Origin: Deltaproteobacteria bacterium
GTDB lineage: Bacteria > Desulfobacterota > Desulfarculia > JACQYL01
Length of the DNA: 64,000 bases
Assembly (NCBI GenBank): GCA_016208165.1
Contig: JACQYL010000001.1
Location: 8,099 to 72,098 of the forward strand
Direction of reading: 5' to 3'
In this document: piece after piece, positions 1 through 64,000 of the stretch
Layout of the letters: each line of letters starts with the position of its first letter
Position numbering within the stretch: the stretch's first letter is position 1
Made by a program: the position numbers and the translations under genes
Notes under the pieces: model-generated
Databases searched by the model: none
Seen by the model: only the letters and a program-made list of their open reading frames with translations
What the model was told of the DNA's origin: nothing

Positions 1-442
1 TGCCGTACAGTCCTCGGACTTCGGAACTGAGACCGGTGCCCAACAAGGCGTCTACTAGAAGGTATGCGTGGGCCCATTGCGTCTCCGATGCGGGCAGGTC
101 ATCCTCGGAGAGGACTTCATGGATGGGCACACCCAGCTTTCGACAGATATCGAGATTGATCCGGGCGTCGCCTGTTACCCGGTCCATGCTCGAGAGCAGG
201 AAGACCTGAACCCGGGCTTCATCCTCGAAGAAGTAACGGGCCAGCACAAATCCGTCGCCGCCGTTATTGCCGCGGCCGGCCAGCACGCAAATACGTTTCC
301 CTCGAAACGGCCCGAAACAACGATCCGCGATCTGATACGCCGTCCGACCGGCGTTCTCCATCAGAACCGACCCCGGGACGCCTACCTCTTCGATGGTTCG
401 ACGGTCCAAAATCCTCATTTCTTCGGCCGTTACCACGAGCAT
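1..442 (-). CDS. nnr: NAD(P)H-hydrate epimerase/dehydratase (YjeF/Nnr family), N-terminal part only; the rest lies beyond the window edge
   Basis: My own minus-strand translation from the ATG at 440-442 reads MLVVTAEEMRILDRRTIEEVGVPGSVLMENAGRTAYQIADR..RICVLAGRGNNGGDGFVL. This matches the YjeF_N signature GxGNNGGDG. The ORF is absent from the track because the window truncates it. Confidence 0.75.
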   Translation of the reverse strand, partial: MLVVTAEEMRILDRRTIEEVGVPGSVLMENAGRTAYQIADRCFGPFRGKRICVLAGRGNNGGDGFVLARYFFEDEARVQVFLLSSMDRVTGDARINLDICRKLGVPIHEVLSEDDLPASETQWAHAYLLVDALLGTGLSSEVRGLYG

Positions 443-443
443 G

Positions 444-821
444 TCAGTCCTCCAACACCACCATGGCGACCGCATATTCGCCGTCGTCGGAAAGGCTCAC
501 ATGAGACCTGAGCACGTTTTGTTCGGCGGCGATCTGTTCGGCTTTACCTCGAAGCAGCAGCATGGGCTTCCCCCGGCGGTCGTGACCAACCTCGATATCC
601 TTCCACGCCAACCCCTGCCTAAAGCCGGTTCCCAGAGCTTTGGAAAGCGCCTCTTTTGCCGCAAAACGCATGGCAAAAGACGCGGCCGGGCGTTTTCGTC
701 GTGCGCACCGGGCGATTTCGTCGGGCGTGTACACGCGATTCAGGAAACGGTGGTTCCACCGGTCGAGCATTCTTTCGATCCTGGATATCTTTACGAGATC
801 CACTCCAATGCCAAGAATCAC
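444..821 (-). CDS. acpS: Holo-[acyl-carrier-protein] synthase
   Basis: 125-aa ORF starting (GTG)ILGIGVDLVKISRIE, followed by FAAKEALSKALGTG. Length and motifs are typical of AcpS, and it abuts nnr and pdxJ. Confidence 0.9.
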   Translation of the reverse strand: MILGIGVDLVKISRIERMLDRWNHRFLNRVYTPDEIARCARRKRPAASFAMRFAAKEALSKALGTGFRQGLAWKDIEVGHDRRGKPMLLLRGKAEQIAAEQNVLRSHVSLSDDGEYAVAMVVLED

Positions 822-827
822 CCTGGA

Positions 828-1544
828 CTACCCCCGAATAAGCGCGATCATGTCCCGCACCGCTCGTTCGATACCCACCATCACGGCTCGGGCGATAATG
901 GAGTGGCCGATGCTGAACTCCTCGATTTCAGGAATTCCGTCGAACCGTTTTACATTCTGATACGTCAGACCGTGGCCGACAGCCACTCGAAGTCCCAAGT
1001 CCGCCGCGTTTCGCGCCGCGTTCAGCACTTCTTCGAAACGTTCCGAAGCCTCATCCTCGGAAGCGGCGTCCGCATACCGGCCCGTGTGAATCTCGACGAT
1101 GTCTCCACCGGCCTCCTTTGCCGCAGCAATCTGATGGAACGCGGCGTCTACGAACAGGCTTACGGCCGGCCCCCCTTTCTTGAGCTGCGCCACCGCGCGG
1201 GACAACGAATCGAAATTACCGGCAATATCGAGTCCGCCCTCCGTAGTCAGTTCTTCCCTCTTTTCCGGAACCAGCGTGACCATATCGGGACCTACCTCTC
1301 GGGCGATTCGAATCATTTCTTCCGTGGCCGCCATTTCGAGATTCAGTTTTGACGTGACGACCTTTCTCAACAGGGATACATCGCGATCCTGGATGTGCCT
1401 GCGGTCTTCCCTGAGATGACAGGTGATGCCGTCCGCTCCGCCCAATTCCGCCAGCACGGCCGCGGTCACCGGCTCGGGTTCGAAGGTTCTTCTTGCTTGC
1501 CGTATAGTGGCGATGTGATCGATATTCACAGAGAGTTTCGGCAT
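828..1544 (-). CDS. pdxJ: Pyridoxine 5'-phosphate synthase
   Basis: [26 protein letters not shown]...[17 protein letters not shown]...VEIHTGRYA are PdxJ signatures. I took the internal ATG at 1544 as the start; the track ORF extends to 1643. Confidence 0.9.
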
Positions 1545-1876
1545 GGCTTCTCCTTGAAGGGACAACGGTTTTCCGAAAAGCAAAATGGGCGCGCGAGGTC
1601 TTTGCCGGCTGCGTCGAAGGTTCTTTCTTATCGCAAAACGCATTCAATTGAAACTGAAAAACCGTGGAAACGCGAGGCCGCGGCAGGCCTGGAACGGTTT
1701 ACGCGGTTGGGAGGCCGGGAAGAAAGCAGCGAAACGTTGCTCCGCCGGCGCCGGACGCTTATAATCGTCGGGAGGGAAGCGTTTCGATTCGCCGGGCCGT
1801 ACATGTTGCGTTAGGCTCCCTTTGCCCGCTGATTCAACCTACTGTTGGTCTTATATCGAAAGACAGGAGCAGCCAC

Positions 1877-2467
1877 ATGCGTCAACTGATCAAATTCGGA
1901 AAAAAGATCGTCGAACAGGGACTCACCGGAGCTTTTTTTGGAAATGTAAGCGGCCGTGAAGGCGATCGCATATGGATCAGCACCAGCGGGAGTATGCTGG
2001 ATGAGCTGGAACATGAACTGGTTCAGGTGCATGTGAGGGATCCCGGGCCCGAGGACTCGAGGGCCTCTTCGGATCTGGTGCTGCACCGAGCCGTCTATGC
2101 ACGGACGAAGGCTCGCTATGTGTTTCACGGGCATCCTACCTACTCGGTGGTTCTATCGCTCATTAACAAGGCGGGAGATCGGCTCGAGCCGGACGACATG
2201 GAGAGCCGGCACGTACTGAAGGGGATTCCCATCCTCGACGGCAATGTGTCGAGAGAGGAATTGGCTCCCGTATTGGCGGAAACCTTGGCGGACGCGCCTG
2301 CGGCTATTGTGCGGGGGCACGGCGTTTTTTCGGCGGGAGCGGATCCGGTGGGAGCCTTTGCGTGCCTGTGCGCGGTCGAGCATGCGTGCCGGGTTCTATA
2401 TCTGGTAAGCATGAAGAGGCGTTTGGATTCGAAGGTTAAGCGGTCATCTACCCGGTCTTCCTTATAG
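1877..2467 (+). CDS. Class II aldolase/adducin-family protein
   Basis: MRQLIKFGKKIVEQGLTGAFFGNVS...WISTSGS...FHGHPTYSVVLS...IVRGHGVFSAG. The ATG at 1877 is preceded by AGGAG. Confidence 0.75.
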   Translation: MRQLIKFGKKIVEQGLTGAFFGNVSGREGDRIWISTSGSMLDELEHELVQVHVRDPGPEDSRASSDLVLHRAVYARTKARYVFHGHPTYSVVLSLINKAGDRLEPDDMESRHVLKGIPILDGNVSREELAPVLAETLADAPAAIVRGHGVFSAGADPVGAFACLCAVEHACRVLYLVSMKRRLDSKVKRSSTRSSL

Positions 2468-3279
2468 ACTTCCATTTGACAGATAAGAGTCGAAATGTTA
2501 AACAAATAGCCGGTCTTGGCGAAAGTATTCCGGGACATCAACTTACGATCGGGCGATTCGTTGCAGTCCTTCCACCTCTCGGGTCGATCGTGGCGAATCT
2601 GATAGTCCTGATGACCTTGAGCATATCTTCTTACTGCACATCGGCGTGCGCCGACGGTGCTTACGAAATGCCGGCATGCGCATACGTGCGGCCCCCGATT
2701 TCCCTTCGCCGATTCCGGAAATTCTCTGAGCGGATACGCCGGGTGCTTGTCGTAGAGTATTCACGATACATCGCCCGGCAAATGCTGCGGGAGCGCGAAC
2801 ACGTGGACGTGCGCCTAAATGGATCTTACGATGCTTTCATGATATCGCCGGCAAGGTCCTCGCCGAGTCTGTAAGAATCGCCTTGCCCCGTGAATTCATG
2901 GTTTTGATCGGAACCTGGTGCCTGTGCTTCAATACCCAGGCGAAGTGACATTCGCACCGGCACGCAGCATGACAAAATTTCCGACAGCGTTCCCCAGCTC
3001 AAGCCTTCCCTGCTTCTGGAAAGTGGAAAGTCAATTGTTACACAAACATCAACAGGCCAACGGGATCGTTTCGCCGGTGATATTGGGGCTCCAGCCTCAT
3101 GCCTGATTACGGGAAATGTCGGGGGTTCGGCTCCTTGATTCAGCTTTGACGCACTTGAGAGCCCGGCGTTCCAACGTCGTGGCGGATGTTAACCAGTGGC
3201 GGGTCGGCATGCGGTTTTGAGTGGAATCCTCGGATGACGCCACGAACACCCAGTCCTCATCCCAGAGGGTGTAGAAGAG

Positions 3280-6039
3280 GTGAAACGAATGAAAGAAGAA
3301 AGGCAAGACAACGCAAAGGGAATAAGCCGGGACAAGGACAAATCGGACGATGGGCGGACGGCGTTTTTGGCCTCCATTGTCGAGTGCTCCGACGACGCTA
3401 TCATGGGCAAGACGATCGACGGGGTCATTACCAGTTGGAACCCTGCCGCCGAATTGATGTACGGTTATTCGGCCAAGGAAATCATCGGCAAGCCTATCTC
3501 CCTCCTCTTTTCTCCCGACCATCCTAGGGAGATGGACGAGATCCTCGCCAAAATCCGCAAGGGACGGCGTGTCGAGCACTACGAAACCCTTCGCAGGCGC
3601 AAAGACGGCTCCCTTATCCACGTTTCCCGAAACCTCGTGAGAGCTTCCTCCATTGCTCGCGACATCTCGGAACGTAAACGAATCGACGAGCAGTTACAGG
3701 CGACGTCCAAATACGCCAGGAGTCTGATCGAGGCTAGTCTCGATCCTCTGGTCACCATCAGCGCCGAGGGGAAAATTACCGATGTCAATGAAGCGACCGT
3801 GAAAGTGACGGGAGTCCCCCGGGACAAGCTCATTGGGACGGACTTCTCGGACTATTTTACCGAGCCGACGAACGCACGGGAGGGATATCGCCAGGTCTTT
3901 TCGCAAGGATTTGTCACGGACTATCCCCTTACCATCAGGCATCGGGATGGGCGACTCACGAACGTGCTTTACAACGCATCGGTGTACAACGACATGCAAG
4001 GCAACGTCCTTGGCGTGTTTGCCGCGGCGCGCGATGTCACGGCTCAGCGGCAGGCGGCGCAGTATGCCAGAAGCCTGATCGAGGCGAGCCTCGACCCGCT
4101 GGTCACCATCAGCCCGGAAGGAAAAATTACGGACGTCAATGAGGCCACCGTGAAGGTGACCGGCATCCTCCGGGACAGGCTGGTAGGAACGGACTTTTCG
4201 GACTATTTCACCGAGCCCGATAAGGCGCGGGAGGGATATCAGCAGGTCTTCCAGGAGGGCTTTGTCACGGACTACCCCCTGACCATCCGGCACAGGGATG
4301 GAAAACTGGTGGACGTTCTGTACAACGCCTCGGTCTACAAGGACGTCACCGGCAGTGTCCTCGGCGTCTTTGCAGCAGCCCGCGATGTCACGGCCGAGCG
4401 TCAGGCGGCCCAGTACGCCAGGAGCCTCATTGAGGCGAGCCTCGACCCCCTGGTCACCATCAGCCCGGAAGGAAAAATCACGGACGTCAACGAAGCGACC
4501 ATAAAGGTGACGGGTCTTCCCCGCGACGGGCTCATCGGCACGGACTTCTCGAACTATTTTACGGAACCCGAGAAGGCCAGGGAAGGGTACCTGCAGGTTT
4601 TCGAAAAGGGCTTTGTCACGGACTATGCCCTAACCATCCGGCACAGAGACGGGAAATTGGTGGACGTCCTATACAACGCCTCGGTCTACAAGGATATACG
4701 GGGCAACGTTCTCGGTGTCTTTGCCGCCGCCAGGGACGTGACGGACACCAAACGGGTCATGCGCGAGTTCTCGGAAACAAAGAACTTCCTGGATAACATC
4801 CTCGAGAGTTCGACCAAATACTCGATCATCGGAAAAGATCTGAACCACCGTATCCTCTCATGGAACGAGGGGGCCCGGCGCAACTACGGCTACACGGCGG
4901 AGCAGATCATAGGCAGAGACTCGAGCATCCTACACACGCCCGAGGACCTCGAGTCGGGCATCGTGGACAAGATGCTGGATATGGCCTATGAAAAAGGACT
5001 GGCCGAGGCCGAGTTTCAGCGGGTTCGCAAAGACGGCTCCCGTTTCATGGCGAGCGTGGTTGTTACACGCCGAAACGACCCTTCAGGTAATCCCCTCGGC
5101 TTTCTGCTCATGAGTAACGACATCTCGGAAAAGAAGGAGGCTGAGGAACAACTCCGCGAGGCTTCGCAGTATGCCAGGAGCCTGATCGAGGCCAGTCTCG
5201 ACCCCCTGGTCACCATCAGCCCCGAAGGAAAGATTACGGACGTCAATGAAGCGACCATCAAAGCTACCGGCTTTTCCAGGGACAAGCTTATCGGAACGGA
5301 CTTCTCGGACTACTTCACCGAGCCTGAGACTGCACGCAAGGGATATGAGCAGGTATTTCAAAAAGGCTTTGTCACCGACTACGCGCTGACTATCCGCCAC
5401 AATAACGGTCAGCTCACCGATGTTCTTTATAACGCCAGCGTGTATAAAGACACCCGCGAGAACGTGATTGGGGTTTTTGCCGCGGCGCGCGACGTCACGG
5501 CCCAACAGCAGACTTCACAATATGCCCGAAGTCTGATCGAATCATCCCTCGACCCGCTGGTGACGATCAGCATCGACGGCAAAATCACGGACGTCAACGA
5601 GGCTACGATTCGGGTCACGGGCGTCGGTCGCGACCAGTTGATCGGCACCGACTTTTCCAACTATTTCACGGAACCCGAAAAAGCTCGCGAAGGCTATCAA
5701 CAGGTATTTGCCAAGGGCTTTGTTACCCACTACGCGCTGACCATTCGCCACAACAACGGCCAACTCACCGATGTTCTTTACAACGCCAGCGTGTACAAAG
5801 ACACCCGAGAAAACGTGATAGGCGTCTTTGCCGCCGCGCGCGACGTAACGGCGCGTAAACGCGTCGAGGAGGAATTGTTCGAACAGCGTCGGAGAGAGCT
5901 GGACCGGCTGGCGGAGCTTGAAAAATTCCAGAAACTGACGGTGGGGCGCGAACTCAAGATGGTTGAACTGAAGAAGGAAATCGAGGATCTAAGAAAAATC
6001 AATGAAGAATATGAGCGCAAATTAAGCCAGAGGGTGTGA
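3280..6039 (+). CDS. Multi-PAS signalling protein: seven PAS units and a C-terminal coiled coil, with no output domain
   Basis: 919-aa ORF. It has an N-terminal PAS (IVECSDDAIMGKTIDGVITSWNPAAELMYGY), five paralogous PAS units each beginning (Q)YARSLIEASLDPLVTIS..GKITDVNEAT, and one divergent PAS (ILESSTKYSIIGKDLNHRILSWNEGARRNYGY). The tail ELFEQRRRELDRLAELEKFQKLTVGRELKMVELKKEIEDL is heptad-rich. The stop overlaps the next gene's start. Confidence 0.85.
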   Translation: MKRMKEERQDNAKGISRDKDKSDDGRTAFLASIVECSDDAIMGKTIDGVITSWNPAAELMYGYSAKEIIGKPISLLFSPDHPREMDEILAKIRKGRRVEHYETLRRRKDGSLIHVSRNLVRASSIARDISERKRIDEQLQATSKYARSLIEASLDPLVTISAEGKITDVNEATVKVTGVPRDKLIGTDFSDYFTEPTNAREGYRQVFSQGFVTDYPLTIRHRDGRLTNVLYNASVYNDMQGNVLGVFAAARDVTAQRQAAQYARSLIEASLDPLVTISPEGKITDVNEATVKVTGILRDRLVGTDFSDYFTEPDKAREGYQQVFQEGFVTDYPLTIRHRDGKLVDVLYNASVYKDVTGSVLGVFAAARDVTAERQAAQYARSLIEASLDPLVTISPEGKITDVNEATIKVTGLPRDGLIGTDFSNYFTEPEKAREGYLQVFEKGFVTDYALTIRHRDGKLVDVLYNASVYKDIRGNVLGVFAAARDVTDTKRVMREFSETKNFLDNILESSTKYSIIGKDLNHRILSWNEGARRNYGYTAEQIIGRDSSILHTPEDLESGIVDKMLDMAYEKGLAEAEFQRVRKDGSRFMASVVVTRRNDPSGNPLGFLLMSNDISEKKEAEEQLREASQYARSLIEASLDPLVTISPEGKITDVNEATIKATGFSRDKLIGTDFSDYFTEPETARKGYEQVFQKGFVTDYALTIRHNNGQLTDVLYNASVYKDTRENVIGVFAAARDVTAQQQTSQYARSLIESSLDPLVTISIDGKITDVNEATIRVTGVGRDQLIGTDFSNYFTEPEKAREGYQQVFAKGFVTHYALTIRHNNGQLTDVLYNASVYKDTRENVIGVFAAARDVTARKRVEEELFEQRRRELDRLAELEKFQKLTVGRELKMVELKKEIEDLRKINEEYERKLSQRV
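3709..4761 (+). repeat. Three tandem 351-bp (117-codon) PAS-encoding repeat units inside the multi-PAS gene
   Basis: Units start at 3709 (KYARS), 4060 (QYARS) and 4411 (QYARS). Long identical DNA stretches are visible, for example ctggtcaccatcagcccggaaggaaaaat.acggacgtcaa. Confidence 0.9.
5167..5868 (+). repeat. Two further tandem 351-bp PAS-encoding units of the same family
   Basis: Units start at 5167 and 5518. They share RHNNGQLTDVLYNASVYKDTRENVIGVFAAARDVTA with each other and the QYARSLIE..DPLVTIS core with units 1-3. Confidence 0.9.
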
Positions 6040-7775
6040 GAATGCTTTCCCGCAACGCCGGGCCGAAGGCCCAACCCGTGGAACTGATCCTGGATGCCAC
6101 GGATCAGGGGATCTACGTGCTGGATGCCGAAGGACGGTGCACACTGTTCAATCGGGCCGCTTCCGTCATGACCGGCTGGGGGTCCGAGGAGGGGTTGGGT
6201 CGAAGCATTCATGAGCTTATCCACCACACCCGGCCGGGTGGATCTCCTCATCCCCCTTCCGAGTGCTCGGTCCTCGGCGTGCTGCGCACGGGCGAAGGCG
6301 TTCACAAGGACAGCGAAATCTATTGGCGTAAGAACGGCACCCCGTTTCCCGTGGAGTATTCCTCATCACCGATTATCGAGGACGGCAGGACCATCGGTGC
6401 GGTGGTTGTCTTTATCGATATCACGGAACGCAAGAAGGTTGAAAAGGCCCTGAGCGATCGGGAAGAAGAACTGCGGCTCATCTCGGATGCCGGGCCGACG
6501 CTGATTTCCTATGTCGATTCCGGCGGCCTGTACCACTGGGTCAACAAGACGTACGCCGAATGGGTGGGCCTCTCGGCCAGGGAAATACGGGGACTGCACG
6601 TCCGTGAAGTGCTGGGCGAGACGGCCTGGCTGGCCGTTGAGCCATTCGCCGAGCGTGTTCTGGCCGGTGAAGCGGTCACCTACGAGCACCAGTTGCTGAT
6701 GCGGGATGGACCCCGCTGGGTGCGTGGAACCTGTACTCCCGACCTGAATGAAGCCGGTCAGGTGCGGGGATTTGTCGAACACGCGTTGGATATCGGGGAG
6801 CGCAAGGAAGCCGAAGAGACTTACCGTGCGACCTTGAACATCCTCGAAGATTTCGACGAAGAGAAGGCCAACCTGCAAAACCTCCAGCTGGCCACGATGA
6901 ACCTGCTGGAAGACCTCGATGAAGAGCGTCTTAATTTTCAACAGATCCAAAAGGCGACCTTGAATCTTCTGGAGGATATGAATGCCGAGCGGGAGAAATC
7001 GGATCAGACGCAGCGCGCCCTTATGAACATCCTGGATGATGTGGAAGTGGAACGCGTCAAAGCTGAACAGGCCAGGGCGCTCTTGGAATCCGTCAACAAG
7101 GAGCTGGAAGCTTTTTCCTACTCGGTTTCCCACGACTTGCGGTCGCCTTTGCGCGCCATCAGCGGATTCACCCAAGCATTGATGGAAGATTGGGCGCCGC
7201 TGCTGGACGATGATGGCAAGCGCTATCTCGCTCTCGTGCAGGAAAACGCCCATAGGATGGGTCAGCTCATCGACGACCTGTTGACGTTTTCGCGGCTCGG
7301 GCGGCAGACCATGACCGTGACCGAAATCGACATGGCCGACCTGGCGCAATCCGTGTATGATGAACTTGAAACCCGGACCTCGGGGCGCAACATCGCTTTC
7401 ACGATGGGTGCGATTCCGCCGGCCCAAGGAGACAAGGCGCTGATACGTCAAGTCCTGGTGAATCTGATTTCCAACGCCGTAAAGTTTACCCAAACCAGGG
7501 AACGGGCCCTGATCGAGTTCGGCTATGAAACCCAAGGGGGGGACGGTGCTTACTTCATTCGGGACAACGGAGTAGGCTTTGATATGCGGTACGTCGACAA
7601 GCTCTTCGGGGTGTTTCAGCGGCTGCACTCGGTGACGGAGTTCGAGGGCACCGGCGTGGGACTCGCGCTGGTGTACCGTATCGTCACCCGTCACGGCGGT
7701 TCGGTTTGGGCGGAGGGCCGTCTGGATCGAGGAGCCGCCTTTTACTTCAGCTTGCCGCAGAAAGGCACAAGATGA
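6036..7775 (+). CDS. PAS/PAS sensor histidine kinase (HisKA + HATPase_c)
   Basis: Two PAS units, four 21-aa LNILED repeats, an H-box (SYSVSHDLRSPLRAI) and ATPase motifs (NAVKFT, DNGVGFD, GTGVGLALV). The start is either the GTG at 6036, overlapping the upstream TGA, or the ATG at 6042. Confidence 0.9.
   Translation: MRMLSRNAGPKAQPVELILDATDQGIYVLDAEGRCTLFNRAASVMTGWGSEEGLGRSIHELIHHTRPGGSPHPPSECSVLGVLRTGEGVHKDSEIYWRKNGTPFPVEYSSSPIIEDGRTIGAVVVFIDITERKKVEKALSDREEELRLISDAGPTLISYVDSGGLYHWVNKTYAEWVGLSAREIRGLHVREVLGETAWLAVEPFAERVLAGEAVTYEHQLLMRDGPRWVRGTCTPDLNEAGQVRGFVEHALDIGERKEAEETYRATLNILEDFDEEKANLQNLQLATMNLLEDLDEERLNFQQIQKATLNLLEDMNAEREKSDQTQRALMNILDDVEVERVKAEQARALLESVNKELEAFSYSVSHDLRSPLRAISGFTQALMEDWAPLLDDDGKRYLALVQENAHRMGQLIDDLLTFSRLGRQTMTVTEIDMADLAQSVYDELETRTSGRNIAFTMGAIPPAQGDKALIRQVLVNLISNAVKFTQTRERALIEFGYETQGGDGAYFIRDNGVGFDMRYVDKLFGVFQRLHSVTEFEGTGVGLALVYRIVTRHGGSVWAEGRLDRGAAFYFSLPQKGTR
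6828..7079 (+). repeat. Four consecutive 63-bp (21-aa, three-heptad) repeats coding for A(T/L)(L/M)N(I/L)LED...
   Basis: ATLNILEDFDEEKANLQNLQL / ATMNLLEDLDEERLNFQQIQK / ATLNLLEDMNAEREKSDQTQR / ALMNILDDVEVERVKAEQARA, lying directly before the H-box. Confidence 0.8.
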
Positions 7776-8212
7776 TCGATTGTGAAACGGAGATCGTTCT
7801 CGTGGAGGACAATCCGAACGATGCGGAACTCATTACGAGGGTGCTCAAGAAACACGATCTAGGCGACAATTTGGTCATCCTAAGGGACGGCGCGGAAGCC
7901 CTGTCGTTTCTTTTCGGGGAGGACGGCTGCGTCAAAGGATCCCTTGGCCCCCTCAGGTTGATTCTACTGGACTTGAAACTTCCGAAAGTCGATGGAACCG
8001 AGGTGCTGCGTCGAATCAAAACCGATGAGCGCACCAAGAGTATACCGGTCGTCATCCTGACTTCTTCATCGGAGCAGCGCGATCTCCATGATACTTACAA
8101 CTTGGGCGCCAACAGCTATGTGACAAAGCCGATCAAATTCACCGACTTCGCCCAAGTGGTGTCGGACGTGGGATCGTACTGGTTGCGTCGGAACAAATTA
8201 CCCGACCTGTAG
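7772..8212 (+). CDS. Single-domain response regulator (receiver only)
   Basis: EIVLVEDNPNDAEL...LILLDLKLPKVDG...VVILTSS...VTKPI. The start forms an ATGA overlap with the kinase stop. Confidence 0.9.
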   Translation: MIDCETEIVLVEDNPNDAELITRVLKKHDLGDNLVILRDGAEALSFLFGEDGCVKGSLGPLRLILLDLKLPKVDGTEVLRRIKTDERTKSIPVVILTSSSEQRDLHDTYNLGANSYVTKPIKFTDFAQVVSDVGSYWLRRNKLPDL

Positions 8213-8224
8213 CGGGGGATCCCA

Positions 8225-9904
8225 ATGAACGAGAAGCTCCGAATACTACTTCTCGAAGACAATTTCTCGGATGCAGAGCTGATTCAGCGCGAACTGCGCA
8301 AGTTCGGTTTCGATTTCGAGGTGCGCTGGGCCGAGAACAAGGCCGCTTTTCTTGACGCGTTGGATACGTTTGTGCCCGATATACTTTTAGCGGACTATGC
8401 TCTCCCAGGATTCGACGGCATGGCCGCCCTATCCCTGGCGCGGCGTCGCTTCGAGGATATACCGTTGATACTCGTGTCCGGAGCGATCGGCGAGGAAACG
8501 GCCATTGAGTGCCTCAAGGCCGGAGCGACCGACTATGTCTTAAAGCAGCGGTTGAAGCGGCTCGGGACAGTCATCCGGCGAGCACTTTTGGAATCCGAGC
8601 AATTGACCGAGAGAAAGCGGGCCGAGGAAGCCCTGCGGCAGGCCAAGGACGAGCTGGAACACAAGGTCCGGGAGCGAACGGCCGAGCTGGTTCGCACCGT
8701 CGACACGCTCCAGGAGGAAATCGCTCAGCGCCGTCGGGCCGAGGACGACGTGCGGCTGGCTAACGCACAACTGCAGGAGCGCGCGGTTCAATTGCGGGCT
8801 CTGGCCCGTCAACTGACCGTTGTCGAGAGCCGCGAGCGCAACCGAATAGCCAAGATCCTGCACGATCATCTGCAGCAACAGTTGGCATCCGCCAAGCTTC
8901 AGGTCACCTGGCTGGATCAGCTGACGGGTGACGATCTCGCCCTGGCTGCGGCGCGCATAGAAGATATTCTATCCGAGGCGATCAAGGTCTCACGCTCGCT
9001 CACCGCGGAACTGAGCCCTCCCATTTTGCACGAGGCGGGACTGGAGGCCGGGCTCGAATGGCTGGTCCGCCGGATGCTGGACGAGTACGCCCTTCGGGTC
9101 GATCTGACCGTCGACGACAGATCCGAGCTCGATGAGGACGTGAGAATCATGCTCTTCGAGTCGGTGCGCGAATTGCTCTTCAACGTGGTCAAGCATGCCA
9201 AGGTATCGTGGGCCGAGGTGCGGGTACAACCTGTGGATGAGACCGGCATGCTCATCACGGTCAGAGATGAAGGCGTCGGATTTGATCCCCTCCAATTAAA
9301 GCCGTCTGGAGATAATTATCCCGGATTTGGGTTGTTCACGATCCAAGAGCGGATCGACCTGATCGGCGGCCACTTGAAGATCTCGAGCGCCCTGGAAAAG
9401 GGTAGCTGTTTTTCGTTACTCGTGCCATACGCGCATCAGGCCGCCGCGCCGCTTTCCGGCGCGTCCTACCCCGAACCGGCGCAAACGTGCGCCGAAACGG
9501 TGCTCGAGGATGAGGCGCCGCTAATCCGTGTCTTGATTGCCGACGATCACGCCATTTTTCGCGACGGTATCGCCCGCCTGTTGAACCGTGAAAGGGATAT
9601 CCAGGTGGTCGCCGAGGCCGGCAGCGGGAGGGAAGCCGTTGAGTTGGCGCGTAAGACGGCGCCGGACCTGATCCTCATGGACATCTCGATGCCCGAGGTC
9701 AACGGCATCGAGGCCACCCGGATCATTTGCAGGGAGTCACCGGATATTCGGATCATCGGTTTTTCCATGTACGAAGACGAAGAGCGGTCTCTTGCGATTC
9801 TAAAGGCCGGCGCCGTTGGGCACAAGACCAAGGGCTGCGCGGCATCCGATCTGCTGGAAGCGATCCGCCGGTGCATGCGCGCGAAATCGGTTGGAGGACC
9901 GTAA
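8225..9904 (+). CDS. Hybrid histidine kinase: REC - coiled coil - HisKA_3 - HATPase_c - REC
   Basis: N-terminal REC (ILLLEDNFSDAEL..ILLADYALPGFDG), a HisKA_3-type H-box (RNRIAKILHDHLQQQL), an ATPase domain (DEGVGFD, GFGLFTIQERI), and a C-terminal NarL-type REC (IRVLIADDHAIFRDG..LILMDISMPEVNG) with no HTH after it. Confidence 0.9.
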   Translation: MNEKLRILLLEDNFSDAELIQRELRKFGFDFEVRWAENKAAFLDALDTFVPDILLADYALPGFDGMAALSLARRRFEDIPLILVSGAIGEETAIECLKAGATDYVLKQRLKRLGTVIRRALLESEQLTERKRAEEALRQAKDELEHKVRERTAELVRTVDTLQEEIAQRRRAEDDVRLANAQLQERAVQLRALARQLTVVESRERNRIAKILHDHLQQQLASAKLQVTWLDQLTGDDLALAAARIEDILSEAIKVSRSLTAELSPPILHEAGLEAGLEWLVRRMLDEYALRVDLTVDDRSELDEDVRIMLFESVRELLFNVVKHAKVSWAEVRVQPVDETGMLITVRDEGVGFDPLQLKPSGDNYPGFGLFTIQERIDLIGGHLKISSALEKGSCFSLLVPYAHQAAAPLSGASYPEPAQTCAETVLEDEAPLIRVLIADDHAIFRDGIARLLNRERDIQVVAEAGSGREAVELARKTAPDLILMDISMPEVNGIEATRIICRESPDIRIIGFSMYEDEERSLAILKAGAVGHKTKGCAASDLLEAIRRCMRAKSVGGP

Positions 9905-9981
9905 AACGCGATCCCTTGAACCGCCATCCGATCCTATATTCCATCCTTGACTTTATCCGGGATTCTGGTTTATTGCGACGC

Positions 9982-10446
9982 ATGATCAGTGATCTGGAAA
10001 AGACCGTTCTATCGGAAATACAGGGCGACTTACCCGTCGAGCCCAGACCGTTTCTGACCATTGCCCGCAAATTGAACCTTACCGAAGAACAGGTGTTGGC
10101 GTGCATCCGTGAGCTGACGGAAAAGGGAGTGATCCGTCGGTTTGGAGTGACCATTCGGCATCAGGTTTCGGGATTCGAAGCCAACGCCATGGCCGCATTC
10201 AAAGTGGAAGACGAGAGAACGGATGAAGTGGGCGCCCTCATCAGCGAGTATCCCCAGGTTACGCACTGTTACCGGCGTACGCCCATGGGTGGGTGGCCAT
10301 ACAATCTGTTCGCCATGATTCACGGCGGCTCTCGGGAAGAATGCGAGCGTGTTGCCGGTGAAATAGCAAAGCGAGCAGGTATTCATCAATATCGGCTGTT
10401 GTACAGCGATGAAGAGCACAAGAAGACCAGCATGAGGTATTTTTAG
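9982..10446 (+). CDS. AsnC/Lrp-like sirohaem decarboxylase subunit (AhbA/AhbB / NirD-L-G-H family)
   Basis: MISDLEKTVLSEIQGDLPVEPRPFLTIARKLNLTEEQVLACIRELTEKGVIRRFG...YPQVTHCYRR...WPYNLFAMIHG...KKTSMRYF. It sits directly upstream of hemL. I took the internal ATG at 9982 as the start. Confidence 0.65.
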   Translation: MISDLEKTVLSEIQGDLPVEPRPFLTIARKLNLTEEQVLACIRELTEKGVIRRFGVTIRHQVSGFEANAMAAFKVEDERTDEVGALISEYPQVTHCYRRTPMGGWPYNLFAMIHGGSREECERVAGEIAKRAGIHQYRLLYSDEEHKKTSMRYF

Positions 10447-10448
10447 CC

Positions 10449-11735
10449 ATGGACTCGACCGTGTCGTCTCGATTGTATGAACATGCGCTTCGGATCATAC
10501 CCGGCGGGGTGAATTCCCCGGTGAGAGCCTGTCGGTCCGTGGGACGCGATCCGTTGTTTATACGAAGAGCCAAAGGCTCGAAAATCTACGATGCCGACGG
10601 AAGGGAATATCTGGACTTTGTGGCTTCCTGGGGGCCTATGGTCCTGGGGCACGCGGATGATCGAGTGGTAGCCGCCATCAAGGACGCCGCCGTGAACGGA
10701 ACGAGCTTCGGCGCTCCCACCGAGCTGGAAGTGAAGATGGCCCAAACCATTGTCGATGCGGTGCCCTCCGTGGAGATGGTTCGCATGGTGAATTCCGGAA
10801 CGGAAGCCACCATGAGCGCCATACGATTGGCTCGAGGATATACGGGGCGCGATCTGGTGGTCAAATTCGACGGCTGCTACCACGGTCATGCGGATGGGCT
10901 TCTGGTCAAAGCCGGTTCGGGTCTGGCGACGTTCGGGATACCCGGTAGTCCCGGAGTTCCCGACGATGTCTGCAAAAACACGCTTTCTCTGCCCTACAAC
11001 GACACAGCCGCCTTCGAAGCGTGCATGCGACAAGCCGGGGCGCGGATTGCGGCCGTCATTGTCGAGCCCATTGCAGGAAACATGGGCGTTGTACCTCCTG
11101 CGGACGGCTTCCTGGAAACGCTGCGCCGCCATACTCGGGAAACGGGCGCGCTGCTGATTTTCGATGAAGTGATCACCGGATTCAGGGTCGGATGGGGCGG
11201 GGCCCAGGAGCGCTTCGGTATCCGTCCCGATTTGACATGCCTGGGCAAGATCATCGGCGGAGGGCTGCCGGTCGGCGCCTTCGGGGGTCGCCAAGAGATC
11301 ATGCGTCGCATGGCGCCCGAGGGGGACATCTATCAAGCGGGTACTCTTTCCGGAAATCCGTTGGCCATGGCGGCCGGTCTGGCCACTCTGGACGTTCTGA
11401 TGGGTGCGGATGTGTATGAAACGCTGGATAGAAAGAGCACCCTGTTTTGGAACGGAATGAAGGAGTGCGTGAAAGAGGCGGGCATTCCCGCTGTTGTGAA
11501 CGCCGTGGGATCCATGGGCGCGCTCTTCTTTACCAGTGATCCTGTAACCGACTTCGTCGGCGCCATGCGTAGCGATAGGGAACGGTTTGCGCGTTACTAC
11601 AGCCTCATGTTGGACCGAGGGGTGTATTTGGCGCCGTCCGCTTACGAGGCCTCGTTTATCTCGATGGCTCACTGCGAATCGGACTTGGAAAGAGCGTGGG
11701 ATGCGTTTCGGGATTCCTTACGGCGACTAAGTTAA
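10449..11735 (+). CDS. hemL: Glutamate-1-semialdehyde 2,1-aminomutase
   Basis: 428 aa. Contains IPGGVNSPVRA, DFVASWGPMVLGH, NSGTEATMSAIRLARG, LIFDEVITGFR and CLGKIIGGGLP (PLP lysine context). Confidence 0.95.
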   Translation: MDSTVSSRLYEHALRIIPGGVNSPVRACRSVGRDPLFIRRAKGSKIYDADGREYLDFVASWGPMVLGHADDRVVAAIKDAAVNGTSFGAPTELEVKMAQTIVDAVPSVEMVRMVNSGTEATMSAIRLARGYTGRDLVVKFDGCYHGHADGLLVKAGSGLATFGIPGSPGVPDDVCKNTLSLPYNDTAAFEACMRQAGARIAAVIVEPIAGNMGVVPPADGFLETLRRHTRETGALLIFDEVITGFRVGWGGAQERFGIRPDLTCLGKIIGGGLPVGAFGGRQEIMRRMAPEGDIYQAGTLSGNPLAMAAGLATLDVLMGADVYETLDRKSTLFWNGMKECVKEAGIPAVVNAVGSMGALFFTSDPVTDFVGAMRSDRERFARYYSLMLDRGVYLAPSAYEASFISMAHCESDLERAWDAFRDSLRRLS

Positions 11736-11810
11736 ATAAAACAAAAAAAGAGGTTGACACCTCTGAAAAGGCCGTGATAGAACTCGAAAGCTCTTAATAT
11801 CGCCGGACCG

Positions 11811-12101
11811 ATGGGGGCGCGAATGGCCTTCTTTAAGGGACAGCGGCCGGAGTATATCAGGCTATTGGCCATGGCCAGCTCCATGGGAATTTCAATCGTT
11901 CTGGCCACGGTCATCGGTCTGGGCGTCGGGTATTACCTGGATAACCACGTATTTGGCACATCACCGTGGCTCACGCTGATTTTCCTTATATTGGGAATCA
12001 TAGCGGGCTTCAGAAACATTTACATTATTGGAAAACGAGCACAGGAGAGAGAAAACAAACTCGACAAACGAAACTCGACAGGTACGGCGTCTAAAGATTA
12101 A
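11811..12101 (+). CDS. AtpZ/AtpI-family small membrane protein (atp operon leader gene)
   Basis: LAMASSMGISIVLATVIGLGVGYYLDNHVFGTSPWLTLIFLILGIIAGFRNIYII. It has two TM helices and lies upstream of atpI, atpB and atpE. Confidence 0.6.
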   Translation: MGARMAFFKGQRPEYIRLLAMASSMGISIVLATVIGLGVGYYLDNHVFGTSPWLTLIFLILGIIAGFRNIYIIGKRAQERENKLDKRNSTGTASKD

Positions 12102-12450
12102 CAACGGTATTGTCTTGGCGCTGCTCGTTGCGGGATCCGGGCCGGTCGTGGGTACGCGCTTCTCTTTGAGCGTTCTCTGTGGAGGACTCCTGGCCATGGC
12201 GAACTTCCATGTACTGTATGGCACGCTGCGGAGAGCGTTCATCTCGACCGCATCGGCATCCGGCGCCTCCGTGGTCGTAGTGTTCAAATACTACATCCGA
12301 TTGATTCTCACGGGAATCGCGATCTTCCTCCTGCTGAAGTTTGGAAACATTAACCCTGTGGGCTTGTTGTTGGGGCTTTCGACCGTAGTCATCAACTTGG
12401 TTCTGTTCGGATTTTTCGAGTTTTACAAGAATTACATCAAGGAGGCTTGA
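12028..12450 (+). CDS. atpI: ATP synthase protein I (start uncertain; may begin at the in-frame TTG at 12115)
   Basis: Hydrophobic roughly 110-aa core (GIVLALLVAG..LLAMANFHVLYGTL..YYIRLILTGIAIFLLLKFG..LLLGLSTVVINLVLFGFF) between atpZ and atpB. The track ORF start overlaps atpZ by 74 nt. Confidence 0.55.
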   Translation: MENEHRREKTNSTNETRQVRRLKINNGIVLALLVAGSGPVVGTRFSLSVLCGGLLAMANFHVLYGTLRRAFISTASASGASVVVVFKYYIRLILTGIAIFLLLKFGNINPVGLLLGLSTVVINLVLFGFFEFYKNYIKEA

Positions 12451-12455
12451 GCCAG

Positions 12456-13145
12456 ATGGAACACCCGTTTCTGTTTTTATCGAAGCTCTTCGAGTTGATA
12501 GGGCTTGGCTCGTTTGCACACCACTACCCCCACGTTGTCTATTCCTGGTTCATCATGCTGTTCCTGATTGTTGTTGGAAAGCTCTGCGCCGGCGCAGTGA
12601 AAATGATCCCTTCGGGCGGCCAGAATTTTTTTGAAATGGTTATTTCAGGAATCGAAGATTTTCAGATTTCCATCATGGGTGAAGAAGGACGCCCGTTCTT
12701 TCCTTTGATTGCCACACTGGGTCTCTATATCTTGTGCTGCAACTGGATCGGTCTGATCCCGGGCATGTTGTCACCCACCGCAAACATCAACACGCCTCTC
12801 TCGTGCGCACTCGTGGTTTTTGTGGTCACTCATGCGGTGGGGCTTAAAGAGCACGGGCCCAAATACATCAAACACTTCACGGGTCCCATCTGGTGGATGG
12901 TTCCTCTCATGCTTCCCATCGAACTCATCGGACATCTCAGCCGCGTGCTTTCCCTGACCTTCCGTCTCTTCGGAAACATCATGGGCGAGGACTTGGTTTT
13001 GGCCATTCTGTTGTTTCTGGCCGGGAAGTTTCTGGCGCCGGTTCCCATGATGTTCCTGGCCATTTTCACCAGCTTCGTGCAGGCGTTTATTTTCTCGTTG
13101 CTGACCATGATGTACATTGCGGGTTCTCTGGAAGAGTCGCATTGA
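12456..13145 (+). CDS. atpB: F0F1 ATP synthase subunit a
   Basis: LMLPIELIGHLSRVLSLTFRLFGNIMGED (conserved Arg stator motif) and about 5 TM segments. The ATG at 12456 is preceded by AGGAGG. Confidence 0.9.
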   Translation: MEHPFLFLSKLFELIGLGSFAHHYPHVVYSWFIMLFLIVVGKLCAGAVKMIPSGGQNFFEMVISGIEDFQISIMGEEGRPFFPLIATLGLYILCCNWIGLIPGMLSPTANINTPLSCALVVFVVTHAVGLKEHGPKYIKHFTGPIWWMVPLMLPIELIGHLSRVLSLTFRLFGNIMGEDLVLAILLFLAGKFLAPVPMMFLAIFTSFVQAFIFSLLTMMYIAGSLEESH

Positions 13146-13224
13146 TTGAATCTGAATCGTTGGCTGTGCCAGCCTTTGTGGAAGAAGGCGAAACATATAA
13201 TATCTTAGGAGCTAGGAGGAAGAA

Positions 13225-13602
13225 ATGAACAGGAGAACTTTCCGTCTGACCATGCTGAGTACGTTTTTTGTGTTGGGCATGGCGACATTGGCGTTCGCCG
13301 AAGTCGATCCCACGGTAGCAGCCTCGGGCATGAAGCTGTTCGCAGCCGTTGTTACGGCGGCCGGTTTTGGAATTGGTATTGCCGCTTTTGGAACGGGCAT
13401 CGGCCAAGGTATCGCCATCAAGGGCGCGGTCGAGGGAACGGCCCGCAACCCGGAGGCTTCCGGTAAGATTACGGTGACCATGCTGATCGGTCTGGCCATG
13501 GTCGAGTCTCTGTGTATCTACGCGCTCGTCGTGGCCCTGATTCTGTTGTACGCCTATCCTATGGCGGCGCCGGTGGCCAAGATGATCGGCCTGCCCTTGT
13601 AA
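13225..13602 (+). CDS. atpE: F0F1 ATP synthase subunit c with an N-terminal signal-peptide-like extension
   Basis: [53 protein letters not shown] is a c-subunit hairpin with the carboxylate Glu. A strong RBS (AGGAGG) lies before the ATG at 13225, which supports the roughly 35-aa extension [27 protein letters not shown]. Confidence 0.9.
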
Positions 13603-13618
13603 ACTGGAAGAACTGCCC

Positions 13619-13652
13619 ACGGGGTTGTTTCAGGGTAACAACCCCGTTTTTG
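13619..13652 (+). terminator. Rho-independent terminator after atpE
   Basis: ACGGGGTTGT - 9-nt loop - ACAACCCCGT followed by TTTTT, 17 nt after the atpE stop. Confidence 0.65.
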
Positions 13653-13661
13653 CCCCACTCT

Positions 13662-13679
13662 ATGTGTTTTCTTTCACAA
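13662..13679 (+). promoter_or_regulatory. Putative Rex operator half-palindrome upstream of rex
   Basis: ATGTGTTTTCTTTCACAA compared with the Rex consensus TTGTGAAnnnnTTCACAA. The right half is perfect and the left half has 3 mismatches. It lies 19 nt upstream of the rex ATG. Confidence 0.4.
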
Positions 13680-13697
13680 CACCGGCGGAGAATCTGA

Positions 13698-14330
13698 ATG
13701 AAATACGCGAAAATACCTGGAGCCACGATCACGCGTCTCTCCATGTACTCTCGTGTACTCGAGCGTATCGCACAAGAGGACGTACGGATTGTCTCTTCAG
13801 AGCGGCTGGCCACGCTGTGTGAAGTGAATCCGGCCCAGATCAGGAAAGACTTGTCCTACTTCGGCGAATTCGGGGTCCGGGGAGTGGGTTATTACGTGAA
13901 AGAGCTGCTTTTCGAAATAAAACGCATTCTTGGGCTGAACCGGGAATGGAAAATGGGCATCGTCGGGGTAGGGAACCTCGGTCTTGCTCTGCTGTCCCAC
14001 GAAAACTTCTCCAGACAGGGCTACATCTTTATGGCGGCGTTTGACAACGACCCCCAGAAGATTTCGAAAAAGCTGCCGAACGGCCTGGTCATTCACCATG
14101 TCAACGAGCTTTCACTGGTCGCCAAGGACACGGGCCTCGAGATCGGAGTGATCGCCACTCCCGCCAACTGGGCTCAGGATATTGCCAACCGCTTCATCAA
14201 AGCCAATGTGCCCGCCATCCTGAACTTTGCGCCTACCCAAATTCACGTTCCTGAAGGTTTCCAGGTGGAAAACGTCGACTTCACGGTCAAGCTCGACAAC
14301 CTGGCCTATCATCTTTCTTCCAAGGGCTGA
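13698..14330 (+). CDS. rex: Redox-sensing transcriptional repressor Rex
   Basis: IPGATITRLSMYSRVLE...VSSERLATLCEVNPAQIRKDLSYFGEFGVRGVGY...GIVGVGNLGLAL (Rossmann GxGxxG). Confidence 0.9.
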   Translation: MKYAKIPGATITRLSMYSRVLERIAQEDVRIVSSERLATLCEVNPAQIRKDLSYFGEFGVRGVGYYVKELLFEIKRILGLNREWKMGIVGVGNLGLALLSHENFSRQGYIFMAAFDNDPQKISKKLPNGLVIHHVNELSLVAKDTGLEIGVIATPANWAQDIANRFIKANVPAILNFAPTQIHVPEGFQVENVDFTVKLDNLAYHLSSKG

Positions 14331-14538
14331 TACGGTCCCTGGACACCGGCGGACGCCACCCGTTCCATCGGCGCTCTCCTGCCCGGAATTCCGTATAAAA
14401 AAGAAACAGTTCATTCCGGCGGCCGTATAAGAATTACGCGGTTCCCCAAGCGGCGGTTTACGTCAAGAGGTCGGACAAGCCCAAACTTGTCTTGTAATAT
14501 CAGACTGTTTCCTCATATCTTGAGTTCGGTCATACTCC

Positions 14539-14554
14539 TGGCACAAACAATGCT
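14539..14554 (+). promoter_or_regulatory. Sigma-54 (-24/-12) promoter
   Basis: TGGCACAAACAATGCT matches TGGCAC-N5-TTGCW, with GG and GC at the exact spacing. It lies 67 nt upstream of the ATG at 14621. Confidence 0.55.
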
Positions 14555-14620
14555 TATATTTCATTATAAGAAGGTGTCATAAGACATGACATCATAAACC
14601 CAAACTCAGGGAGATGCGAA

Positions 14621-15112
14621 ATGAAAAGAAGAATACAATGGGGAACCTTAGGATTGATCATGGGCTTCCTATCCATGTTAAGCGTACCGGTGTATGCGGG
14701 TTTCGGACACGGGCCCATTCACACGCGTGGTCCCATGTACGGTGACATCGCCGATTTCGAACTCGTGACCTTCAATGCGACGGTGGATTACGTTCAACCT
14801 CCTGTCATGGTAGTCACCGACGAGCAGACCGTACAGTGGACGATCTATGCGGGCAACGTGCTTTACTGGCAGGATCGGGGCTATGATATGGAAGTGGGTG
14901 ACTCCATAACCGTCACCGGCGCCAGCCTCATGTACGGTACGGGCGTTGGTGGAGGAGGCGGAATGCACGGTGGAGGCGGATTCCCATCGGATGGAGCCTC
15001 ATCCCACTTTGTGGTGTTTTCCATTGATGATCATACGACGGGCCAGAGTATGCAGTTCAGGAATCCGGATACGGGCGCTCCTATGTGGGGCCATTTCGGT
15101 CCGCAACAATAA
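14621..15112 (+). CDS. Secreted hypothetical protein with a Gly/Met/His-rich insert
   Basis: Signal peptide MKRRIQWGTLGLIMGFLSMLSVPVYA and an internal GTGVGGGGGMHGGGGF stretch. I recognise no family. Confidence 0.6.
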   Translation: MKRRIQWGTLGLIMGFLSMLSVPVYAGFGHGPIHTRGPMYGDIADFELVTFNATVDYVQPPVMVVTDEQTVQWTIYAGNVLYWQDRGYDMEVGDSITVTGASLMYGTGVGGGGGMHGGGGFPSDGASSHFVVFSIDDHTTGQSMQFRNPDTGAPMWGHFGPQQ

Positions 15113-15202
15113 GCCGTGTTTTCGGGGAAGAGGAATATCTTCCCCGAATCTTCCCCGACCAACGCCCTACGGCTCCCATGAGGGCAAACCCGGAGGAACA
15201 GC

Positions 15203-15448
15203 ATGAACGCGAAGAAGTTGTATACTCCAAGAGACCCGGTGTGCGGGAGGGATGTCTTCGGAGTGTATCCAACGGCAATCTACGAGGGTAAAATGTACTT
15301 TTTCTGCAGTGAGGCCTGCGAAAAACGCTTTTCAACAGACCCCGAAAGTTTTGTAAGGAGAAAAGGCGTGTTTCGTCGCTTCATGGATCGTTTGGCGGAG
15401 AAAAACGCCGAAAATCCGCCGAAGTGCGGATGCGATTGTTGTCACTGA
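15203..15448 (+). CDS. YHS-domain protein with a Cys-rich C-terminus
   Basis: DPVCGRDVFGVYPTAIYEGKMYFFCSEACEKRFSTDPESF is the YHS/TRASH pattern. The protein ends in PKCGCDCCH. Confidence 0.8.
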   Translation: MNAKKLYTPRDPVCGRDVFGVYPTAIYEGKMYFFCSEACEKRFSTDPESFVRRKGVFRRFMDRLAEKNAENPPKCGCDCCH

Positions 15449-15778
15449 TCCTGTTCTATGGTATCTTACAAAAGTGGCCCTCCCTCAGAGGGCTACTGAC
15501 TGCTTTGAGGCGCCTTTAAATGGCGGATTCCTTCCCTATGGAGCGGCTCACAATTCTCCTCCACGGAATCCCTGAGGTTTCAGGTCTCTGAATATCGATT
15601 GAGCCGCACTGAATGAATTCTCCATCCCTCATCCCGGCGCCTCCCGGAAACCGTATGGGGTTTCCGACTCCACACAAAAGGCTTGAGAAATCGAGGCCTT
15701 GCTTCTTGTTGTAAGAATCGGCATTCAAGCTCGAAGATAAGCCGGCTTTCGGCCGGCGGTCTAATACCGGAACCGACG

Positions 15779-16349
15779 ATGGGCATAGGCACCAAGAAAG
15801 GCGACACGGGTCGCACGGGCCTTCTGAGAGGAGAAAGGGTTCCCAAGTACCATTTGGCCATCGAGTTGGGAGGAATCCTCGACGAAGCCAACTCGTTGTT
15901 AGGCTTGGCGAGGGCCTCTTTTCCCGAGAAGAAAGTCAAGCGGATCCTGCTCCAAGTTCAGAAAGGAGTTTGAAGAGGCGCTGTCTCTTCCTCCGGGCTT
16001 TGTGGCGTTCGGTCAGGATGAGACGCCATCCCATATGGATGTCGCCAGAACGGGTATTCGAAAATTAGAGCGCGCTGTCGTAAAGATGAAAGACGAGGAG
16101 ATGATTGAGAACTCCAATATTCTCAAATACCTCAATCGACTTTCTGATCTGCTGTTGCTACTTGCCGCCTTCGAAGAGAAGGACAGCGAGGAGAGGCGGA
16201 AAATCAAGGACACCTATTTTTCATCCCGATTGTTCGAGCCCGCTTTTCGTAAATTGTTTATAGTAGCAGGTTCCATCATTGGAGTATTAATAATTTCGAT
16301 TATTCTCATTCTCCTTTTTCACAAGCCTGAACAGGAGCTTTCTCATTAG
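15779..16349 (+). pseudogene. PduO-type ATP:cob(I)alamin adenosyltransferase, disrupted by a frameshift and an internal deletion, with an odd C-terminal TM tail
   Basis: The N-terminal part MGIGTKKGDTGRTGLLRGERVPKYHLAIELGGILDEANSLLGLA stops at 15973. The C-terminal part resumes in another frame from about 15969 (FEEALSLPPGFVAFGQDETPSHMDVARTGIRKLERAVV...YLNRLSDLLLLLA). The segment normally between these blocks is missing. Confidence 0.55.
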
Positions 16350-16424
16350 CAAATGATGGAACACATGCAACAAATGAATGATATTCAAGGACCAAGTCAA
16401 GATTGACTTTTGGGCGGTGAAGTC

Positions 16425-17027
16425 ATGAGCAAGGGATCGAAAACAAAGGTCCTGTACACCTTCCTGGGAATGATTGGCGGCTTTGTACTTCTTCACCCTT
16501 ACACGATGATGGTGTACGCGCTGATGCATGTCCGCCGAGGTGCAGCCGGTGTGCATCCGGAATGGGGCGGGATCACTCTTCGGAGCCTCGTGGCCCTCAA
16601 GTCCACGATGTTGCCCATGGCATCCGCGTTCGTGATCTTTGGTGGGTTGATCGGCCTGTTGGTCGCCCTCGTTTTTGAAAGGAAAAGGAAAATGCTTCTG
16701 CTGGAAGTCGAAAATAATAAGAACAAGATTGCCATCCAAACGCTCAAGGAGGTGACGGTTACGATAGCGCACCATCTTTTGAACGCCAACATGATTATCG
16801 GAGGGAAGGTCAGGCAATGCCGCAGGCTGACCTCCGATCAAGAGATCCTTAAGGTCCTCGCGGATATGGAGGAGCAGGGACGGAAGATCGATTCGACCAT
16901 CAAGTCGTTGCGCGAAGTCACCGAAGTGAAGATCATGGATTACACCACGAGCGGTGCGGTGAAGATGATTGATATCGATGATGAGATTAAGGAGCGGATG
17001 GTTCAATCAGGGAAGCAGGTCGATTGA
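16425..17027 (+). CDS. Hypothetical membrane protein (2 TM helices plus a coiled coil)
   Basis: TM helices VLYTFLGMIGGFVLLHPYTMMVYAL and MLPMASAFVIFGGLIGLLVALVF, then a helical region. I recognise no family. The start is the ATG at 16425 or the TTG at 16410. Confidence 0.5.
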   Translation: MSKGSKTKVLYTFLGMIGGFVLLHPYTMMVYALMHVRRGAAGVHPEWGGITLRSLVALKSTMLPMASAFVIFGGLIGLLVALVFERKRKMLLLEVENNKNKIAIQTLKEVTVTIAHHLLNANMIIGGKVRQCRRLTSDQEILKVLADMEEQGRKIDSTIKSLREVTEVKIMDYTTSGAVKMIDIDDEIKERMVQSGKQVD

Positions 17028-17184
17028 CGATGTCCCGGCTTGTTTCTTCTTTGAGAGGACCGGGCCGTCACAATGTTTTTTATGTGCGACTTTGCAAAAG
17101 AGAAGATATGACACGGATGTCAAGTCCCGCGTGTTACCGGATTCTTCGTTCGGATGAGCCGCGGACTGTCACGAGGTCGGGAAC

Positions 17185-18243
17185 ATGACGAAGATACCGC
17201 CCGGAACCAAACGGATGTTGCTGGGCATACTTGTATTGGGGATAACCGGTCTCCATTACGGTACGGATATCGCATTGTCCCACCATCATATCTTCTATCG
17301 TGAACTGTACTATCTTCCTCTGGTCCTGGCGGCTTTCTGGTTCGGCGTACGAGGCGCCCTGATCACTTCGTCCATCATCGCTCTTCTGTATCTTCCGTTC
17401 ATTTGGATGAGTTGGGAAGGCTTTTCCGTCCAAGATTTCCACGCGCTGATCGGAATAGCGCTTTACTATGTTATGGCTCTTCTCGTGGGCATACTGAGAG
17501 ATCGAGAACAGGCCAAGCACAAGCGTCTCGTGGAAGCTGAGAGCCTGGCGGCCATCGGAAAGGCGCTTTCCAGCGTTGCTCACGATTTCAAGACCCCGCT
17601 CATTGCTATAGGAGGCTTTGCCAGGTGGGTCCAGAAAAGGATGAGAAACGATGACGCCTGCTACGACAAGCTCGATATCGTTATTGGAGAAGCCCGGCGA
17701 CTGGAGAATATGGTGAATGAGATGCTGGACTTCTCGAGGCCTTTGCAGTTGAGTCGATCCACAACAGACCTATCGGATATTGTAAAAAAAATAGTAACCA
17801 TATGTCTTGAAGCGGATGGCAAGCGAAGGGTGAAGATTGACATCGAATGTGCGAAAGATCTGCCCACCCTGTTCCTGGACCAAATGAGAATGGAGCAAGC
17901 ACTGATTAATTTAATGTGGAACGCCGTACAAGTTACGCCCGAGGAGGAGACGGTGACCATAAAGACCTCCTCGAGCAGCGGCTACGTAAGGATAGAAGTT
18001 AGGGATTCCGGTTGTGGGATACCCCCTGATCTCCGAGAGAAAGTCTTCTCTCCTTTCTTCACAACCAAAAAGGATGGGACCGGATTAGGGCTTCCTATCG
18101 CCAAAAAGATCATCGAAGCTCACGGAGGAAGGCTGGAAATGAACGATAATCCGGGAAAAGGAACCGTGTTTACGGCTTCTTTGCCTATCCAGACTCCGCA
18201 CGATAGAGCGTGTCGAGAAAATAGTAAGGACTCTGATTTGTGA
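17185..18243 (+). CDS. Membrane sensor histidine kinase
   Basis: Four-TM N-terminal module, an H-box (SSVAHDFKTPLIAIGGF) and ATPase motifs (NAVQVT, DSGCGIP, GTGLGLPIAKKIIEAHGG). Confidence 0.85.
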   Translation: MTKIPPGTKRMLLGILVLGITGLHYGTDIALSHHHIFYRELYYLPLVLAAFWFGVRGALITSSIIALLYLPFIWMSWEGFSVQDFHALIGIALYYVMALLVGILRDREQAKHKRLVEAESLAAIGKALSSVAHDFKTPLIAIGGFARWVQKRMRNDDACYDKLDIVIGEARRLENMVNEMLDFSRPLQLSRSTTDLSDIVKKIVTICLEADGKRRVKIDIECAKDLPTLFLDQMRMEQALINLMWNAVQVTPEEETVTIKTSSSSGYVRIEVRDSGCGIPPDLREKVFSPFFTTKKDGTGLGLPIAKKIIEAHGGRLEMNDNPGKGTVFTASLPIQTPHDRACRENSKDSDL

Positions 18244-18369
18244 GACGGAATGTTGGACGCCGATATTGAACTGGTCTTTCTGACACGGGTAGCATTGTCT
18301 TGGGGGGGATAATTACAAGTTAATAGGGCCATACGTCTTTGCCAACCTATTCCATGGGAGATCGTATAT

Positions 18370-19212
18370 ATGTCCAATAAGATCAAAAAGATATCTGTTA
18401 TCTTCGTTCTCATAGTTATTGTTACCGTGCTTCACTATTCAACCTCTATGAAGAAAGCGCCATTGCATGTTATATACAGGGAATTGTATCTTATACCCAT
18501 TCTATTAGGCGCAGTTTGGTACGGTATGAAGGGAGGCTTAATAACCTCAATTGCGTCATCCATGGTATATATTCCATGCGCTATGATGAGTTCTTCTGGG
18601 GCGCCGTCGTTCTTTATGGTAAGTAACATAGCTGAAATAGCGACATTTAATATCGTCGCATTGATCGTGGGTAGGTACTCGGACTTGAGGCGAAAGTTTA
18701 TCTTGGGTGAAAAGCCGGAGAAGGGTACTCAGGAATATAAAGTCAATGAATTGAATGAGTTAGATGCTGGGCGAAACATATTGATATGCCTCGAACCATC
18801 GAACGACACATTGAAAGAGGTTGACTATGTGGCACGAATGCTTACCAAAAATGAACATACAAGGGCCACGTTATTGGGTATCTTTCGTGAGCCGAAAGCG
18901 GATTTATTTCCAAGTGAGAACGAGATGAACGCCTACAGAGCGGAGAAGGAAACAGCGTTGGAAGGGATATTGCTTAAGTCGGCGCAGATGTTGAAATCAT
19001 CGGGCCTTGGCGAGGACCAGGTGATCAGCAAGACCGTACGGTTTCAGCACGGTCATGCGGCGGATCAGATCGTCAGAGAACAGGAAAAAGGCCGATACGA
19101 CACCATTGTTGTCGCCGGCGCGAAGATGCCGAAGCAACAGGAATTCTTGTTCGGGAATCTGCCGGTAAAGGTGATTCGTTCTGTTGACTGTCCGGTAATT
19201 ACCGTCTATTAG
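18370..19212 (+). CDS. Membrane-anchored universal stress protein (an N-terminal TM module homologous to that of the adjacent kinase, plus a USP domain)
   Basis: The N-terminus LHYSTSMKKAPLHVIYRELYLIPILLGAVWYGMKGGLITS parallels the kinase's LHYGTDIALSHHHIFYRELYYLPLVLAAFWFGVRGALITS. The C-terminal USP domain reads NILICLEPS...HGHAADQIVREQEKGRYDTIVVAGAK...FGNLPVKVIRSVDCPVITV. Confidence 0.75.
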   Translation: MSNKIKKISVIFVLIVIVTVLHYSTSMKKAPLHVIYRELYLIPILLGAVWYGMKGGLITSIASSMVYIPCAMMSSSGAPSFFMVSNIAEIATFNIVALIVGRYSDLRRKFILGEKPEKGTQEYKVNELNELDAGRNILICLEPSNDTLKEVDYVARMLTKNEHTRATLLGIFREPKADLFPSENEMNAYRAEKETALEGILLKSAQMLKSSGLGEDQVISKTVRFQHGHAADQIVREQEKGRYDTIVVAGAKMPKQQEFLFGNLPVKVIRSVDCPVITVY

Positions 19213-19253
19213 GCGCCGGATTGTTTCCTAACCCTTGAACGAGGACCCAAATC

Positions 19254-19814
19254 ATGCGCAGGCACTTTCGAATCAGAGGGGTTATTGCGGTTTCCATATT
19301 CTTGGGATTATTCGGACTGAGTCTGGTTGCCTGTCAGCCGGACATAGTGAGAACGGTCGAAGAGACTCCTTCGGATCACCCCCACCGGTTGCCGGACACG
19401 AAAGTCGTTGGAGACCATCACGTGTCGTTTCTTGTGGACCACAGGCGAGGAGAAATCGAGATCTTCGTCACAGACGCCCAAGAAAGGCCGGTTCCGTTGG
19501 AAGAGCCTTTCCTCAGGGGTGTTATAGTGACTCCGGCCGGGGCATCGAGAGAGATCCGTCTCGAGCCGGCTCAATACAGGCGACGACGGCTCGTTGTAGG
19601 TCGAGCCTCGTTGAGGAGACCTGACGATCGCACCAATCCGCGCATCCGTTCCGAGTATGTACCCTATACGGCCGTTTTCTGTTACCAGGCCGAGTGGTTG
19701 ATGAAGGAACATGACTATACAATACAAGTGGAGGTTCCCATCAACAACGTCATGCACAAGGCGAGCTTTGACTTCAGCGCCTCCGAGGAAGAAGACCCAC
19801 ATCATCGCCACTGA
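19254..19814 (+). CDS. Hypothetical lipoprotein with His-rich termini
   Basis: Signal peptide plus lipobox (FLGLFGLSLVAC). Contains DHPHRLP..GDHHVSFLVDH and ends in EEEDPHHRH. I recognise no family. Confidence 0.55.
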   Translation: MRRHFRIRGVIAVSIFLGLFGLSLVACQPDIVRTVEETPSDHPHRLPDTKVVGDHHVSFLVDHRRGEIEIFVTDAQERPVPLEEPFLRGVIVTPAGASREIRLEPAQYRRRRLVVGRASLRRPDDRTNPRIRSEYVPYTAVFCYQAEWLMKEHDYTIQVEVPINNVMHKASFDFSASEEEDPHHRH

Positions 19815-20106
19815 GAGAGCAGAGGCTTTGGCCCGACACCGTCCAAAAGGAAGGTGACTTGTGTTTATTCGGGGCATGGTCTTCGAAACCGTTTCTGTTT
19901 TTGGTCGTTCCGGCGTAAGAGGGTCTGCCGGAATTCGTGATCCCGTCCAAGCCCCGTAAAGCAGGGCGCAAACCGGAATCCAGCTCATTGTGGCACGCGT
20001 CTCCATGCCTCTGCCAAGAGTTCGGCAAGGTGGCGAGATCGGGGCGATGGTGAGAAGTTACATGGCTCCGGCTCGGCTTGACCTTGCCGGAAGGAATTGG
20101 GTGGAA

Positions 20107-21776
20107 CCTGAATCCGTGAAGCGAGCACCATCAGTTTGTCGAAGATAAGTATGTAACCAGTTGATAATTGATGCAATTTAGGCAATAGTGTTCTCTGTTT
20201 TGAGTTCACCCAACAGGTGGAGGCTATGCAGAAAATCACCATCGAAAGATCCGAAAGTGAGTGTTACACCGCGCATTCGGGTTTGTCCTTGGCGGGACTT
20301 TTGGTCAACCACCACACCGAGTTGTGTCGGAAGTTGGATTTGGCCGTGCCCCGGACGCCGAGCGTGTCTCATTCGGATGTGATGAAGAGCTATCTGGGAC
20401 TGCTTTGCGTCGGCAAGAGCGATTTCGAGGCCGTGGCCGGGATGCGCGGCGCAGCGACTGGTTCAGGGCGGCGCTGGGTATCCGGAAGGCGCCGTCGACA
20501 GAGACCTTGCGCCAGCGTTTTGACAAGAATGCGGGGGTGCTTACGGATATCGTCAACGCGAGCGTCATCGAGATGCTCCAAGGAGTGAAAGCGCCTGTGA
20601 CGGCGGGAGCCATGGGACACGCGCCGCTGGATATCGACGTGTTTCCCATGGACAACTCGGATACCAAGAAAGACGGAGTGTCCCGAACGTACAAAGGCTT
20701 TGACGGGTACGCACCCATAGCGGCATACCTTGGCGAGGAGGGTTGGTGCATAGGCCTCGATCTGCGCTAAGGCGGCCAAAACAGCCAGAATGGGTTTGTT
20801 CCTTTTCTGGATAGGGTGGTTCAACGGGCGCGGCAGTTGACGGAAAAAACGCTTTTGGTGCGCCTCGACGCGGCCCACTGCGCGTTGGAGACCTTGGTGA
20901 CGCTCCGGCAACACGGGAACGTCTCCTTTGTGATTAAGTGGAATCCCCGCAAGGAGGACCCGCCGGCCTGGCGTGACCGGCTGTTCGCCGAAGGCAAGGT
21001 GACCCAACCCAGGCCGGGCAAAAAGGTGGCCGTGATGACGGTGCATGAGACGCGTGAAGTCGAAGGGAAAGAGAAGCGATTCATGCGCGTGATGCGGGTG
21101 ACCGAACGCACCATGGATCGGGACGGCCAAATGCTGCTGGCGCCGCAGGTTAGGCTGGAAGGATGGTGAACCACAACCTGGTTCTGCCCGAGGAACGGAT
21201 CATCCGGTTGTACGGGGGGCATGGGACGAGCGAGCAGTTTCACAGCGAAATCAAGGCCGATCTCGATATGGAGCGGCTGCCGCCCGGCAAGTTCGCTACT
21301 AATGGCTTGGTGCTGACCTGTGCGGGCATGGTCCATAATATGGTGCGTATTATCGGTCAGTTCGGGCTTCTCGGCGACACCTCGCCGGTGTGCCACCCGG
21401 CCAAACGCCGCCGCATTCGTACGGTGATTCAGGAACTCATGACAGTCGCGGGCCGACTCATCCGGACAGGACGTGGCTTGATCTCGCGCCTCGGTCCCCA
21501 CTGTCCGGCCTATGAAGCGTTTACGGATGTGCATATGCGGCTGCCTCCGGGATAACAAGGGTCCTGATTACCCGTTTTGAAACCGGATGTGAAGATTGAA
21601 AGGATAGTTATGTCCTGAACGCCCTAAAAATCGTTTTTTTGCCGTAACCGGCAGTTGAAAGCACAACAGGGGACTCAGTGCTTTATGGAGTTCCCATCGG
21701 ACCTTGGCAAATATCCGAAAGAATGCTCCCAAAACTGTGCAAAGAACCGTTAACAAAATCAGTTCACTGATTCAGG
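20107..21776 (+). mobile_element. Decayed IS1380-family insertion sequence (about 1.67 kb)
   Basis: Candidate terminal inverted repeats are CCTGAATCCGTGAA (20107-20120) and TTCACTGATTCAGG (21763-21776), matching at 13 of 14 positions. They enclose a broken DDE transposase. I found no clean target-site duplication. Confidence 0.6.
20217..21555 (+). pseudogene. IS1380-family transposase pseudogene (two frameshifts and one in-frame stop)
   Basis: Frame 0 (GKSDFEAVAGMRG) switches to frame 2 (DWFRAALGIRKAPSTETLRQRFDK) near 20450. There is an in-frame TAA at 20768-20770 (LDLR*GGQNSQNG). Another frameshift near 21165 separates EGW* from MVNHNLVLPEERIIRLYGGHGTSEQFHSEIKADL. Confidence 0.75.
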
Positions 21777-22007
21777 GAGGTCGCTAAAAAAGCAACACGT
21801 TTCTTGATATTTGAGATGGGGGCCTTTTCTCATGGGTCACGACGGAAAGAAAATCGGCTCTTGCCGGGTGACATGTTCTTTATGGTGATTAATATTAACT
21901 ATCAATAGTTTTGTGAGCGTTTGAAGAGCATTGGTGAGAATCCGGAATGGTGAGCGACGGGAAACTGTAACAAACGAGGTTAACCACGGACAAAGAAGGA
22001 GGTTGCG

Positions 22008-22427
22008 ATGAAAAAGGCTGTTTTAGTATCCGCATTGGTGTTGTGTTCCATGTTGATGTCCTATCCGGCGTTCGCCGGCCAGTGGGAAGGAACGATTCAG
22101 GGGCTCATGTGCACCCTCGAGAAGAAGCCCTGCCCGGTAGGATTTGAGGACGCCTTGACAGCCATGGAACCGAACTTCGTCCTCGTGACGTCGGACGGAA
22201 GTTGGTACATGTTGCCGAATATGGATCGGGCGGTATTGGCTCGCCGTATCAACCAAGATGTCATGGTGGTGGGGGAGAAGAATCCGGAGTACAACTCGAT
22301 TAAAGTGGACGAGCTGAAAGCGAAAGCCGACGGATCTTGGACAACCGTCTGGTCTACCGAGATGGAAAAGGAGCTCAGGAAGATGTTCAAGTGGGGTCTC
22401 GGTGGTTCTCCCGCCCATCCCAAATGA
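22008..22427 (+). CDS. Small secreted two-Cys protein, paralogue A (pairs with 31293-31727)
   Basis: Signal peptide ending PAFAGQWEGT, then MCTLEKKPCP, LARR, YNSIKVDELKAKADGSWTTVWSTEME. A strong RBS (GAAGGAGG) precedes it. Confidence 0.65.
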   Translation: MKKAVLVSALVLCSMLMSYPAFAGQWEGTIQGLMCTLEKKPCPVGFEDALTAMEPNFVLVTSDGSWYMLPNMDRAVLARRINQDVMVVGEKNPEYNSIKVDELKAKADGSWTTVWSTEMEKELRKMFKWGLGGSPAHPK

Positions 22428-22603
22428 AATGTCCTCAAACCATCAGGTGCTTACTTTCGCAGCTGGTGTCGACCGGAAGCAGGCGGGAAACCGGGAACGG
22501 TTTCCCGCCTGACTTTTTGGGTGGCCGGTCGGCCTCGGGAATGAATGCGGAACCCCGGTGAGCATCGGGGTATCCGGAGAGATGATTGGTATATATGCGA
22601 TGA

Positions 22604-24508
22604 GTGCTTATTGTGGCGAATAGTCTCCAACAACGTTTGATGTTTTTCGTGCTGATTCCGATTGCGTTTCTGCTGTTTCTGATAGGAAGCATCGGCTTTC
22701 TGTACGCGCGAAACACCATGCTTTCAGAATGGCGGGAAGCCGCCGTTTTGAAGCTTCAACGGGGCGCTCACCAGATGGATATGAGGTTGAGCCGGCCTCT
22801 GGAATGGATACGGATGTTCCAGCAGTCCGGCGAGCTGCTCCAGACATCGATTCAGGATTGGCTCATTTCCCGGCTGCAACAACTCGGGGGAGTGGAAAGC
22901 GCCCATATCGAATGGTTCCCTGAGTACGGGGGCGCAGGTGGTACTTCAGGGGATCACATGGGTGCGGGAACGGGCAAGGACATGAATACGGACATGAAGC
23001 CGTTTCAGGAGGGTGGAGTTGCCCGAATAACCCCGCCAAAATTGGATTCCACCACCGGTAAGAAAACGGTGACCATCGAGTCGAACTTACTGGATAGGGA
23101 CAACCGGACCGTGGGTCAGCTTCAAGTGATCATCAGCTTCGAGTATCTGCTGGAGGGTGTGCTCTCTTCGAGTTGGACCGAAGGAGACAAGGCCTGCCTG
23201 GTCGACGAAAATGGCGCTTATCTGGCTCATACGGCCGCCATCGACGCGGGCCGGCGTCGTCTGGGCGGCGCCGGCGATTCCTTGGAATTAGCCATTTTGG
23301 AGGCCCTGAAAGACCGGCCGTTCGGGACGGTACTAGGCCGTGGACATCCTCCCGGCGAGGTGGCAGGGTTCTGCAGGCTGCAAAATGCCCCATGGACCAT
23401 CGTCGTATTTGCTCCAGGGGATAAAATTCTTGGGCCCATCGTACGATTTCGTACCTATTTCTTCGGCTTCGGAATTATTTGTATCGGCATCGTGCTGATG
23501 CTCATAAGACTGACAACCGCGGGAACGGTCCGCTCGATCCAGGAGATCTCCGCTTCCGCAAAGCAGGTCGCCTCGGGAGACTACGGAAGAACGCTTTCCG
23601 TCAGAAGTCGAGACGAGGTGGGGCAACTGACCAGGAGCTTTAACACCATGATCGCGGAGTTGAGGCAAAAGGAACGGATTCGCAATATGTTCGGACGCTA
23701 CGTGGACAAGGAGGTGGCCGAGGAACTGCTTCGGGGGCCGGAATCGACCCGGCTGGGAGGAGAAAAGCGCGAGGTGGTGATCCTGATGTCCGATTTGCGG
23801 GGGTTCACGCCACTGTGTGAGGCCATGAGTCCGGAAATTGTAATCGGGGTCCTGAATCGCTATTTTTCATATATTATCGGAATCATCCATCGATACAAAG
23901 GTATTATCATCGATTTTGTTGGGGATGCCGTCCTCGTCTTTTTCGACCCGATAACCTCGACCGTCGACGAGAAGGCCAAGGATGCGGTGCAATGCGGTCT
24001 TGAAATGCAGTCCGCCATGGAACGGGTCAACGACGAAAATCAGGGGCTCGGAATACCCCGGTTGAGCATGGGGATCGGGATCCACTCCGGCGAGGTGATC
24101 GTGGGAAACATAGGGTCCCAGTCCAGAGCCAAGTACGGCATTGTGGGCGCGCCCGTGAACCTCACGCAACGGATCCAGTCCGTTGCGGAAGGGGGGGAAG
24201 TGGTGGTCTCCGAATCGGTTCGCCGGCGAACCGGGGAAGCTTTCCGGGTTCTCCGTAGCTTCAAGACCCGGCTCAAAGGAGTGCACGATCAAGTAACCCT
24301 ACACGTTGTCGATGGATCGGTAGAAGTGGGCCATTCACGAGACGGTGGGGAACATCCCGTTCAACATGATCACAGGCCTCCGGAGAGAGACGGACAAAAG
24401 AAATCCTCTGTCCTCGAAGGGGGGAAGGATCAAGAACGGTTTCAGCAGGCGGATCGAAGGGATCCTGTTCCTTCTCCCCGTCGAGGACAGGGAGAAGGAA
24501 CAGGATGA
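22604..24508 (+). CDS. Membrane adenylate/guanylate cyclase (periplasmic sensor - TM - HAMP - class III cyclase)
   Basis: TM1 FFVLIPIAFLLFLIGSIGFLY, a roughly 250-aa extracytoplasmic region, TM2, a HAMP domain (IQEISASAKQVASGDYG..DEVGQLTRSFNTMIAEL), and a cyclase core (VVILMSDLRGFT, FVGDAVLVFF, GIHSGEVIVGNIGS, YGIVGAPVNLTQR). It also has a roughly 70-aa low-complexity basic tail. Confidence 0.85.
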   Translation: MLIVANSLQQRLMFFVLIPIAFLLFLIGSIGFLYARNTMLSEWREAAVLKLQRGAHQMDMRLSRPLEWIRMFQQSGELLQTSIQDWLISRLQQLGGVESAHIEWFPEYGGAGGTSGDHMGAGTGKDMNTDMKPFQEGGVARITPPKLDSTTGKKTVTIESNLLDRDNRTVGQLQVIISFEYLLEGVLSSSWTEGDKACLVDENGAYLAHTAAIDAGRRRLGGAGDSLELAILEALKDRPFGTVLGRGHPPGEVAGFCRLQNAPWTIVVFAPGDKILGPIVRFRTYFFGFGIICIGIVLMLIRLTTAGTVRSIQEISASAKQVASGDYGRTLSVRSRDEVGQLTRSFNTMIAELRQKERIRNMFGRYVDKEVAEELLRGPESTRLGGEKREVVILMSDLRGFTPLCEAMSPEIVIGVLNRYFSYIIGIIHRYKGIIIDFVGDAVLVFFDPITSTVDEKAKDAVQCGLEMQSAMERVNDENQGLGIPRLSMGIGIHSGEVIVGNIGSQSRAKYGIVGAPVNLTQRIQSVAEGGEVVVSESVRRRTGEAFRVLRSFKTRLKGVHDQVTLHVVDGSVEVGHSRDGGEHPVQHDHRPPERDGQKKSSVLEGGKDQERFQQADRRDPVPSPRRGQGEGTG

Positions 24509-24644
24509 GGGAGTATATACGGACGAACTCCGCAGATGGGTAACTTCTCGACGTGCTTCCAGCACAAGCCGCTTCAGTGTATCGCGGCTGACTCACTAAG
24601 ATGCTTCCAACCTTCCGGTTCTTTGCTCGGACTACCTACGACGC

Positions 24645-25082
24645 TTATCGTGCCTGGTGCATACAGGTGTTTTCACCTTGAAAGACAACCGCGTCATTCT
24701 GGTTCTTAAGAGCAAATCCCCACGTGGTGAAGACTCTTCCCTTGTCCTTGTCTTCCTTCTTGTTCAGGATCTCGATTTCCAGCCCGATCCGGTCGTTTGG
24801 GAAGACCGGGCCTCGCACCTTGAGGTTGTTCGTGCCCACATGCACGTGATCTTTCAATAGATCCCCCGCCAATCCGAAGACGATCGTGAACAGAAACGGA
24901 CCAGGCACCAATCTTCCTTTGAAACCCAGAGCCTGGGCAGCCTCATCGATCAAGAAGGGATCCAGTCTCAGGTCGCCGATCGTGCAAAACATGTCCAATT
25001 CGGTTCCGGTGATGGTTCTTGATCCGCAGTCAAACTTGTCCCCAACATTTCCTTCCGCCAGTGTTCCTGTTGCCATCAGCAT
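24645..25082 (-). CDS. MaoC-like (R)-hydratase / hotdog-fold protein
   Basis: 145 aa. GDKFDCGSRTITGTELDMFCTIGDLRLDPFLIDEAAQALGFKGRLVPGPFLF is the MaoC dehydratase pattern. Confidence 0.8.
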   Translation of the reverse strand: MLMATGTLAEGNVGDKFDCGSRTITGTELDMFCTIGDLRLDPFLIDEAAQALGFKGRLVPGPFLFTIVFGLAGDLLKDHVHVGTNNLKVRGPVFPNDRIGLEIEILNKKEDKDKGRVFTTWGFALKNQNDAVVFQGENTCMHQAR

Positions 25083-25741
25083 TCTCCTCTAAATTGATAA
25101 ATAATCGCGGCCATTCATACGATGATTTTTCCACAGATTCAGAGTTCTGTCCAGTTCTTGACGCCCGGTTCACCGGCAGAAGTTTCCGGGTGTCAGTGCT
25201 TAAATGTTAAAAACCGATTCCGCCATGGTAATTCGTTAGAAAACCCGTGAGGGGACCCGATACAAGGCGATCTGATTTCCCACTTTTTCGGTGCATTCGT
25301 CGCTTCCCCGGAACCGAGCGATCACCTGTGCTGTTTGGCGCCCTCTATTCCGGCGGTTGCCGGCCGCCTTCTTCAATCAGGACGCCTGAGAACTTGAGCT
25401 TGACATAAGCATAGTATTAAAAATAGGGTGTGGAAAGTGGCAAAAACGACATTGAACCTCAAGATAGCGTCAAATCGGCACTGCATCATTCACGTGCGAA
25501 CACAGCAGCGGCGCGTTCGGGATCATCAGAAAGGCTTCCGACACCTATCTTTCATGTACATTTTGACTTCCATATCAAACCGAAACGACGCCGAGAGGTT
25601 GTGTGTGATCGTTCACCAATGAGATCATTTTAGGCTCCTTATATGCTTATTGCAAAACCGAGCTTTTTGTAATTCGATAAATGAGTGTAGCATGCTAAAT
25701 GGAACGGTTGTTGGCTATTAGCAATGCTTCAGCCATGATGG

Positions 25742-26725
25742 ATGGATGATATGAAGGTGACCATATTAGCTCTCTACAATACGACTGGAACCAGCGTAAT
25801 GGGTCCCATGGATGTTTTCTTTCATGCCGGCAAACTCTGGAATCACATTAACGGCTTAAAGCCGACACCGTATTTTGATGTTGAAATCGCCGGTATGGAC
25901 GGAAAACCGGTTAAGTGCATCAATAACGTTTTGATTCAACCCCACTGCTCGATTGACGATGTACAAGAAACCGATCTCATTATGATCGCCTGTATCGCCA
26001 ATTTTGGAAAAACAATAGAATATAACGCTAAGGCATTGGAATGGCTTAAGTATCACTATCGGAGGGGAGCAGATATCGCCAGTGTTTGCACGGGGGGATT
26101 TTTTCTGGCCGCAACCGGACTCTTGGACGGAAAAACGGCAACGACCCACTGGGGCTTTGTAAACCTCTTCAGAGAGATGTTTCCGAAGGTCCATCTGAAA
26201 CCGGAACGGCTGATTACGGATGAGGGCAATTTGTACTGCTCGGGAGCATTGTACTCCGGCGTCGATCTTTCCGTTTACCTTGTGCAAAAATACTGCGGCC
26301 ATGAGGTGGCTGTTCAATGCGCCAAAACCCTGATCCACGACATGGACCGAAACTCCCAGGTTCCGTATGCTGTTTTGGAATTTCAGAAGAAGCATAGGGA
26401 CGAAAAGATAAAGAGGGTTCAGCAGTGGATAGAAACTAATTTTACGGAAAGGGTCGATTTTGACGAAGTGGCCAGAGAGAACGGAATGAGCCGGCGCACG
26501 TTCGAACGCCGATTCAAATGTGCAACCGGCGATACGCCGTTATTATATTTGCAGCGAACAAGAGTGGAAACCGCGAGAAGACTGTTGGAGGAACACTTCC
26601 TGACGTTTGACGAAATCTGTCATCACCTGGGTTATGAAAACAGCAACTCCTTTAGAGAAGTGTTTAGAAAGCACACCGGACTTTTACCAATGGAATATCA
26701 GAAAAAGTTCCGTATCATCCCGTAG
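25742..26725 (+). CDS. GlxA-family transcriptional regulator (DJ-1/PfpI-like domain plus AraC HTH)
   Basis: N-terminal amidotransferase-like fold with IASVCTGGFFLAATGLLDGKTATTHW. The C-terminal AraC-type HTH reads VARENGMSRRTFERRFKCATGDTPLLYLQRTRVETARRLLE..GYENSNSFREVFRKHTG. Confidence 0.85.
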   Translation: MDDMKVTILALYNTTGTSVMGPMDVFFHAGKLWNHINGLKPTPYFDVEIAGMDGKPVKCINNVLIQPHCSIDDVQETDLIMIACIANFGKTIEYNAKALEWLKYHYRRGADIASVCTGGFFLAATGLLDGKTATTHWGFVNLFREMFPKVHLKPERLITDEGNLYCSGALYSGVDLSVYLVQKYCGHEVAVQCAKTLIHDMDRNSQVPYAVLEFQKKHRDEKIKRVQQWIETNFTERVDFDEVARENGMSRRTFERRFKCATGDTPLLYLQRTRVETARRLLEEHFLTFDEICHHLGYENSNSFREVFRKHTGLLPMEYQKKFRIIP

Positions 26726-26798
26726 CCGGCGATCGATTTTGGAATCGCGGCTCGTCCATAGTCCAAGACTTCCGTTTTATGTTTTCACGGATTCGGCT

Positions 26799-28076
26799 CT
26801 ACCTTTCTCTGGAGATCGTTTCCCGGAGGAAAAAAGTCGAAATCACGGAAACGACCGCGCAGCCAAAGAGCACCAGAAAGGCCAGCCGGTATCCCTCCAC
26901 GCTGAACGACCCGTTCGGTTGTACGTGCAGTTGTAGAATATATCCCAACAGCGGCTGAAAGACGGCTCCCCCGGCAAAAGGAAACAGGTTTATCAGGCCG
27001 GTGGATGTTCCCGCCATGTACACGGGAAACAGTTCCTTGGCGGTGGTGAAGCCAATCACAACGATGGCGCTCGAAAAGATGCCGAGTCCGAGGACAAGCA
27101 GGTATAGAGCGGGCACGGGCAGGTGTTGGGTATAGAAGGCCAGGAGGGCCGTGATCCCTAAAAGGATCAGACTCGAGAGCATGATCACCGGCTTTCGTCC
27201 CCGGAACACCCGGTCCGAAAGAAAACTCAAGAGAGGGCTGCCTATGACCATGCCCACCGCGATCATAGAGAGAATGCGGCTCGCCTCACCTTTGGTCAGT
27301 CCGTAAACCTGCATGAAAAAAGGGCCGCCCCAGAGTCCGCCGAAACTGAAAAAGATGCCGAGAGTGAAGAAAAACCATACGCCCAGGAACCAAAAGTAGC
27401 GGTACGTGAGTACTTTCTTGACTCCCTGCAAGAGGCCGGTGGCGCCGCCGGAAGGCGCCCTGGATTCATGAAGCGCGGGCCAACCGAAATCGCCGGGCCT
27501 GTCGCGTACGTACAACCAGACCAATATTGCCAGCAACAGCGTGAAAGCTCCTACCGCCATGAAGGAGGATCTCCATCCGATCCAGGAGCTTAGGGCCGCC
27601 AGCGGGGCTGCGGCGCTGAGAGAGCCCACTCCTCCCATGGCCATGAGAATACCGGTCATGGTGGCGAACTCGCGAGGTCGAAACCATTCGGCCAGAATCT
27701 TCATGGTGGGAACGAACAACATCGAGACCCCGATCCCCACCAGTGTCCGACCGACTATGGCCCAGAAGACCGATGGCGCCAGAGCGAGCAGCACGGATCC
27801 GCCAAACGCCAGACAGAAAAACAACGTTATCGTGCGGCGGGGACCCCAGGAATCGGAGAGCAAGCCGGCGGGAAGTTGCATGAGGGCGTACGGATAGAAA
27901 TACGCCGCACCCAGAAACCCGATCAGAGCACCGCCGGTTTTCAGATCTTTCATCATGTCCAGGGCCAAGACGGCCGGACACAGGCGATGGAAGTACACCA
28001 TGATGTAAGCAAAGGCCAGAATCCAGAAAATGAACCACCGATAGCGCAACGCCTTGGACATGGAATCCGGGGTCAT
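26799..28076 (-). CDS. MFS transporter
   Basis: 425 aa with about 12 TM segments. YRWFIFWILAFAYIMVYFHRLCPAVLA...LSDSWGPRRT is the MFS D-R/K-x-G-R-R-like loop. Confidence 0.85.
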   Translation of the reverse strand: MTPDSMSKALRYRWFIFWILAFAYIMVYFHRLCPAVLALDMMKDLKTGGALIGFLGAAYFYPYALMQLPAGLLSDSWGPRRTITLFFCLAFGGSVLLALAPSVFWAIVGRTLVGIGVSMLFVPTMKILAEWFRPREFATMTGILMAMGGVGSLSAAAPLAALSSWIGWRSSFMAVGAFTLLLAILVWLYVRDRPGDFGWPALHESRAPSGGATGLLQGVKKVLTYRYFWFLGVWFFFTLGIFFSFGGLWGGPFFMQVYGLTKGEASRILSMIAVGMVIGSPLLSFLSDRVFRGRKPVIMLSSLILLGITALLAFYTQHLPVPALYLLVLGLGIFSSAIVVIGFTTAKELFPVYMAGTSTGLINLFPFAGGAVFQPLLGYILQLHVQPNGSFSVEGYRLAFLVLFGCAVVSVISTFFLRETISRER

Positions 28077-28160
28077 GCGGCGCTCCTTGATCAGAGAGGA
28101 AAAACAGACGGACTAGATTGCCGTGTGCCTGAAACCGTTCTAGGAAATACGCATCCGATC

Positions 28161-28667
28161 TCATTCCAGATGGGCGATGAGATGAGTGAGTTCAGGTAAT
28201 ATGATTTTCTCCATAGCGAGCCTGCATGCCTTGCTGCTGCCGGGGATACAGAACACGGCTTTGTTATTCGTCACTCCCGCAGTGGCCCTCGACAGAATGG
28301 CGGCAGGCCCGATTTCCTCATAGCTCAATTGAGTGAACAGGGAACCGAAGGCAGTCAATTCCTTGTCCAACAGGGGGTGGAGCGCTTCGACAGTGACGTC
28401 GGTAGGAGTAATTCCCGTGCCGCCCGTCACAACAATCGCGCGGGCCGCCGTACCGAGCAGTCGTCCGAAGGCATTCCGGATGAGGGTCACGTCATCCTTC
28501 ACCATTTCCCGACCGGTTACGCGGTGTCCTCGATCCTCGAGCAGATCCCGAATCAGATCTCCGCTCTTGTCCTGTTCCAGGTTTCTCGAGGTGGACACGC
28601 TGAGAATGGCTACGGCCACACTGGAGGGGGCGTGCTCACGATGGGGATGGTCCGATGGCAGGATCAA
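28161..28667 (-). CDS. moaB: Molybdenum cofactor biosynthesis protein B (MoaB/MogA family)
   Basis: VAVAILSVSTSR...AIVVTGGTGITPTDVTVEAL...FCIPGSSKACRLA is the MoCF_biosynth pattern. Confidence 0.85.
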   Translation of the reverse strand: MILPSDHPHREHAPSSVAVAILSVSTSRNLEQDKSGDLIRDLLEDRGHRVTGREMVKDDVTLIRNAFGRLLGTAARAIVVTGGTGITPTDVTVEALHPLLDKELTAFGSLFTQLSYEEIGPAAILSRATAGVTNNKAVFCIPGSSKACRLAMEKIILPELTHLIAHLE

Positions 28668-28671
28668 AACC

Positions 28672-29118
28672 CTACTGCTCCTTCTTTTTGGCGACTACGC
28701 GCACGTCCGTGATGCGGGTGAACGGATATTGGCCGTTTTCGTCTTTTTCCAGATACTTCACCATGTCCCAAATGGTGTTCAGCGCCGCGCTTACACCCAC
28801 CAATGCTTCCATTTCCACGCCGGTGCGGGCCCGGGCTTTGACCCCGCAACGGACCCGCACATGTGAAGGCTCGATTTCGAACGTCAGTTCCACGGATTCC
28901 ACCGGAAGGGGGTGGCAGTGGGGGATGACGAGATGCGTCTGTTTGACGGCAAGCATGCCCGATGCTTCGGCAAAACAAAACGGGTGACCCTTTTTGATTT
29001 CGTTCCGAAGGATACGATCGAGCGTCTCCGGCCGGAGTATCAATAGTCCCTCGGCCACGGCTTCTCTCAGTATGACGTCCTTCGAGGACACATCCACCAT
29101 GCCCATATTCGAGTCCAT
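28672..29118 (-). CDS. moaC: Cyclic pyranopterin monophosphate synthase
   Basis: MVDVSSKDV...LVIPHCHPLPVESVEL...TGVEMEALVGVSAALNTIWDMVK. Confidence 0.9.
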   Translation of the reverse strand: MDSNMGMVDVSSKDVILREAVAEGLLILRPETLDRILRNEIKKGHPFCFAEASGMLAVKQTHLVIPHCHPLPVESVELTFEIEPSHVRVRCGVKARARTGVEMEALVGVSAALNTIWDMVKYLEKDENGQYPFTRITDVRVVAKKKEQ

Positions 29119-29271
29119 CCCGGAAAAGGTTGCGCGTGTTTTGCGGCCTAATCGCCGGTGAAGCGCCGTATGTACAGCGCATACCGGTTCTTTTCCAAAC
29201 AGCGGGTGTTCAGATCGCCCGGACTAAGCCCCGAACACGCCTGAAGACACCGCTCCCCGTCCTACCCGGAC

Positions 29272-31005
29272 CTACTTGCGACCATACAGCGGGTCCGCTT
29301 CCTGCAGTTGGCGTCTCATGACTTTGCCCACCAGGGTCTTGGGCAGTTCGTCCCTGAATTCGATGTATTTAGGCACCTTGTAATGGGAGATGTTCTCCTT
29401 GCACCAATCCCACAGCTCCTTTTCGGTAAGCTTCTCCTTGTAGCCCGGCTTGAGCACCACCCAAACCTTGATGGCTTCCCCCGAAGCCACGTCCGGGAGG
29501 CCGGCGGCGGCCACTTCGGAGACGCCCTCGTGGTTCCCGACGAGTTCTTCGACCTCTTTGGGGAACACCGAATACCCTCTGACCTTGATCAGCTGTTTCT
29601 TCCGGTCGCTGATGCCCACCCTTCCCCATTCGTCCATGTAGCCGATATCGCCGGTCAGCAACCATCGCTTTCCATCGATTTCACGAATGGTGGATGCGGT
29701 TTCCATCGGCTGATTCAGATAGCCCACCATCACCTGGGGTCCGGCCACCCAGAGTTCGCCGGTTTCGCCTGTGGGCATTTCTTTGGTTCCCATTTCGTGG
29801 TCCATGATCTTCCAATCGGTGCCGGGCATGGGCAGGCCGATCTTGCCGATCATGCGAACCCCTTCCGTCAGCGGACCGCAGCACACCACGGGTGTTGCTT
29901 CCGAAAGGCCGTATCCCTCGACGATGATGGCGCCCGTGACCTTTTCGAACGATTCCTGAACCGGTCGGTGAAGAGGGCCGGCCCCGCTTATGCAGCAGCG
30001 GAGTTTCTTGGCAATGGGGTACTTCTCCACGCCGGGAAAGTCCGCAATGCGCTGAAACAGAACTTCCGCTCCCGAATAGTAAGTGTTCCGGTCTTCCCCA
30101 ATGGCGCAGATGGTTTTGAGCAATGCTTCGGTTTCGGGAGGTCTGGGGAACAACATCATCCACATGCCGGCCTTGATGGAAAGGTTCATTACCACGGTCA
30201 TGGCGAAGGAATGAAACAGGGGGAGCACACCCACGCTGCAGGCCCCGGCCCCACCCATGAATACCCAGGCGTCCAACTGGATCATGTTGGAGACGCAATT
30301 GAAATTGGACAACACGGCCGCCTTGGGCACTCCGGTTGTGCCTCCGGTCATAATATACGTGGCGATGTCATCGGCGCTCACATGCACTTTCGGTGGATTA
30401 GGCGGTGTACGGACAAGATCCATATACCGCACGGCTCCCGAGGGAACGGGACCATGGGGAATCTTGCCGAGCTTTTTCCCCAACCATTTCTTGAGGGGAC
30501 TCAACTTAACCTGGTCCACGATGTTGGTGACGATGAGAATCTCGATGGGATAGTCCTTCAGGATGGGCTGAACCAGGGTTTCAATGAGCGAATCCAGCAC
30601 GATGACGGCCTTGACGCCGGTAATTTTGAATTGGTGGAGCACTTCGCCGGACTTGTAGGTGGGGTTTACGCCGGTCACGATCGCGCCCAGCCGCATGCAG
30701 GCATAGTAGGAAATTACGTACTGAAACGAATTCGGCAGCACCAGCGCCACCACGTCGCCCTTCTTGATGCCCCTGGCTGCCAATCCCGCGGCCACGGAAA
30801 GGACGCGCCCGTGCAATTCGCCGAATGTCATAAACGTGTCGAGAAACCAGATCGCCTTATGGCTTTTATACTTGGCCGCCGATTCGGCGAGGACATCATA
30901 CAGACCGATCTTGGGAAACTCGAGATTCTTGGGGACTTCCGACGGCCATCCTGCTTCAGGTTGAAACCAGGGTTTGCTCTCATCAATGTAATACGGACTC
31001 TCCAT
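29272..31005 (-). CDS. Acyl-CoA synthetase / AMP-dependent ligase (long-chain fatty acid-CoA ligase-like)
   Basis: YIMTGGTTGVPKAAVLS (AMP-binding motif), GYGLSEATPV, TGDIGYMDEWGRVGISDRKKQLIKVRGYSVFPKEVE. I took the ATG at 31005 (MESPYYID), preceded by GGGGGTG, as the start. Confidence 0.85.
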   Translation of the reverse strand: MESPYYIDESKPWFQPEAGWPSEVPKNLEFPKIGLYDVLAESAAKYKSHKAIWFLDTFMTFGELHGRVLSVAAGLAARGIKKGDVVALVLPNSFQYVISYYACMRLGAIVTGVNPTYKSGEVLHQFKITGVKAVIVLDSLIETLVQPILKDYPIEILIVTNIVDQVKLSPLKKWLGKKLGKIPHGPVPSGAVRYMDLVRTPPNPPKVHVSADDIATYIMTGGTTGVPKAAVLSNFNCVSNMIQLDAWVFMGGAGACSVGVLPLFHSFAMTVVMNLSIKAGMWMMLFPRPPETEALLKTICAIGEDRNTYYSGAEVLFQRIADFPGVEKYPIAKKLRCCISGAGPLHRPVQESFEKVTGAIIVEGYGLSEATPVVCCGPLTEGVRMIGKIGLPMPGTDWKIMDHEMGTKEMPTGETGELWVAGPQVMVGYLNQPMETASTIREIDGKRWLLTGDIGYMDEWGRVGISDRKKQLIKVRGYSVFPKEVEELVGNHEGVSEVAAAGLPDVASGEAIKVWVVLKPGYKEKLTEKELWDWCKENISHYKVPKYIEFRDELPKTLVGKVMRRQLQEADPLYGRK

Positions 31006-31292
31006 AACCCACCCCCTTCGTAAGGACCATGCACACCCGTTATCAGGCTGTTGAAAAGCGCGATCTGCGGCGTTGCGCTTCATCCCTCGTCACTGCGACG
31101 TACTCTATGTACGCCTTCATTCCGCGGGATTTGCGCGCCTTGCATCTCATCGTTTTTCAACGGCCTGTAACAACCCGGCTGTTTCAACGGGCTGTTATCG
31201 TTCCCGGAAACCAAGTGGTCGCAAGTCGAACACCGCCCCAGAGCCACTGTCTTTCTTAGTTCGAGCCGTCTAAAGAGCATTTGTCTTTCGAA

Positions 31293-31727
31293 CTACTTGT
31301 CGCTTTTATGTTGATTCTGTTCTTGTCGCGCTTTTTTTTCGATATCATTTGGGATTTGTCTGATGGTTTCTTCCATTTGAGTGGTCCAAGTCTTCACCCA
31401 TTCACCTTCGTCGTACGCTTCCAAGCTGTCAGCGTATATGGCATTGTACTTGCCTTTTACGTCCCCTGTTATACGGACGGTTCCAAACATATGTCGCGCG
31501 AGTATACGATTCGAAACATTCAAAACAAAATAGTACTTCCCTTCATCCGTGTACACGATAATATGTTCCGCAGTGGCTGCAACAGGGTCTTCCTGGTTGA
31601 TAGGGCAGGATATACCGTAAATGACACACATAAACGGTTTCACGGTTCCTTCGATTTGTCCCGCCAATGCGGGCATACATCCCACTAACAAAACACACGT
31701 CATCAAGGCAATCAGGCTTTTTTTCAA
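31293..31727 (-). CDS. Small secreted two-Cys protein, paralogue B (pairs with 22008-22427)
   Basis: Signal peptide ending PALAGQIEGT, then MCVIYGISCP, LARH, YNAIYADSLEAYDEGEWVKTWTTQME. These blocks are collinear with paralogue A. Confidence 0.65.
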   Translation of the reverse strand: MKKSLIALMTCVLLVGCMPALAGQIEGTVKPFMCVIYGISCPINQEDPVAATAEHIIVYTDEGKYYFVLNVSNRILARHMFGTVRITGDVKGKYNAIYADSLEAYDEGEWVKTWTTQMEETIRQIPNDIEKKARQEQNQHKSDK

Positions 31728-32195
31728 GGTCTTATCTCCTCATAGAGCATCCTGTGTTGAAGCTACGATCCGACCCCTATCTTCATCGGTCCGAATCCCC
31801 GATACGGCGGGATTATATCGTTATCAACGGGTTGGAGCAAGGGAAAGTCGGACCTTTTCTACCGAAGATTCCGCCTGGGGTCGAATCAGCGGGGGGCCGG
31901 GAGGAATCGTACGGGAACGCATCCGAGCTTTCTTTTCGATTTCATCCGTTGATCCAACCTGTTCCCGTTCGCTCTCTCGCACCGGCGGAGCATGCGATGT
32001 CGCTTGACCGCCCTTTTATTCGGCCGGTATACTGCCTGGGTTCGCAGGGATGGTCGCTCGGCATCGCGGTTTGTATGCGAATTCCTAAATGCGAAGCCGC
32101 GACCATTTCTTTTGCGGGTTGACACACTGCCGTCCGGCTATCATGTTATGAATTATATTTGATGAACTCGTAAAGACTCGAGAGCGACCGTTTTC

Positions 32196-32267
32196 CGTCA
32201 TTCCGGTGAAAGCAGGAATCCAGTAATTTCATATACTTATGGATGCAGGATCAAGTCCGGTATGACG
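32196..32267. repeat. Degenerate palindromic REP/MITE-like element
   Basis: CGTCATTCCGGTGAAAGCAGGAATCCAG ... GGATGCAGGATCAAGTCCGGTATGACG. The termini CGTCAT.CCGG / CCGG.ATGACG are inverted. It resembles the widespread gtcattcccgcgaaagcgggaatcc-type intergenic repeat. Confidence 0.4.
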
Positions 32268-32384
32268 CCGTGGGGACTTTTTACGAAGGCCTCAAATTTG
32301 AGACAGCCTTGGCAGGGGCCCCTTCGGGAAGACACCTCGCCGGATTCCGTTTTTTTGACGACCACGAACGATTTGAGTGATCCC

Positions 32385-33632
32385 ATGGGTAATCGTAGTT
32401 CTAGTCCTGTGTTGCGCGTGTTGAACAATGGCGTGCGCGTTTGTTTCGAACCTTTCGAAGGGGCTCAATCCTTTGCCATGTGTCTCCGGTTTGTGGGCGG
32501 CGTTGGGGATGAGCCCGCCGAGAAGCTGGGTCTGGCCAATGTAACGGAACTGGCCGTGATGAAAGGGACGGATAGAAAAGACGCGGCGGGTGTTTTCGAT
32601 GCCCTGGACAGCCTCGGCGTCTCCCGATCCGTCAACGCGGGAGCGGAAGCATTCACCTTTCGAGCCCATCTGTTGCCCGCCAAGGTAGGGGAAGCGCTTC
32701 TGATTTATCGCGAAGTGTTCGAGTCGGCCGCCTTCCCCGAGGACGAGGTGGCGCTCGCAAAAAGGCTGACCCTCGAACAGATCAAAAGCCTGGAAGACCA
32801 GCCTCAGCGAAAAATCGTGCTCACGTCTTTAAGGGCCGCCCTGGGATTCCCATTGGGCAGGCCCAAGCCGGGAACCGAAGCATCGGTAACGTCCCTCGAT
32901 CGAGACGACGTTGTCCGGTTCTGGGATCGGATCGCCCATCCGGCCGCACTCATCCTTACGGCAGCCGGGGGCATGGAAGAGGGAACATTTTTCGAGGCTG
33001 TGGAGAAAGCGCTTTTGGGCTGGCATAAGGCCGGGGCAGTGCCGGACGCTCATCCGGTCCGCATCGCTCCCGGTGTGGTGCACGAACTCAAGAAAAGCGA
33101 ACAGGCTCATATTGCTGTCATTTATCCGGGACCTCCACGGGACGCCGGCGATTTCTATGCGGCCCAGGTGGCGGCCACCGTGCTTTCCGGAAGCGGCTCG
33201 AGCCGTCTTTTTACCGAGGTTCGCGAGAAGAGGGGTCTCGTATACACCGTGAGCACGGCCTACAGCCCCTTTCGATCCGGGGCGATTACGCTTCTGTACG
33301 CAGGCACCCGGGCCGATCGCACGGACGAAACCCTCAAGGTATGCCTGGCCGAAGTGAACCGTCTGGCTGAAGACATCTCCGCCGAAGAATTCGAGCGCGC
33401 CAAATCGGTCATCCTCGGAAGATTGCGAACCGTGGGAGAACTCGTGGCCGCGCGTTCGTCCTCGTTGGTGGATGACCTTTTGCTTCAGGGGACGCCCCGC
33501 TCCTTGGAGGACATACTGGACGGCGTATCCTCCGTAACCCTGGAACAAGCCCGGGCCGCGGCCCGACATTACACACCGACCCCACGCACCATCGCGGTGT
33601 TAGGGCCCCAAGAGCCCGGTGAGACTCGATAG
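32385..33632 (+). CDS. M16-family peptidase-like protein lacking the zinc motif (probable non-catalytic partner)
   Basis: It has the M16 fold pattern, but NVTELAVMKG replaces HxxEH. I took the ATG at 32385 (MGNRSSSPVLRVLNNGVRV) as the start, because the track start at 32262 lies inside the REP-like element. Confidence 0.8.
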   Translation: MGNRSSSPVLRVLNNGVRVCFEPFEGAQSFAMCLRFVGGVGDEPAEKLGLANVTELAVMKGTDRKDAAGVFDALDSLGVSRSVNAGAEAFTFRAHLLPAKVGEALLIYREVFESAAFPEDEVALAKRLTLEQIKSLEDQPQRKIVLTSLRAALGFPLGRPKPGTEASVTSLDRDDVVRFWDRIAHPAALILTAAGGMEEGTFFEAVEKALLGWHKAGAVPDAHPVRIAPGVVHELKKSEQAHIAVIYPGPPRDAGDFYAAQVAATVLSGSGSSRLFTEVREKRGLVYTVSTAYSPFRSGAITLLYAGTRADRTDETLKVCLAEVNRLAEDISAEEFERAKSVILGRLRTVGELVAARSSSLVDDLLLQGTPRSLEDILDGVSSVTLEQARAAARHYTPTPRTIAVLGPQEPGETR

Positions 33633-33641
33633 GAAAACGTC

Positions 33642-34877
33642 ATGGCGGGAAACCCGTTTTGGAGCACCAAACTGGAAAACGGACTGTCGTTGGTTTTTGA
33701 AAGCATCCCTCGGCTCGGTTCCACGGCGGTGGGATTTCTCGTGCGCACCGGATCCCGGGACGAACCGAGAAACCGTGCCGGTATGTCTCATTTCTTGGAG
33801 CACATGTGCTTTAAAGGCACGGCCGGGCGTTCCTGGGATCAGATCAATCGGGAGGTGGACGATCTTGGCGCATTGTGGAACGCGTATACCTGGTGGGAAG
33901 GCACGGCTTACTTCCATTGGGTTCAAGCCGAACGTGCGGAGGATTCCATCGACATCCTCGCGGATATGATGCGTCCTAAATTGGACGAAGCGGATTTCAA
34001 CATGGAAAAGGGCGTGATCCTCGAGGAAATCGCCATGTACAATGACAATCCTTCGGCTCTCATTGCCGATCGACTGATACAGGCCGCCTTTGGAGATCAT
34101 CCCTTGGGAACCAGCGTTTTGGGCACCGCGGAGACTGTGACCGCCGTGAGCCACAGCGATATGACGGCTTATTTTCGACGCCGTTACACCCCCAATAACA
34201 TGGTATTCCTGGCCACGGGAGCCATTGAAAGGGAACGGCTCGTGGAAACAGTCCGGCGTCATACGGCGACGTGGACCTCGGGCGAAACGGGAAGATCCCA
34301 ATCCGTCCCGGTGTTTCACTCCGAAACCCGGCCGGCGCACCGTCCGGAGGTTGCACGTGAACATCTGGCCCTGGCTTGGCCCGGACCGGAAGTGGGAAGT
34401 CCGTGGGCGCCCGCCGCACGCGTGCTGGCCCGCTATCTGGGGGAGGAGGAAAACAGCCGTCTGTACTGGTCGGTCAAGCAAAAAGGCCTGGTGGACCGGG
34501 TGAGCGCCTCCCATGTGGGCTTCAACGATTCGGGACTGATGTACGTGTACGCTTCCACCGCTCCGGCCAGAGCCGGAGAAGTCCTGGGGCTCATTCGTGA
34601 GGAGATGGCAAGAGTGCATCGCCGCATCGACGAGGCGGCCCTTTCGAGGTCCAGGATAAAGGCGGAGTCCGCCTTGGTGCGCGAGGCGGAGCACGGCCTC
34701 AGCCGCTGGAACCAGCTGGCGGAAATCGAAAACGCCGGAGCCGCCAGAAAAACGGTGACCCAAGCCATGAAGGATATCGAGGACGTAACGGTGGACCGGG
34801 TAAGGGACTTCCTCGACGAATTTCCTCTGGACGGAGAACCGGCGTTGGTGCCGCTGGGGCCCCTCGAGAGGATCTGA
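33642..34877 (+). CDS. M16-family zinc peptidase (insulinase/pitrilysin-like)
   Basis: GMSHFLEHMCFKG carries the inverted zinc motif HxxEH, and the downstream WWEGTAY.. region is present. 411 aa. Confidence 0.85.
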   Translation: MAGNPFWSTKLENGLSLVFESIPRLGSTAVGFLVRTGSRDEPRNRAGMSHFLEHMCFKGTAGRSWDQINREVDDLGALWNAYTWWEGTAYFHWVQAERAEDSIDILADMMRPKLDEADFNMEKGVILEEIAMYNDNPSALIADRLIQAAFGDHPLGTSVLGTAETVTAVSHSDMTAYFRRRYTPNNMVFLATGAIERERLVETVRRHTATWTSGETGRSQSVPVFHSETRPAHRPEVAREHLALAWPGPEVGSPWAPAARVLARYLGEEENSRLYWSVKQKGLVDRVSASHVGFNDSGLMYVYASTAPARAGEVLGLIREEMARVHRRIDEAALSRSRIKAESALVREAEHGLSRWNQLAEIENAGAARKTVTQAMKDIEDVTVDRVRDFLDEFPLDGEPALVPLGPLERI

Positions 34878-34881
34878 TCCG

Positions 34882-34892
34882 GGATCATGATC
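34882..34892. repeat. Left copy of the 11-bp GGATCATGATC repeat bracketing the 35-39 kb cassette
   Basis: It is identical to 38998-39008 and contains the palindrome GATCATGATC. Confidence 0.4.
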
Positions 34893-35640
34893 GACAAAAC
34901 CAACATCATCGCAGCGTTGCTGGAGAGATTGGACAACACGCCCATGGGGCATCATCCGGATATCCGGCCGTATAAAAGAAACTGATCGGTCGTGGTCGTG
35001 CGAAGGACCGAAACGGTTTATGAAATCATTGAAGAAGGATTCTTCTGCGACCGTTTTTCCGTGGAGGCCTCCGGGTTGAAGAAAAGCCTGCGGGTAATGA
35101 TCAAAAAGGAGTTTCCGCGAAGCCACAAAATATGGGTGTACGCCATGGAGCCGTATCCGCAGGAAGAACCGCACGGCACGGAGAGAAAGAAGATTTGAGG
35201 ATTGTTTCACAGATGGTCCGCTTGGGGCCACGGAAAGAGAGGCTGTTGGGTAAGCTAGAGAATCGGAAAGAAGTCAACATGCGGGCTTGCCCCCCGACAC
35301 AGTCCTCTCTCGATAAAATGATATGATTCCGACCTCCTTCCGGGAATTCTTTCCAGAAAGTCCTAAGCTTGCTTCTCTTGGCTTTTCTGGCTATAAATAT
35401 CGACGAATACGGGCTAATAATACAGCAAGGCCTTTTGCATAAACTCTTCATTAGGTTAGGAGCGTCATCGGGGGCAGCGAAGTAAGGAAGATCGTCCTTC
35501 TTGAAGTGATGCGATGTTCAAGGCGGGTACTCTGAAAAGACTGAACAATCTGTTCATCTACCGGGAGCGAATCGCCAAAAAGCTGTTTGTCTCGGAACTC
35601 TGTTACAACCGATCCCTTTAATAGAGCCAGGGGAACGCAC

Positions 35641-36816
35641 ATGAATCGATTTGAAAACCTTCAAGAATTAGAAATAGACACTGAATCGGCATGCTCCGAT
35701 TCCGCCCCAGAAGACGGTGGTGTTGAACCCGAGGAAGTGGAGGGAGACGAGCCCATAACACAGCCCTTCGATCCCACAAAGACGCAGATCATCACTTCAT
35801 GGCCGACGGTTAGCCTCTTGGTGACGAGGATACAAGAGGGAGAAATCGATCTGTTCCCAAGTTTTCAGAGAAAGGCGGACCTCTGGTCGCCAGCCCAGAA
35901 AAGTCGCCTGATAGAATCATTACTGCTTCGCATGCCCCTGCCCTCTTTCTATTTCGACGCCACTGACGACGAAAACTGGGTCGTAGTGGATGGACTGCAG
36001 CGTCTTTGGACGTTACAGGAGTTTCTCCTAAGCGACATGAGGCTTCATCACCTCGAGTTTTTGATTAATTACGAAAATAGCATGTTCAAAGACTTACCCC
36101 GACACCTGCAGAGACGTATCGGAGAGACGCAGGTCGTTGCGCATCTCATTCAGCCGGGCACACCACCCCAGGTAAAGTTTAACATATTTAGGCGAATCAA
36201 CACGGGTGGATTAGTTCTCTCGGCCCAAGAGATCAGGCACGCACTGAATCAAGGGAATGCACCCCAATTCCTAAAGAAACTCGCGTGCTCGAAGGCTTTC
36301 TTAGAGGCGACCCAAGGGAGCGTGCGCCCCGATCGTATGGAAGATCAGGAATTTGTACTTCGTTTCATGGCTTTCACGATCGTTCCGTACCCTCAATATA
36401 AGGTAGCAGATCTTGATGGGTTTCTGCATGAACAAATGGCTAGATTGAACACCGTCGGAAATGATGAGCTCGAAGACCTAGAGGTGAGATTTCAACGGGC
36501 TATGAGAGCATCAAGGCTGATCTTTGGAAGACAGGCCTTCAGGAAAAGCCTTAGGGATGGGGTTTCGGCCTGGAGAAATCCCATCAACAAGGCCATCTTT
36601 GAGGTCTGGTCCGTCACTCTGGGCCAACTCACTGAAGATAAATTAGAACATTTAATCCACCGAAAAGATGACGTCATCAGTAGATTTATTGAGGTTTTGA
36701 ACACTAATGACGAGTTTGTCGCCGCGGTATCTCAAGGAACTGGGGACGTAAAGAAAGTGAAGCAGCGGTTTAAAACCGTTGCCAAACTTGTAGAGGATAT
36801 CCTCAATGCAAACTAA
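35641..36816 (+). CDS. DUF262 (ParB/sulfiredoxin-like NTPase fold) protein, cassette gene A
   Basis: DLFPSFQRKADLWSPAQKSRLIESLLLRMPLPSFYFDATDDENWVVVDGLQRLWTL shows the FQR and DGQQR-type (here DGLQR) motifs of DUF262. Downstream is RRINTGGLVLSAQEIRHAL. The N-terminal 40 aa are acidic. Confidence 0.8.
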   Translation: MNRFENLQELEIDTESACSDSAPEDGGVEPEEVEGDEPITQPFDPTKTQIITSWPTVSLLVTRIQEGEIDLFPSFQRKADLWSPAQKSRLIESLLLRMPLPSFYFDATDDENWVVVDGLQRLWTLQEFLLSDMRLHHLEFLINYENSMFKDLPRHLQRRIGETQVVAHLIQPGTPPQVKFNIFRRINTGGLVLSAQEIRHALNQGNAPQFLKKLACSKAFLEATQGSVRPDRMEDQEFVLRFMAFTIVPYPQYKVADLDGFLHEQMARLNTVGNDELEDLEVRFQRAMRASRLIFGRQAFRKSLRDGVSAWRNPINKAIFEVWSVTLGQLTEDKLEHLIHRKDDVISRFIEVLNTNDEFVAAVSQGTGDVKKVKQRFKTVAKLVEDILNAN

Positions 36817-37927
36817 TCACCTGCAGGCCATCCATCTAATGAATTTTAAGTGCTTCGAAGACCAGAAGGTTTCGCTTGCTCCGATTACCCTCCTCACAGG
36901 TCTCAACGGCATGGGTAAGTCAACAGTATTACAGAGCTTGTTGCTGCTTCGACAATCGGCCATGCGGAACGTGTTGGAACACTATGGTTTGCTACTGAAC
37001 GGCGATTTGGTGAATCTGGGCAGGGCAGGCGATGTGCTGTTCGAAGGTGCTCGAGACGAGCATATTGTTCTTGAATTGACCGTTGGCGGGATGCAGGAGT
37101 CCTGGAAATTCAGGTATGAGGATCCCCATGCGGACGTGCTGATGCTGGAAGAGGGACCAAAGGTCTTGCCTGAATGGGTGGTTTTCGGCAATCGATTCCA
37201 TTATTTGGCGGCTGAGCGCATGGGGCCACGAGAAATCTACGAGATCTCTGCCTACTATGTTCGCAAATTGCGACAATTGGGCGCAGATGGGCGATTCGCG
37301 GTGGCCTATCTTGAAGAATACGGAAAAAGCCTGCGGTGCCTCCAAGGGTTGCTGCATCCGAAAACCTCTGACTCGACGGAGGAAAATCTTTATTCACAGG
37401 TTAACTTGTGGCTGGGAGAAATCAGTCCTGGTGCGCGATTGGAACCGATTTCCTTCCCGGACATAGGCAAGACTTCGTTGAGGGTTTCCTTTCCTTCTTC
37501 TACCAAGGGGCTAATGTCCAGACCATATTCGACGCCCAATGTCGGCTTCGGTTTCAGTTATACGCTCCCGGTTCTTGTGGCCGTTCTGTCGTCTTCTTCA
37601 GGAGATTTGGTTCTCATGGAAAATCCGGAGGCACATCTGCATCCGCAGGGACAAGTGGCGTTGGGGCGACTGTTCGCACTCGCCGCGTCTGGCGGGATAC
37701 AACTCATTGTGGAGACTCACAGTGATCATATACTGAACGGAGTACGCGTAGAAGTGAGGGATGGTTGTATTGCCAGCGAGGATGTGCGCATTCATTTTTT
37801 CCAACGGAACCAGCCTGGTGGGCAGCATTTTGTGGAGTCTCCTCGGGTGGATAAGGATGGACGAATCGATAACTGGCCGGAAGGATTTTTCGATCAAACA
37901 GAGCGTCTCCTAATGGAATTGATTTAA
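36806..37927 (+). CDS. ABC-type/AAA_15-21-like ATPase with a DUF3696-like C-terminus, cassette gene B
   Basis: IHLMNFKCFEDQKVSLAPITLLTGLNGMGKSTVLQSL (Walker A); LVLMENPEAHLHPQGQ (Walker B / D-loop type); LIVETHSDHIL (H-loop); C-terminal NWPEGFFDQ. The start overlaps gene A by 11 nt. Confidence 0.8.
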   Translation: MQTNHLQAIHLMNFKCFEDQKVSLAPITLLTGLNGMGKSTVLQSLLLLRQSAMRNVLEHYGLLLNGDLVNLGRAGDVLFEGARDEHIVLELTVGGMQESWKFRYEDPHADVLMLEEGPKVLPEWVVFGNRFHYLAAERMGPREIYEISAYYVRKLRQLGADGRFAVAYLEEYGKSLRCLQGLLHPKTSDSTEENLYSQVNLWLGEISPGARLEPISFPDIGKTSLRVSFPSSTKGLMSRPYSTPNVGFGFSYTLPVLVAVLSSSSGDLVLMENPEAHLHPQGQVALGRLFALAASGGIQLIVETHSDHILNGVRVEVRDGCIASEDVRIHFFQRNQPGGQHFVESPRVDKDGRIDNWPEGFFDQTERLLMELI

Positions 37928-37945
37928 GGCCGCAGGGTTCCCCGA

Positions 37946-38902
37946 TTGCATCAGATATTGAACGAGTTGTCTTTCCAGAAGGTCTCTACGAGCGTAAAGG
38001 ATGCCCAGGAACGCATGCATATGCTCTTGCTCGTTTTCAAGGCCGTTGCTGATTGCGGTTCTGAGAAGATCCTTCGTACCAAACGAAACCTTATGTCCGA
38101 ATTGGTTGCTTCCCAATATACTGTCTCGCACTGGCTTCAGGACAGACGCGTGAACCGGGACGAACGGTTATTATTCAAGACCGTAGCAACGAAAGCCCCT
38201 TTTGTCGAGGAACTCTGGAACAAATTGGAATCAGACGACTTGGGCCTGCACGAATTCTATTTCCAAGGTCAAAAAGCTGAGGGTTTGGGCGTGGCTTATC
38301 TTGACGATACATGTGCTCTTTCCCTTGGAGGTGATCAGAGGTTCGAACAGGATCCCATTCAAGTCGTGTATCAAGTGATGTATGCCCTAAATAGTAGATT
38401 GGGATCCGAAACTGTGGAAGTCTGCTCTTTGAGTAACTTAGACCATGTATGCCGCCGTTGCGTATGGATTGGTGAACGTGCTCAAAGACAGGTCGTCGAT
38501 GGGGTCTCACTCTGGGAGCAAAAGGAATCTCTATTTCCTCGTCTCGCGTTTCTCCCTGCAACCAAGGCGCAAATTCAACAGTTATCGGGGCGTGAACCTC
38601 ATTTCCGCCAAGTTCTTAAACATCTTTTCATACTGAACAGTGCGATGAAAAAGTGGGCTGGAGGGCCGTACAACCCGGAAGGCATCGAATGGTCCGCAGA
38701 AAGCCTGTCTACAAGGACCAGCAAGAAACTTGCGGACGCCCGCAGGTTTTCTAATTCTAACGGTAACTTCGCAGTATATAATTACCACACGAAGATTAGA
38801 GGCATCAACTGGCGCATACACTTCCATCCTGATACTGAAAAACAGATCGTGACCATAGCATACATAGGACGACATCTGCCAACAGCCAGACACGGAAAGT
38901 AA
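37946..38902 (+). CDS. Hypothetical protein, cassette gene C (no recognised family; C-terminal RelE/ParE-like signature)
   Basis: 318-aa ORF 18 nt after gene B. The start is the TTG at 37946 or the ATG at 38015. The C-terminus ..FAVYNYHTKIRGINWRIHFHPDTEKQIVTIAYIGRHLPT resembles the terminal beta-strands of RelE/ParE/HigB toxins. Confidence 0.6.
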   Translation: MHQILNELSFQKVSTSVKDAQERMHMLLLVFKAVADCGSEKILRTKRNLMSELVASQYTVSHWLQDRRVNRDERLLFKTVATKAPFVEELWNKLESDDLGLHEFYFQGQKAEGLGVAYLDDTCALSLGGDQRFEQDPIQVVYQVMYALNSRLGSETVEVCSLSNLDHVCRRCVWIGERAQRQVVDGVSLWEQKESLFPRLAFLPATKAQIQQLSGREPHFRQVLKHLFILNSAMKKWAGGPYNPEGIEWSAESLSTRTSKKLADARRFSNSNGNFAVYNYHTKIRGINWRIHFHPDTEKQIVTIAYIGRHLPTARHGK

Positions 38903-38997
38903 AAGCAGCCGACTCAAGTTCAAGACTTCCATTCTTTTTTTTGCAGAAGCGGAACAGCTATTCGGTTTCCGATTGGGATCTCAATATTTACCTGCCA

Positions 38998-39008
38998 GGA
39001 TCATGATC
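38998..39008. repeat. Right copy of the 11-bp GGATCATGATC repeat bracketing the cassette
   Basis: It is identical to 34882-34892 and sits within the 14-bp palindrome AGGATCATGATCCT. Confidence 0.4.
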
Positions 39009-39197
39009 CTTTTCTCCCCCACTGCGGCCGCATTTTTTAAATAGACGACCACCGGATTTCGTTCTATATTCAGGTACATCCTCTTCTAAAGGGAGCTCTG
39101 GAGGTTCATTCGTCGGGGAGCGGGCCTGGTGGCGCCGGCTGAGCAGGTAGGAAGTTCCCCCGGCGGACCGGGCCGATTCGAACCATGGGATGACCCT

Positions 39198-39875
39198 ATG
39201 CACGAAAGTCATGTGTCCATCGAAGTAGCGGGTGCGGGCGGCGTGTCGGGTATCGTTTCCATGCCGGGCGATTTCCGCCCGGGTACGGGGACTGCGGTGG
39301 TCCTCGCCCACGGAGCGGGCAATGACATGCACAACCCGTTGCTCGAGGCCGTGGCTTCGGGACTGGCGGATGCCGGGTATCCGGCGCTACGGTTTAATTT
39401 TCCTTACAAGGAACAGGGGCGCAAGGCCCCGGACCGCCGGGAAATCCTCGAGTCGGCCTGGCAATCCGCGTTCGAATTTATGGAAGAACACGACGAAATC
39501 AGACCGGAACGCGTGGTGGCCGCCGGAAAATCCATGGGCGGCCGCATCGCCGCCGAGATGGTGTCCGCCGGCGCACTGCCCGCGGACCGGCTCGTCTTTC
39601 TGGGATATCCGTTGCACGCGCCCGGCGAGAAAGATCGCCTGCGGGATGCCCGTCTTTATGATATTTCGGTTCCCATGCTGTTCTTCGCCGGCTCAAGGGA
39701 CTCTTTATGCGATCTGAAACTTCTCAGGAGCGTGTTGTCCAAACTGAGAGCGCCCTGGGACCTCGAGGTCATTGATGGGGGCGACCATTCCTTTAAGTTG
39801 CCCAGAGCGTCCGGGATTTCAGAAACCGATGTATTTGCCCGTATCGTGAGCAAGATGCTTGACTGGCTCACTTAG
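39198..39875 (+). CDS. Alpha/beta hydrolase (dienelactone hydrolase / KANL3-Tex30-like)
   Basis: VVLAHGAGNDMHNPLL, the nucleophile elbow GKSMGGR, and DGGDHSF (catalytic His context). I took the internal ATG at 39198 as the start. Confidence 0.75.
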   Translation: MHESHVSIEVAGAGGVSGIVSMPGDFRPGTGTAVVLAHGAGNDMHNPLLEAVASGLADAGYPALRFNFPYKEQGRKAPDRREILESAWQSAFEFMEEHDEIRPERVVAAGKSMGGRIAAEMVSAGALPADRLVFLGYPLHAPGEKDRLRDARLYDISVPMLFFAGSRDSLCDLKLLRSVLSKLRAPWDLEVIDGGDHSFKLPRASGISETDVFARIVSKMLDWLT

Positions 39876-39971
39876 GCTTTCAGCAACATCAGGCAGGTGT
39901 ATCACGGAATTTTGGCCAAGAACCCGTTCAACAAGCATCCGCCACTCAAAAGATAGGGACCACCACCCACC

Positions 39972-41066
39972 ATGCCGAATACAGACAAGAAACGTTTGAT
40001 GACCCGGTTGCTGAGCCTGACAGGAGCGTTGCTGCTGCTTTTGCTCCTGGGGCTCTGGGTGACGAGGGCGTTCAATGAAAAGATTGCGCCGGACAAAATT
40101 CCTTTGTCCGAGGCCCGCATAGGACCGGGGGATACTCCGGCGGCTGTTGAATGGACCGAAATGCCCCTGGTGGCGGAGGCTGTGGGAACGGTGAGGGCCA
40201 AACACAGCACGCTGATCGCGAGTAAACTCCTCGAACGCGTGGAAAAGGTCAATGTTTATGCAGGAGATCTAGTGAAAGCAGGGGACCTTCTGATCGAGCT
40301 GGACCGCGGGGAGCTCGAGGCCAGGAAGGCGGCGGCCCGGGCAGGCTACGAGTCCGCCAAGGCGGAAGGCATGCTCCGGTCACGGGAATTCCGTCGGGTC
40401 AGCGAACTGTTGGATCGGAAGTCCGCCAGTGAGCAGGAATTCGATCTGGCGAAAATGAAAAAGTCCGCGGCCGAAGCGAATGTCGACAGAGCGTTGGAAG
40501 AAATCCAGGTGGTGGAATCGTCTTTGAAATTTACCCGGATTCCTGCACCCGTCAACGGCAGAATTATCGAACGCATGGTGGAGCCGGGAGATATGGCCGT
40601 ACCCGGAAAAACGCTGCTCACCATGTACGATCCCGCCAATCTGCGACTCGAGGCGACGGTTCGGGAATCGCTGCTGCCGTTCATCCGCCTTGGAATGGAG
40701 CTCGATATGCGAATTGACGCCGGCGATTGCAGTTGTCGGGGCCCCGTCGAAGAAATCGTTCCCCAGGCTTCCGAGACGAGCCGCGCCTTTACGGTGAAGG
40801 TGGTCCTTCCCTATCGTGAGGGGCTTTTCCCCGGTATGTTCGGTCGGCTGTATGTACCTCACGGCGCCACCCACCGGCTCCTCGTTCCCGCATCCGCGGT
40901 CCGACGGATCGGACAGGTTGAACTCGTGGACCTGGTGCGTCCGGACGGGACGGTCGTGCGGCAGGAGGTGCAAACGGGCAGACGGTTCGGGGACCGGCTC
41001 GAGGTCCTTTCGGGAATCGAGTCTCCCGAGCCGGGAGCCCCGCTTCAGCGGGTTCTGCTGCATTGA
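39972..41066 (+). CDS. Efflux RND transporter periplasmic adaptor (MFP/HlyD family)
   Basis: N-terminal TM/signal, GDLVKAGDLLIELD (lipoyl-like), a coiled coil (ELEARKAAARAGYESAKAE...EANVDRALEE), and TRIPAPVNGRIIE. Confidence 0.85.
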   Translation: MPNTDKKRLMTRLLSLTGALLLLLLLGLWVTRAFNEKIAPDKIPLSEARIGPGDTPAAVEWTEMPLVAEAVGTVRAKHSTLIASKLLERVEKVNVYAGDLVKAGDLLIELDRGELEARKAAARAGYESAKAEGMLRSREFRRVSELLDRKSASEQEFDLAKMKKSAAEANVDRALEEIQVVESSLKFTRIPAPVNGRIIERMVEPGDMAVPGKTLLTMYDPANLRLEATVRESLLPFIRLGMELDMRIDAGDCSCRGPVEEIVPQASETSRAFTVKVVLPYREGLFPGMFGRLYVPHGATHRLLVPASAVRRIGQVELVDLVRPDGTVVRQEVQTGRRFGDRLEVLSGIESPEPGAPLQRVLLH

Positions 41067-41100
41067 TGCGAGACAGACTTTGATAACGTTGAGGTGACGA

Positions 41101-44100
41101 GTGTCTGAAGTGTCTCAGCAAAGGGATGGCGTGATCGGAGGTGTGGTCCGGGCCTTCATCAGCCGGAATCTGTCCGTTCTGCTGATCCTGTTCGCGCTGG
41201 CCGCCGGTATGGGCGCTCTCCTGATGACCCCCCGAGAGGAAGATCCCCAGATCGTAGTCCCCATGGCGGACGTGTTCGTCCGCATGCCCGGTTTCAGCGC
41301 CGGCGAGGTCGAGCGACTGGTGGCCACGCGTCTCGAAAAACTGCTCTACCAGATCGACGGAGTGGAATACGTTTACAGCATGTCCAAACCCAACCTGGCC
41401 GTGGTGACGGTTCGGTTCTATGTGGGCGAGGATCGGGAAGACAGTCTCATTCGTTTGTACAACAAGATTCAGATGAATGTGGATTTTATTCCACCGGGAG
41501 TTACGGGATGGGTCGTAAAACCGGTGGAAATAGACGACGTTCCCATTCTGTGCGCCACGTTGTTCAGCCGGCGATACAAGGAGTACGAACTCCGGCGGGT
41601 GGCGGAAGAACTGGAAATCGAGCTTCAGGCTATTCCCGATACGGGCGTAACCAGAATCGTTGGGGGACTCCGGCGCCGACTCAACGTGCGTTTGGATGCG
41701 GAGGCCATGGCCGCTCATGGTCTGCAGCCTTTGGACCTGTCCCGGGCTCTTGCGGCCGCCAACGTTACGTTAAGAGCCGGTTCGTTTGACTCGGTCAATC
41801 GGGAACAGGTTGTGGACGCGGGCGATGCACTGGCTCGTCCGGAAGACGTCATGAACCTGGTGGTGGGCGTTCACGAGAGCCGGCCGGTGTACCTCCGGGA
41901 TGTGGCGCGGGTTTCGGATGGTTCCGACGAAATCGACAGCTATACCCGTTTCGGTTTCGGACCGGCGGCGGACCCTCGATGGACCGGTTCGGACCATCAG
42001 GCTTCCCCGGGTCCTTATCCTTCGGTTACCATTGCCGTCGCCAAGAAGAAAGGCGCCAACGCCATAAGCGTCTCCCGGGCCGTTCAGGCTCGACTGGAGG
42101 AGCTCAGGAGCACGGTTCTGCCGGACGGAATGGACATCGCCATTACCCGGGATTACGGCCGGACAGCCAACGACAAGGTGAACGACTTAGTGGAATCCCT
42201 CATCGTTGCAGGGATTATCGTGGCCGGGCTGATTCTGTTTTCCATGGGGTGGCGCGAAGCCTTCATTGTAGTTACCGCGGTGCCCATAACGTTCAGTTTG
42301 TCGCTTCTGGTCAACTACCTGGCCGGCTATACCATCAATCGGGTGACCCTTTTCGCCCTGATCCTGTCTCTGGGATTGGTGGTGGACGACCCCATCACCA
42401 ATGTGGACAACATCCAGCGGCACATACGCATGCGCCTGCGCAAACCGTTGGACGCCACGATTGCCGCGGTGCAGGAGGTGTTGCCGCCGGTGATTCTTTC
42501 CACGCTGGCCATCATTGTTAGCTTCACGCCCATGTTCTTTATCACGGGCATGATGGGTCCTTACATGAGGCCCATGGCGATCAACGTGCCGTTGGCGGTG
42601 ACGTTCAGCACTGTGTGCGCCCTTACCATCGTGCCCTGGCTCAGTTATTATCTGCTGCGAAAACAGGGAGAGAGCGAGTCGGCCGAAACCGTTCCTCGAG
42701 ATGTGACGCCGGCCTGGCTGCGCAAAAGCTACAGCCGGATTATGCGTCCGTTTCTATCCTCGTCCTATTGGCGTTTCCTGCTGCTCGCCGGGACGGTGGT
42801 TCTGTTTTTCGGAGCCGTGTCTCTGGCCGCCCTAGGGCTGGTACCGCTCAAGATGCTGCCGTTCGACAACAAGAATGAGCTGCAGATCGTGGTGGACATG
42901 CCCGAAGGAACGACCCTCGAGCGCACGGCGGAAGCCACGGACGCCATAGCCGGGTATCTGCCGAGTGTACCCGAGATGACCGATTATACCACGTATGTGG
43001 GCCTTTCGAGCCCCATGGACTTTAACGGTCTGGTGCGGCACTATTATCTTCGGGAAGGCAGCAATGTGTCCGACATCCGAGTGAACCTGATCGACAAATA
43101 TCACCGCGAGCAGCAGAGTCACGCCATCGCGCTGCGGATCCGAAAGGATATCGAGCACATAGCCGAACGGTTCCATGCCAATGTTAAAATCGTGGAAATT
43201 CCGCCGGGACCGCCCGTTATCGCCACCATAACGGCCGAAATATACGGAGCGCCTTACAGCACCTACCAAGAAATGATCGAAGCCTCGGGCATGGTTCGGG
43301 ACATGATGGCCAAGGAGCCTCTGCTCGTGGATCTGGACGTTTCGGTGGAATTTCCTCAAACTCTGTATGTGTTCAAAGTGGACAAAGTGAAAGCCGCTTT
43401 GAACGGCGTTTCCACCGAGGATATTGCCCGTACGGTGCAGATGGCTCTGGGGGGAGCGGACGCCGGGGTGGTGCATCTTCCACACGAAGCGAATCCGTTC
43501 AACATCTATCTGCAACTTCCGATGGCTCGAAGATCAACGTTGCAGGACCTCAAGGCGCTTTATGTCCGGGGGAATCCGGGCGTGCCGGTGCAGATTGCCG
43601 AACTGGGTCTTTTCACGGAGTCGACCGTGGATCAGACGATCTACCATAAGAATCTCCGCCGCCTGGTGTACATTTATGGTGAATTGGCGGGCCGACCGCC
43701 GGCGGAAGCGATTTTCAGCATGCAACGGAAGCTCGAACGAAACCCCTTGCCGGAAGGATTTCAGGTCGAATGGACGGGTGAAGGAGAATGGAAGATCACG
43801 GTGGATGTGTTCAGAGATCTAGGAATCGCCTTCGCCGTTGCGTTTTTGGGTATATACATTCTCCTGGTGTACGAAACGAGGAGCTACCTGATTCCCTGCG
43901 TATTGTTGATCGCGGTGCCTCTGACCATCATCGGCATCATGCCCGGCTTCTGGCTGCTCAACGCGGTGACGGGAGGACAGGTGGGAGGTTACCCGAATCC
44001 GATTTTCTTCACGGCCACCGCGATGATCGGGACCATTGCCCTGGCGGGCATCGTGGTTCGCAACTCCGTGGTGCTGATCACCTTCATAAGGGACGAACTC

Positions 44101-44355
44101 GCCGAGGGACAGTCCCTCGAGGCCGCCATACTATCGAGCGGAGCCGTGCGCATGCGGCCCATTTTCCTGACGGCCGCGACTACGGCGCTGAGCGCCTGGC
44201 CCATAACCCTGGCCCCCATATTTTCCGGTCTGGCCTGGGCGTTGATCTTCGGGCTGTTCGTGTCAACGGCGTTCTCACTAGTAATGGTTCCCGTGGTCTA
44301 TTTCATGATATATAGGAAGCGGTTCGGAACGAGTGGAGCATACGGGGGATCGTGA
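41101..44355 (+). CDS. RND efflux permease (AcrB/AcrD/AcrF superfamily)
   Basis: 1084 aa with 12-TM RND topology. It starts FISRNLSVLLILFALAAGMGALLMTPREEDPQIVVP and has two large periplasmic loops. Confidence 0.9.
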   Translation: MSEVSQQRDGVIGGVVRAFISRNLSVLLILFALAAGMGALLMTPREEDPQIVVPMADVFVRMPGFSAGEVERLVATRLEKLLYQIDGVEYVYSMSKPNLAVVTVRFYVGEDREDSLIRLYNKIQMNVDFIPPGVTGWVVKPVEIDDVPILCATLFSRRYKEYELRRVAEELEIELQAIPDTGVTRIVGGLRRRLNVRLDAEAMAAHGLQPLDLSRALAAANVTLRAGSFDSVNREQVVDAGDALARPEDVMNLVVGVHESRPVYLRDVARVSDGSDEIDSYTRFGFGPAADPRWTGSDHQASPGPYPSVTIAVAKKKGANAISVSRAVQARLEELRSTVLPDGMDIAITRDYGRTANDKVNDLVESLIVAGIIVAGLILFSMGWREAFIVVTAVPITFSLSLLVNYLAGYTINRVTLFALILSLGLVVDDPITNVDNIQRHIRMRLRKPLDATIAAVQEVLPPVILSTLAIIVSFTPMFFITGMMGPYMRPMAINVPLAVTFSTVCALTIVPWLSYYLLRKQGESESAETVPRDVTPAWLRKSYSRIMRPFLSSSYWRFLLLAGTVVLFFGAVSLAALGLVPLKMLPFDNKNELQIVVDMPEGTTLERTAEATDAIAGYLPSVPEMTDYTTYVGLSSPMDFNGLVRHYYLREGSNVSDIRVNLIDKYHREQQSHAIALRIRKDIEHIAERFHANVKIVEIPPGPPVIATITAEIYGAPYSTYQEMIEASGMVRDMMAKEPLLVDLDVSVEFPQTLYVFKVDKVKAALNGVSTEDIARTVQMALGGADAGVVHLPHEANPFNIYLQLPMARRSTLQDLKALYVRGNPGVPVQIAELGLFTESTVDQTIYHKNLRRLVYIYGELAGRPPAEAIFSMQRKLERNPLPEGFQVEWTGEGEWKITVDVFRDLGIAFAVAFLGIYILLVYETRSYLIPCVLLIAVPLTIIGIMPGFWLLNAVTGGQVGGYPNPIFFTATAMIGTIALAGIVVRNSVVLITFIRDELAEGQSLEAAILSSGAVRMRPIFLTAATTALSAWPITLAPIFSGLAWALIFGLFVSTAFSLVMVPVVYFMIYRKRFGTSGAYGGS

Positions 44356-44867
44356 AAGGGGACAAAATCCGACCGATCGAGATGAAAGAAACAGACGCTC
44401 CTGATCCGGAAGCATTTTCGCCGTCCGGGAGTGCGACTGACGGCGCCTCGCGCCGAAGCGTGCTGTTTCTGATTTGGGCCCTTGTCCTAATAGTTTTGGC
44501 GGTCATGCTTCGAAGCATCTCTGCTTTCCTGGCGGCAAGCGGGCCGAAGGAAAAGGTACGATATCCCGTGCCCATGCCTGAGCGGTTCCCTTTCAAAGGA
44601 GCCGAATTCTGGCTGGACCGCGACGACCAAGGCCTGTTCGCGTTCCTGGATCGTTGCCCTCATCTGGGGTGCAAACCCGTTTACTATCCGGATCGGAAGG
44701 AATATGTTTGTCCCTGCCACGGAAGCCGTTTCTCGGAAGGCGGAATATACGAGTCCGGTCCGGCCCGAAAGAGCATGCAACGGATCCTGGTCCGCCGTGG
44801 GCGGGATGACGAACTTATGGTCGATCTCCGAGAAAACGTGTCCGAGTCCTACCGGGTAGGCGTGTAG
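44352..44867 (+). CDS. Membrane-anchored Rieske [2Fe-2S] protein with a Tat-like signal
   Basis: CPHLGC...CPCHGS is the Rieske motif pair. SRRSVLF is a twin-arginine-like motif before the TM helix. The start GTG overlaps the RND stop (GTGA). Confidence 0.8.
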   Translation: MKGDKIRPIEMKETDAPDPEAFSPSGSATDGASRRSVLFLIWALVLIVLAVMLRSISAFLAASGPKEKVRYPVPMPERFPFKGAEFWLDRDDQGLFAFLDRCPHLGCKPVYYPDRKEYVCPCHGSRFSEGGIYESGPARKSMQRILVRRGRDDELMVDLRENVSESYRVGV

Positions 44868-45013
44868 CGCATGAGCGCTTTACCGCCCCTTGAAGCCTCT
44901 CCCGAATCGGTATTTCCCGCCTGTTTCAACAACCATGGTCTATGACGCATTCCCGATGCCATGGGATTGAATCGACTTTGGTTCGTTGCAGAATTTTCGT
45001 TTCAGTACCCTTT

Positions 45014-45937
45014 TCAAATGAAGTTCCTGTAGTCAAATGTCTCGAGGTACTGCCAGGTCCGGATGCGGATCTCCTCGCGCTCTTCGACCGATAGTTCGGC
45101 GGCGGTAGCCTTGTTTGCCTCGGGTGTCGCCTTTTTGATGGTCCCCCACGGGTAGACCTCCTCGAGGGGTATTGAATTGAACGTCGGTTGGCCAAGGCTG
45201 TGGGCCGACTCGAGACCAAGCTTCTCACAGATTGCTCCGAGCGTCTTTTCAGGGGAAGCCATCACATCCTCGGTCCGCACTATGTGAAGCCTTCCCGGAA
45301 ATTTCTTCCGGCCCAGGAGCGCAAAATGCTGGTTGAGGTTCCAGCCCAGGATGTAGTTCGCCAAGCTCATCGGGACCGGCCTCTTCTTGGTATCGGCGTA
45401 CGCTGACCATGGATTTCGAACAACATGGAGAAAATGTGCATTGGGGAAATCATAAAAAATCTTCTCGAAATCCACAACGACTATCGGACTGTATCCGACG
45501 TATAAGGTCCGTTTCCCATTGTGCCTGTAGTCTTTCCACGCATCGAAGGTGGACTTGAAGAATGCCGCTATGTTTGTCGACCTCGACCTGCCTGATTCCC
45601 TGATATAGCTCTGATAGATTTCGCGGCGATTGTCGTCGGAAAAGTCGAAGGGCATATGGCGAAACTTGCTCGCATGAGGCGTTCGTGCTCGAATCTTGCA
45701 CTCCTCATCGATAATCGCCTTGTAGTCGTCGATGGCCGAGGCGTTGAGTTCAAAAGCAGGCCAACGGTATTTCACGGGGAAAACGGATGAGAGCATATCC
45801 TGGACCAGGCAGGTCCCGATCTGCGATTCGAAAGGATACACAAACATCTGGGGATGACCGTCAAACAGTCGGTGGGTGACGTTTCCTCCGTTCTCATACA
45901 TCGCGCCGATCATTAGCAACCGGAATTCCATTTCCAT
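45014..45937 (-). CDS. Sulfotransferase-family protein
   Basis: LLMIGAMYENGGNVTHRLFDGHPQ (a 5'-PSB-like loop) and FLHVVRNPWSAYADTKKR (a 3'-PB-like motif). 307 aa. Confidence 0.55.
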   Translation of the reverse strand: MEMEFRLLMIGAMYENGGNVTHRLFDGHPQMFVYPFESQIGTCLVQDMLSSVFPVKYRWPAFELNASAIDDYKAIIDEECKIRARTPHASKFRHMPFDFSDDNRREIYQSYIRESGRSRSTNIAAFFKSTFDAWKDYRHNGKRTLYVGYSPIVVVDFEKIFYDFPNAHFLHVVRNPWSAYADTKKRPVPMSLANYILGWNLNQHFALLGRKKFPGRLHIVRTEDVMASPEKTLGAICEKLGLESAHSLGQPTFNSIPLEEVYPWGTIKKATPEANKATAAELSVEEREEIRIRTWQYLETFDYRNFI

Positions 45938-46039
45938 GTATTCTTGCGCCTCGCGTCGAGGTTTTCCGATGGTGAACTCCGCGTCGGAAAAAAACCTTTC
46001 GGCATCAATTGCGAAGGTATTTCGCCGGGCGGAACTCGG

Positions 46040-47227
46040 TCAGGTTCTAAAATTATAGAAAAGTTCCTCGATCTCCACTTTCCGGGTCCTGCCATTTCCC
46101 GGCAGGGGAAAACCTGAAACGCAGCCGGCGGGCAGCCATTCGATGGAAAAAACCTGGTTCCCGTGTGGCCAGATGAGGCTCCCAATGATCTCTCCCGACC
46201 TTACATCCACCATGTGAATGCCGCATATACTACTCTCGATATCCAGTCCCGGAGCGTATTGGCCGAAACGGGGAATGACCTTCGATGTGCCCAGGAATGC
46301 AATATCTTCATGGAAGCAAAGTCCCCGTGTCCAACCGTTCAGTCTTACCACAGCCTCGAATTTTCCGTCGTCTATGAAGCCCATCTCGCCGTACCCGCTG
46401 TTATCGACCCATAACCGGCCCCGGTGAAGTCGCGCCGAATGCGGCCTGGTAAGACCTCGCGCCACGGGCTCGCCCGTTTTCCCGGAGAAGATCACACCTC
46501 TTCCTTTAACCGGGAAATTCCTGTGACCAGGACGCCTGGATGAGATACGCTCCGATGAGGCCGAGAAAAAGGATTCGTTGATGGAGTTCCCGGCGGCTAT
46601 GGAATTCAACTGGAGATAATTTATCCCCAGAGAGGGTTCCGACCCGGTTTCGATGCACCGGGGCCACCAGACGTGCTCGAACCTGCCGTCATTTCCCAGG
46701 CGAATCACTGAGTTGTTTCCCACTGAATTGGCGTGTAGTTCCCGGCCGATGAGTGCTATGTCGTGAATATACAGACAGCCGGGGAAAAACCTGGAGCCCA
46801 CGGGCACGAGGCTCTTATCGCCACCGGTCCCGCGCCATTTCGCTTCCTTGCGTTCCTGCCGCCCGCGAGCGGGAAGGAATTCGAAAATCTGGTTTGGATT
46901 CCGAGTGCTTGCTACATATAGTCTGCAGGCTTGTCTGTCCACGGCCAGGCCGGAAGGATGAGGAATCGGCCATCTGGTGACCCGTCCATTCCCTTTTCCA
47001 TCGGTCCCCAGGGCGATCAGCGAGTGCTCGTATTCCCTGCTGACGATGAGGGTTATTTCCGCGGATTCCAGAGTGTCCCACCACTTGCCGCTTACGTAAA
47101 ACTCGAGAAGCCTTGGATCGATACTACCGGCCCCGTCCCACAGTCCCGCAACCTGGGCCGGATTTCTCCAAAGAGCTTCGTTTCTGCCCCACAAACCGTC
47201 CGGTTCGGTCCATGAAACGCCTTTCAT
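46040..47227 (-). CDS. TIGR03032/DUF4915-like conserved hypothetical protein
   Basis: TRPHSARLHRGRLWVDNSGYGEMGFIDDGKFEAVVRLNGWTRGLCFHEDIAFLGTSKV...CGIHMVDVRSGEIIGSL matches my recollection of TIGR03032 blocks (PHSPR..G.LW..NSG.GELG.., RGLAF.G.YA.VGLSK). The start forms an ATGA overlap with the upstream GT2 gene. Confidence 0.6.
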   Translation of the reverse strand: MKGVSWTEPDGLWGRNEALWRNPAQVAGLWDGAGSIDPRLLEFYVSGKWWDTLESAEITLIVSREYEHSLIALGTDGKGNGRVTRWPIPHPSGLAVDRQACRLYVASTRNPNQIFEFLPARGRQERKEAKWRGTGGDKSLVPVGSRFFPGCLYIHDIALIGRELHANSVGNNSVIRLGNDGRFEHVWWPRCIETGSEPSLGINYLQLNSIAAGNSINESFFSASSERISSRRPGHRNFPVKGRGVIFSGKTGEPVARGLTRPHSARLHRGRLWVDNSGYGEMGFIDDGKFEAVVRLNGWTRGLCFHEDIAFLGTSKVIPRFGQYAPGLDIESSICGIHMVDVRSGEIIGSLIWPHGNQVFSIEWLPAGCVSGFPLPGNGRTRKVEIEELFYNFRT

Positions 47228-47919
47228 TTGCGACCTCCGGGCGAATTCAGGTAAAATCCAAAGGCCCCTCCGTACATTCTCAGCGCCGATAAAATGCCTG
47301 TGGTGCTTTTTCCTCCGTGCCGGGGCGTCAGGTTAATCGGGAATTCCACTATCCTGTACCCATTCATGGTGCACCGGAAAATAAACTCCATGTCGAAGAG
47401 GTCGCCGTCCTCGGATAGTGTAAGCAGGTGCTTAAAATCCCTGGGAAATAACTTGGGGGTACCGTTTATGTCCCAAACCGGAATGTCGAACAGCATCCGG
47501 CATTGGATATTATAGAGGATGGAGCCCAGCCTGCGCAGGGCAGTTTCGCGAATTTTGCGATTGGCCTTGACCACGATTCCGGGGTTGTCCAAAGCGAACT
47601 GGATTGAAAACAGGAGATCGTCGGCCGTGGTACGGGCGGAATTGGTGAAGCACAGAAGATTGCCGCCCGCGGAACTCATGCCCAGTTTTACGGCAAGCCC
47701 CCAGCCACCGGTGCGACTGACAATCAGGCGGACATTCTCGCGCCTCTCCGCGAGGTCCCGGCAGAGGGCCTCCGAGTTGTCACGGCAGCCGTTTACTACC
47801 AGTATGATTTCATAAGGGACGGTGAGCTCGGCGAGCTTCTCCGCGTACTCGTTTACAACGGTTCGGATGTGATCAGCCTGATTGCAAATGGGAAGAACTA
47901 TAGAGCAGAGCGTGTACAT
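47224..47919 (-). CDS. Family 2 glycosyltransferase
   Basis: CSIVLPICNQADHIRTVVNEY...YEIILVVNGCRDNS and a ...DGDLFDMEF acidic motif. I took the internal ATG at 47919 (MYTLCS) as the start. Confidence 0.75.
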   Translation of the reverse strand: MYTLCSIVLPICNQADHIRTVVNEYAEKLAELTVPYEIILVVNGCRDNSEALCRDLAERRENVRLIVSRTGGWGLAVKLGMSSAGGNLLCFTNSARTTADDLLFSIQFALDNPGIVVKANRKIRETALRRLGSILYNIQCRMLFDIPVWDINGTPKLFPRDFKHLLTLSEDGDLFDMEFIFRCTMNGYRIVEFPINLTPRHGGKSTTGILSALRMYGGAFGFYLNSPGGRK

Positions 47920-48145
47920 CGGTACAAGTCCAGTAATGTAAGAATGGCGCCGGCCGGTTCGTCGGAGGCGCGGGATTAGAGGCACAAATACCGGTCTCGG
48001 GAGCGCGGACACGAATGGAACAACGCCGAGCATTTGCAGAACTTTCCGCCGCCCCCGCTTTGCAGGTGCATTCAATTTCGACTAAATTCCGTCTTACCAT
48101 GGGGGTAACTCGGTTGGGAAGCGGTTTTCCACGGTGATTCGCTTC

Positions 48146-48195
48146 TATCTTAATATCTAGGTGACAACATTAGCTTATCCTAATATCTGGTCAAC
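48146..48195. promoter_or_regulatory. Two direct repeats, TATC(T/C)TAATATCT(A)GGT(G/C)A(C/A)AAC-like, 30 bp apart in a divergent intergenic region
   Basis: TATCTTAATATCTAGGTGACAAC at 48146-48168 and TATCCTAATATCTGGTCAAC at 48176-48195, lying between the GT2 operon (minus strand) and the MFS gene (plus strand). Confidence 0.3.
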
Positions 48196-48614
48196 TTCCT
48201 CACGGTCGTGTATAAAGGGCGCCTCATGACACTTCAGCCGGAGGTTCCCTGCTTTGAACTTTCGGGAAGTCTTTGTTAGACTTGTTGTGCGACGGGAAGA
48301 GCAGCCCTATCATGAACTGAGGGGTAAACATCGCGAAGGACTGTTACACCCCAAGAAAGCAGGTACCCTGTCCCAAGAAGGTGATGAAGAACCTAAGCGC
48401 ACTAAGACCATAGAACCCGGACGCTCAAATGTATTGGACGCCATCGGCGCGTTGCGCGAACCATCGCAAGTACTCCCGAGGGCTCGTCCACGAAGCCAAA
48501 AGCGGTCAGGTCATGCTCAGGAAATTCGAGGGATACTCGCTTCCGGCGGATCCTTCTCCGTAGAACCAATTAAGTTCCACTGCAGCTGCTCAACACGGGT
48601 ATCGAGGTGCGATA

Positions 48615-49940
48615 TTGGACCGGAGCATATACAACAAAGCGGTGCTGGGCTGGAGCCTGTACGATTTCGCCAACTCGGCGTTCGCCACCACCATCCTCGC
48701 CGTGATCTTCAACAAGTATTTCGCCCAGGTGGTGGCCGGTGGGGAGACCGGTGTCCTGATCTGGGGGGTACGAATCCCTGGCGCGGCATTGTTCGGCTAT
48801 GTGCTTTCCATGAGTTACGCGGTGGCGGCGTTCATGGGTCCCGTACTGGGCGCCATAGCGGATGAAACCCGCGCGAAAAAGAGGTTTCTCGGCGTCTTCT
48901 GCTGCCTGGGAGTGGTGTGTTCCGCCCTGCTCTATTTCGTGCACACCGGAGACGTCCTGTTGGGAAGCACGCTGTTCATTCTGGCGAATGTGGGCTTCGG
49001 TGGAGGGATGGTTTTCTACAATGCATTTTTGACTGAAATTTCGAACGAAGACAATGTGGGCCGTATCTCCGGGATCGGATGGGCTCTCGGTTACATAGGA
49101 GGCGGGCTCCTGCTGGCGCTGAATCTGGTGATGCTCGAATTTCCGCATTGGCTTGGATTTCCCGCCAAAACCTTCACTGTGGGTCATTGCTTTGTTTCCG
49201 TGGCTGTTTGGTGGGGAGTATTTGCGTTGCCGTTTTTCTTCTGGGTGAAGGAAAGGCGGGACTGCACAACGGCGCGGCCCGGTTCCGGATACCTTCGCCT
49301 CGGATTTTCGAGGGTGTTCGAGACCCTTCATCATATACGCCAACACAAGGAATTCACGAAATTCCTAGTCGCCTATCTCCTGTTCAACGACGGCATTGAA
49401 ACCGTCATTGTGTTCGCCTCGATCTTCGGAGCCGCCGTGGTGGGCATGGAGACGCACGAGCTGATCCTGTTCTTCCTGGTGATTCAGGGGACGGCGTTTT
49501 TCGGATCCCTCCTTTTAGGCTTTCTATCGGATCGCCTCGGCCAGAAAGGTACCCTTATGGCTACCCTGTTCGTGTGGACGGGCGTGGTCCTGTGGGCCTA
49601 TTTCATGGGATTTTGGGACCTTAAAAAAGAGTACTGGATCCTGGGGATCGTTTCGGGCACGGTGCTGGGCGGCTCTCAGTCCATAGCCCGTTCGATGGCA
49701 GGAAGACTGATTCCTACAGGACGCAGCGCCGAGTTCTTCGGTTTTTACGCCATCAGCGGCCGTTTTGCGGCCATCTTCGGCCCCGCCCTTTACAGTTCGG
49801 TCATCACCGTGACGGGCAGCATGCGATCGGGAGTACTCTCGCTGGGCATACTCTTTCTGGCGGGTATGATCGGTCTGTCGTGGGTCCGGGTCTCGAAAAA
49901 AACCGGGGCGGCTCGATTCGAGGAAACTTTGAGCGCCTGA
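48615..49940 (+). CDS. MFS transporter, UMF1/Atg22-like family
   Basis: VLGWSLYDFANSAFATTILAVIFNKYF is a typical UMF1 N-terminus. It has about 12 TM segments. The start codon (TTG at 48615) is uncertain. Confidence 0.8.
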   Translation: MDRSIYNKAVLGWSLYDFANSAFATTILAVIFNKYFAQVVAGGETGVLIWGVRIPGAALFGYVLSMSYAVAAFMGPVLGAIADETRAKKRFLGVFCCLGVVCSALLYFVHTGDVLLGSTLFILANVGFGGGMVFYNAFLTEISNEDNVGRISGIGWALGYIGGGLLLALNLVMLEFPHWLGFPAKTFTVGHCFVSVAVWWGVFALPFFFWVKERRDCTTARPGSGYLRLGFSRVFETLHHIRQHKEFTKFLVAYLLFNDGIETVIVFASIFGAAVVGMETHELILFFLVIQGTAFFGSLLLGFLSDRLGQKGTLMATLFVWTGVVLWAYFMGFWDLKKEYWILGIVSGTVLGGSQSIARSMAGRLIPTGRSAEFFGFYAISGRFAAIFGPALYSSVITVTGSMRSGVLSLGILFLAGMIGLSWVRVSKKTGAARFEETLSA

Positions 49941-50208
49941 TCGTCGAGAACGAGGCCGAGAATACAAAAAGCAGTCCGATGGCCGCTCCCGCCAGAGGAT
50001 CCGTACCGGATACCAGCCCAAAAAACGAATGCCGGAACGACGAAAAATACGATCGACTCCTTCCCAAAGGCGGCCCATCCCAATGCCAATACCAACAGCT
50101 GCATACCCAGGATCAGCAGAAGGGAATGCAGCAGATTCAGAATCCTGTGCTCGGAAATCTTGGAGGAATCCAGTTCCATGACGTACCAGGTGTCCCGAGT
50201 AGGTTAAA

Positions 50209-51813
50209 TTATTCGAAACGGATGTCGTCGACGTTGATGTGACCCCAGCCGCTGCTCGATTGATCCACAATGCGGATTCGGGCGGTCCGGCCCAGGAAAG
50301 GCCTCACGTCCCAGACCAAGCTCTCCATGGTCTCATTGCACTTGCCGGCGGCCTTTCTTTCCACTTTGCCGCCAACCAGCAGTTCCATGCGCACCTTGGA
50401 TTCATCGCATCCTCCGCCGATCCGAAATCGGATATTCGGCTCGGTGATGGTAAAGGGGTCCGAAAGGAGTGTTCCCTGGGGCCCATCTCCCTGGACCGCC
50501 CCCGGTGGATCCGATGGACGGGGCCGCTTCTCAAATCCCCCTATCCAGTAGTCGCCTTCATGGCCGGACGGCTGTCCTCTCCGTCGGGCCGTGGGGTTGT
50601 CCCCATAGGTGGGCTGATGGGTAAACGCATTACCCGTCTTCTTCCATCCGGGCAGCTGCGGATTTTCGAAATCCCAACTGATTTCCGCGGAGCCGGGAGA
50701 CGCTAAAGGCTGGGCGCCGACGTCTTCCCCGGATTTCGGAGCTTTACCTTCCGAGGCCGGTCCCAGGTCAAGGAAGCGGACGTCGTCAAAATTGATGTGC
50801 CCCCACCCTGCGCTCGACCCGTCCACCAGTCGTATGCGCGCCGATTTCCCCTGGAATTTGGAGACATCCCAATAGACGCGCTGCATGCTCTCGTTACAAT
50901 TTCCGGTGGACGCCCGGACAACGCGCCCATCTACAACGAGTTCCGCGCGCGCGGTAGTCATGTCGCAGCCGCCGCCCAAGAGAAAGCCGATACCCGGTTT
51001 GGCGATGACAAACGGCGACGAGGTGAGGGTTCCCTGCGGGCCATCCCCTTGTATCGCTCCGGGCCGGTCAAAAGGTCGGGGACGCCTTTCGAATCCGCCG
51101 ATCCAATAGTCTCCTTCGTGCATGGACGGCTGACCTCGGTGGCGGGCCGTTGGGTTGTCTCCGTAGGTGGGCTGGGATAGGAAAGCATCTCCCGTTTGTT
51201 CCCATCCCGACAGGTCACCGGTCTCAAAATCCCATGTAGTTTCCGTGGCTTCCTCGGTTTGAATCGGCTCCTTTTCTCCGCCGGTGGTTTCCGCCTTGGC
51301 CGGCGGCGTTACTGAAACCGGGGGAACTTCCGTTTTTTCCGTTCCGAGAAGCCCTCCTATCAGGGTGCGAGTCAGGGTAGTGAGGAGATTCAGATCGTTG
51401 CCGCTCACGTTGCGCCCCAATTTGGCCTCTCCGGTTTTCACGTCGATCATCCTCGAGTTGATGGTATAGGCCGTGCCGATTTTGACGACCGAACCCACGA
51501 TGATGAGATCCGCGCCCAGAAGCTTGCCGAGTTCCACGGCGCTGCGGTCATCGATCACACCGGACATCTGAAGTTCCTGTTCGGAAAGGGCCCTTCTGAT
51601 TTGAGCGCGTTCCACAACGCGAAATTGTTGGGTGCCCACCAGTTCGGTCCGCATGATCTCGGCTACCGCTTTTCCGAGGTATTCCTCGGAGCCGATGCTT
51701 TCGAAATCCAGAACGGCAACGGTTGGTTTATTCTCCGCGATTCCGGTGCAAACCACGAACAGCATGGCGAGACAGACCACACTGGTGATCTTTGAAAAGA
51801 ACGAGGGCTCCAT
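50209..51813 (-). CDS. Secreted protein: a CsgG/LpoB-like N-terminal domain plus two tandem LamG/GH32-C-like jelly-roll domains
   Basis: Signal peptide, then TVAVLDFESIGSEEYLGKAVAEIMRTELV..ADLIIVGSV. Two roughly 155-aa repeats follow (50770-51234 and 50212-50676), each with WDFE..GW..TG.AF..QPTYGDNPTAR.RGQPS.HEGDYWIGGFE.RPRP...GGGCD...WGHIN.DD(V/I)RF. Confidence 0.7.
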   Translation of the reverse strand: MEPSFFSKITSVVCLAMLFVVCTGIAENKPTVAVLDFESIGSEEYLGKAVAEIMRTELVGTQQFRVVERAQIRRALSEQELQMSGVIDDRSAVELGKLLGADLIIVGSVVKIGTAYTINSRMIDVKTGEAKLGRNVSGNDLNLLTTLTRTLIGGLLGTEKTEVPPVSVTPPAKAETTGGEKEPIQTEEATETTWDFETGDLSGWEQTGDAFLSQPTYGDNPTARHRGQPSMHEGDYWIGGFERRPRPFDRPGAIQGDGPQGTLTSSPFVIAKPGIGFLLGGGCDMTTARAELVVDGRVVRASTGNCNESMQRVYWDVSKFQGKSARIRLVDGSSAGWGHINFDDVRFLDLGPASEGKAPKSGEDVGAQPLASPGSAEISWDFENPQLPGWKKTGNAFTHQPTYGDNPTARRRGQPSGHEGDYWIGGFEKRPRPSDPPGAVQGDGPQGTLLSDPFTITEPNIRFRIGGGCDESKVRMELLVGGKVERKAAGKCNETMESLVWDVRPFLGRTARIRIVDQSSSGWGHINVDDIRFE

Positions 51814-52149
51814 GTCAGGACTCCGTTTCGATTGGGTGACTTTAACCTGCCTGTGTTTCTGGAGACGTCTCACCTGCGCGCCGGGAATTCGGACCCGTCT
51901 TCCACGGCTTGGGAGAGCCCCCTGACCGGGGACTCTCTTCCCGCAGTGATCGTGTCCAGTCTTCTATACCTCTTGTCAAAATTCAACCTTTTTGTCCGGT
52001 TTCGGCTGAACCCGTACAACAAGCGATTGCAGAGAAAGCATCCGGGTGCCGTAAGTATTAACGGGGGGAAAACTTTTCAAAAAACTCTTGGAATGTCTCA
52101 CGGCATAGCCCGAGCTTGACTGGTCGGGCTATTTTATATATGAAAAACT

Positions 52150-52740
52150 ATGGGTAAAAAATCCAAGAAAAACCGGAAATCAAAGAAAGGAAAACCAAAC
52201 CACCAAAAACGGCCCATATCAAACCAATCCGAAAGGCGCAAAAAAGTTCAAGAAAAAAACTTCTCAAAAATATCAATAGTTCCAAAAAAGTTAATTGCTA
52301 TAATCTGTACTCTCTCAAGTATAATAGCATTTGTCTTTTTGTTTTTCCCAAGAGTGGCTCTCGAAATTGGACCAATATTAAAACCAAATGATCCATTCAA
52401 GAATATTTTATACCTTTCAAATAATGGGTATTTCCCTATTTATAAAATATCTTGTTCGGTATATATCGTAGAGGCAAAAGGTGAAAATGCCAATTTCAGC
52501 CGTAATAATGTCTGGGATGTAAAAGGATTAAATTTACCTAAAATATCACCAGACGATAAAGCTCCATTAAGGCTTGAACATGTACTTAATATACAACCAT
52601 TCATTTTAGATCGTATTAAAGTGAAATTAACTATAAATTGTAAACTTTGGCCGATTCCGTTAAATTTTACTAAAGTTTTCCATATAGAGGCCAAGCAAAC
52701 CTTTGATAAGAAGTGGATTTGGATTCATTCAACGGAATAG
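52150..52740 (+). CDS. Orphan AT-rich hypothetical membrane protein
   Basis: 196 aa with a Lys-rich N-terminus (MGKKSKKNRKSKKGKPNHQKRP), one TM helix (LIAIICTLSSIIAFVFLFF) and a roughly 120-aa C-terminal domain. Its composition differs sharply from the flanking sequence. Confidence 0.5.
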   Translation: MGKKSKKNRKSKKGKPNHQKRPISNQSERRKKVQEKNFSKISIVPKKLIAIICTLSSIIAFVFLFFPRVALEIGPILKPNDPFKNILYLSNNGYFPIYKISCSVYIVEAKGENANFSRNNVWDVKGLNLPKISPDDKAPLRLEHVLNIQPFILDRIKVKLTINCKLWPIPLNFTKVFHIEAKQTFDKKWIWIHSTE

Positions 52741-52787
52741 ATATCTACCGTAAAATGGGACATTCCGAAACGATGAAAAAGTCCGGC

Positions 52788-53852
52788 TCAGGGTTCCAAA
52801 TTCAGCGAAGAGGCATGCTTGCGATAGAGCCCCCGGAACTGGTGGTAGGTGAGGCCCAGAAGCTCGGCCGCTTTATGCTGGCGGAAGCGGGCCTCGAGGA
52901 GGGCCCGCTGAATCAGTCGAATTTCAAGATCGGCCACCTGCCGGGTCAACGGGGTGTCCAGGGCTAGGGCGGGTTCAAGCGGAGACTGGACCGCCGAATC
53001 AGCGGTCTGGCTCTGTTCGGAAGGGGGCGCCAAAACGGATTCAGGGAACGGATCGAAGACGATTTCTTTAATGGATTCAGAGTCGGATCGGTAAACGGCG
53101 CGTTCCACTACGTTCTTGAGTTCGCGTACATTTCCGGGCCAGGAATAGGCCTCAAGGGAGATCATGGCCTCTCGAGTGAACACCGGCAGGGCGTCGTGTC
53201 CCAATTCCTTTGCGATGCGCGAAGCGAAGTGACGCGCGAGAAGAGACACATCTCCCGCCCTGTTCCTGAGCGCCGGCAACAGCAGTACTTCAAAGGAGAG
53301 CCGGTCGAGGAGGTCGCGTTTGAACCGGCCTTCGCGCGCCAGGGCCGGCAAGTCCGCATTGGTGGCCCCGATGATGCGGACATCGACCATTACGACGTCC
53401 GACCCTCCAACCCGTTCAAAAGTGCCGTATTCCACGACGCGAAGAATTTTCTCCTGGGCTTCAAGGGGAATATTGCCGATTTCGTCGAGGAAAAGCGTAC
53501 CCCCGTGAGCGGCCTCGAAGCGCCCTATTCTTCGTTTGACGGCGCCGGTAAACGCCCCCGGCTCATACCCGAAGAGCTCGGATTCGATGAGGCCCGGAGA
53601 GAGGGCCGCGCAATTCAGAGCAAGCAGGGGACTCCTCCAACGGTGGGAAAGATAATGGAGACGGGAGGCGGCCAGTTCCTTACCGGTTCCTCTTTCTCCG
53701 ATGATGAGGATTGGGCGGTCCACACGTGCGGCCCGAGATAGACGCTCCTGGAAATCCAGAAAGGATTCCGACTCACCAAGGCCTTCCTGGGAAGCGAGGG
53801 CGGGCATGTCGGTCTGGTTGCGAGTGAAGGATGACATGGTGTATATTACCAT
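52788..53852 (-). CDS. pspF: Sigma-54-dependent activator PspF (AAA+ and HTH domains, no receiver domain)
   Basis: ILIIGERGTGKE (Walker A), GAFTGA loop (YEPGAFTGA), TLFLDEIG, GNVRELKNVVERA, and a C-terminal HTH (HKAAELLGLTYHQFRGLYRKH). It is divergent from pspA. The start is at 53852 or 53837. Confidence 0.85.
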   Translation of the reverse strand: MVIYTMSSFTRNQTDMPALASQEGLGESESFLDFQERLSRAARVDRPILIIGERGTGKELAASRLHYLSHRWRSPLLALNCAALSPGLIESELFGYEPGAFTGAVKRRIGRFEAAHGGTLFLDEIGNIPLEAQEKILRVVEYGTFERVGGSDVVMVDVRIIGATNADLPALAREGRFKRDLLDRLSFEVLLLPALRNRAGDVSLLARHFASRIAKELGHDALPVFTREAMISLEAYSWPGNVRELKNVVERAVYRSDSESIKEIVFDPFPESVLAPPSEQSQTADSAVQSPLEPALALDTPLTRQVADLEIRLIQRALLEARFRQHKAAELLGLTYHQFRGLYRKHASSLNLEP

Positions 53853-53857
53853 ATATA

Positions 53858-53890
53858 GGCTAAAATAGCCAGTATTTTGCTAAAACAGCC
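53858..53890. promoter_or_regulatory. Putative PspF upstream activating sites (two (G/T)GCTAAAA(T/C)AGCC repeats 20 bp apart)
   Basis: GGCTAAAATAGCC (a palindrome, 53858-53870) and TGCTAAAACAGCC (53878-53890), about 100 bp upstream of the sigma-54 promoter. Confidence 0.35.
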
Positions 53891-53969
53891 GGATTACGTT
53901 CAGCCGGCGGGTCTCTGATTCACGTACAACTCGTTGATATTGCTTAGCTAGTATGGATTTTGCCCAAGT

Positions 53970-53985
53970 TGGCCCGGTTGTTGCC
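53970..53985 (+). promoter_or_regulatory. Sigma-54 promoter of pspABC
   Basis: TGGCCCGGTTGTTGCC has GG and GC at the -24/-12 spacing. It lies 38 nt upstream of the pspA ATG. Confidence 0.6.
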
Positions 53986-54023
53986 CACTTTCATGGCAAC
54001 CAAGCCACAAGAGAGGTGACATC

Positions 54024-54707
54024 ATGGGCGTTTTCAGCAGAGTTCGAGATATCGTGAGTTCAAACATCAATGCCATGCTGGACCGGGCGGAAGACCCGGA
54101 GAAGCTGGTCCGGCTCATGATCCAGGAGATGGAGGACACCCTGGTGGAAATCAAAGCCTCGTGCGCAGGGGCTATGGCAGCCAAAAAACAAACGCAGCGG
54201 GCTTTGGAAGACCACCGGGAGCGGACCCGTTCGTGGGAGCAGAGGGCGGAGCTGGCCGTTGGAAAGGGGCGCGAGGACCTGGCCAGAGAGGCGTTGCTGG
54301 AAAAACGCCGGTACCTGCAGCGCGCGGAGACCCTGGAGGACGAAATGGGTCAGACGCAGGCCATCATTGCCCAATACCAGGAACAGATCGCCCAGCTCGA
54401 GGAGAAGCTGGCCACGGCCAGAGAAAAGCAGCGTCTGCTCGTTCAGCGACACGTTCATGCCCGTGATCGGAAACGAGCCCAGGAAGACATTCGGCGCTTC
54501 GAAACTTCCGATGTGTTCCTGAGGTTCGAGCAGTTCGAGAACCGCATCGAGCGCATGGAAGCCGAGGCGGAGATGGTCAATCTCGGTCGCACTCCGTCGC
54601 TGGACGACGAGTTTGCCCGTTTAGCGGAAGGCGAAGAGATCGAGCGAGAACTCGAGACGTTGAAAGCCAAATGTGGACGAAGGGGCGAAGAACACCGACC
54701 GATGTGA
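54024..54707 (+). CDS. pspA: Phage shock protein A
   Basis: MGVFSRVRDIVSSNINAMLDRAEDPEKLVRLMIQEMEDTLVEIK is the PspA/IM30 N-terminus. The rest is a long coiled coil. Confidence 0.9.
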   Translation: MGVFSRVRDIVSSNINAMLDRAEDPEKLVRLMIQEMEDTLVEIKASCAGAMAAKKQTQRALEDHRERTRSWEQRAELAVGKGREDLAREALLEKRRYLQRAETLEDEMGQTQAIIAQYQEQIAQLEEKLATAREKQRLLVQRHVHARDRKRAQEDIRRFETSDVFLRFEQFENRIERMEAEAEMVNLGRTPSLDDEFARLAEGEEIERELETLKAKCGRRGEEHRPM

Positions 54708-54754
54708 TCGGGATGAAACGGACAAAGCTGAGTTGATCTGCATATGGAGGAAAG

Positions 54755-55000
54755 ATGAGTGAGGTTCTGTTGGCCTTCGTGCTGATCCTGGGTCTGCCCG
54801 TCCTGATCGTGGCGGGATTCTTCCTGATTTGGGTTTTGAAAATCCTCACACGTGGGGGCCCGCATAAGCGAGATGAGGCTCAAGCCGAGGAAACCCGTTT
54901 GATCCAGGAACTCCACCAGGGCCTTTTGAAGATGGAGGAGCGCATCGAGGCCCTGGAAACGATCTTGCTCGATGCGGAAAAAAAGGAAGATCGAAAATGA
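54755..55000 (+). CDS. pspB: Phage shock protein B
   Basis: 81 aa with a single TM helix (LLAFVLILGLPVLIVAGFFLIWVL) followed by LIQELHQGLLKMEERIEALETILL. It lies between pspA and pspC. Confidence 0.8.
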   Translation: MSEVLLAFVLILGLPVLIVAGFFLIWVLKILTRGGPHKRDEAQAEETRLIQELHQGLLKMEERIEALETILLDAEKKEDRK

Positions 55001-55401
55001 ATAGAGCGAACGAGAGATCGAGAACCGGTTTGTACCGTTCGCGGCGCGGTGTGATTTTAGGCGTTTGTCGCGGAGTGGCGGACTACTTCGACATATCCGT
55101 ATTCTGGACCCGCGTCGTGTTCGTTGCCGTACTGCTGTTTACAGGCATTTGGCCTATAGCAGGGCTGTATCTGGTGGCCGCCGCATTGATGAAGCCGGAG
55201 CCGGTGGTTCCGTTTCGAACGGAAGTCGATAGGGAGTTCTATAATTCGTATACGGCTTCCCGAGAATTGGGCCTTCATCGTTTGAAAGGCGCCTTCGACC
55301 GGCTCGACCGGCGATTGCGACGCATGGAAGACCTGGTGACCGCTCGGGAGTTCGACTGGGATCGTAGGTTCAGGGGTCCGGATTCGGGTAGAGGTCGATG
55401 A
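54997..55401 (+). CDS. pspC: Phage shock protein C
   Basis: GLYRSRRGVILGVCRGVADYFDISVFWTRVVFVAVLLF is the PspC domain. The start overlaps the pspB stop (ATGA). Confidence 0.85.
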   Translation: MNRANERSRTGLYRSRRGVILGVCRGVADYFDISVFWTRVVFVAVLLFTGIWPIAGLYLVAAALMKPEPVVPFRTEVDREFYNSYTASRELGLHRLKGAFDRLDRRLRRMEDLVTAREFDWDRRFRGPDSGRGR

Positions 55402-55631
55402 GGCGCCCCGGCGTTTTTATGGCGGGTCCCGTTTTACAAACTCCGTAGATTCTGATAGAGTATCATATAACCACAAAAAAAGAGCACCGCGCACGTCGAA
55501 TCCGAGGCGCCAGGGTGGTGTCCTTTCCTTTGAAAATCCAGCCCTTCGCGGCTGCATTTTCCACTTCTTTTTCTCGTCGCGAGGGGCTGGAGTCGAATCG
55601 ACCTGCGGGCTGTTCGATCCGGAGTGAACCC

Positions 55632-55994
55632 ATGGTGAGACGGCTTTCGTTTACCAAGTACGAGCATGAAGTCCTTCCTGACTTCAGACAAAAAATCAAC
55701 ATGGCGGAATCCACCAGAGACGTCAGGAACTCCTTCTATCACGCGGCTTCGGAACTCTTCGACAACGTATTCGGAGATGCGGTTCGAATTGATTACGACG
55801 ACATCGAACTCGTGCCGGACTGCGATGATTGTTTTGTCATAAGCGACCGTCTGCGGAAGTCCACGGACTTCGCAACCATATGGAAAGATTCGGATCTGCC
55901 CAACGTTGTTGCTCGGATGGCGAGATCCGCAACGAATCGCTGCAAGAGACTGGAAAAACATTCTGAGAAGACCGACGCCAAAATCAGGATGTAG
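55632..55994 (+). CDS. Hypothetical cytoplasmic protein
   Basis: 120 aa from the ATG at 55632, preceded by GGAGTGA. Begins MVRRLSFTKYEHEVLPDFRQKINMAESTRDV. I recognise no family. Confidence 0.45.
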   Translation: MVRRLSFTKYEHEVLPDFRQKINMAESTRDVRNSFYHAASELFDNVFGDAVRIDYDDIELVPDCDDCFVISDRLRKSTDFATIWKDSDLPNVVARMARSATNRCKRLEKHSEKTDAKIRM

Positions 55995-56200
55995 CAACGG
56001 TTACGCACTCGGCTGATTCCGGCGCGAACAGCGGCCGGCCGGGAAGCCCTGAGTCACGAAAGGGGTCGGCTGCCGAAAGGGAGAGGTGTGGATGCACAAC
56101 GCCCGGTCGGTAAAGTGGTCGGTGCGCCCCGGCGCATGCTCGATCCTGCAGCACGGAGGTCGCCGGCTGCTTAACTCGGGATGCGGTAGGGTGTCGCGGA

Positions 56201-57805
56201 TCAGATACCGAAGATTTCTCGTATTCCGAACAGCAATTTGTCTCTGATCGACGCCTCTTTCCTCCCTCCGGTCAGCGCTTTGAGCCGGACCGATTCGCTC
56301 TCCATATATTTTTGGTCGGACAGCTCGACCGCGCGTTCTTTCTCCGCAAGGCGCGTCGCCAACACAGAACTGATGTTTTCCGCAAGAGCGGGATGGCTCT
56401 TGATGATGTGTTGAAAACTCTTCCTATGTAAGACAAATACTTCGCAATCCGTTTCGGCCGTCACGGTTGCCGAGCGCTTTTCTCCGGTCAGGACGGAAAG
56501 CTCTCCGAAAAAGTTTCCGGCAGTGAGACAGGCTATTCGAGTCCGTTGCTTCTGCGATGAATCCGCATACACCTCCACGCTTCCCGATCCGACGATGTAA
56601 AAGGATTCTCCATCGTCACCTTGCCTGATCAGGGTTTCCCCCTGGGAATAGTACTCGACGTACACTTCGCCGCTCAAGAACCGGAAATCATCATCGCTGA
56701 GGGGGGACAGGAAGTCGATGGATCGAAGTATCTTTTCAACGGCGCTCTTTCTTTCTTCCGGGGTGACTTCGGGTTGCACCCGCACGTCACGAACGGGATA
56801 AGGAATTTTGATGCCGTTCCGCTTAAATTGATACCAGATCCGGCGAAATACCTTATCTTCTATGGCGCGAACCCTATCGTAATCGGTGATCCAAAAACGA
56901 AGCTGGTAAACGATCGCGAAGTCGCCGTATTCAATCAAAAACACGGTGGGAGGGGGGGTCTTCTGGACTTCATCGATACCGAGAGCGCTCTGTATCAAAA
57001 CGGCGGCCGCTTGATTCGGCGGGTGATCGTACGAAACGCCGATGTTCTTTCTGCAAAGATGACTTCTCCAGGGAGCGGAGTAGTTGACAAGGCTCGATTT
57101 CGCAATCGCGTTGTTCGGAACAACGATCATGTCCTCGGATCGGTCCACGAGTTTGACCGAACGCCAGTTGATTTCAATCACCCTGCATTCTTTGCCTTCG
57201 ACGAGCACCCAGTCTCCTATCTTGAAGGGATTGTCCATCTGAATGGACAATCCGGCGAACAGATTTCCAAGCGTATCCTGGAGCGCCAAGCCGATGATCA
57301 GAGAAAATATGGCCGAGGTAGTGAGCAACGAGGTGAAATTGACATTGAAATAGACTCCCAGAAGCCAGATAACAATGATGAGATATAGAATGACTTTGCC
57401 GCTGTCCCGAACCAAAGCGGGTATTTTATGTTTGGACGGTCGACGTCGATAGTGCGCTTCCAGAAAAAGACTCACGGTCCCAATGGCGATATAAACGGAT
57501 ATCACCGCCAGAAGGATCTGTACTAAGGTCGGAACATGACCGGTGTACCCCTGCAGGAAGAAGGCTAGGTGGATGCTCGCCAAAATAGTGGCTATGTGCA
57601 CGACGGACAAGAACCTTCGGTTGGTGGTCTTGAACTGGTCCCACACGTCTTTGAACACCGCTGGAAGAATACGCCTCGTCAGAACCAGCGTCAGGATACG
57701 AACCAGAAGATAGAAGAGGACGCCGCAACCCACGGATAGCGCCATTTGCTCCAGAGCGTTCAGGTTTGAATAGAACGCTCGAATCGATGTTATATAAGGC
57801 TTCAA
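56201..57805 (-). CDS. MscS-family mechanosensitive channel fused to a cyclic-nucleotide-binding domain
   Basis: MscS core (LIIGLALQDTLGNLFAGLSIQMDNPFKIGDWVLVEGKECRVIEINWRSVKL...VVPNN) and a C-terminal cNMP domain (GETLIRQGDDGESFYIVGSGSVEV...FFGELSVLTGEKRSATVTA). Confidence 0.85.
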   Translation of the reverse strand: MKPYITSIRAFYSNLNALEQMALSVGCGVLFYLLVRILTLVLTRRILPAVFKDVWDQFKTTNRRFLSVVHIATILASIHLAFFLQGYTGHVPTLVQILLAVISVYIAIGTVSLFLEAHYRRRPSKHKIPALVRDSGKVILYLIIVIWLLGVYFNVNFTSLLTTSAIFSLIIGLALQDTLGNLFAGLSIQMDNPFKIGDWVLVEGKECRVIEINWRSVKLVDRSEDMIVVPNNAIAKSSLVNYSAPWRSHLCRKNIGVSYDHPPNQAAAVLIQSALGIDEVQKTPPPTVFLIEYGDFAIVYQLRFWITDYDRVRAIEDKVFRRIWYQFKRNGIKIPYPVRDVRVQPEVTPEERKSAVEKILRSIDFLSPLSDDDFRFLSGEVYVEYYSQGETLIRQGDDGESFYIVGSGSVEVYADSSQKQRTRIACLTAGNFFGELSVLTGEKRSATVTAETDCEVFVLHRKSFQHIIKSHPALAENISSVLATRLAEKERAVELSDQKYMESESVRLKALTGGRKEASIRDKLLFGIREIFGI

Positions 57806-58291
57806 TGAAGTACTCTCTCGCGACAGGACCGGTTCTTACTGAAAGCGACTCGAACGGCCAGGGGTAAAGGATGTTTTGTCTCTTCTGAAAACCATCGCCG
57901 GCTGTTTCGGGAGCTGGAGTGAAAACGAGAGAACAGACCGACACGCACTGAAACCTACACTGAGGAACGGATGAGTGTCAATGATATGGTTTGCATACGG
58001 ACGCCACGCACGAGTGGAAGAATCGATGACCGCCGGCGGCTGTCCAAATCCCGGCATCGCGAGGAGCACAACCCGCCCGCGCGTATGGGCGACGGGATGG
58101 AGAGCGTCGGACAACGGAACGTCTGTGTGGCGAATAGATCTTTGCGGGCGCTTTATGATAGATAGGATTGATGCATGCATAGACGGCGCTGCAGAAGGTT
58201 CTCACAAAACTGTTTTCAAGGCGGTTCCGCGGGCGCCGAAATCTTAAACAGGCTTGGCTCCGGGAGCCTGTTCCCCTCGGAAGGATACCAC

Positions 58292-58555
58292 ATGGCTAAG
58301 CATTCTCATGATTTTGTTGAAACGTACGTTGATCTGGTCGGATTCGGTATGGATCGGGAAATAGACGAAGCCACGGTTATCGTCATGCTGCAGAAACTCT
58401 CGGATGACGCGCTCATGGATCTGTTGCGGCATCGTCTTTCCGACGAGGAACTGAAGGACTTGTTCGAGATGGTCTCAAATTTGCTGAAAGAACACTTGTC
58501 CGAGGAAGAATACCATACGTTTTTTTTGAAGGACCGGGAGGAGGAGTCCCTCTGA
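58292..58555 (+). CDS. Small acidic hypothetical protein
   Basis: 87 aa from the ATG at 58292: MAKHSHDFVETYVDLVGFGMDREIDEATVIVMLQKLSDDALMDLLRHRLSDEELKDLFEMV. I recognise no family. Confidence 0.45.
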   Translation: MAKHSHDFVETYVDLVGFGMDREIDEATVIVMLQKLSDDALMDLLRHRLSDEELKDLFEMVSNLLKEHLSEEEYHTFFLKDREEESL

Positions 58556-59124
58556 ACGCATGCATTCCCGTTTTTTCCCGCCGGGATCATCTCCTTCGTT
58601 CAGCGTCGGCTGTCAGAACTCCATGGGTTTGGCGGATAACTTGTCAATCGTTTGACACACGGATAAAATATGAACAGAAGACGGGTAAGATGAGCAATGG
58701 CCGTATAGGAATACAGGATTGTTCTTCGATGAACGGGAAAGAAAAGAGGTTTCTTTTTTCCAGGAGCATCTCCGGTAAAGGTCCGTTCACAGGACGAGAA
58801 GCAAGGTGATGCCTGAGGTCTGTTCAGAGGGTCGAAATCGGCGTCTATTCGAGTTCTCCTGCAGCCCTCGTTCAGCCCACCGACGAGGGCCGGCAGGTCC
58901 CGTAAGGGCGGGTTTGAAACCCGCTCCCAGATCATGATCCGCCTTCACTTTTTCGGACGCGGGTAACCCTTGGTTCCCCTCCAATCAGGATGAGGCGGGG
59001 CGTGAGGAACTGTCGTAGTACGAGCCGGTCTCAGTATCAGACCATTCTTGGGATATCCGGGAGGTGTCGTGTTGGCGGGGCGACGGATTGGCGCATTTCA
59101 AAAGAGGCTTTCGAGCGAGCCTAT

Positions 59125-59140
59125 TGGCACATAAATTGCT
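59125..59140 (+). promoter_or_regulatory. Sigma-54 promoter upstream of the multi-EIDAL / FliN-like pair
   Basis: TGGCACATAAATTGCT is a full match to TGGCAC-N5-TTGCW. It lies 48 nt upstream of the ATG at 59189. Confidence 0.6.
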
Positions 59141-59188
59141 CGGTTTAGGGAAAAGCATGTTCCACGCGCCCGATAGACAAGTAAGAAA

Positions 59189-61018
59189 ATGGTGAATAAG
59201 ACCATGACACTCAGTCATATTATCCAAGAGGCGAACCGGAAGCTTGAAACCGAAAGGGACGAACTGGTCAAGGTCGCCAAGGCCGAAAAATACCGGGGTA
59301 CCGTTGATGAAATCATGGAATTCCTGGATCAATACGACGGCCATTTTCAAGACACCAATGTCCAGGTGGTGAAGGCGGCTTTGGAAACGTTTCTCAGACG
59401 TCTTTCTCCCCCTGCGCTTAAACTGACGATGGCTTCCATGAAGCGCCAGGTAGGTATACAACTGGGCTCGGCAACCCAGGAGCCCTCCAATTCAGCTTCC
59501 GGAGGTGGCTCAGTGATCTCTCAAAGCGATATCGACGCTCTGCTCAAGGGGGCCAACGCTTCCGAGGAATCTACAAGCGCTTTCGAACAATCAGAGATCG
59601 ACGCGCTTCTCGGGGAGATTGAGGAACTTGGCCCGCAGTCAGGGAAAAGGCCTTCGGGCACACCGGCGAAAAAGCCGTTGGAAAGGTCTCCCCAAGCATC
59701 CACCGATCTGGGAGATCCAGACTTGATCGTGGATCAATCCGCCATTGATGCGCTTCTTGCCGGAGTAAAAGAGGACGCGAGCGCCAAAAGAACGGCCGGT
59801 ACGCCTTTGGTTGCGAAGAAAACGCCCGGCAAGAGCGTTGGACACGAATCCCGCACAACGGAACGTCCGTTTTTTGAGGAAGAAATAGTCAGTCAAACGG
59901 ACATCGACGCCCTTCTTTCTCAGGGGATGGTGTCCAAAAAAGAAATCGGCGTGGAGGCGGAAAGAGCGCTGGATCCTTCGCTGGTGGAGGAACTGCTGGC
60001 GCAGATTCAAACGGATGCGAAGCCTGAAGAATCAGCGGTGGTGGAAGACGCATCGGACCTCTCTCCCGAGACGGGATTTCCGACATCAGAGGATACGAAT
60101 ATAGATCAATCCTCCATCGACGCTCTTTTTTCGCAGGAAGCGGGGTCGCAGAAAGCACTCGAGGCCGAGGCCCAGGCGGCGCTGGATCAGACTTCCGTGG
60201 AGGAGCTGCTGGCGCAGATTGAAACGGATGCGAAGCCTGAAGAATCAGCGGTGGTGGAAGACGCATCGGACCTCTCTCCCGAGACGGGATTTTCGTCGTC
60301 GGAGGATACGAATATAGTTCAATCCTCCATCGATGCTCTTTTTTCGCAGGAAGCGGCGCCGGAAGAAAAGGACCAACTTGCCGATAGGGATTCATGGCTC
60401 GTCAATGGAACATCCGGTATAGAGGAAGCAGAAGCTCTGCTCGCGCCCGAAGGAGGGCCGATGCAGGCTTTCCCGGAAGAGGAGATGCCGGCCGCCGGAG
60501 AGGCGGCTTCCCCGGAATCTGCGGAGATTCCCATGGCTCCGGATCTGGAAGCAGGCGACGTGCCGTTGGAGATTGAATTACCGCTTATTGAACCCGTGCC
60601 CGATCAGCAGCGTGTGGTGGACGCCATCGTCGAGGCTACACGGAAAAAAGTGTCACAGAATCTTCCGCCCGCCGGCAAGAATCAACCCTCGCCCGGTGAG
60701 CATGTCCAGGGCGCAGTCGTCGGCAAGGAGGCTGCATTCCGTTCGCAAGACATAGGCAGGGAGCGCATTTTAGAAGAAAGAGGCGAGGCGAAAGTGCTGG
60801 ACACCTTCTATCGGATCTATGCCTGCGTCAACGGAAGCTATGAACTCCTATCGGAATCGAGCAGCGCGGAAGAGACGAAACAAAAACTGATGACCGCATG
60901 GATGGATCACGCAGGGAAAGATATTGTAATCAAACGTGTAACCCGAAAAGAGGTGCTGGTCATTAAAGAGGACCTCGATGACGTTCCGGTTCGCCTGGAA
61001 GTCACGTTGGATTCCTGA
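59189..61018 (+). CDS. Acidic repeat protein carrying six FliM/FliY-N-terminus-like (S/D)Qx(D/E/A/S)IDAL(L/F) motifs
   Basis: 609 aa. The motifs are VISQSDIDALL, FEQSEIDALL, VDQSAIDALL, VSQTDIDALL, IDQSSIDALF and VQSSIDALF. They are separated by low-complexity acidic or Pro/Lys linkers, with structured-looking N- and C-terminal domains. Confidence 0.7.
   Translation: MVNKTMTLSHIIQEANRKLETERDELVKVAKAEKYRGTVDEIMEFLDQYDGHFQDTNVQVVKAALETFLRRLSPPALKLTMASMKRQVGIQLGSATQEPSNSASGGGSVISQSDIDALLKGANASEESTSAFEQSEIDALLGEIEELGPQSGKRPSGTPAKKPLERSPQASTDLGDPDLIVDQSAIDALLAGVKEDASAKRTAGTPLVAKKTPGKSVGHESRTTERPFFEEEIVSQTDIDALLSQGMVSKKEIGVEAERALDPSLVEELLAQIQTDAKPEESAVVEDASDLSPETGFPTSEDTNIDQSSIDALFSQEAGSQKALEAEAQAALDQTSVEELLAQIETDAKPEESAVVEDASDLSPETGFSSSEDTNIVQSSIDALFSQEAAPEEKDQLADRDSWLVNGTSGIEEAEALLAPEGGPMQAFPEEEMPAAGEAASPESAEIPMAPDLEAGDVPLEIELPLIEPVPDQQRVVDAIVEATRKKVSQNLPPAGKNQPSPGEHVQGAVVGKEAAFRSQDIGRERILEERGEAKVLDTFYRIYACVNGSYELLSESSSAEETKQKLMTAWMDHAGKDIVIKRVTRKEVLVIKEDLDDVPVRLEVTLDS
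59984..60358 (+). repeat. Near-identical tandem duplication (213-bp period) inside the multi-EIDAL gene
   Basis: VEELLAQI(Q/E)TDAKPEESAVVEDASDLSPETGF(PT/SS)SEDTNI(D/V)QSSIDALFSQEA occurs twice. The DNA copies differ at only a few positions. Confidence 0.9.
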
Positions 61019-61046
61019 ACACGAATCGATGGTAAGGGCATAGGTT

Positions 61047-61496
61047 GTGGAAGAGAACGGCGTCAATACAACGGAAATGGACGATGCCTGGGAAGCCGCC
61101 CTGCGGGAGCAGCGGGACGCAGAAGCGGGTGTAACGCCGACCCAGGCTCAGGAAGACGAGAAAAGCCCGTCTCACCCGGTCCAACAGAGGGAACAGCGGC
61201 TTGGGGACGCTCTTGCGCCGTCACCCGGTACGGCAACCGTTGGTCTGGAACTCCTATTGAGTATTCCCGTTGAGGTGAGTGTCCGCTTGGGCGAGACAAA
61301 ACTGGTGGTGAACGATCTGATGCAGCTGGGCCAAGGAAGCATTGTCGAGCTGGATAAGTTGGCCGGCGCCGATTTGGATCTGATGATCAACGATGTGGTC
61401 ATGGGAAGGGGCGAAGTGGTCGTGGTGAACGATCGCTTCGGACTGAGGGTGACGGAGATCGTTTCACCGGAGGATCGAATCAAGGGACTCGGCTAG
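61047..61496 (+). CDS. fliN: FliN-like protein (SpoA / surface presentation of antigens domain)
   Basis: LELLLSIPVEVSVRLGETKLVVNDLMQLGQGSIVELDKLAGADLDLMINDVVMGRGEVVVVNDRFGLRVTEIV is the FliN/SctQ C-terminal domain. The start is the GTG at 61047 or the ATG at 61077. Confidence 0.8.
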   Translation: MEENGVNTTEMDDAWEAALREQRDAEAGVTPTQAQEDEKSPSHPVQQREQRLGDALAPSPGTATVGLELLLSIPVEVSVRLGETKLVVNDLMQLGQGSIVELDKLAGADLDLMINDVVMGRGEVVVVNDRFGLRVTEIVSPEDRIKGLG

Positions 61497-61497
61497 C

Positions 61498-61938
61498 CTA
61501 ATAATCGTTTTCCGCCTCGGCTAAGCTTTGAAACAGCTCCGGGTACTGTTGGGCCCACTGAACAAAAAGAGCGAAATTAACGTAATCTCTGTAATAGACC
61601 ACGAGATCGTCTTGAAAGCGTACGAGCGTGCTACCCGGAACCGTCGCTTCCACACCGTTGTTGAATACCCCTCTCGCCTCCCATTCAACGAAAACCTGGT
61701 TGTCTTCCTGAACCGAGTTCATCACAAGATTCGGGGGAATGGTTTCGGCTTTCCAGATCAAGCGGGCCAGCTTGTTTCCTTTCCGAAGAAGTTGAAGAAC
61801 TTCTTTTCTCCCGAAGGTGGTAAGGTTATTTGCGTCCACGTAGGTCACGTCTTCGGTGAAGATTTCCTCCAGGCGAGCCCAGTTTGCATCCGGCAGCCAC
61901 TGCTCAAGAAAACGCTGAACGATTTCTTTCAACTGCAT
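61498..61938 (-). CDS. NTF2/SnoaL-like fold protein
   Basis: MQLKEIVQRFLEQWLPDANWARLEEIFTEDVTYVD...VFVEWEARGVFNNGVEATVPGSTLVRFQDDLVVYYRDY is the SnoaL-like pattern. Confidence 0.6.
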   Translation of the reverse strand: MQLKEIVQRFLEQWLPDANWARLEEIFTEDVTYVDANNLTTFGRKEVLQLLRKGNKLARLIWKAETIPPNLVMNSVQEDNQVFVEWEARGVFNNGVEATVPGSTLVRFQDDLVVYYRDYVNFALFVQWAQQYPELFQSLAEAENDY

Positions 61939-62077
61939 GTATGGTTCGCCTTTGAAAAGGAACAAAGTGCTTGTTTTGAAGGAAATCCTGCCTCGGGCTC
62001 GCAGCAGAATGAAGGATTCTTGATCACCGCCTCGGCTGCGTTCCCTTCAATGGTTCGATAACAAGAAGCACTCGCGT

Positions 62078-62169
62078 CTCGGTTCCCCCCATCGGGCGAA
62101 CGTCCAGGTGCTTTACCCTGCGGGAGAGCAGGGAGGGCGGGTTGGACGCGCCCGATGGGGGGAACCGAG
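62078..62169. repeat. Perfect 21-bp inverted repeat enclosing a 50-nt spacer that has its own hairpin
   Basis: CTCGGTTCCCCCCATCGGGCG (62078-62098) and CGCCCGATGGGGGGAACCGAG (62149-62169). The spacer contains CCCTGC-GGGAGA-GCAGGG. The element lies just downstream of the mutase B12-subunit gene on the minus strand. Confidence 0.6.
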
Positions 62170-62178
62170 ATTCCGGAT

Positions 62179-62580
62179 CTAGGAACTTTTCACGCGAGAT
62201 TGAATGTATTGGACAATTTCGGAGGTATACGTTCCCGGACCAAATATTCTGTCTATGCCTTTACTCAAGAGGCCGGGAATATCTTCCTCTGGGATGATGC
62301 CTCCGCCCAAAACAATAACGTCTTTCATGCCCTTCTCTTCCAGGAGTTCCATGATTCGGGGAAAGAGATAGTCATGAGCGCCTGATAATATGCTCAGCCC
62401 AATCACGTCTACGTCTTCCTGGAGGGCCGTTGTGGCGATTTGTTCGGGAGTCTGACGCAGGCCGGTGTATATTACTTCCATCCCCGCGTCTCGAAGCGCC
62501 GCTGAAATGACTTTGACACCACGGTCATGACCGTCCAGCCCCGGCTTTGCGGTCAAAACCCGGATTTTGCGTTCCGACAC
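62179..62580 (-). CDS. Methylmalonyl-CoA mutase-type cobalamin-binding subunit
   Basis: [43 protein letters not shown]...[10 protein letters not shown] carries the DxHxxG B12-binding motif. Confidence 0.9.
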
Positions 62581-62592
62581 GGACTATTCCTC

Positions 62593-64000
62593 CTATATGA
62601 TCGCGCTAGGCTGGTATTCGCCGAAAACACCCCTCAGAACGTCACAGATCTCGCCCAACGTGGCGTATGCTTTAACGGCATCAAGGATCGGAACCATGAG
62701 GTTTTCGTTCCCACGAGCCGTCTCCTCGAGGTTCTTGAGGGCCGTTGCAGAGGCATTGGAATCGCGTTCCTTCTTTAATTTCGTGAGCTTGGCTATCTGC
62801 CGGTTTCTCACTTCAGGATCCACCCTCAACAGGTTCGAGGGTTTTTCGCTGTCGGTCTGGTAGATGTTCAATCCAACCACGCTTCGATCTCCGGATTCGA
62901 TGGCCTTCTGGTAGCCGTATGCCGCGTTCTGGATCTCTTTCTGGATGAATCCCTGTTCGATGGCTGGGACGGACCCGCCCAACTCGTCGATCCTGTTTAT
63001 ATAGGCTACCGCTCCCTCTTCGATCTTATTGGTCAGCGACTCAATGTAATACGACCCCGCCAAAGGATCTATGGTGTCGGTCACCCCGGTTTCGCAGGCA
63101 ATCAGTTGTTGAGTGCGAAGGGCGATCTGCACCGCTTCCTCGGTGGGTAATGAAAGCGCTTCATCCATGGAGTTGGTGTGCAGGGACTGAGTGCCGCCGA
63201 GCACGGCGCTCATGGCCTGGAAGGCCACCCGCACGATGTTGTTGGGCGGTTGCTGGGCCGTCAGTGTGCAGCCCGCCGTTTGTGTGTGGAAGCGGAGCAT
63301 CATGGAGCGGGGGTCCTTGGCCCCGAAACGCTCTTTCATGATCCTCGCCCAAAGCCTCCGGGCGGCGCGATACTTGGCGATTTCTTCGAGAAAATCCAAG
63401 TGGGAGTTGAAAAAGAACGAAAGCCTGGGTCCGAACTGGTCGACATCGAGCCCGGCATCGATGGCAGCCTGGACATAAGCGATTCCATTCGCCAGTGTGA
63501 ACGCCACCTCTTGGACGGCGGTGGAGCCCGCCTCGCGGATGTGATACCCGCTGATGCTGATGGAGTTCCACTGAGGAATCTGGTCCGAGCAATAAGCAAA
63601 AATGTCCGTGATGATTCTCATGGAGGGACGTGGTGGAAAAATATATGTGCCGCGGGACGAGTACTCTTTCAAAATGTCGTTCTGGATCGTGCCGCGGAGG
63701 TCCGCCTGCGCTACCCCCTGCTTCTCGGCGACCGCGATGTACATGGCCAGAAGCACCGACGCCGGAGAATTGATCGTCATGGATGTGCTCACCTGGCCGA
63801 GGGGAATACCGCTAAAAAGGGTTTCCATGTCCAGCAAGGAATCGATGGCCACACCCACCTTGCCCACCTCTCCCAACGAAAGTTGGTGATCCGAGTCGTA
63901 TCCGATCTGGGTAGGAAGATCGAAAGCCACGGAAAGGCCGGTTTGGCCCTGCCCGAGCAGGAATTTGTACCGCTCGTTGGTTTCTTCGGCGCTGGCGAAT
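62593..64000 (-). CDS. Methylmalonyl-CoA mutase-type catalytic (large) subunit; the 5' end lies beyond the window
   Basis: [35 protein letters not shown]...[26 protein letters not shown]...RFHTQTAG. The reading frame stays open up to position 64000. Confidence 0.9.

What the first reader, a model, noticed from the sequence alone, without database searches (positions are those of the whole stretch)
35641..38902. Three-gene DUF262 / ABC-type ATPase / unknown-protein cassette: candidate defence system
Three co-directional, tightly packed genes sit between unrelated housekeeping genes (an M16 peptidase pair and a hydrolase). Genes A and B overlap by 11 nt, and B and C are 18 nt apart. The segment is visibly AT-richer than its flanks. 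Gene A has the DUF262 FQR and DGQQR-type (DGLQR) motifs of ParB/Srx-fold NTPases, which are found in GmrSD, SspE and other restriction or defence proteins. Gene B is an SMC/ABC-like ATPase with Walker A (GLNGMGKST), ENPEAHLHPQ and ETHSDH motifs, and its C-terminal WPEGFFD resembles what I recall of DUF3696. Gene C (318 aa) has no family I can name. DUF262 plus AAA_15/21 ATPase pairings recur in published defence modules; I recall SspFGH-type and Menshen-type trios but am not certain of their exact domain content. No phosphorothioation genes (dnd or ssp) or methyltransferase genes are present in the window, so this would be a stand-alone module. A sensor NTPase, an ATPase and an unknown effector inside an inserted island is the typical shape of an undescribed anti-phage or anti-plasmid system.
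Basis: partly seen in the sequence, partly recalled or inferred. Interest (0 to 1): 0.85.

Follow-up and report, generated by a model that had tools for sequence, protein, structure and literature searches.

The report
Menshen (NsnABC) anti-phage defence cassette
The three genes are a complete, intact copy of Menshen, an anti-phage defence system named in 2022 and catalogued in about 2,000 genomes in 2025, so the cassette is real but not new.

Summary
Three co-directional genes (35641-36816, 36806-37927, 37946-38902) overlap by 11 nt and are spaced by 18 nt. They sit in a low-GC segment between an M16 peptidase pair and an alpha/beta hydrolase.

The cassette is not an undescribed system. All three proteins match the PADLOC models for Menshen end to end: NsnA 1e-136, NsnB 4e-111, NsnC 1e-65.
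- NsnA has the DUF262 motifs.
- NsnB has the family-specific EN Walker B, a GxG signature motif and the DUF3696 tail.
- Gene C has no Pfam hit, but it models with pLDDT 90.8 as a PIN-like N-domain plus a RelE/YoeB/YafQ-fold (BECR) C-domain. Its invariant H281-R290-H310 triad matches the published NsnC architecture.

Gene C relatives follow DUF262 and DUF3696 genes in every locus inspected, including two plasmids. Comparison with a sister genome shows purifying selection on all three genes. No second defence system is detectable in the window.

The best reading is a Type I Menshen with a BECR RNase effector. The sensor-transducer-effector mechanism is a published hypothesis and has not been demonstrated. 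Novelty: already known. Interest is low. The minor residual points are a mis-called NsnC start in the public annotation and a highly conserved acidic motif in the supposedly inactive PIN-like domain.

The parts
35641..36816 (+). nsnA: ParB-like DUF262 NTPase plus C-terminal DNA-binding (ParBDB) region, with an acidic loop of about 60 aa at the N-terminus and no extra N-terminal globular domain (Type I). Motifs: QRKADLW (aa 76), DGLQR (aa 117; nt 35989-36003), FRRIN (aa 183).
   Evidence: PADLOC NsnA 1e-136, residues 26-389 on model positions 22-384 of 385. Pfam GmrSD_N 1.6e-20, residues 64-201. Motifs. Identical to MBI4772599.1. Substitutions against the sister genome by codon position are 20/7/51.
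36806..37927 (+). nsnB: ABC/OLD-type ATPase with a DUF3696 C-terminal helix. Walker A GLNGMGKS (nt 36899-36922), Walker B LVLMEN with EN in place of DE (nt 37607-37624), GFG signature (aa 247), H-loop ETHSDH (aa 303), DUF3696 at aa 322-372 (nt 37769-37921).
   Evidence: PADLOC NsnB 4.4e-111, model positions 2-343 of 345. Pfam AAA_15, AAA_21 and DUF3696. Motifs match the NsnB peculiarities described in PMC12065111. Substitutions by codon position are 12/9/35.
37946..38902 (+). nsnC: effector. It has an N-terminal PIN-like domain (about aa 1-160, nt 37946-38425), a helical linker, and a C-terminal BECR (RelE/YoeB/YafQ-fold) RNase domain (about aa 240-318, nt 38663-38899). The putative catalytic residues are H281 (38786-38788), R290 (38813-38815) and H310 (38873-38875). 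The true start is most likely the TTG at 37946, not the ATG about 25 codons downstream used in the public annotation (293 aa).
35199..35640 (+). Non-coding leader upstream of nsnA, presumed to be the promoter and 5' UTR region of the operon.
   Evidence: 89.5% identical to the sister genome L005. Every alternative ORF on either strand is broken by stop codons in L005. No Rfam match. The consensus scan found no sigma-70-like promoter, which is uninformative for this lineage.
34878..39128 (.). Low-GC segment that contains the cassette, taken as the putative extent of the acquired DNA. The boundaries are approximate.
   Evidence: GC 0.494, in the lowest 0.4% of same-size windows. No tRNA, integrase or conserved flanking repeat was found.

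Best explanation
This is a complete Type I Menshen anti-phage defence operon (nsnA-nsnB-nsnC), acquired horizontally by an uncultured bacterium whose MAG is labelled Deltaproteobacteria.

Shown here: the three proteins belong to the NsnA, NsnB and NsnC families; they are arranged as an operon; they keep all family motifs; they evolve under purifying selection.

Inferred from the published model (Li et al. 2025, PMC12065111) and from characterised relatives: NsnA, a ParB-like DUF262 NTPase with a DNA-binding domain, senses invading phage DNA. It signals to NsnB, an ABC ATPase predicted to form a tetramer that holds NsnC's PIN-like domain between paired DUF3696 tails. ATP binding or hydrolysis by NsnB then activates or releases NsnC. 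NsnC's RelE/YoeB/YafQ-fold domain, with its H281-R290-H310 triad, cleaves RNA, either phage transcripts or host RNA in an abortive-infection manner. The steps from NsnA to NsnB and from NsnB to NsnC, and the RNA target, are hypotheses that have not been demonstrated for any Menshen system.
For: Near full-length, very strong matches to the PADLOC Menshen models: NsnA 1e-136, NsnB 4.4e-111, NsnC 1e-65. The next-best systems score far lower (PD-T4-2_A 7e-33, HEC-03B 9e-36).

NsnA has the three DUF262 motifs. NsnB has the EN Walker B, the GxG signature motif and the DUF3696 tail that the literature describes as NsnB-specific.

Synteny: NsnC relatives follow GmrSD_N and AAA_15/DUF3696 genes in six independent loci with unrelated flanks, including two plasmids.

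Purifying selection acts on all three genes against a sister genome.

Experimental defence by S. silvestris Menshen against T2, T4, T6 and Fado is reported in the literature, as is loss of defence when the DUF262 gene is mutated or deleted.
Against: No experiment exists for this locus or its host. The mechanism is a bioinformatic model only, and no Menshen component has a solved structure. I could not run PADLOC or DefenseFinder themselves, nor check the supplementary catalogue of 1,997 loci, which is not held. The NsnA motif I reads QRxxxxW here, one residue longer than the quoted QRxxxW. The window's NsnC departs from its family consensus at several conserved non-catalytic positions: H161S, C203L, C270N, D272N and G305A. 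A 2026 preprint disputes that Menshen PIN domains are inactive.
Confidence: 0.93

Rival explanations
1. It belongs to a different DUF262-based system, such as PD-T4-2, Dazbog, a GmrSD/BrxU-type type IV restriction enzyme, or an Ssp-associated (SspE or SspFGH-like) module that has lost its modification genes.
For: NsnA also matches PD-T4-2_A (7e-33) and a type II REase model (5e-12) through the shared DUF262 domain. Pfam names the domain GmrSD_N.
Against: The NsnA match is about 100 orders of magnitude better and covers the full length. There is no DUF1524/HNH nuclease domain. No ssp, dnd or methyltransferase genes were found among 57 other ORFs in the window. The partner genes match NsnB and NsnC specifically.
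Confidence: 0.02
2. The cassette acts mainly as a toxin-based addiction or stabilisation module for mobile DNA rather than as phage defence. In this reading NsnC is a RelE/YoeB-like toxin held in check by NsnAB.
For: The NsnC C-domain has the fold of type II TA toxins. On the 7.6-kb Psychrobacter plasmid pA40P3 the trio is essentially the only cargo besides Rep and Mob. The Methylobacterium copy sits between a Mu-like transposase and IS66.
Against: The founding member gives phage defence experimentally, as cited. Here the cassette is chromosomal, between housekeeping genes, and is retained under purifying selection in two genomes diverged by about 12%. The two roles are also not mutually exclusive.
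Confidence: 0.04
3. The cassette is a decaying, non-functional remnant of a Menshen system.
For: The window's NsnC differs from the family consensus at five positions that are 80-94% conserved. The public annotation truncates it to 293 aa. No other defence genes are nearby.
Against: All three ORFs are full length relative to the HMMs. All catalytic motifs are intact. Substitutions against the sister genome are biased to third codon positions in every gene, with synonymous-to-nonsynonymous codon changes of 47:26, 35:18 and 80:48. The truncation is an annotation artefact, because the TTG-initiated N-terminus is conserved.
Confidence: 0.03

Closest known systems
Menshen (NsnA-NsnB-NsnC), founding member from Solibacillus silvestris StLB046 (Millman et al. 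2022; dissected in Li et al. 2025, NAR, PMC12065111)
   Same: Same three-gene order. NsnA is DUF262 plus a C-terminal DNA-binding domain with no extra N-terminal domain (Type I). NsnB is an ABC ATPase with EN Walker B, a GxG motif and a DUF3696 tail. NsnC is a PIN-like N-domain plus a BECR C-domain with an H-R-H triad. PADLOC models match over their full length.
   Different: The host is an uncultured environmental MAG. NsnC is only about 24-37% identical to most relatives recovered here. The PIN-like subfamily (inPIN1, inPIN11 or another) and the BECR subfamily could not be assigned, because the published family alignments are not available. The abundance of this NsnC type (1,050 representatives at E <= 1e-30) fits the majority inPIN1 plus PB-BECR1 class, but this is an inference.
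Septu (PtuAB), PARIS (AriAB) and Gabija (GajAB): ABC/OLD-type ATPase plus nuclease defence systems
   Same: NsnB shares the AAA_15/AAA_21 ABC ATPase fold. It gives weaker PADLOC and PDB hits to AriA, PtuA, GajA and OLD. The published prediction is that the ATPase oligomer holds and regulates a nuclease effector.
   Different: Those systems have no ParB/DUF262 partner, and their effectors are HNH or Toprim DNases or tRNases, not a PIN-like plus BECR protein. NsnB lacks a fused Toprim domain.
GmrSD / BrxU / SspE (DUF262-DUF1524 enzymes)
   Same: They share the DUF262 NTPase sensor domain with QR..W, DGxQR and FxxxN motifs, followed by a helical DNA-binding region.
   Different: Those are single polypeptides with a DUF1524 HNH nuclease and they sense modified DNA. 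Here the nuclease is a separate RNase-fold protein and an ABC ATPase is interposed. No DUF1524 domain is present.
Type II toxin-antitoxin RNases YoeB, YafQ and RelE
   Different: Sequence identity is 5-19%. The catalytic set is H-R-H rather than the YafQ H-D-H triad. The domain is fused to a PIN-like domain. No antitoxin gene is present. Control is presumed to be through NsnB.

Membership tests
Menshen (NsnABC) | NsnA: ParB-like DUF262 domain with motifs QRxxxW, DGxQR and FxxxN, followed by the ParBDB C-terminal domain | tested here: met
   PADLOC NsnA 1e-136 over model positions 22-384 of 385. Pfam GmrSD_N 1.6e-20. DGLQR and FRRIN are exact; motif I is QRKADLW, with one extra residue.
Menshen (NsnABC) | NsnB: ABC ATPase (AAA_15) with Walker A, EN in place of DE in Walker B, GxG in place of SGG, an H-loop, and a C-terminal DUF3696 helix | tested here: met
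   PADLOC NsnB 4.4e-111. Pfam AAA_15, AAA_21 and DUF3696 1.4e-16. GLNGMGKS, LVLMEN, GFG and ETHSDH are present. Criteria taken from PMC12065111.
Menshen (NsnABC) | NsnC: N-terminal PIN-like domain plus C-terminal effector (nuclease) domain | tested here: met
Menshen (NsnABC) | The three genes are adjacent and co-directional in the order A-B-C, and the association is conserved across genomes | tested here: met
   11-nt overlap and 18-nt gap. The same order is found in L001, L002/L003, L004, L005/L006, L087 and L088, with unrelated flanks.
Menshen (NsnABC) | Confers protection against phage; defence depends on the DUF262 gene | not testable with these tools
   Reported only for the S. silvestris system, against T2, T4, T6 and Fado. 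Cloning and phage challenge of this locus are needed.
Menshen (NsnABC) | Called as Menshen by PADLOC or DefenseFinder, or listed among the 1,997 catalogued loci | not tested
   The pipelines are not available here. Only the PADLOC HMMs were run. The supplement of PMC12065111 is not held.
Type I vs Type II Menshen | Type I: NsnA lacks an additional globular N-terminal sensor domain | tested here: met
   DUF262 starts at residue 64. Residues 1-60 are an acidic, proline-rich loop with no Pfam hit. The length and coverage equal those of the 385-position NsnA model. No structure was predicted for NsnA.
PB-BECR1 effector subfamily of NsnC | BECR fold with an H-R-H catalytic triad at positions comparable to the YafQ H-D-H triad | tested here: inconclusive
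   The fold and an invariant H281-R290-H310 are present. The published PB-BECR1 alignment was not available for direct comparison, and spatial superposition could not be checked because the tool returns no coordinates.
GmrSD / SspE type IV-like enzymes | DUF262 fused to a DUF1524 HNH nuclease in one polypeptide | tested here: not met
   No DUF1524 hit in any of the three proteins.
Canonical (catalytically active) PIN domain | Four conserved acidic residues (D-E-D-D) at the C-terminal edge of the parallel sheet | tested here: inconclusive
   E7 (96% acidic), D66 (93%), D/E72 (89%) and D/E103 (89%) are conserved, along with N6, S9 and S126. The loop after the third strand, where the canonical third Asp sits, is not conserved. 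Spatial clustering could not be examined.

The most novel reading that the evidence does not exclude
The PIN-like domain of this abundant NsnC subfamily is published as inactive (inPIN). It nevertheless carries a nearly invariant N6-E7-x-S9 motif immediately after strand 1, plus conserved D66, D/E72, D/E103 and S126, across 160 representatives with a median of 29% identity to the window protein. If these residues cluster into a metal-binding site, NsnC would be a dual-nuclease effector (PIN plus BECR). A 2026 preprint argues this for a different Menshen effector family. Alternatively, the motif could be the docking surface for the NsnB DUF3696 tails. Separately, nsnA and nsnB show only 9-12% synonymous codon differences to the sister genome, against 24-27% for nsnC and the housekeeping flanks, with a sharp step at the B/C junction. 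This could record a recent recombinational exchange between the sensor-transducer module and the effector module.
Probability: 0.15. Interest if true: 0.35.

Novelty: already known. Interest (0 to 1): 0.1.

Why it matters
Little new biology follows. The locus adds one more chromosomal, stand-alone Type I Menshen from an uncultured lineage to a family already catalogued in at least 27 phyla. It has three practical uses. First, the public annotation (DUF262 protein, DUF3696 protein, hypothetical protein) can be upgraded to NsnA, NsnB and NsnC. Second, the NsnC start codon should be moved about 25 codons upstream to the TTG at 37946, because the current call removes the most conserved motif of the N-terminal domain. 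Third, the conservation table for the PIN-like domain gives concrete residues (N6, E7, S9, D66, D72, E103, S126) for anyone testing whether Menshen PIN domains are truly inactive. The mechanism of Menshen itself remains open, but this locus makes that question no more tractable than the hundreds of others already known.

Tried and rejected
1. Island boundaries. A 14-nt direct repeat (34879 and 38995) brackets the low-GC segment, but it is not conserved in the sister genome L005, so I rejected it as chance.

2. Empty-site test. The closest genome-collection relatives of the M16 peptidase are only 49-54% identical (Latescibacterota MAGs). They keep the M16a-M16b pair but not the hydrolase or HlyD neighbours, so no true empty site could be found. 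None has nsn genes there.

3. Sister contig L005/L006. It is colinear across the whole 7 kb, so it gives no boundary information.

4. Hidden gene or RNA in the 760-nt gap upstream of nsnA. There are no Pfam hits for the small ORFs. The ORFs in the 35199-35640 leader are broken by stops in L005. There are no Rfam hits. The 68-aa ORF at 34992-35198 shows weak coding signal (14 synonymous against 21 nonsynonymous changes) and an in-frame TGA relative to the 86-aa L005 version. The 90-aa divergent gene upstream of nsnA in L002/L003 has no counterpart here.

5. A second defence system in the window. The PycC, PycTIR, RtcR and PDC-M60B hits proved to be generic cyclase, cNMP-binding, sigma-54 AAA+ and receiver-region matches in genes that are far apart from one another.

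6. The other low-GC stretch at 15-19 kb. It holds a Rex-like regulator, a histidine kinase and a Usp protein, not defence genes.

7. PDB sequence searches. They found no solved Menshen component.

8. The catalogue supplement of PMC12065111 is not held.

9. No tRNA genes are present in the window. No integrase gene was found near the cassette, although integrases were not searched for specifically.
Full report
OBSERVATION. The window carries three co-directional ORFs on the + strand, exactly as described.
- A: 35641-36816, ATG start, 391 aa.
- B: 36806-37927, 373 aa, overlapping A by 11 nt.
- C: 37946-38902, TTG start, 318 aa, 18 nt after B.

A and B are identical to NCBI proteins MBI4772599.1 ('DUF262 domain-containing protein') and MBI4772600.1 ('DUF3696 domain-containing protein'). 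Both come from a MAG labelled Deltaproteobacteria bacterium. C corresponds to MBI4772601.1 ('hypothetical protein HY788_00235'), which is annotated about 25 codons shorter.

The segment 34878-39128 has a GC content of 0.494, against 0.547 for the whole window. That is in the lowest 0.4% of same-size windows. The three genes have GC3 of 0.51-0.55, against 0.66-0.71 for their neighbours. The neighbours are two M16 peptidases upstream and an Abhydrolase_11 hydrolase, an HlyD-type adaptor and an RND pump downstream. Each gene has a plausible purine-rich Shine-Dalgarno element 6-9 nt upstream of its start (read directly from the sequence).

IDENTITY. Pfam finds GmrSD_N/DUF262 in A, AAA_15, AAA_21 and DUF3696 in B, and nothing in C. 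The PADLOC library is decisive.
- A matches NsnA at 1e-136, covering model positions 22-384 of 385.
- B matches NsnB at 4.4e-111, covering positions 2-343 of 345.
- C matches NsnC at 1e-65, covering positions 4-304 of 305, with a second NsnC model at 1.6e-64.

The next-best systems score far lower: PD-T4-2_A at 7e-33 for A, and HEC-03B at 9e-36 for B. NsnA, NsnB and NsnC are the three components of Menshen. This system was named by Millman et al. in 2022. The Solibacillus silvestris copy was shown to protect against T2, T4, T6 and Fado, and defence was lost when the DUF262 gene was mutated or deleted (as summarised in PMC12065111 and PMC10952713).

A dedicated comparative study (Li et al., NAR 2025, PMC12065111) catalogued 1,997 Menshen loci in at least 27 phyla and defined the architecture of each component.

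FEATURE-BY-FEATURE COMPARISON.

NsnA. The published definition is a ParB-like DUF262 domain with motifs QRxxxW, DGxQR and FxxxN, followed by a helical DNA-binding 'ParBDB' domain. Type I systems have no additional N-terminal globular domain. Here the motifs are QRKADLW (one residue longer than the quoted pattern), DGLQR and FRRIN. DUF262 begins at residue 64, after an acidic, proline-rich loop. The protein is co-linear with the 385-position NsnA model. This is therefore a Type I Menshen.

NsnB. The paper describes an ABC ATPase whose Walker B 'DE' is replaced by 'EN' and whose SGG signature is replaced by GxG, with a Walker A motif, an H-loop and a C-terminal DUF3696 helix. Here the protein has GLNGMGKS, LVLMEN, GFG and ETHSDH, plus DUF3696 at residues 322-372.

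So gene C is not an unknown effector. It has the published NsnC architecture.

SYNTENY AND DISTRIBUTION. The word-indexed search found only 13 NsnC relatives. The exhaustive profile search of 1.84 billion cluster representatives found 1,050 at E <= 1e-30 and 3,809 at E <= 1e-3, nearly all full length. This NsnC type is therefore common. That fits the statement that most Menshen loci are Type I with inPIN1 and PB-BECR1, although I could not assign the subfamily directly.

In every relative locus I inspected, the NsnC homologue directly follows a GmrSD_N gene and an AAA_15/DUF3696 gene, and the flanks are unrelated to one another. The loci are:
- an Oscillatoria MAG (L001);
- a 2.7-Mb contig where the cassette sits next to a phage-type integrase (L002/L003);
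- another contig where it lies between two Uma2 genes (L004);
- the sister lineage (L005/L006);
- the 7.6-kb Psychrobacter plasmid pA40P3, where it is the only cargo besides Rep and Mob (L087);
- a Methylobacterium plasmid, between a Mu-like transposase and IS66 (L088).

IS IT FUNCTIONAL? A JGI metagenome contig (L005) is colinear with window 33918-40974 at 88.5% nucleotide identity. Substitutions are concentrated at third codon positions in all three genes:
- nsnA 20/7/51 by codon position, with 47 synonymous and 26 nonsynonymous codon changes;
- nsnB 12/9/35, with 35 synonymous and 18 nonsynonymous;
- nsnC 29/22/97, with 80 synonymous and 48 nonsynonymous.

The genes are therefore under purifying selection and are not decaying.

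The TTG at 37946 and the following 25 codons are conserved, with 6 synonymous and 3 nonsynonymous changes. They encode the LNELS motif, which is 97-100% conserved across the family. The public 293-aa annotation therefore truncates the protein.

IS IT AN INSERTED, STAND-ALONE ISLAND? The GC and GC3 anomaly, the unrelated housekeeping flanks and the patchy, mobile distribution of the cassette all support horizontal acquisition. I could not define the borders.
- There are no tRNA genes in the window, and no integrase gene was noticed near the cassette.
- The one bracketing 14-nt repeat is not conserved in the sister genome.
- The nearest genome-collection relatives of the M16 peptidase are too distant (49-54% identity, Latescibacterota MAGs) to provide an empty site. 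None of the 33 loci examined has nsn genes next to the peptidase pair.

A PADLOC screen of 57 other ORFs of at least 110 aa in the window gave only generic hits:
- a HAMP plus class III cyclase protein;
- the cNMP-binding domain of an MscS-like channel, which matches Pycsar effector models only over that domain;
- a sigma-54 AAA+ activator;
- the N-terminal region of a hybrid kinase.

These genes are far apart from one another.

MECHANISM. Shown here are family membership, operon organisation, intact motifs and selective constraint. What follows is inferred from the literature.
- NsnA senses phage DNA through its DUF262 and ParBDB domains, by analogy with GmrSD, BrxU and SspE, in which DUF262 NTPase activity couples DNA recognition to nuclease activation.
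- NsnB is predicted by AlphaFold 3 to form a GajA-like homotetramer. Its paired DUF3696 tails clamp the NsnC PIN-like domain, as PtuA holds PtuB and AriA holds AriB.
- ATP binding or hydrolysis would activate or release NsnC, whose BECR domain cleaves RNA.

How NsnA signals to NsnB, and whether phage or host RNA is the target, are unknown for every Menshen system. Mass photometry in a 2025 preprint showed only that Menshen forms higher-order complexes. No component has a solved structure, and I found no newer mechanistic paper in the held library. I put identity as Menshen at about 0.93-0.95 and the specific sensor-transducer-RNase scheme at roughly 0.5.

RESIDUAL POINTS OF INTEREST.

(i) The PIN-like domain is called inactive in the 2025 paper. 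In this subfamily, however, N6 (every sequence that has a residue at that position), E7 (96% acidic), S9, D66 (93%), D/E72 (89%), D/E103 (89%) and S126 (97%) are strongly conserved. The loop after the third strand, where the canonical third PIN aspartate would sit, is not conserved, so the classical tetrad looks incomplete. A 2026 preprint argues that PIN domains of another Menshen effector family may be active. I had no access to model coordinates, so I could not test whether these residues cluster.

(ii) Between the two sister genomes, the region from about 36.0 to 37.9 kb (the 3' part of nsnA plus nsnB) is 93-99% identical, with 9-12% synonymous-only codon differences. nsnC and the housekeeping flanks show 24-27%. 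The identity drops sharply at the B/C junction. This is compatible with the module exchange described for Menshen, but it rests on a single pairwise comparison.

VERDICT. The novelty class is 'already known' and the interest is low, at about 0.1.

Noticed in passing
window 37946-38020: The public annotation of NsnC (MBI4772601.1, 293 aa) starts about 25 codons too far downstream. The TTG at 37946 and the LNELS motif it encodes are conserved in the sister genome and in 97-100% of 160 family members, so the annotated protein lacks the most conserved motif of its N-terminal domain.
   Followed up: yes
window 36000-37930 versus 37930-38900 (compared with L005): Divergence from the sister genome is mosaic. 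The 3' part of nsnA and all of nsnB are 93-99% identical (9-12% synonymous-only codon differences). nsnC and the housekeeping flanks show 24-27%. The step at the B/C junction is sharp, which may reflect a recent recombinational exchange of the sensor-ATPase module.
   Followed up: partly
window 34938-35198: A small ORF lies between the M16 peptidase and nsnA. It is 86 aa in sister contig L005, but in the window an in-frame TGA (about 34983) replaces CGA, leaving a 68-aa GTG-initiated ORF. It has no Pfam hit and its substitution pattern is only weakly coding-like (14 synonymous against 21 nonsynonymous). It is either a decaying gene or not a gene.
   Followed up: partly
NsnC residues 6-9, 66, 72, 103, 126 (window 37961-38323): The 'inactive' PIN-like domain carries a nearly invariant N-E-x-S motif after strand 1, plus conserved D66, D/E72, D/E103 and S126, across 160 diverse relatives. 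This could be a catalytic site or an NsnB-docking surface. It is relevant to a current dispute in the literature.
   Followed up: partly
window 52150-52740 (+): An AT-rich orphan ORF of 196 aa, with GC3 of 0.28 against about 0.65 for its neighbours. It encodes a lysine-rich N-terminus followed by a transmembrane helix and has no PADLOC hit. It lies next to a sigma-54 AAA+ activator (52788-53852, minus strand) and looks like a small foreign insertion.
   Followed up: no
window 15000-19300: A second low-GC stretch (0.493), as extreme as the Menshen segment. It includes an ORF-poor region at 15.1-16.3 kb, followed by a histidine kinase (17185-18243) and a Usp-domain protein (18370-19212). No defence genes were detected.
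   Followed up: partly
window 33642-34877 and loci L007-L013: The MAG is labelled Deltaproteobacteria, but the best genome-collection relatives of its M16 peptidase are Latescibacterota MAGs (49-54% aa identity). The taxonomic label of the source may be unreliable.
   Followed up: no
window 22604-24505 (+) and 56204-57805 (-): A HAMP plus class III nucleotide cyclase and an MscS-like channel with a cNMP-binding domain both match PADLOC Pycsar models (PycC 8e-23; PycTIR 1e-16). The matches cover only their generic domains, and the genes are 32 kb apart. This is a likely false-positive trap for automated defence annotation.
   Followed up: yes

Follow-up and report, generated by a model that had tools for sequence, protein, structure and literature searches.

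Menshen (NsnABC) is a three-gene anti-phage system in which NsnA is regarded as the sensor, NsnB as the transducer, and NsnC as the effector, according to an analysis of 1997 loci by Li, Tan, Basu, Corbett and Zhang (NAR 2025, PMC12065111; Li et al. 2025 below). In that work, NsnC was described as an inactive PIN-like N-terminal domain joined to an effector domain; 15 such effector domains were distinguished, nine of them BECR (Barnase/EndoU/Colicin/RelE) RNases, and type I Menshen with the combination inPIN1+PB-BECR1 was the commonest and presumably the ancestral form. PB-BECR1 was described as a BECR/RelE-like RNase with an H-R-H triad, and an AF3 model of an NsnB4-NsnC2 complex showed a pair of DUF3696 domains clamping the PIN-like domain. 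The only system with experimental defence, as cited in the same paper, is that of Solibacillus silvestris StLB046, which protects against the phages T2, T4, T6, and Fado and in which mutation or deletion of the DUF262 gene abolishes defence; the NsnC of this archetype carries an inPIN11 N-terminal domain together with PB-BECR1.

In the current study, we analyzed a three-gene cassette from a different organism, a deltaproteobacterial MAG, within a 64,000-nt stretch of DNA (the window). As judged by profile matching, the cassette is a type I Menshen system, because all three genes match the PADLOC Nsn profiles (Table 1). The locus contains an NsnA with a ParB/DUF262 domain, an NsnB with DUF3696 encoded directly downstream, and a third gene for a protein with a PIN-like N-terminal domain and a C-terminal effector. 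The three genes are co-directional, with an overlap of 11 nt between nsnA and nsnB and a gap of 18 nt between nsnB and nsnC. NsnB matches the Pfam families AAA_15 (7e-21), AAA_21 (4e-20), and DUF3696 (1.4e-16), and it is also matched by the PADLOC models AriA, PtuA, and GajA. The window locus fits the description of Li et al. 2025 on every point testable, and three genes that are listed in GenBank as hypothetical thereby gain an annotation.

Table 1. Coordinates, in the window, of the Menshen genes, the predicted domains of NsnC, and the conserved positions of its C-terminal domain.
Feature	Position	Strand	Description
nsnA	35641..36816	+	ParB/DUF262 (GmrSD_N), proposed sensor; PADLOC NsnA 9e-137; Pfam GmrSD_N 1.8e-20
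nsnB	36806..37927	+	ABC-type ATPase with C-terminal DUF3696, proposed transducer; PADLOC NsnB 4.4e-111
nsnC	37946..38902	+	318-aa putative effector, TTG start; PADLOC PDLC03879 1e-65 and PDLC03912 1.6e-64, both full length
NsnC N-terminal domain	37946..38521	+	residues 1 to ~192; predicted weakly PIN-like alpha/beta fold
NsnC C-terminal domain	38531..38899	+	residues 196-318, ~123 aa; predicted RelE/YoeB-like domain (BECR superfamily)
Quoted peptide	38633..38884	+	end of helix 2, insert, and beta-sheet of the predicted RelE-like domain; exact string match
E252-S253	38699..38704	+	in the insert; E252 is E in 151/161 (94%) and D in 9, S253 is S in 153/161 (95%)
H281	38786..38788	+	codon CAC; H in 160/161 (99%)
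R290	38813..38815	+	codon CGC, WRIHF strand; R in 161/161 (100%)
H310	38873..38875	+	codon CAT, GRHLPT after the last strand; H in 130/161 (81%), K in 29/161 (18%)

The start codons of two of the genes required attention. The mechanically called nsnA ORF opens at TTG 35587, while ATG 35641 is preceded by AGGGGA; in the contig of a close relative (L083), nsnA is called at 391 aa, and the PADLOC NsnA HMM alignment begins only at residue 43 of the longer version. ATG 35641 is thus likely to be the true start, and NsnA is probably a protein of 391 aa with the acidic N-terminal loop of type I Menshen. For nsnC, the GenBank protein (P0001) has 293 aa and begins at M26. Upstream of M26 lie a conserved N-terminal strand and the motif N6-E7-L8-S9, which is 86-97% conserved, and the NsnC homologues and HMMs align from residue 1-4 (the PADLOC HMM from residue 2). 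Because these conserved elements and the HMM alignment precede M26, the deposited protein is 25 aa too short and TTG 37946 is the required start, which corrects the start codon of nsnC. An identical NsnC protein is on record for a deltaproteobacterial MAG, labelled as hypothetical.

The cassette forms a low-GC insert of about 4 kb set among housekeeping genes, with 49.5% GC against 55-57% in the flanks. Two M16 peptidase genes adjoin it on one side, and on the other an alpha/beta hydrolase gene (Abhydrolase_11, 6e-46), located 226 nt downstream of nsnC, is followed by an RND efflux operon. The insert is bracketed by a 14-nt direct repeat, CC[G/A]GGATCATGATC (13/14 identical), at 34879-34892 and 38995-39008 of the window, one copy lying 2 nt past the stop codon of an M16 peptidase gene and the other 93 nt past that of nsnC. 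Chance alone would yield about 1.7 such matches in the 4.6-kb region, and the repeat may be either a coincidence or a trace of insertion. An empty insertion site was not found in L083 (88% nucleotide identity), where the flanks are the same as those of the window, and promoter/terminator and tRNA scans around the insert were uninformative. Upstream of nsnA, a small conserved ORF (34941-35198, + strand) encodes 86 aa in L083 and is 72% identical at the aa level to its counterpart in the window, where it is broken by an in-frame TGA so that a 68-aa ORF from GTG 34992 remains. No Pfam family matches this ORF, and no counterpart was found at 80 other Menshen-type loci.

The original prediction had drawn attention to the C-terminus of nsnC, where it read a RelE/ParE/HigB-like toxin signature. 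The peptide quoted there (LNSAMKK...GRHLPT, 84 aa) is genuine, as it corresponds exactly to residues 230-313 within the 318-aa ORF. The end given for the flagged region, 38902, coincides with the final base of the stop codon, while its start, 38620, lies 13 nt 5' of the peptide and out of frame, the in-frame codon beginning at 38621. The motif is likewise present: W289-R290-I291-H292-F293 on a predicted strand is followed by a turn and then by I302-V303-T304-I305 and I307-G308-R309-H310 (I-V-T-I-A-Y-I-G-R-H). Judged by conservation, the WRIHF and IGRH elements are no chance pattern, because R290, H281, G308, E252, Y306, and H310 are conserved in 161 homologues.

Structure prediction provided the main evidence on the nature of this region. 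We consider it probable, on the basis of the models, that the flagged stretch is the beta-sheet half of a RelE/YoeB-like endoribonuclease domain of about 123 aa (BECR superfamily, RelE-like group) at the C-terminus of NsnC. The template-free AlphaFold2 model of whole NsnC has a mean pLDDT of 90.8 and a pTM of 0.76, and residues 196-318 modelled alone from a 47-sequence alignment gave a pLDDT of 94.1 and a pTM of 0.87 with unchanged secondary structure. The predicted elements are, in order, a strand (200-202), a helix (204-211), a long helix (218-236), an insert of about 40 residues bearing E252, S253, and R266, three strands (280-284, 289-296, and 301-309), and the GxHLPT tail. In the model, a short strand, a helix, a core helix, an antiparallel sheet, and a C-terminal tail are therefore all present, and this order agrees with the RelE-like topology of pre-strand, pre-helix, helix, sheet, and tail defined in a BECR classification preprint (bioRxiv 10.64898/2026.08.28.747851). 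The same preprint describes a further Menshen BECR family, BECR-Tox2, with an unstructured N-terminal extension, a KH motif, and neither pre-strand nor pre-helix; this identity was ruled out for NsnC, the model of which has the pre-strand 200-202 and the pre-helix 204-211 and which lacks a conserved KH dipeptide.

Structural comparison of the modelled C-terminal domain gave match scores of 8.7 and 8.7 for two YoeB structures, 8.3 for an archaeal RelE, 8.0 for both YafQ and E. coli RelE, 7.8 for HP0892, 7.4 for ParE, and 7.1 for HigB. The top 23 matches all belong to the RelE/ParE superfamily and are followed by the CARF-RelE protein Cami1 at 5.8, with the distant BECR RNases BrnT, RNase Sa, CdiA, and colicin E5 at 3-4. 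The Foldseek search, which had been named as a check on the original prediction, places the same RelE/ParE-type proteins first (probability up to 1.00, target-normalised TM 0.54-0.68), though with weak E-values, the best being 1.2e-2 and none reaching 1e-3. These results support, at the level of the model, the view that the third gene ends in a RelE/ParE/HigB-like toxin fold, which serves as the effector of the cassette. The domain had been placed in the last ~90 aa, which cover only its second half; it rather spans residues 196-318, because the preceding strand and two helices belong to the fold.

Profile searches behaved differently. Pfam and NCBIfam gave no significant match for the NsnC protein, and neither phmmer nor a profile hmmsearch against PDB sequences found a match for NsnC or its C-terminal domain. 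Pfam likewise had no significant match among 47 C-terminal domains, ParE_toxin appearing in 2/47 with a best E-value of 0.14, and none of 85 full-length relatives matched a PIN or RelE-type Pfam model. In hhalign, the C-terminal domain profile aligned with E. coli YoeB, YafQ, and a YoeB profile at a probability below 1%; the YoeB profile is too shallow (Neff 1.4), because all of its 120 listed matches are at least 82% identical. The RelE/ParE link of this domain is detectable by structure only, and the signature first read by eye was a correct visual cue that has no statistical support in Pfam, NCBIfam, PDB phmmer/hmmsearch, or hhalign.

The remainder of NsnC, which had been described as an N-terminal domain of about 230 aa of unknown nature, is shorter, about 190 aa, and has a weakly PIN-like predicted fold. 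Window NsnC probably carries the common inPIN1 type and not the inPIN11 of the archetype. Several acidic positions of this domain are conserved in the NsnC family, namely E7 (96%), D66 (93%), D72 (89%), E103 (89%), and D121 (70%), and they bear on a disagreement in the literature: NsnC PIN domains are inactive according to Li et al. 2025 (PMC12065111), whereas a 2026 preprint argues that the PIN domains of some Menshen effectors keep the metal-binding site. NsnC could accordingly be a dual nuclease, or the PIN-like domain could be the real nuclease, in which case the RelE-like domain would chiefly target the protein by binding RNA or the ribosome. The conserved acidic residues, the PIN-like fold, and the retained metal site proposed in the 2026 preprint all speak for this reading, which we regard as distinctly unlikely.

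For the preferred reading, an endoribonuclease at the C-terminus, the conserved residues are of particular interest. Over the 161 aligned homologues, H281 and R290 are nearly or completely invariant, H310 is H or K in 99%, and E252 is E or occasionally D (Table 1); G308 (99%), Y306 (90%), and R266 (86%) are also conserved. The mutation targets originally suggested in WRIHFH and GRH are thus narrowed: R290 and H310 are conserved, as are H281 and E252, while H292 (H in 91/161, Y in 61), H294 (H in 12/161), and R309 (R in 31/161) are variable. H281, R290, and H310 are putative first, second, and third members of an H-R-H catalytic triad. The H281/R290/H310 conservation, which is a matter of sequence, is the feature described for PB-BECR1, and the C-terminal domain, as judged from this description, most probably belongs to that family.

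In the order of elements in the model, E252, H281, R290, and H310 sit on elements that correspond to catalytic positions of YoeB and YafQ. By this order, E252 is a candidate general base like Glu46 of YoeB. From secondary-structure order only, E252/R290/H310 may correspond to E46/R65/H83 of YoeB and H281/R290/H310 to the YafQ set (H50, H63, D67, and H87), and the same element order suggests that E252, H281, R290, and H310 cluster in space. Catalytic RelE-type RNases typically show such a near-invariant Glu/His/Arg/His(Lys) set, which is not known as a feature of ParE.

These considerations bear on the output of the cassette, for which an mRNA interferase and a gyrase poison had been offered side by side. 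A ParE-like gyrase poison would share the fold and block DNA replication. The RNase members YoeB, RelE, YafQ, and HP0892, however, all score above every ParE, the near-invariant E/H/R/H(K) set lies on the sheet and the C-terminal tail, and related NsnC domains were classed as RNases by Li et al. 2025 (PMC12065111), so that a gyrase poison appears very improbable. The RNase is therefore favored, because the E252/H281/R290/H310 set is conserved and ParE scores below YoeB, RelE, YafQ, and HP0892. One structural point could count against an RNase acting at the ribosome, as the insert of about 40 aa and the tether to a 190-aa domain could hinder entry into the ribosomal A-site. No experiment on the RNase activity of this type of NsnC was found in the Menshen literature searched.

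The distribution of the family was examined in other genomes. A word-indexed search returned 13 NsnC relatives. When 1.84 billion cluster representatives were searched exhaustively by HMM, 3809 of them matched at E<=1e-3 and, of these, 1050 at E<=1e-30; the best 150 of these matches are nearly all 305-330 aa long and match over their full length. The NsnC HMMs match 85/85 sampled family members. Scanning one genome per GTDB species with the 13-sequence alignment yielded 80 loci; in 50 of them, NsnA, NsnB, and NsnC are colinear and both domains of NsnC are related to those of the window. At a further 6/80 loci the same C-terminal domain follows a different N-terminal domain, still downstream of NsnA-NsnB; NsnA is missing or cut by a contig end at 5/80, NsnB is truncated or absent at 7/80, and the C-terminal domain occurs without NsnA/NsnB at 12/80. 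The C-terminal domain is thus linked to NsnA and NsnB across many genomes, and the domain shuffling seen among the 80 loci is as described by Li et al. (PMC12065111). At five loci, cyanobacterial and others (L057, L058, L063, L064, and L071), a full nsnA accompanies a truncated or missing nsnB and an nsnC reduced to its C-terminal RelE-like part, and these look like decayed Menshen cassettes.

That nsnC is instead a classical type II toxin-antitoxin toxin adjoining ATPase genes by chance, for which the RelE/ParE fold itself would speak, is scarcely credible, as no antitoxin-like small gene was found adjoining it, the downstream gene encodes the hydrolase, the sole small upstream ORF has neither a Pfam match nor a counterpart at the 80 other loci, the domain is fused to a 190-aa N-terminal domain, and the gene is colinear with NsnA-NsnB at 50/80 loci. 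A classical toxin-antitoxin module is effectively refuted by this gene context, nsnC being the last of a three-gene operon with no adjoining antitoxin.

Proteins of about 530 aa that end in the RelE-like module of NsnC were also observed in Actinoplanes, Dactylosporangium, and a Dehalococcoidia MAG (L077, 4621-6213, + strand; L078, 4735-6333, + strand; and L079-L082), with the C-terminal pattern ES…R.F…H.K…RIH…IGYVG.HLPTANF; those from Actinoplanes and the Dehalococcoidia MAG are among the 12 loci without NsnA/NsnB. The proteins at L077 and L078 are matched by PADLOC HEC-07 (1e-25 and 4e-21) and, over the C-terminus, by the NsnC HMMs; therefore, the effector module is common to Menshen and a single-protein candidate defence family. 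Apart from this C-terminal module, the HEC-07 candidates differ from NsnC: each is a lone protein of about 530 aa, its N-terminal region is unrelated, and NsnA/NsnB are lacking. A bolder reading, in which the PIN-like domain is alive through an E7/D66/D72/E103/D121 metal site, NsnC is a dual nuclease, and the RelE-like module shared with HEC-07 is a portable, antitoxin-free suicide RNase silenced in cis or by the ATPase, seems unlikely to us.

The mechanism proposed here for NsnC as a Menshen RNase follows Li et al. 2025, and our data contribute the gene identities, the operon order, the modelled fold, the conserved residues, and the linkage to NsnA/NsnB. NsnA, through its ParB/DUF262 domain, would sense phage DNA, while a tetramer of the NsnB ABC ATPase would hold NsnC by its PIN-like N-terminal domain through the DUF3696 of NsnB. 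An ATP-dependent conformational change or release may then turn on the C-terminal RNase, which would cut RNA at the E252/H281/R290/H310 site. As with YoeB, YafQ, and RelE, mRNA that is being translated would be the likeliest substrate, and the cleavage would block protein synthesis of the phage and possibly of the host. We infer catalysis, substrate, ribosome dependence, control by NsnB, and the abortive-infection outcome from the features described above.

NsnC as an inactive PIN domain joined to a RelE-like RNase has already been published (Li et al. 2025, PMC12065111), and the window locus is one more instance of it. Existing defence-system HMMs already recognise this NsnC at E 1e-65. The locus gives independent support, on a distant member, for the published prediction that the output module of Menshen is a RelE-like RNase.

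[quoted passage not shown] Cami1, the CARF-RelE protein of type III CRISPR-Cas, is switched on by cyclic oligoadenylate via its CARF domain, whereas NsnC is partnered by a ParB-like protein together with an ABC ATPase. Septu (PtuAB), PARIS (AriAB), and Gabija (GajA) rely on an ABC-type ATPase to hold or regulate a nuclease effector, as proposed for NsnB and NsnC, an analogy drawn by Li et al. (PMC12065111). The effectors of these three systems, however, are HNH or Toprim nucleases and not RelE-like RNases, and the ParB/DUF262 protein is an addition of Menshen.

Follow-up and report, generated by a model that had tools for sequence, protein, structure and literature searches.

A predicted sigma-54-controlled gene pair encodes a six-copy array of FliM_N-type docking motifs and a divergent FliN paralogue

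We analyzed a pair of neighboring genes, ORF A and ORF B, within a 64 kb stretch of DNA (the whole stretch analyzed, hereafter the window), together with the predicted promoter and candidate regulatory elements that precede them (Table 1). No terminator was found between A and B. The product of ORF A is recorded at NCBI as "hypothetical protein HY788_00325" (P0001), where its start is placed at M6, giving a protein of 604 aa. It is a rare, uncharacterised protein, with no family match in Pfam or NCBIfam (E<=0.1).

Table 1. Features of the A-B locus, in window coordinates
Feature	Position	Strand	Residues	Remarks
Upstream ORF	58292..58555	+	87 aa	Conserved; neighbor in the core family only; membership in the system uncertain
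Inverted repeat GTCAATCGTTTGAC (GTCA-N6-TGAC)	58643..58656	.		Candidate activator site for an enhancer-binding protein
Predicted sigma-54 (-24/-12) promoter TGGCACATAAATTGCT	59125..59140	+		Exact TGGCAC-N5-TTGCW
ORF A	59189-61018	+	609 aa	N-terminal helical domain, acidic six-motif array, conserved linear motif, C-terminal alpha/beta domain
A N-terminal domain	59189..59458	+	aa 1-90	Four helices predicted; no PDB sequence relative
Motif copy 1, VISQSDIDALL	59513..59545	+	aa 109-119 (Q112)	S111, Q112, D114, D116, L118, L119 invariant (alignment A2)
Motif copy 2, AFEQSEIDALL	59579..59611	+	aa 131-141 (Q134)	
Motif copy 3, IVDQSAIDALL	59726..59758	+	aa 180-190 (Q183)	Q183 invariant
Motif copy 4, IVSQTDIDALL	59885..59917	+	aa 233-243 (Q236)	Q236, L242 invariant
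Two tandem 213-nt units	59893..60318	+		81% identical; source of the motif 4-5 and 5-6 segments
Motif copy 5, NIDQSSIDALF	60098..60130	+	aa 304-314 (Q307)	Q307, I310, D311, L313 invariant; ALF ending CheZ-type
Motif copy 6, NIVQSSIDALF	60311..60343	+	aa 375-385 (Q378)	Q378 invariant; ALF ending CheZ-type
A linear motif PDLEAGDVPLEIE	60539..60577	+	aa 451-463	Followed by QQRVVDAIVEA; kept in orthologues
A C-terminal domain	60767..61015	+	aa 527-609	Beta-beta-alpha-beta-beta topology
ORF B	61047-61496	+	149 aa	Divergent FliN paralogue; begins 28 nt past the end of A
B N-terminal motif DDAWEAALREQR	61080..61115	+		Kept in all B orthologues; triplicated in L014
B SpoA (FliMN_C) domain	61251..61463	+	aa 69-139	Pfam

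Both ends of A are well conserved, the N-terminal domain sharing 60-63% identity with distant orthologues and the C-terminal domain 51-53%, and on sequence grounds they are real, family-specific domains. Comparison of these ends with the PDB by sequence, using both single sequences and profiles, returned spurious or marginal matches only. The AF2 models likewise gave no functional fold match; they were weak, with a pLDDT of only 52 for the four helices of the N-terminal domain and of 61 for the C-terminal region, which was modeled well for aa 534-584 only. No match was found in A to the CheC-like middle domain of FliM (PF02154; Pfam/NCBIfam, E<=0.1), to a C-terminal SpoA domain of the FliM type, or, using Pfam, to the CheZ phosphatase domain (PF04344) or the FliK-type Flg_hook C-terminal domain (PF02120), and the CheC domain of FliY and the CheC phosphatases (PF04509) matched neither A nor B. 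The linear motif PDLEAGDVPLEIE is a candidate peptide for partner binding, with P451, D452, L453, A455, G456, D457, V458, P459, L460 and I462 invariant in all orthologues.

We then considered the array itself. As the original prediction stated, A holds six Q-x-x-I-D-A-L-[L/F] motifs, compared to a chance expectation of 1.2e-4 copies for a protein of its length and composition. The CheY-P docking peptide at the N terminus of FliM is LSQxEIDALL (PMC6700473). In a logo comparison, copies from the A family agreed position by position with the N-termini of 120 Desulfobacterales FliM proteins, the shared profile being hydrophobic at -3/-2, S/D at -1, Q at 0, I/V at +3, D at +4, L at +6 and L/F at +7, which together with the published peptide bears out the proposed likeness to FliM. 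In addition, LD(P/Q)xxVEELLAQI, near aa 263 and again near aa 334, and QQRVVDAIVEA, at aa 473, are degenerate copies. A direct repeat of 213 nt, which was found by a separate repeat search, with TRF reporting no tandem DNA repeat, covers copies 4-5 and 5-6, and the remaining copies lie in unique DNA. Among orthologues, the number of motifs varies from 4 to 8, and identity within the array is 42-48% for motifs, compared to 19-24% for linkers, where more than half of the alignment to distant orthologues is gapped. Up to aa 390, all invariant columns of the array fall within motifs. Judged from these alignments, selection in the array acts on the motifs and not on the linkers.

The second gene had been described as encoding a FliN/SpoA protein that lacks the docking peptide, and this is what we observed: ORF B matches FliMN_C (PF01052) at 8.6e-23, scores 91.5 on the NCBIfam model TIGR02480 (fliN; cut-off 84.05) and contains no EIDAL motif. 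Its layout is that of a full-length FliN, with an N-terminal W-motif, DDAWEAALREQR, which resembles DDLWADALNEQ of E. coli FliN, followed by the SpoA domain, which retains equivalents of the FliN hydrophobic-patch residues L68, A93, V111 and V113 (E. coli numbering). However, the SpoA domain of B is only 51-64% identical to that of canonical FliN, while canonical FliNs from across phyla share 67-90% among themselves. By this comparison, B is a fast-evolving, divergent FliN paralogue, and divergence of this extent, beyond that among canonical FliNs from separate phyla, may have cost it its fit in the C ring. Of the canonical FliNs, the nearest (P0019) sits in an operon with fliM and fliO-R; B has no flagellar neighbor in the window or in loci L001-L013, and in L014 a fliL only.

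The perfect sigma-54 promoter noted ahead of the pair proved to match the consensus exactly, as no other site in the 64 kb window does (0.05 expected), and a site is kept 62-69 nt ahead of A's ATG in all of the core-family loci (9/9), as TGGCA(C/T)-N5-TTGCT or the weaker CGGCAC-N5-TTGTA. Upstream of this site, by 165-480 nt, lies GTCA-N6-TGAC in 8/8 core-family loci with sufficient upstream DNA. A and B appear to be co-transcribed from the predicted sigma-54 promoter, probably with an upstream activator site. The half-sites of GTCAATCGTTTGAC match the Pseudomonas FleQ box, GTCaNTAAAtTGAC (PMC8125075, PMC6120874), a resemblance that we treat as a lead only. The overlap of GTCAATCGTTTGAC with a sigma-70-like TTGTCA-17-TAAAAT allows another reading, in which it would be part of such a promoter rather than an activator site. 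A PspF-type activator is encoded nearby but is part of the pspA operon. The 87-aa upstream ORF has no Pfam match; a gene of 81-91 aa occupies the equal position in L001, L002, L003, L005, L007 and L009, and an unrelated ORF takes its place in L014. Rfam returned no match in 57800-59300 or across the window, and tRNAs are absent from the window.

To place the pair in its genomic setting, we compared the neighborhoods of its homologues. The A-B pair occurs at about ten loci of uncultured Thermodesulfobacteriota (A orthologues P0002-P0007, L007:7863-9968, L009, L010-L013 and P0162), with only two further loci coming from a genome scan and four from a metagenome scan. The claim that the pair stands outside flagellar clusters was upheld, since no other flagellar, chemotaxis or type III secretion gene was detected in the window (Pfam, plausible ORFs >=150 aa) and no flagellar operon surrounds the pair at any locus seen. 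Neither cheY, cheA nor flhG adjoins the pair at any locus; only an MCP gene lies about 10 kb 5' of the pair in L001 and L005, and in L014, which belongs to a distant lineage, a true fliL adjoins it. Among the best 120 FliM or FliN matches, none is on an A-bearing contig. PAS kinases are numerous in the window, which also encodes a single-domain receiver at 7706-8212.

Arrays of the same motif are not confined to A. In a search of 1.84 billion cluster representatives with a motif profile, at least 252 turned out to be multi-motif, and we define the array class as proteins with at least three SQxx(I/L)DxL(L/F) motifs and disordered acidic linkers between them, in which A qualifies with six; other array proteins carry up to more than 20 copies. 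Thus, although no described protein with the architecture of A was known to the original prediction, the array principle is not unique to it. CheZ-domain proteins (P0167, P0180, P0205 and P0224) bear C-terminal arrays of 4-7 SQDxIDALF copies, and ALF endings are typical of CheZ-borne arrays. A true FliM within a fliE-to-fliP operon (P0195) has five motif copies, and the number is three to six in the FliN and FliY proteins that were found. Arrays are present as well in about 50 membrane proteins of a FliL-like kind, one of them encoded directly after flhF-flhG-fliA. The expectation that normal switch proteins have a single copy was borne out for canonical FliM (exactly one in 120/120 Desulfobacterales FliM N-termini), but not for these genuine switch proteins with 3-6 copies. 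All informative fusions or neighborhoods of such arrays are flagellar or chemotactic. In the literature searched, we found no description of multi-copy EIDAL or CheY-binding arrays, of a FliL-CheY link or of the FliL-like array proteins, and arrays of the docking motif apparently form a wider, undescribed protein class.

With confidence about evenly balanced, we propose that A is a multivalent scaffold for the docking of CheY-P, that it acts together with B, a FliN paralogue dedicated to it, close to the flagellar switch or at the switch itself, and that the pair is under sigma-54 control. A would be a soluble scaffold whose six short linear motifs of the FliM_N/CheZ_C type dock phosphorylated CheY, each motif becoming helical when bound to the alpha4-beta5-alpha5 face of CheY-P. 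The motifs would be connected by disordered acidic linkers, and two small family-specific domains would flank the array. B would either link A with the C ring of the flagellum or form a free SpoA oligomer with A, and the effect of the pair would be to enrich, buffer or sequester CheY-P close to the switch, thereby tuning the motor response. We infer CheY-P as the ligand, the location at the motor and the contact between A and B, the last from the linkage of their genes. The occurrence of the same arrays on CheZ, FliM, FliN, FliY and FliL-like proteins lends comparative support to the multivalent scaffold for CheY-P or FlhG that had originally been suggested. CheY-P in particular is favored by the arrays of CheZ proteins, which occupy the C terminus, the site of CheZ's own CheY-binding peptide.

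The main rival to CheY-P is the MinD-like ATPase FlhG, docking of which would let the pair control flagellar number or placement during C-ring assembly, for instance by serving as a multivalent sink or carrier for FlhG that is joined to a subunit of the FliN type. In the species studied, the EIDAL peptide at the N terminus of FliM or FliY is a binding site for FlhG (PMC12826062). The FliL-like multi-motif gene directly 3' of flhF-flhG-fliA is in keeping with such a role. Sigma-54 control, which is typical for early and middle flagellar assembly genes of polar flagellates, fits it as well. However, the CheZ fusions carry the same arrays and would be senseless with any ligand but CheY-P, the ALF ending of copies 5 and 6 is of the CheZ type, and flhG is not near the pair at any locus; we consider FlhG an unlikely ligand.

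Two further readings concern B and its relation to the motor. In one, similarly unlikely, the pair is a co-opted non-flagellar module, with B as a free SpoA platform and A recruiting a CheY-like receiver, taken from a different chemosensory or two-component pathway, to another cellular target. Such a non-flagellar complex had been raised originally, and it would suit the consistent separation of the pair from flagellar operons, the fast evolution of B, the lack of canonical FliM or FliN on A-bearing contigs among the best 120 matches and the PAS kinases and single-domain receiver of the window. It is weakened by the true fliL that adjoins the pair at the distant orthologous locus L014, and the uniformly flagellar or chemotactic contexts of informative arrays and the score of B above the FliN equivalog-domain cut-off also speak against it. 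In the other reading, B is the sole FliN of the organism and has moved away from the main operon, and A is an accessory for assembly or export, its repeats being acidic amphipathic helices of a generic kind that address no particular signalling partner. This seems very improbable to us: B diverges far more than canonical FliNs do from one another, the repeat agrees with the CheY-docking motif at each position, and motifs rather than linkers are under selection, although the full-length FliN layout of B and the lack of a second FliN from A-bearing contigs among the best 120 matches would agree with it.

Returning to CheY-P docking, it is possible, though we say so tentatively, that tandem CheY-P docking arrays are a widespread undescribed signalling module, of which A-B would be a free-standing, sigma-54-controlled sponge or antenna docked via its own FliN paralogue and setting switch gain or threshold. 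If so, this would be an extra layer of chemotaxis signal processing that is absent from model organisms. In the E. coli model, the switch reads CheY-P via one docking peptide per FliM, and here the peptide is multiplied up to six-fold in A and up to more than 20-fold in other proteins; its carriers are phosphatases, rotor and stator-associated proteins and the orphan scaffold A. Such multiplication implies that capturing or buffering CheY-P (or FlhG) in a multivalent manner may be a recurrent motor-control design outside model organisms. As a compact system, the A-B pair could serve to test how valency affects motor sensitivity, CheY-P lifetime or flagellar assembly, and the motif profile provides a means to annotate several hundred "hypothetical" proteins.

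Among the closest known systems is the FliM N terminus. The A motifs match all key positions of LSQxEIDALL (PMC6700473) and, like that peptide, stand in a disordered context and are predicted to be helical; FliM differs in having one copy followed by CheC-like middle and SpoA domains, whereas A has six copies and neither domain. A also resembles CheZ's C-terminal peptide, a tethered SQxx(I/V)DxL(L/F) on a flexible linker whose ALF ending copies 5 and 6 share, and CheZ and FliM peptides bind one common face of CheY (PMC3774744); the phosphatase domain of CheZ is, however, missing from A. B is like FliN and FliY in its SpoA domain, which passes the TIGR02480 cut-off and keeps the hydrophobic-patch residues. 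It differs from them in that it is encoded apart from fliM and fliO-R, is paired with A and has an unusually divergent SpoA domain (51-64% identity), and unlike FliY, it has neither a CheC domain nor an EIDAL peptide. Finally, the FliL-like array proteins (P0008-P0010, P0132-P0148 and others) share with A a tandem motif of 2-16 copies on acidic linkers, but they are membrane-anchored, carry a FliL-type periplasmic module and in one case lie in a canonical flagellar cluster, while A is soluble, has end domains of its own and has a FliN paralogue as its partner.

The predicted 609-aa ORF A does carry six copies of Q-x-x-I-D-A-L-[L/F] (Q at residues 112, 134, 183, 236, 307, and 378), against 1.2e-4 copies expected by chance for a protein of its length and composition. 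The copies read VISQSDIDALL, AFEQSEIDALL, IVDQSAIDALL, IVSQTDIDALL, NIDQSSIDALF, and NIVQSSIDALF, with two hydrophobic or small residues and then S, D, or E ahead of each motif, and they lie in an acidic (E+D ~20%), low-complexity region (residues 96–445). Copy 1 was predicted to be helical by AF2, at low confidence. Two tandem 213-nt units with 81% identity explain the last motif duplication, while the other copies sit in unique DNA. When 28 copies from the A family were compared with the FliM motif, they matched at positions −3 and −2 (hydrophobic), −1 (S/D), Q0, +3 (I/L), +4 (D), +6 (L), and +7 (L/F). In FliM, this N-terminal peptide (LSQxEIDALL) is the docking site for CheY-P (PMC6700473). 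It is also bound by FlhG, as is that of FliY (PMC12826062; PMC6946799), and CheZ and FliM dock on a common face of CheY with similar binding modes (PMC3774744).

Positions of the features discussed, in the window or in the homologous locus named
Feature	Sequence	Position	Strand	Size
ORF A, six-motif protein	window	59189-61018	+	609 aa
ORF B, FliN-type SpoA protein	window	61047-61496	+	149 aa
Conserved acidic helical ORF, upstream of the pair in all core-family loci	window	58292-58555	+	87 aa
Sigma-54 site, TGGCACATAAATTGCT	window	59125-59140
GTCA-N6-TGAC repeat	window	58643-58656
GTCA-N6-TGAC repeat	other A–B loci	L001 9694; L002 9685; L003 2784; L007 7546; L009 2130; L012 2342
Two tandem units in ORF A	window	59893-60318		213 nt each
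W-x-x-A-L-x-E-Q-R of ORF B	window	61080-61115
W-x-x-A-L-x-E-Q-R, triplicated	L014	11360-11875
Short true fliL	L014	11880-12341	-	152 aa
Five-copy FliM	L018	8001-9530
Long FliN	L018	9532-10503		323 aa
Signalling cluster	window	3280-9904
Single-domain receiver of that cluster	window	7706-8212
GmrSD_N/ATPase genes	window	35587-38902
PspF/psp genes	window	52788-55000
Syntenic psp arrangement	L002 and L007	1-4100

The A family is rare. No Pfam or NCBIfam family exists for ORF A, and only seven relatives (357–691 aa) were found in 5.8 billion proteins, one of them an identical NCBI entry ([quoted passage not shown]). Among 185,579 species genomes, a scan gave two matches, both uncultured Thermodesulfobacteriota MAGs; JGI metagenomes added four loci, neighbourhood look-ups added L007 (702 aa), and P0162 (439 aa), on a contig of 3.35 Mb, is a more remote member. 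Across the family, the array holds 4 to 8 copies. Alignment A2 delimits a conserved N-domain (aa 1–90) and C-domain (aa 527–609), with an invariant linear motif, P-D-L-x-A-G-D-V-P-L-x-I-E, at aa 451–463, followed by a degenerate QQxVVDAIVEA. Between ORF A and its distant orthologues, the domains are 51–63% identical and the motifs 42–48%, whereas the linkers are 19–24% identical and more than half gapped, and up to aa 390 no invariant column of the array falls outside a motif. The gene is thus real and under selection, and the motifs are the target of selection within the array.

In every locus, an ORF B orthologue lies directly 3′ of the A gene. The close A–B loci that make up the core family share one gene order: an 81–91 aa gene, a 0.3–0.6 kb gap, A, B, a convergent SnoaL_2 gene, and then genes for a biotinyl-carrier protein, AspRS, and HisRS, with no flagellar genes within 10 kb of the pair. 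At the distant orthologous locus L014, an unrelated ORF occupies the position of the 87-aa gene, and a short true fliL (31.7 bits on Pfam vs a cut-off of 24.6) stands convergent to A–B in place of SnoaL_2. A PspF-type sigma-54 activator gene, divergent from pspA, an 81-aa gene, and pspC, is syntenic with the A–B locus in the closest relatives, and an MscS-cNMP channel gene lies between this region and the pair.

Pfam annotation of plausible genes across the 64-kb window found no flagellar, chemotaxis, or type III secretion genes besides A–B, confirming the predicted isolation of the pair. The genes identified encode PAS kinases, ATP synthase a, adenylate cyclase, MFS and RND transporters, a GmrSD/AAA defence pair, PspF-PspA-PspC, the MscS-cNMP channel, a SnoaL_2 protein, and methylmalonyl-CoA mutase. 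A GmrSD_N nuclease-like gene, an AAA_15/AAA_21/DUF3696 ATPase, and a 318-aa ORF together look like a small defence island, and a signalling cluster comprises a 7-PAS protein, a PAS histidine kinase, a single-domain receiver, and a hybrid kinase with two receiver domains.

The perfect sigma-54 promoter of the original prediction, whose observation proved right in every part, is the sole exact TGGCAC-N5-TTGCW in the window (0.05 expected). A site of this type is found 62–69 nt before the ATG in 9/9 core-family loci, as TGGCA(C/T)-N5-TTGCT or, in L001 and L005, as the weaker CGGCAC-N5-TTGTA. An invariant inverted repeat, GTCA-N6-TGAC, lies 165–480 nt upstream of the sigma-54 site in all eight loci with enough upstream DNA, at a spacing ~230 nt longer in the window than in L002 and L007, and overlaps a sigma-70-like TTGTCA-17-TAAAAT. 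This layout is that expected for the upstream activator site of an enhancer-binding protein, making the repeat a candidate site; the Pseudomonas FleQ box GTCaNTAAAtTGAC has identical half-sites (PMC8125075, PMC6120874), a likeness that may serve as a lead. Rfam identified no RNA in the gap upstream of ORF A. Since A and B are separated by 28 terminator-free nucleotides, they are likely co-transcribed.

As predicted, ORF B is a FliN/SpoA protein (FliMN_C, 8.6e-23; TIGR02480, score 91.5 vs a cut-off of 84.05) lacking the EIDAL motif. Its orthologues (P0011–P0018) group tightly by themselves, the next-best matches being canonical FliN, such as P0019 in a motAB-fliL-fliM-fliN-fliOPQR operon. Identity in the SpoA domain is 67–90% among canonical FliNs of Desulfobacterales, Nitrospirota, and Bacteriovoracaceae, but 51–64% between ORF B and these and 54–78% between B sub-lineages, which marks B as a fast-evolving paralogue and no ordinary housekeeping FliN. 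Residues corresponding to E. coli L68, A93, V111, and V113, which we take to make up the hydrophobic patch that serves FliH binding and switching, are retained in ORF B. Common to all B orthologues is an N-terminal W-x-x-A-L-x-E-Q-R, resembling DDLWADALNEQ of E. coli FliN, that is missing from canonical Desulfobacterales FliNs.

The original prediction knew of no described parallel to this architecture. However, when a motif profile built from 37 instances was run on 1.84 billion cluster representatives, it matched 252 proteins at E<=1e-3 (74 at E<=1e-10), each with 2 to 21 matched stretches and up to 23 copies by regular expression, so the tandem-array principle is not unique to the window. 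Array proteins with a recognisable domain or known context are flagellar or chemotactic. Four (P0167, P0180, P0205, and P0224) join a CheZ phosphatase domain to a C-terminal array of 4–7 SQ(D/G/A)xIDALF copies, in the place of CheZ's own CheY-binding peptide. The array is followed by a transmembrane helix and then a FliL-like module in 50 of 149 proteins; these FliL-like array proteins (P0008–P0010 and P0132–P0148 among others; ~50 cluster representatives) have 2–16 cytoplasmic N-terminal SQxDIDALL motifs, and the P0008 gene directly follows fliMNOPQR-flhBA-flhF-flhG-fliA in a canonical cluster. The gene for P0131, with >20 copies, adjoins a Maf/MptE-like gene. That switch proteins bear a single copy stood as a rule, since 120/120 FliM proteins of Desulfobacterales-type bacteria have exactly one (I/V)L(S/T)QxEVDSLLSGL, but not as a universal: P0195, a true FliM inside fliE-flgBC-fliFGHI-fliM-fliN-fliP, has five N-terminal copies, FliN proteins P0208, P0265, and P0271 have 3–6, and the FliY P0192 has three internal ones. 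At locus L018, the gene for that five-copy FliM is followed by one for an unusually long FliN. We found no published description of such tandem arrays in the literature searched, FliL-like array proteins included, and the broader class also appears undescribed.

The observation itself stands firm, its comparative support is coherent, and from these we infer a function for the pair. ORF A would act as a soluble scaffold that docks CheY-P multivalently, with ORF B as its dedicated SpoA partner, tying it to the C ring or forming a free oligomer with it, and both would be made from the sigma-54 promoter, probably within the flagellar regulon. With six docking helices tethered by flexible acidic linkers, ORF A could raise the local CheY-P concentration or buffer CheY-P, thereby tuning motor switching. 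The analysis establishes the motifs and their selective conservation, the linkage of A with B, the conserved promoter, and the flagellar or chemotactic ties of homologous arrays; CheY-P as ligand, A–B contact, and motor localisation are inferred, and we give this mechanism as a whole an even chance.

The main rival, in which FlhG is the ligand and the pair serves C-ring assembly or the control of flagellar number, seems unlikely: the flhFG-adjacent FliL-like arrays fit either ligand, but the CheZ-domain array fusions favour CheY. Co-option of the pair for a non-flagellar role appears similarly improbable, the homologous arrays of known context being flagellar or chemotactic. In its favour, the core-family pairs stand apart from flagellar genes, and none of the best 120 of >1,200 FliN/FliM matches lies on an A-bearing contig. 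The least likely reading, to which we give very little weight, makes ORF B the sole FliN and ORF A a non-signalling accessory; the divergence of B is that of a paralogue.

Set against known families, ORF B is by sequence a FliN/SpoA member, but it lacks the gene context and the conservation that mark canonical FliN. ORF A is not FliM, FliY/CheC, CheZ, or FliK, as tests for the defining domains of these families found none in it; it resembles a FliM_N or CheZ_C peptide in multiple copies, a known docking motif set in a multivalent, free-standing architecture that appears undescribed.
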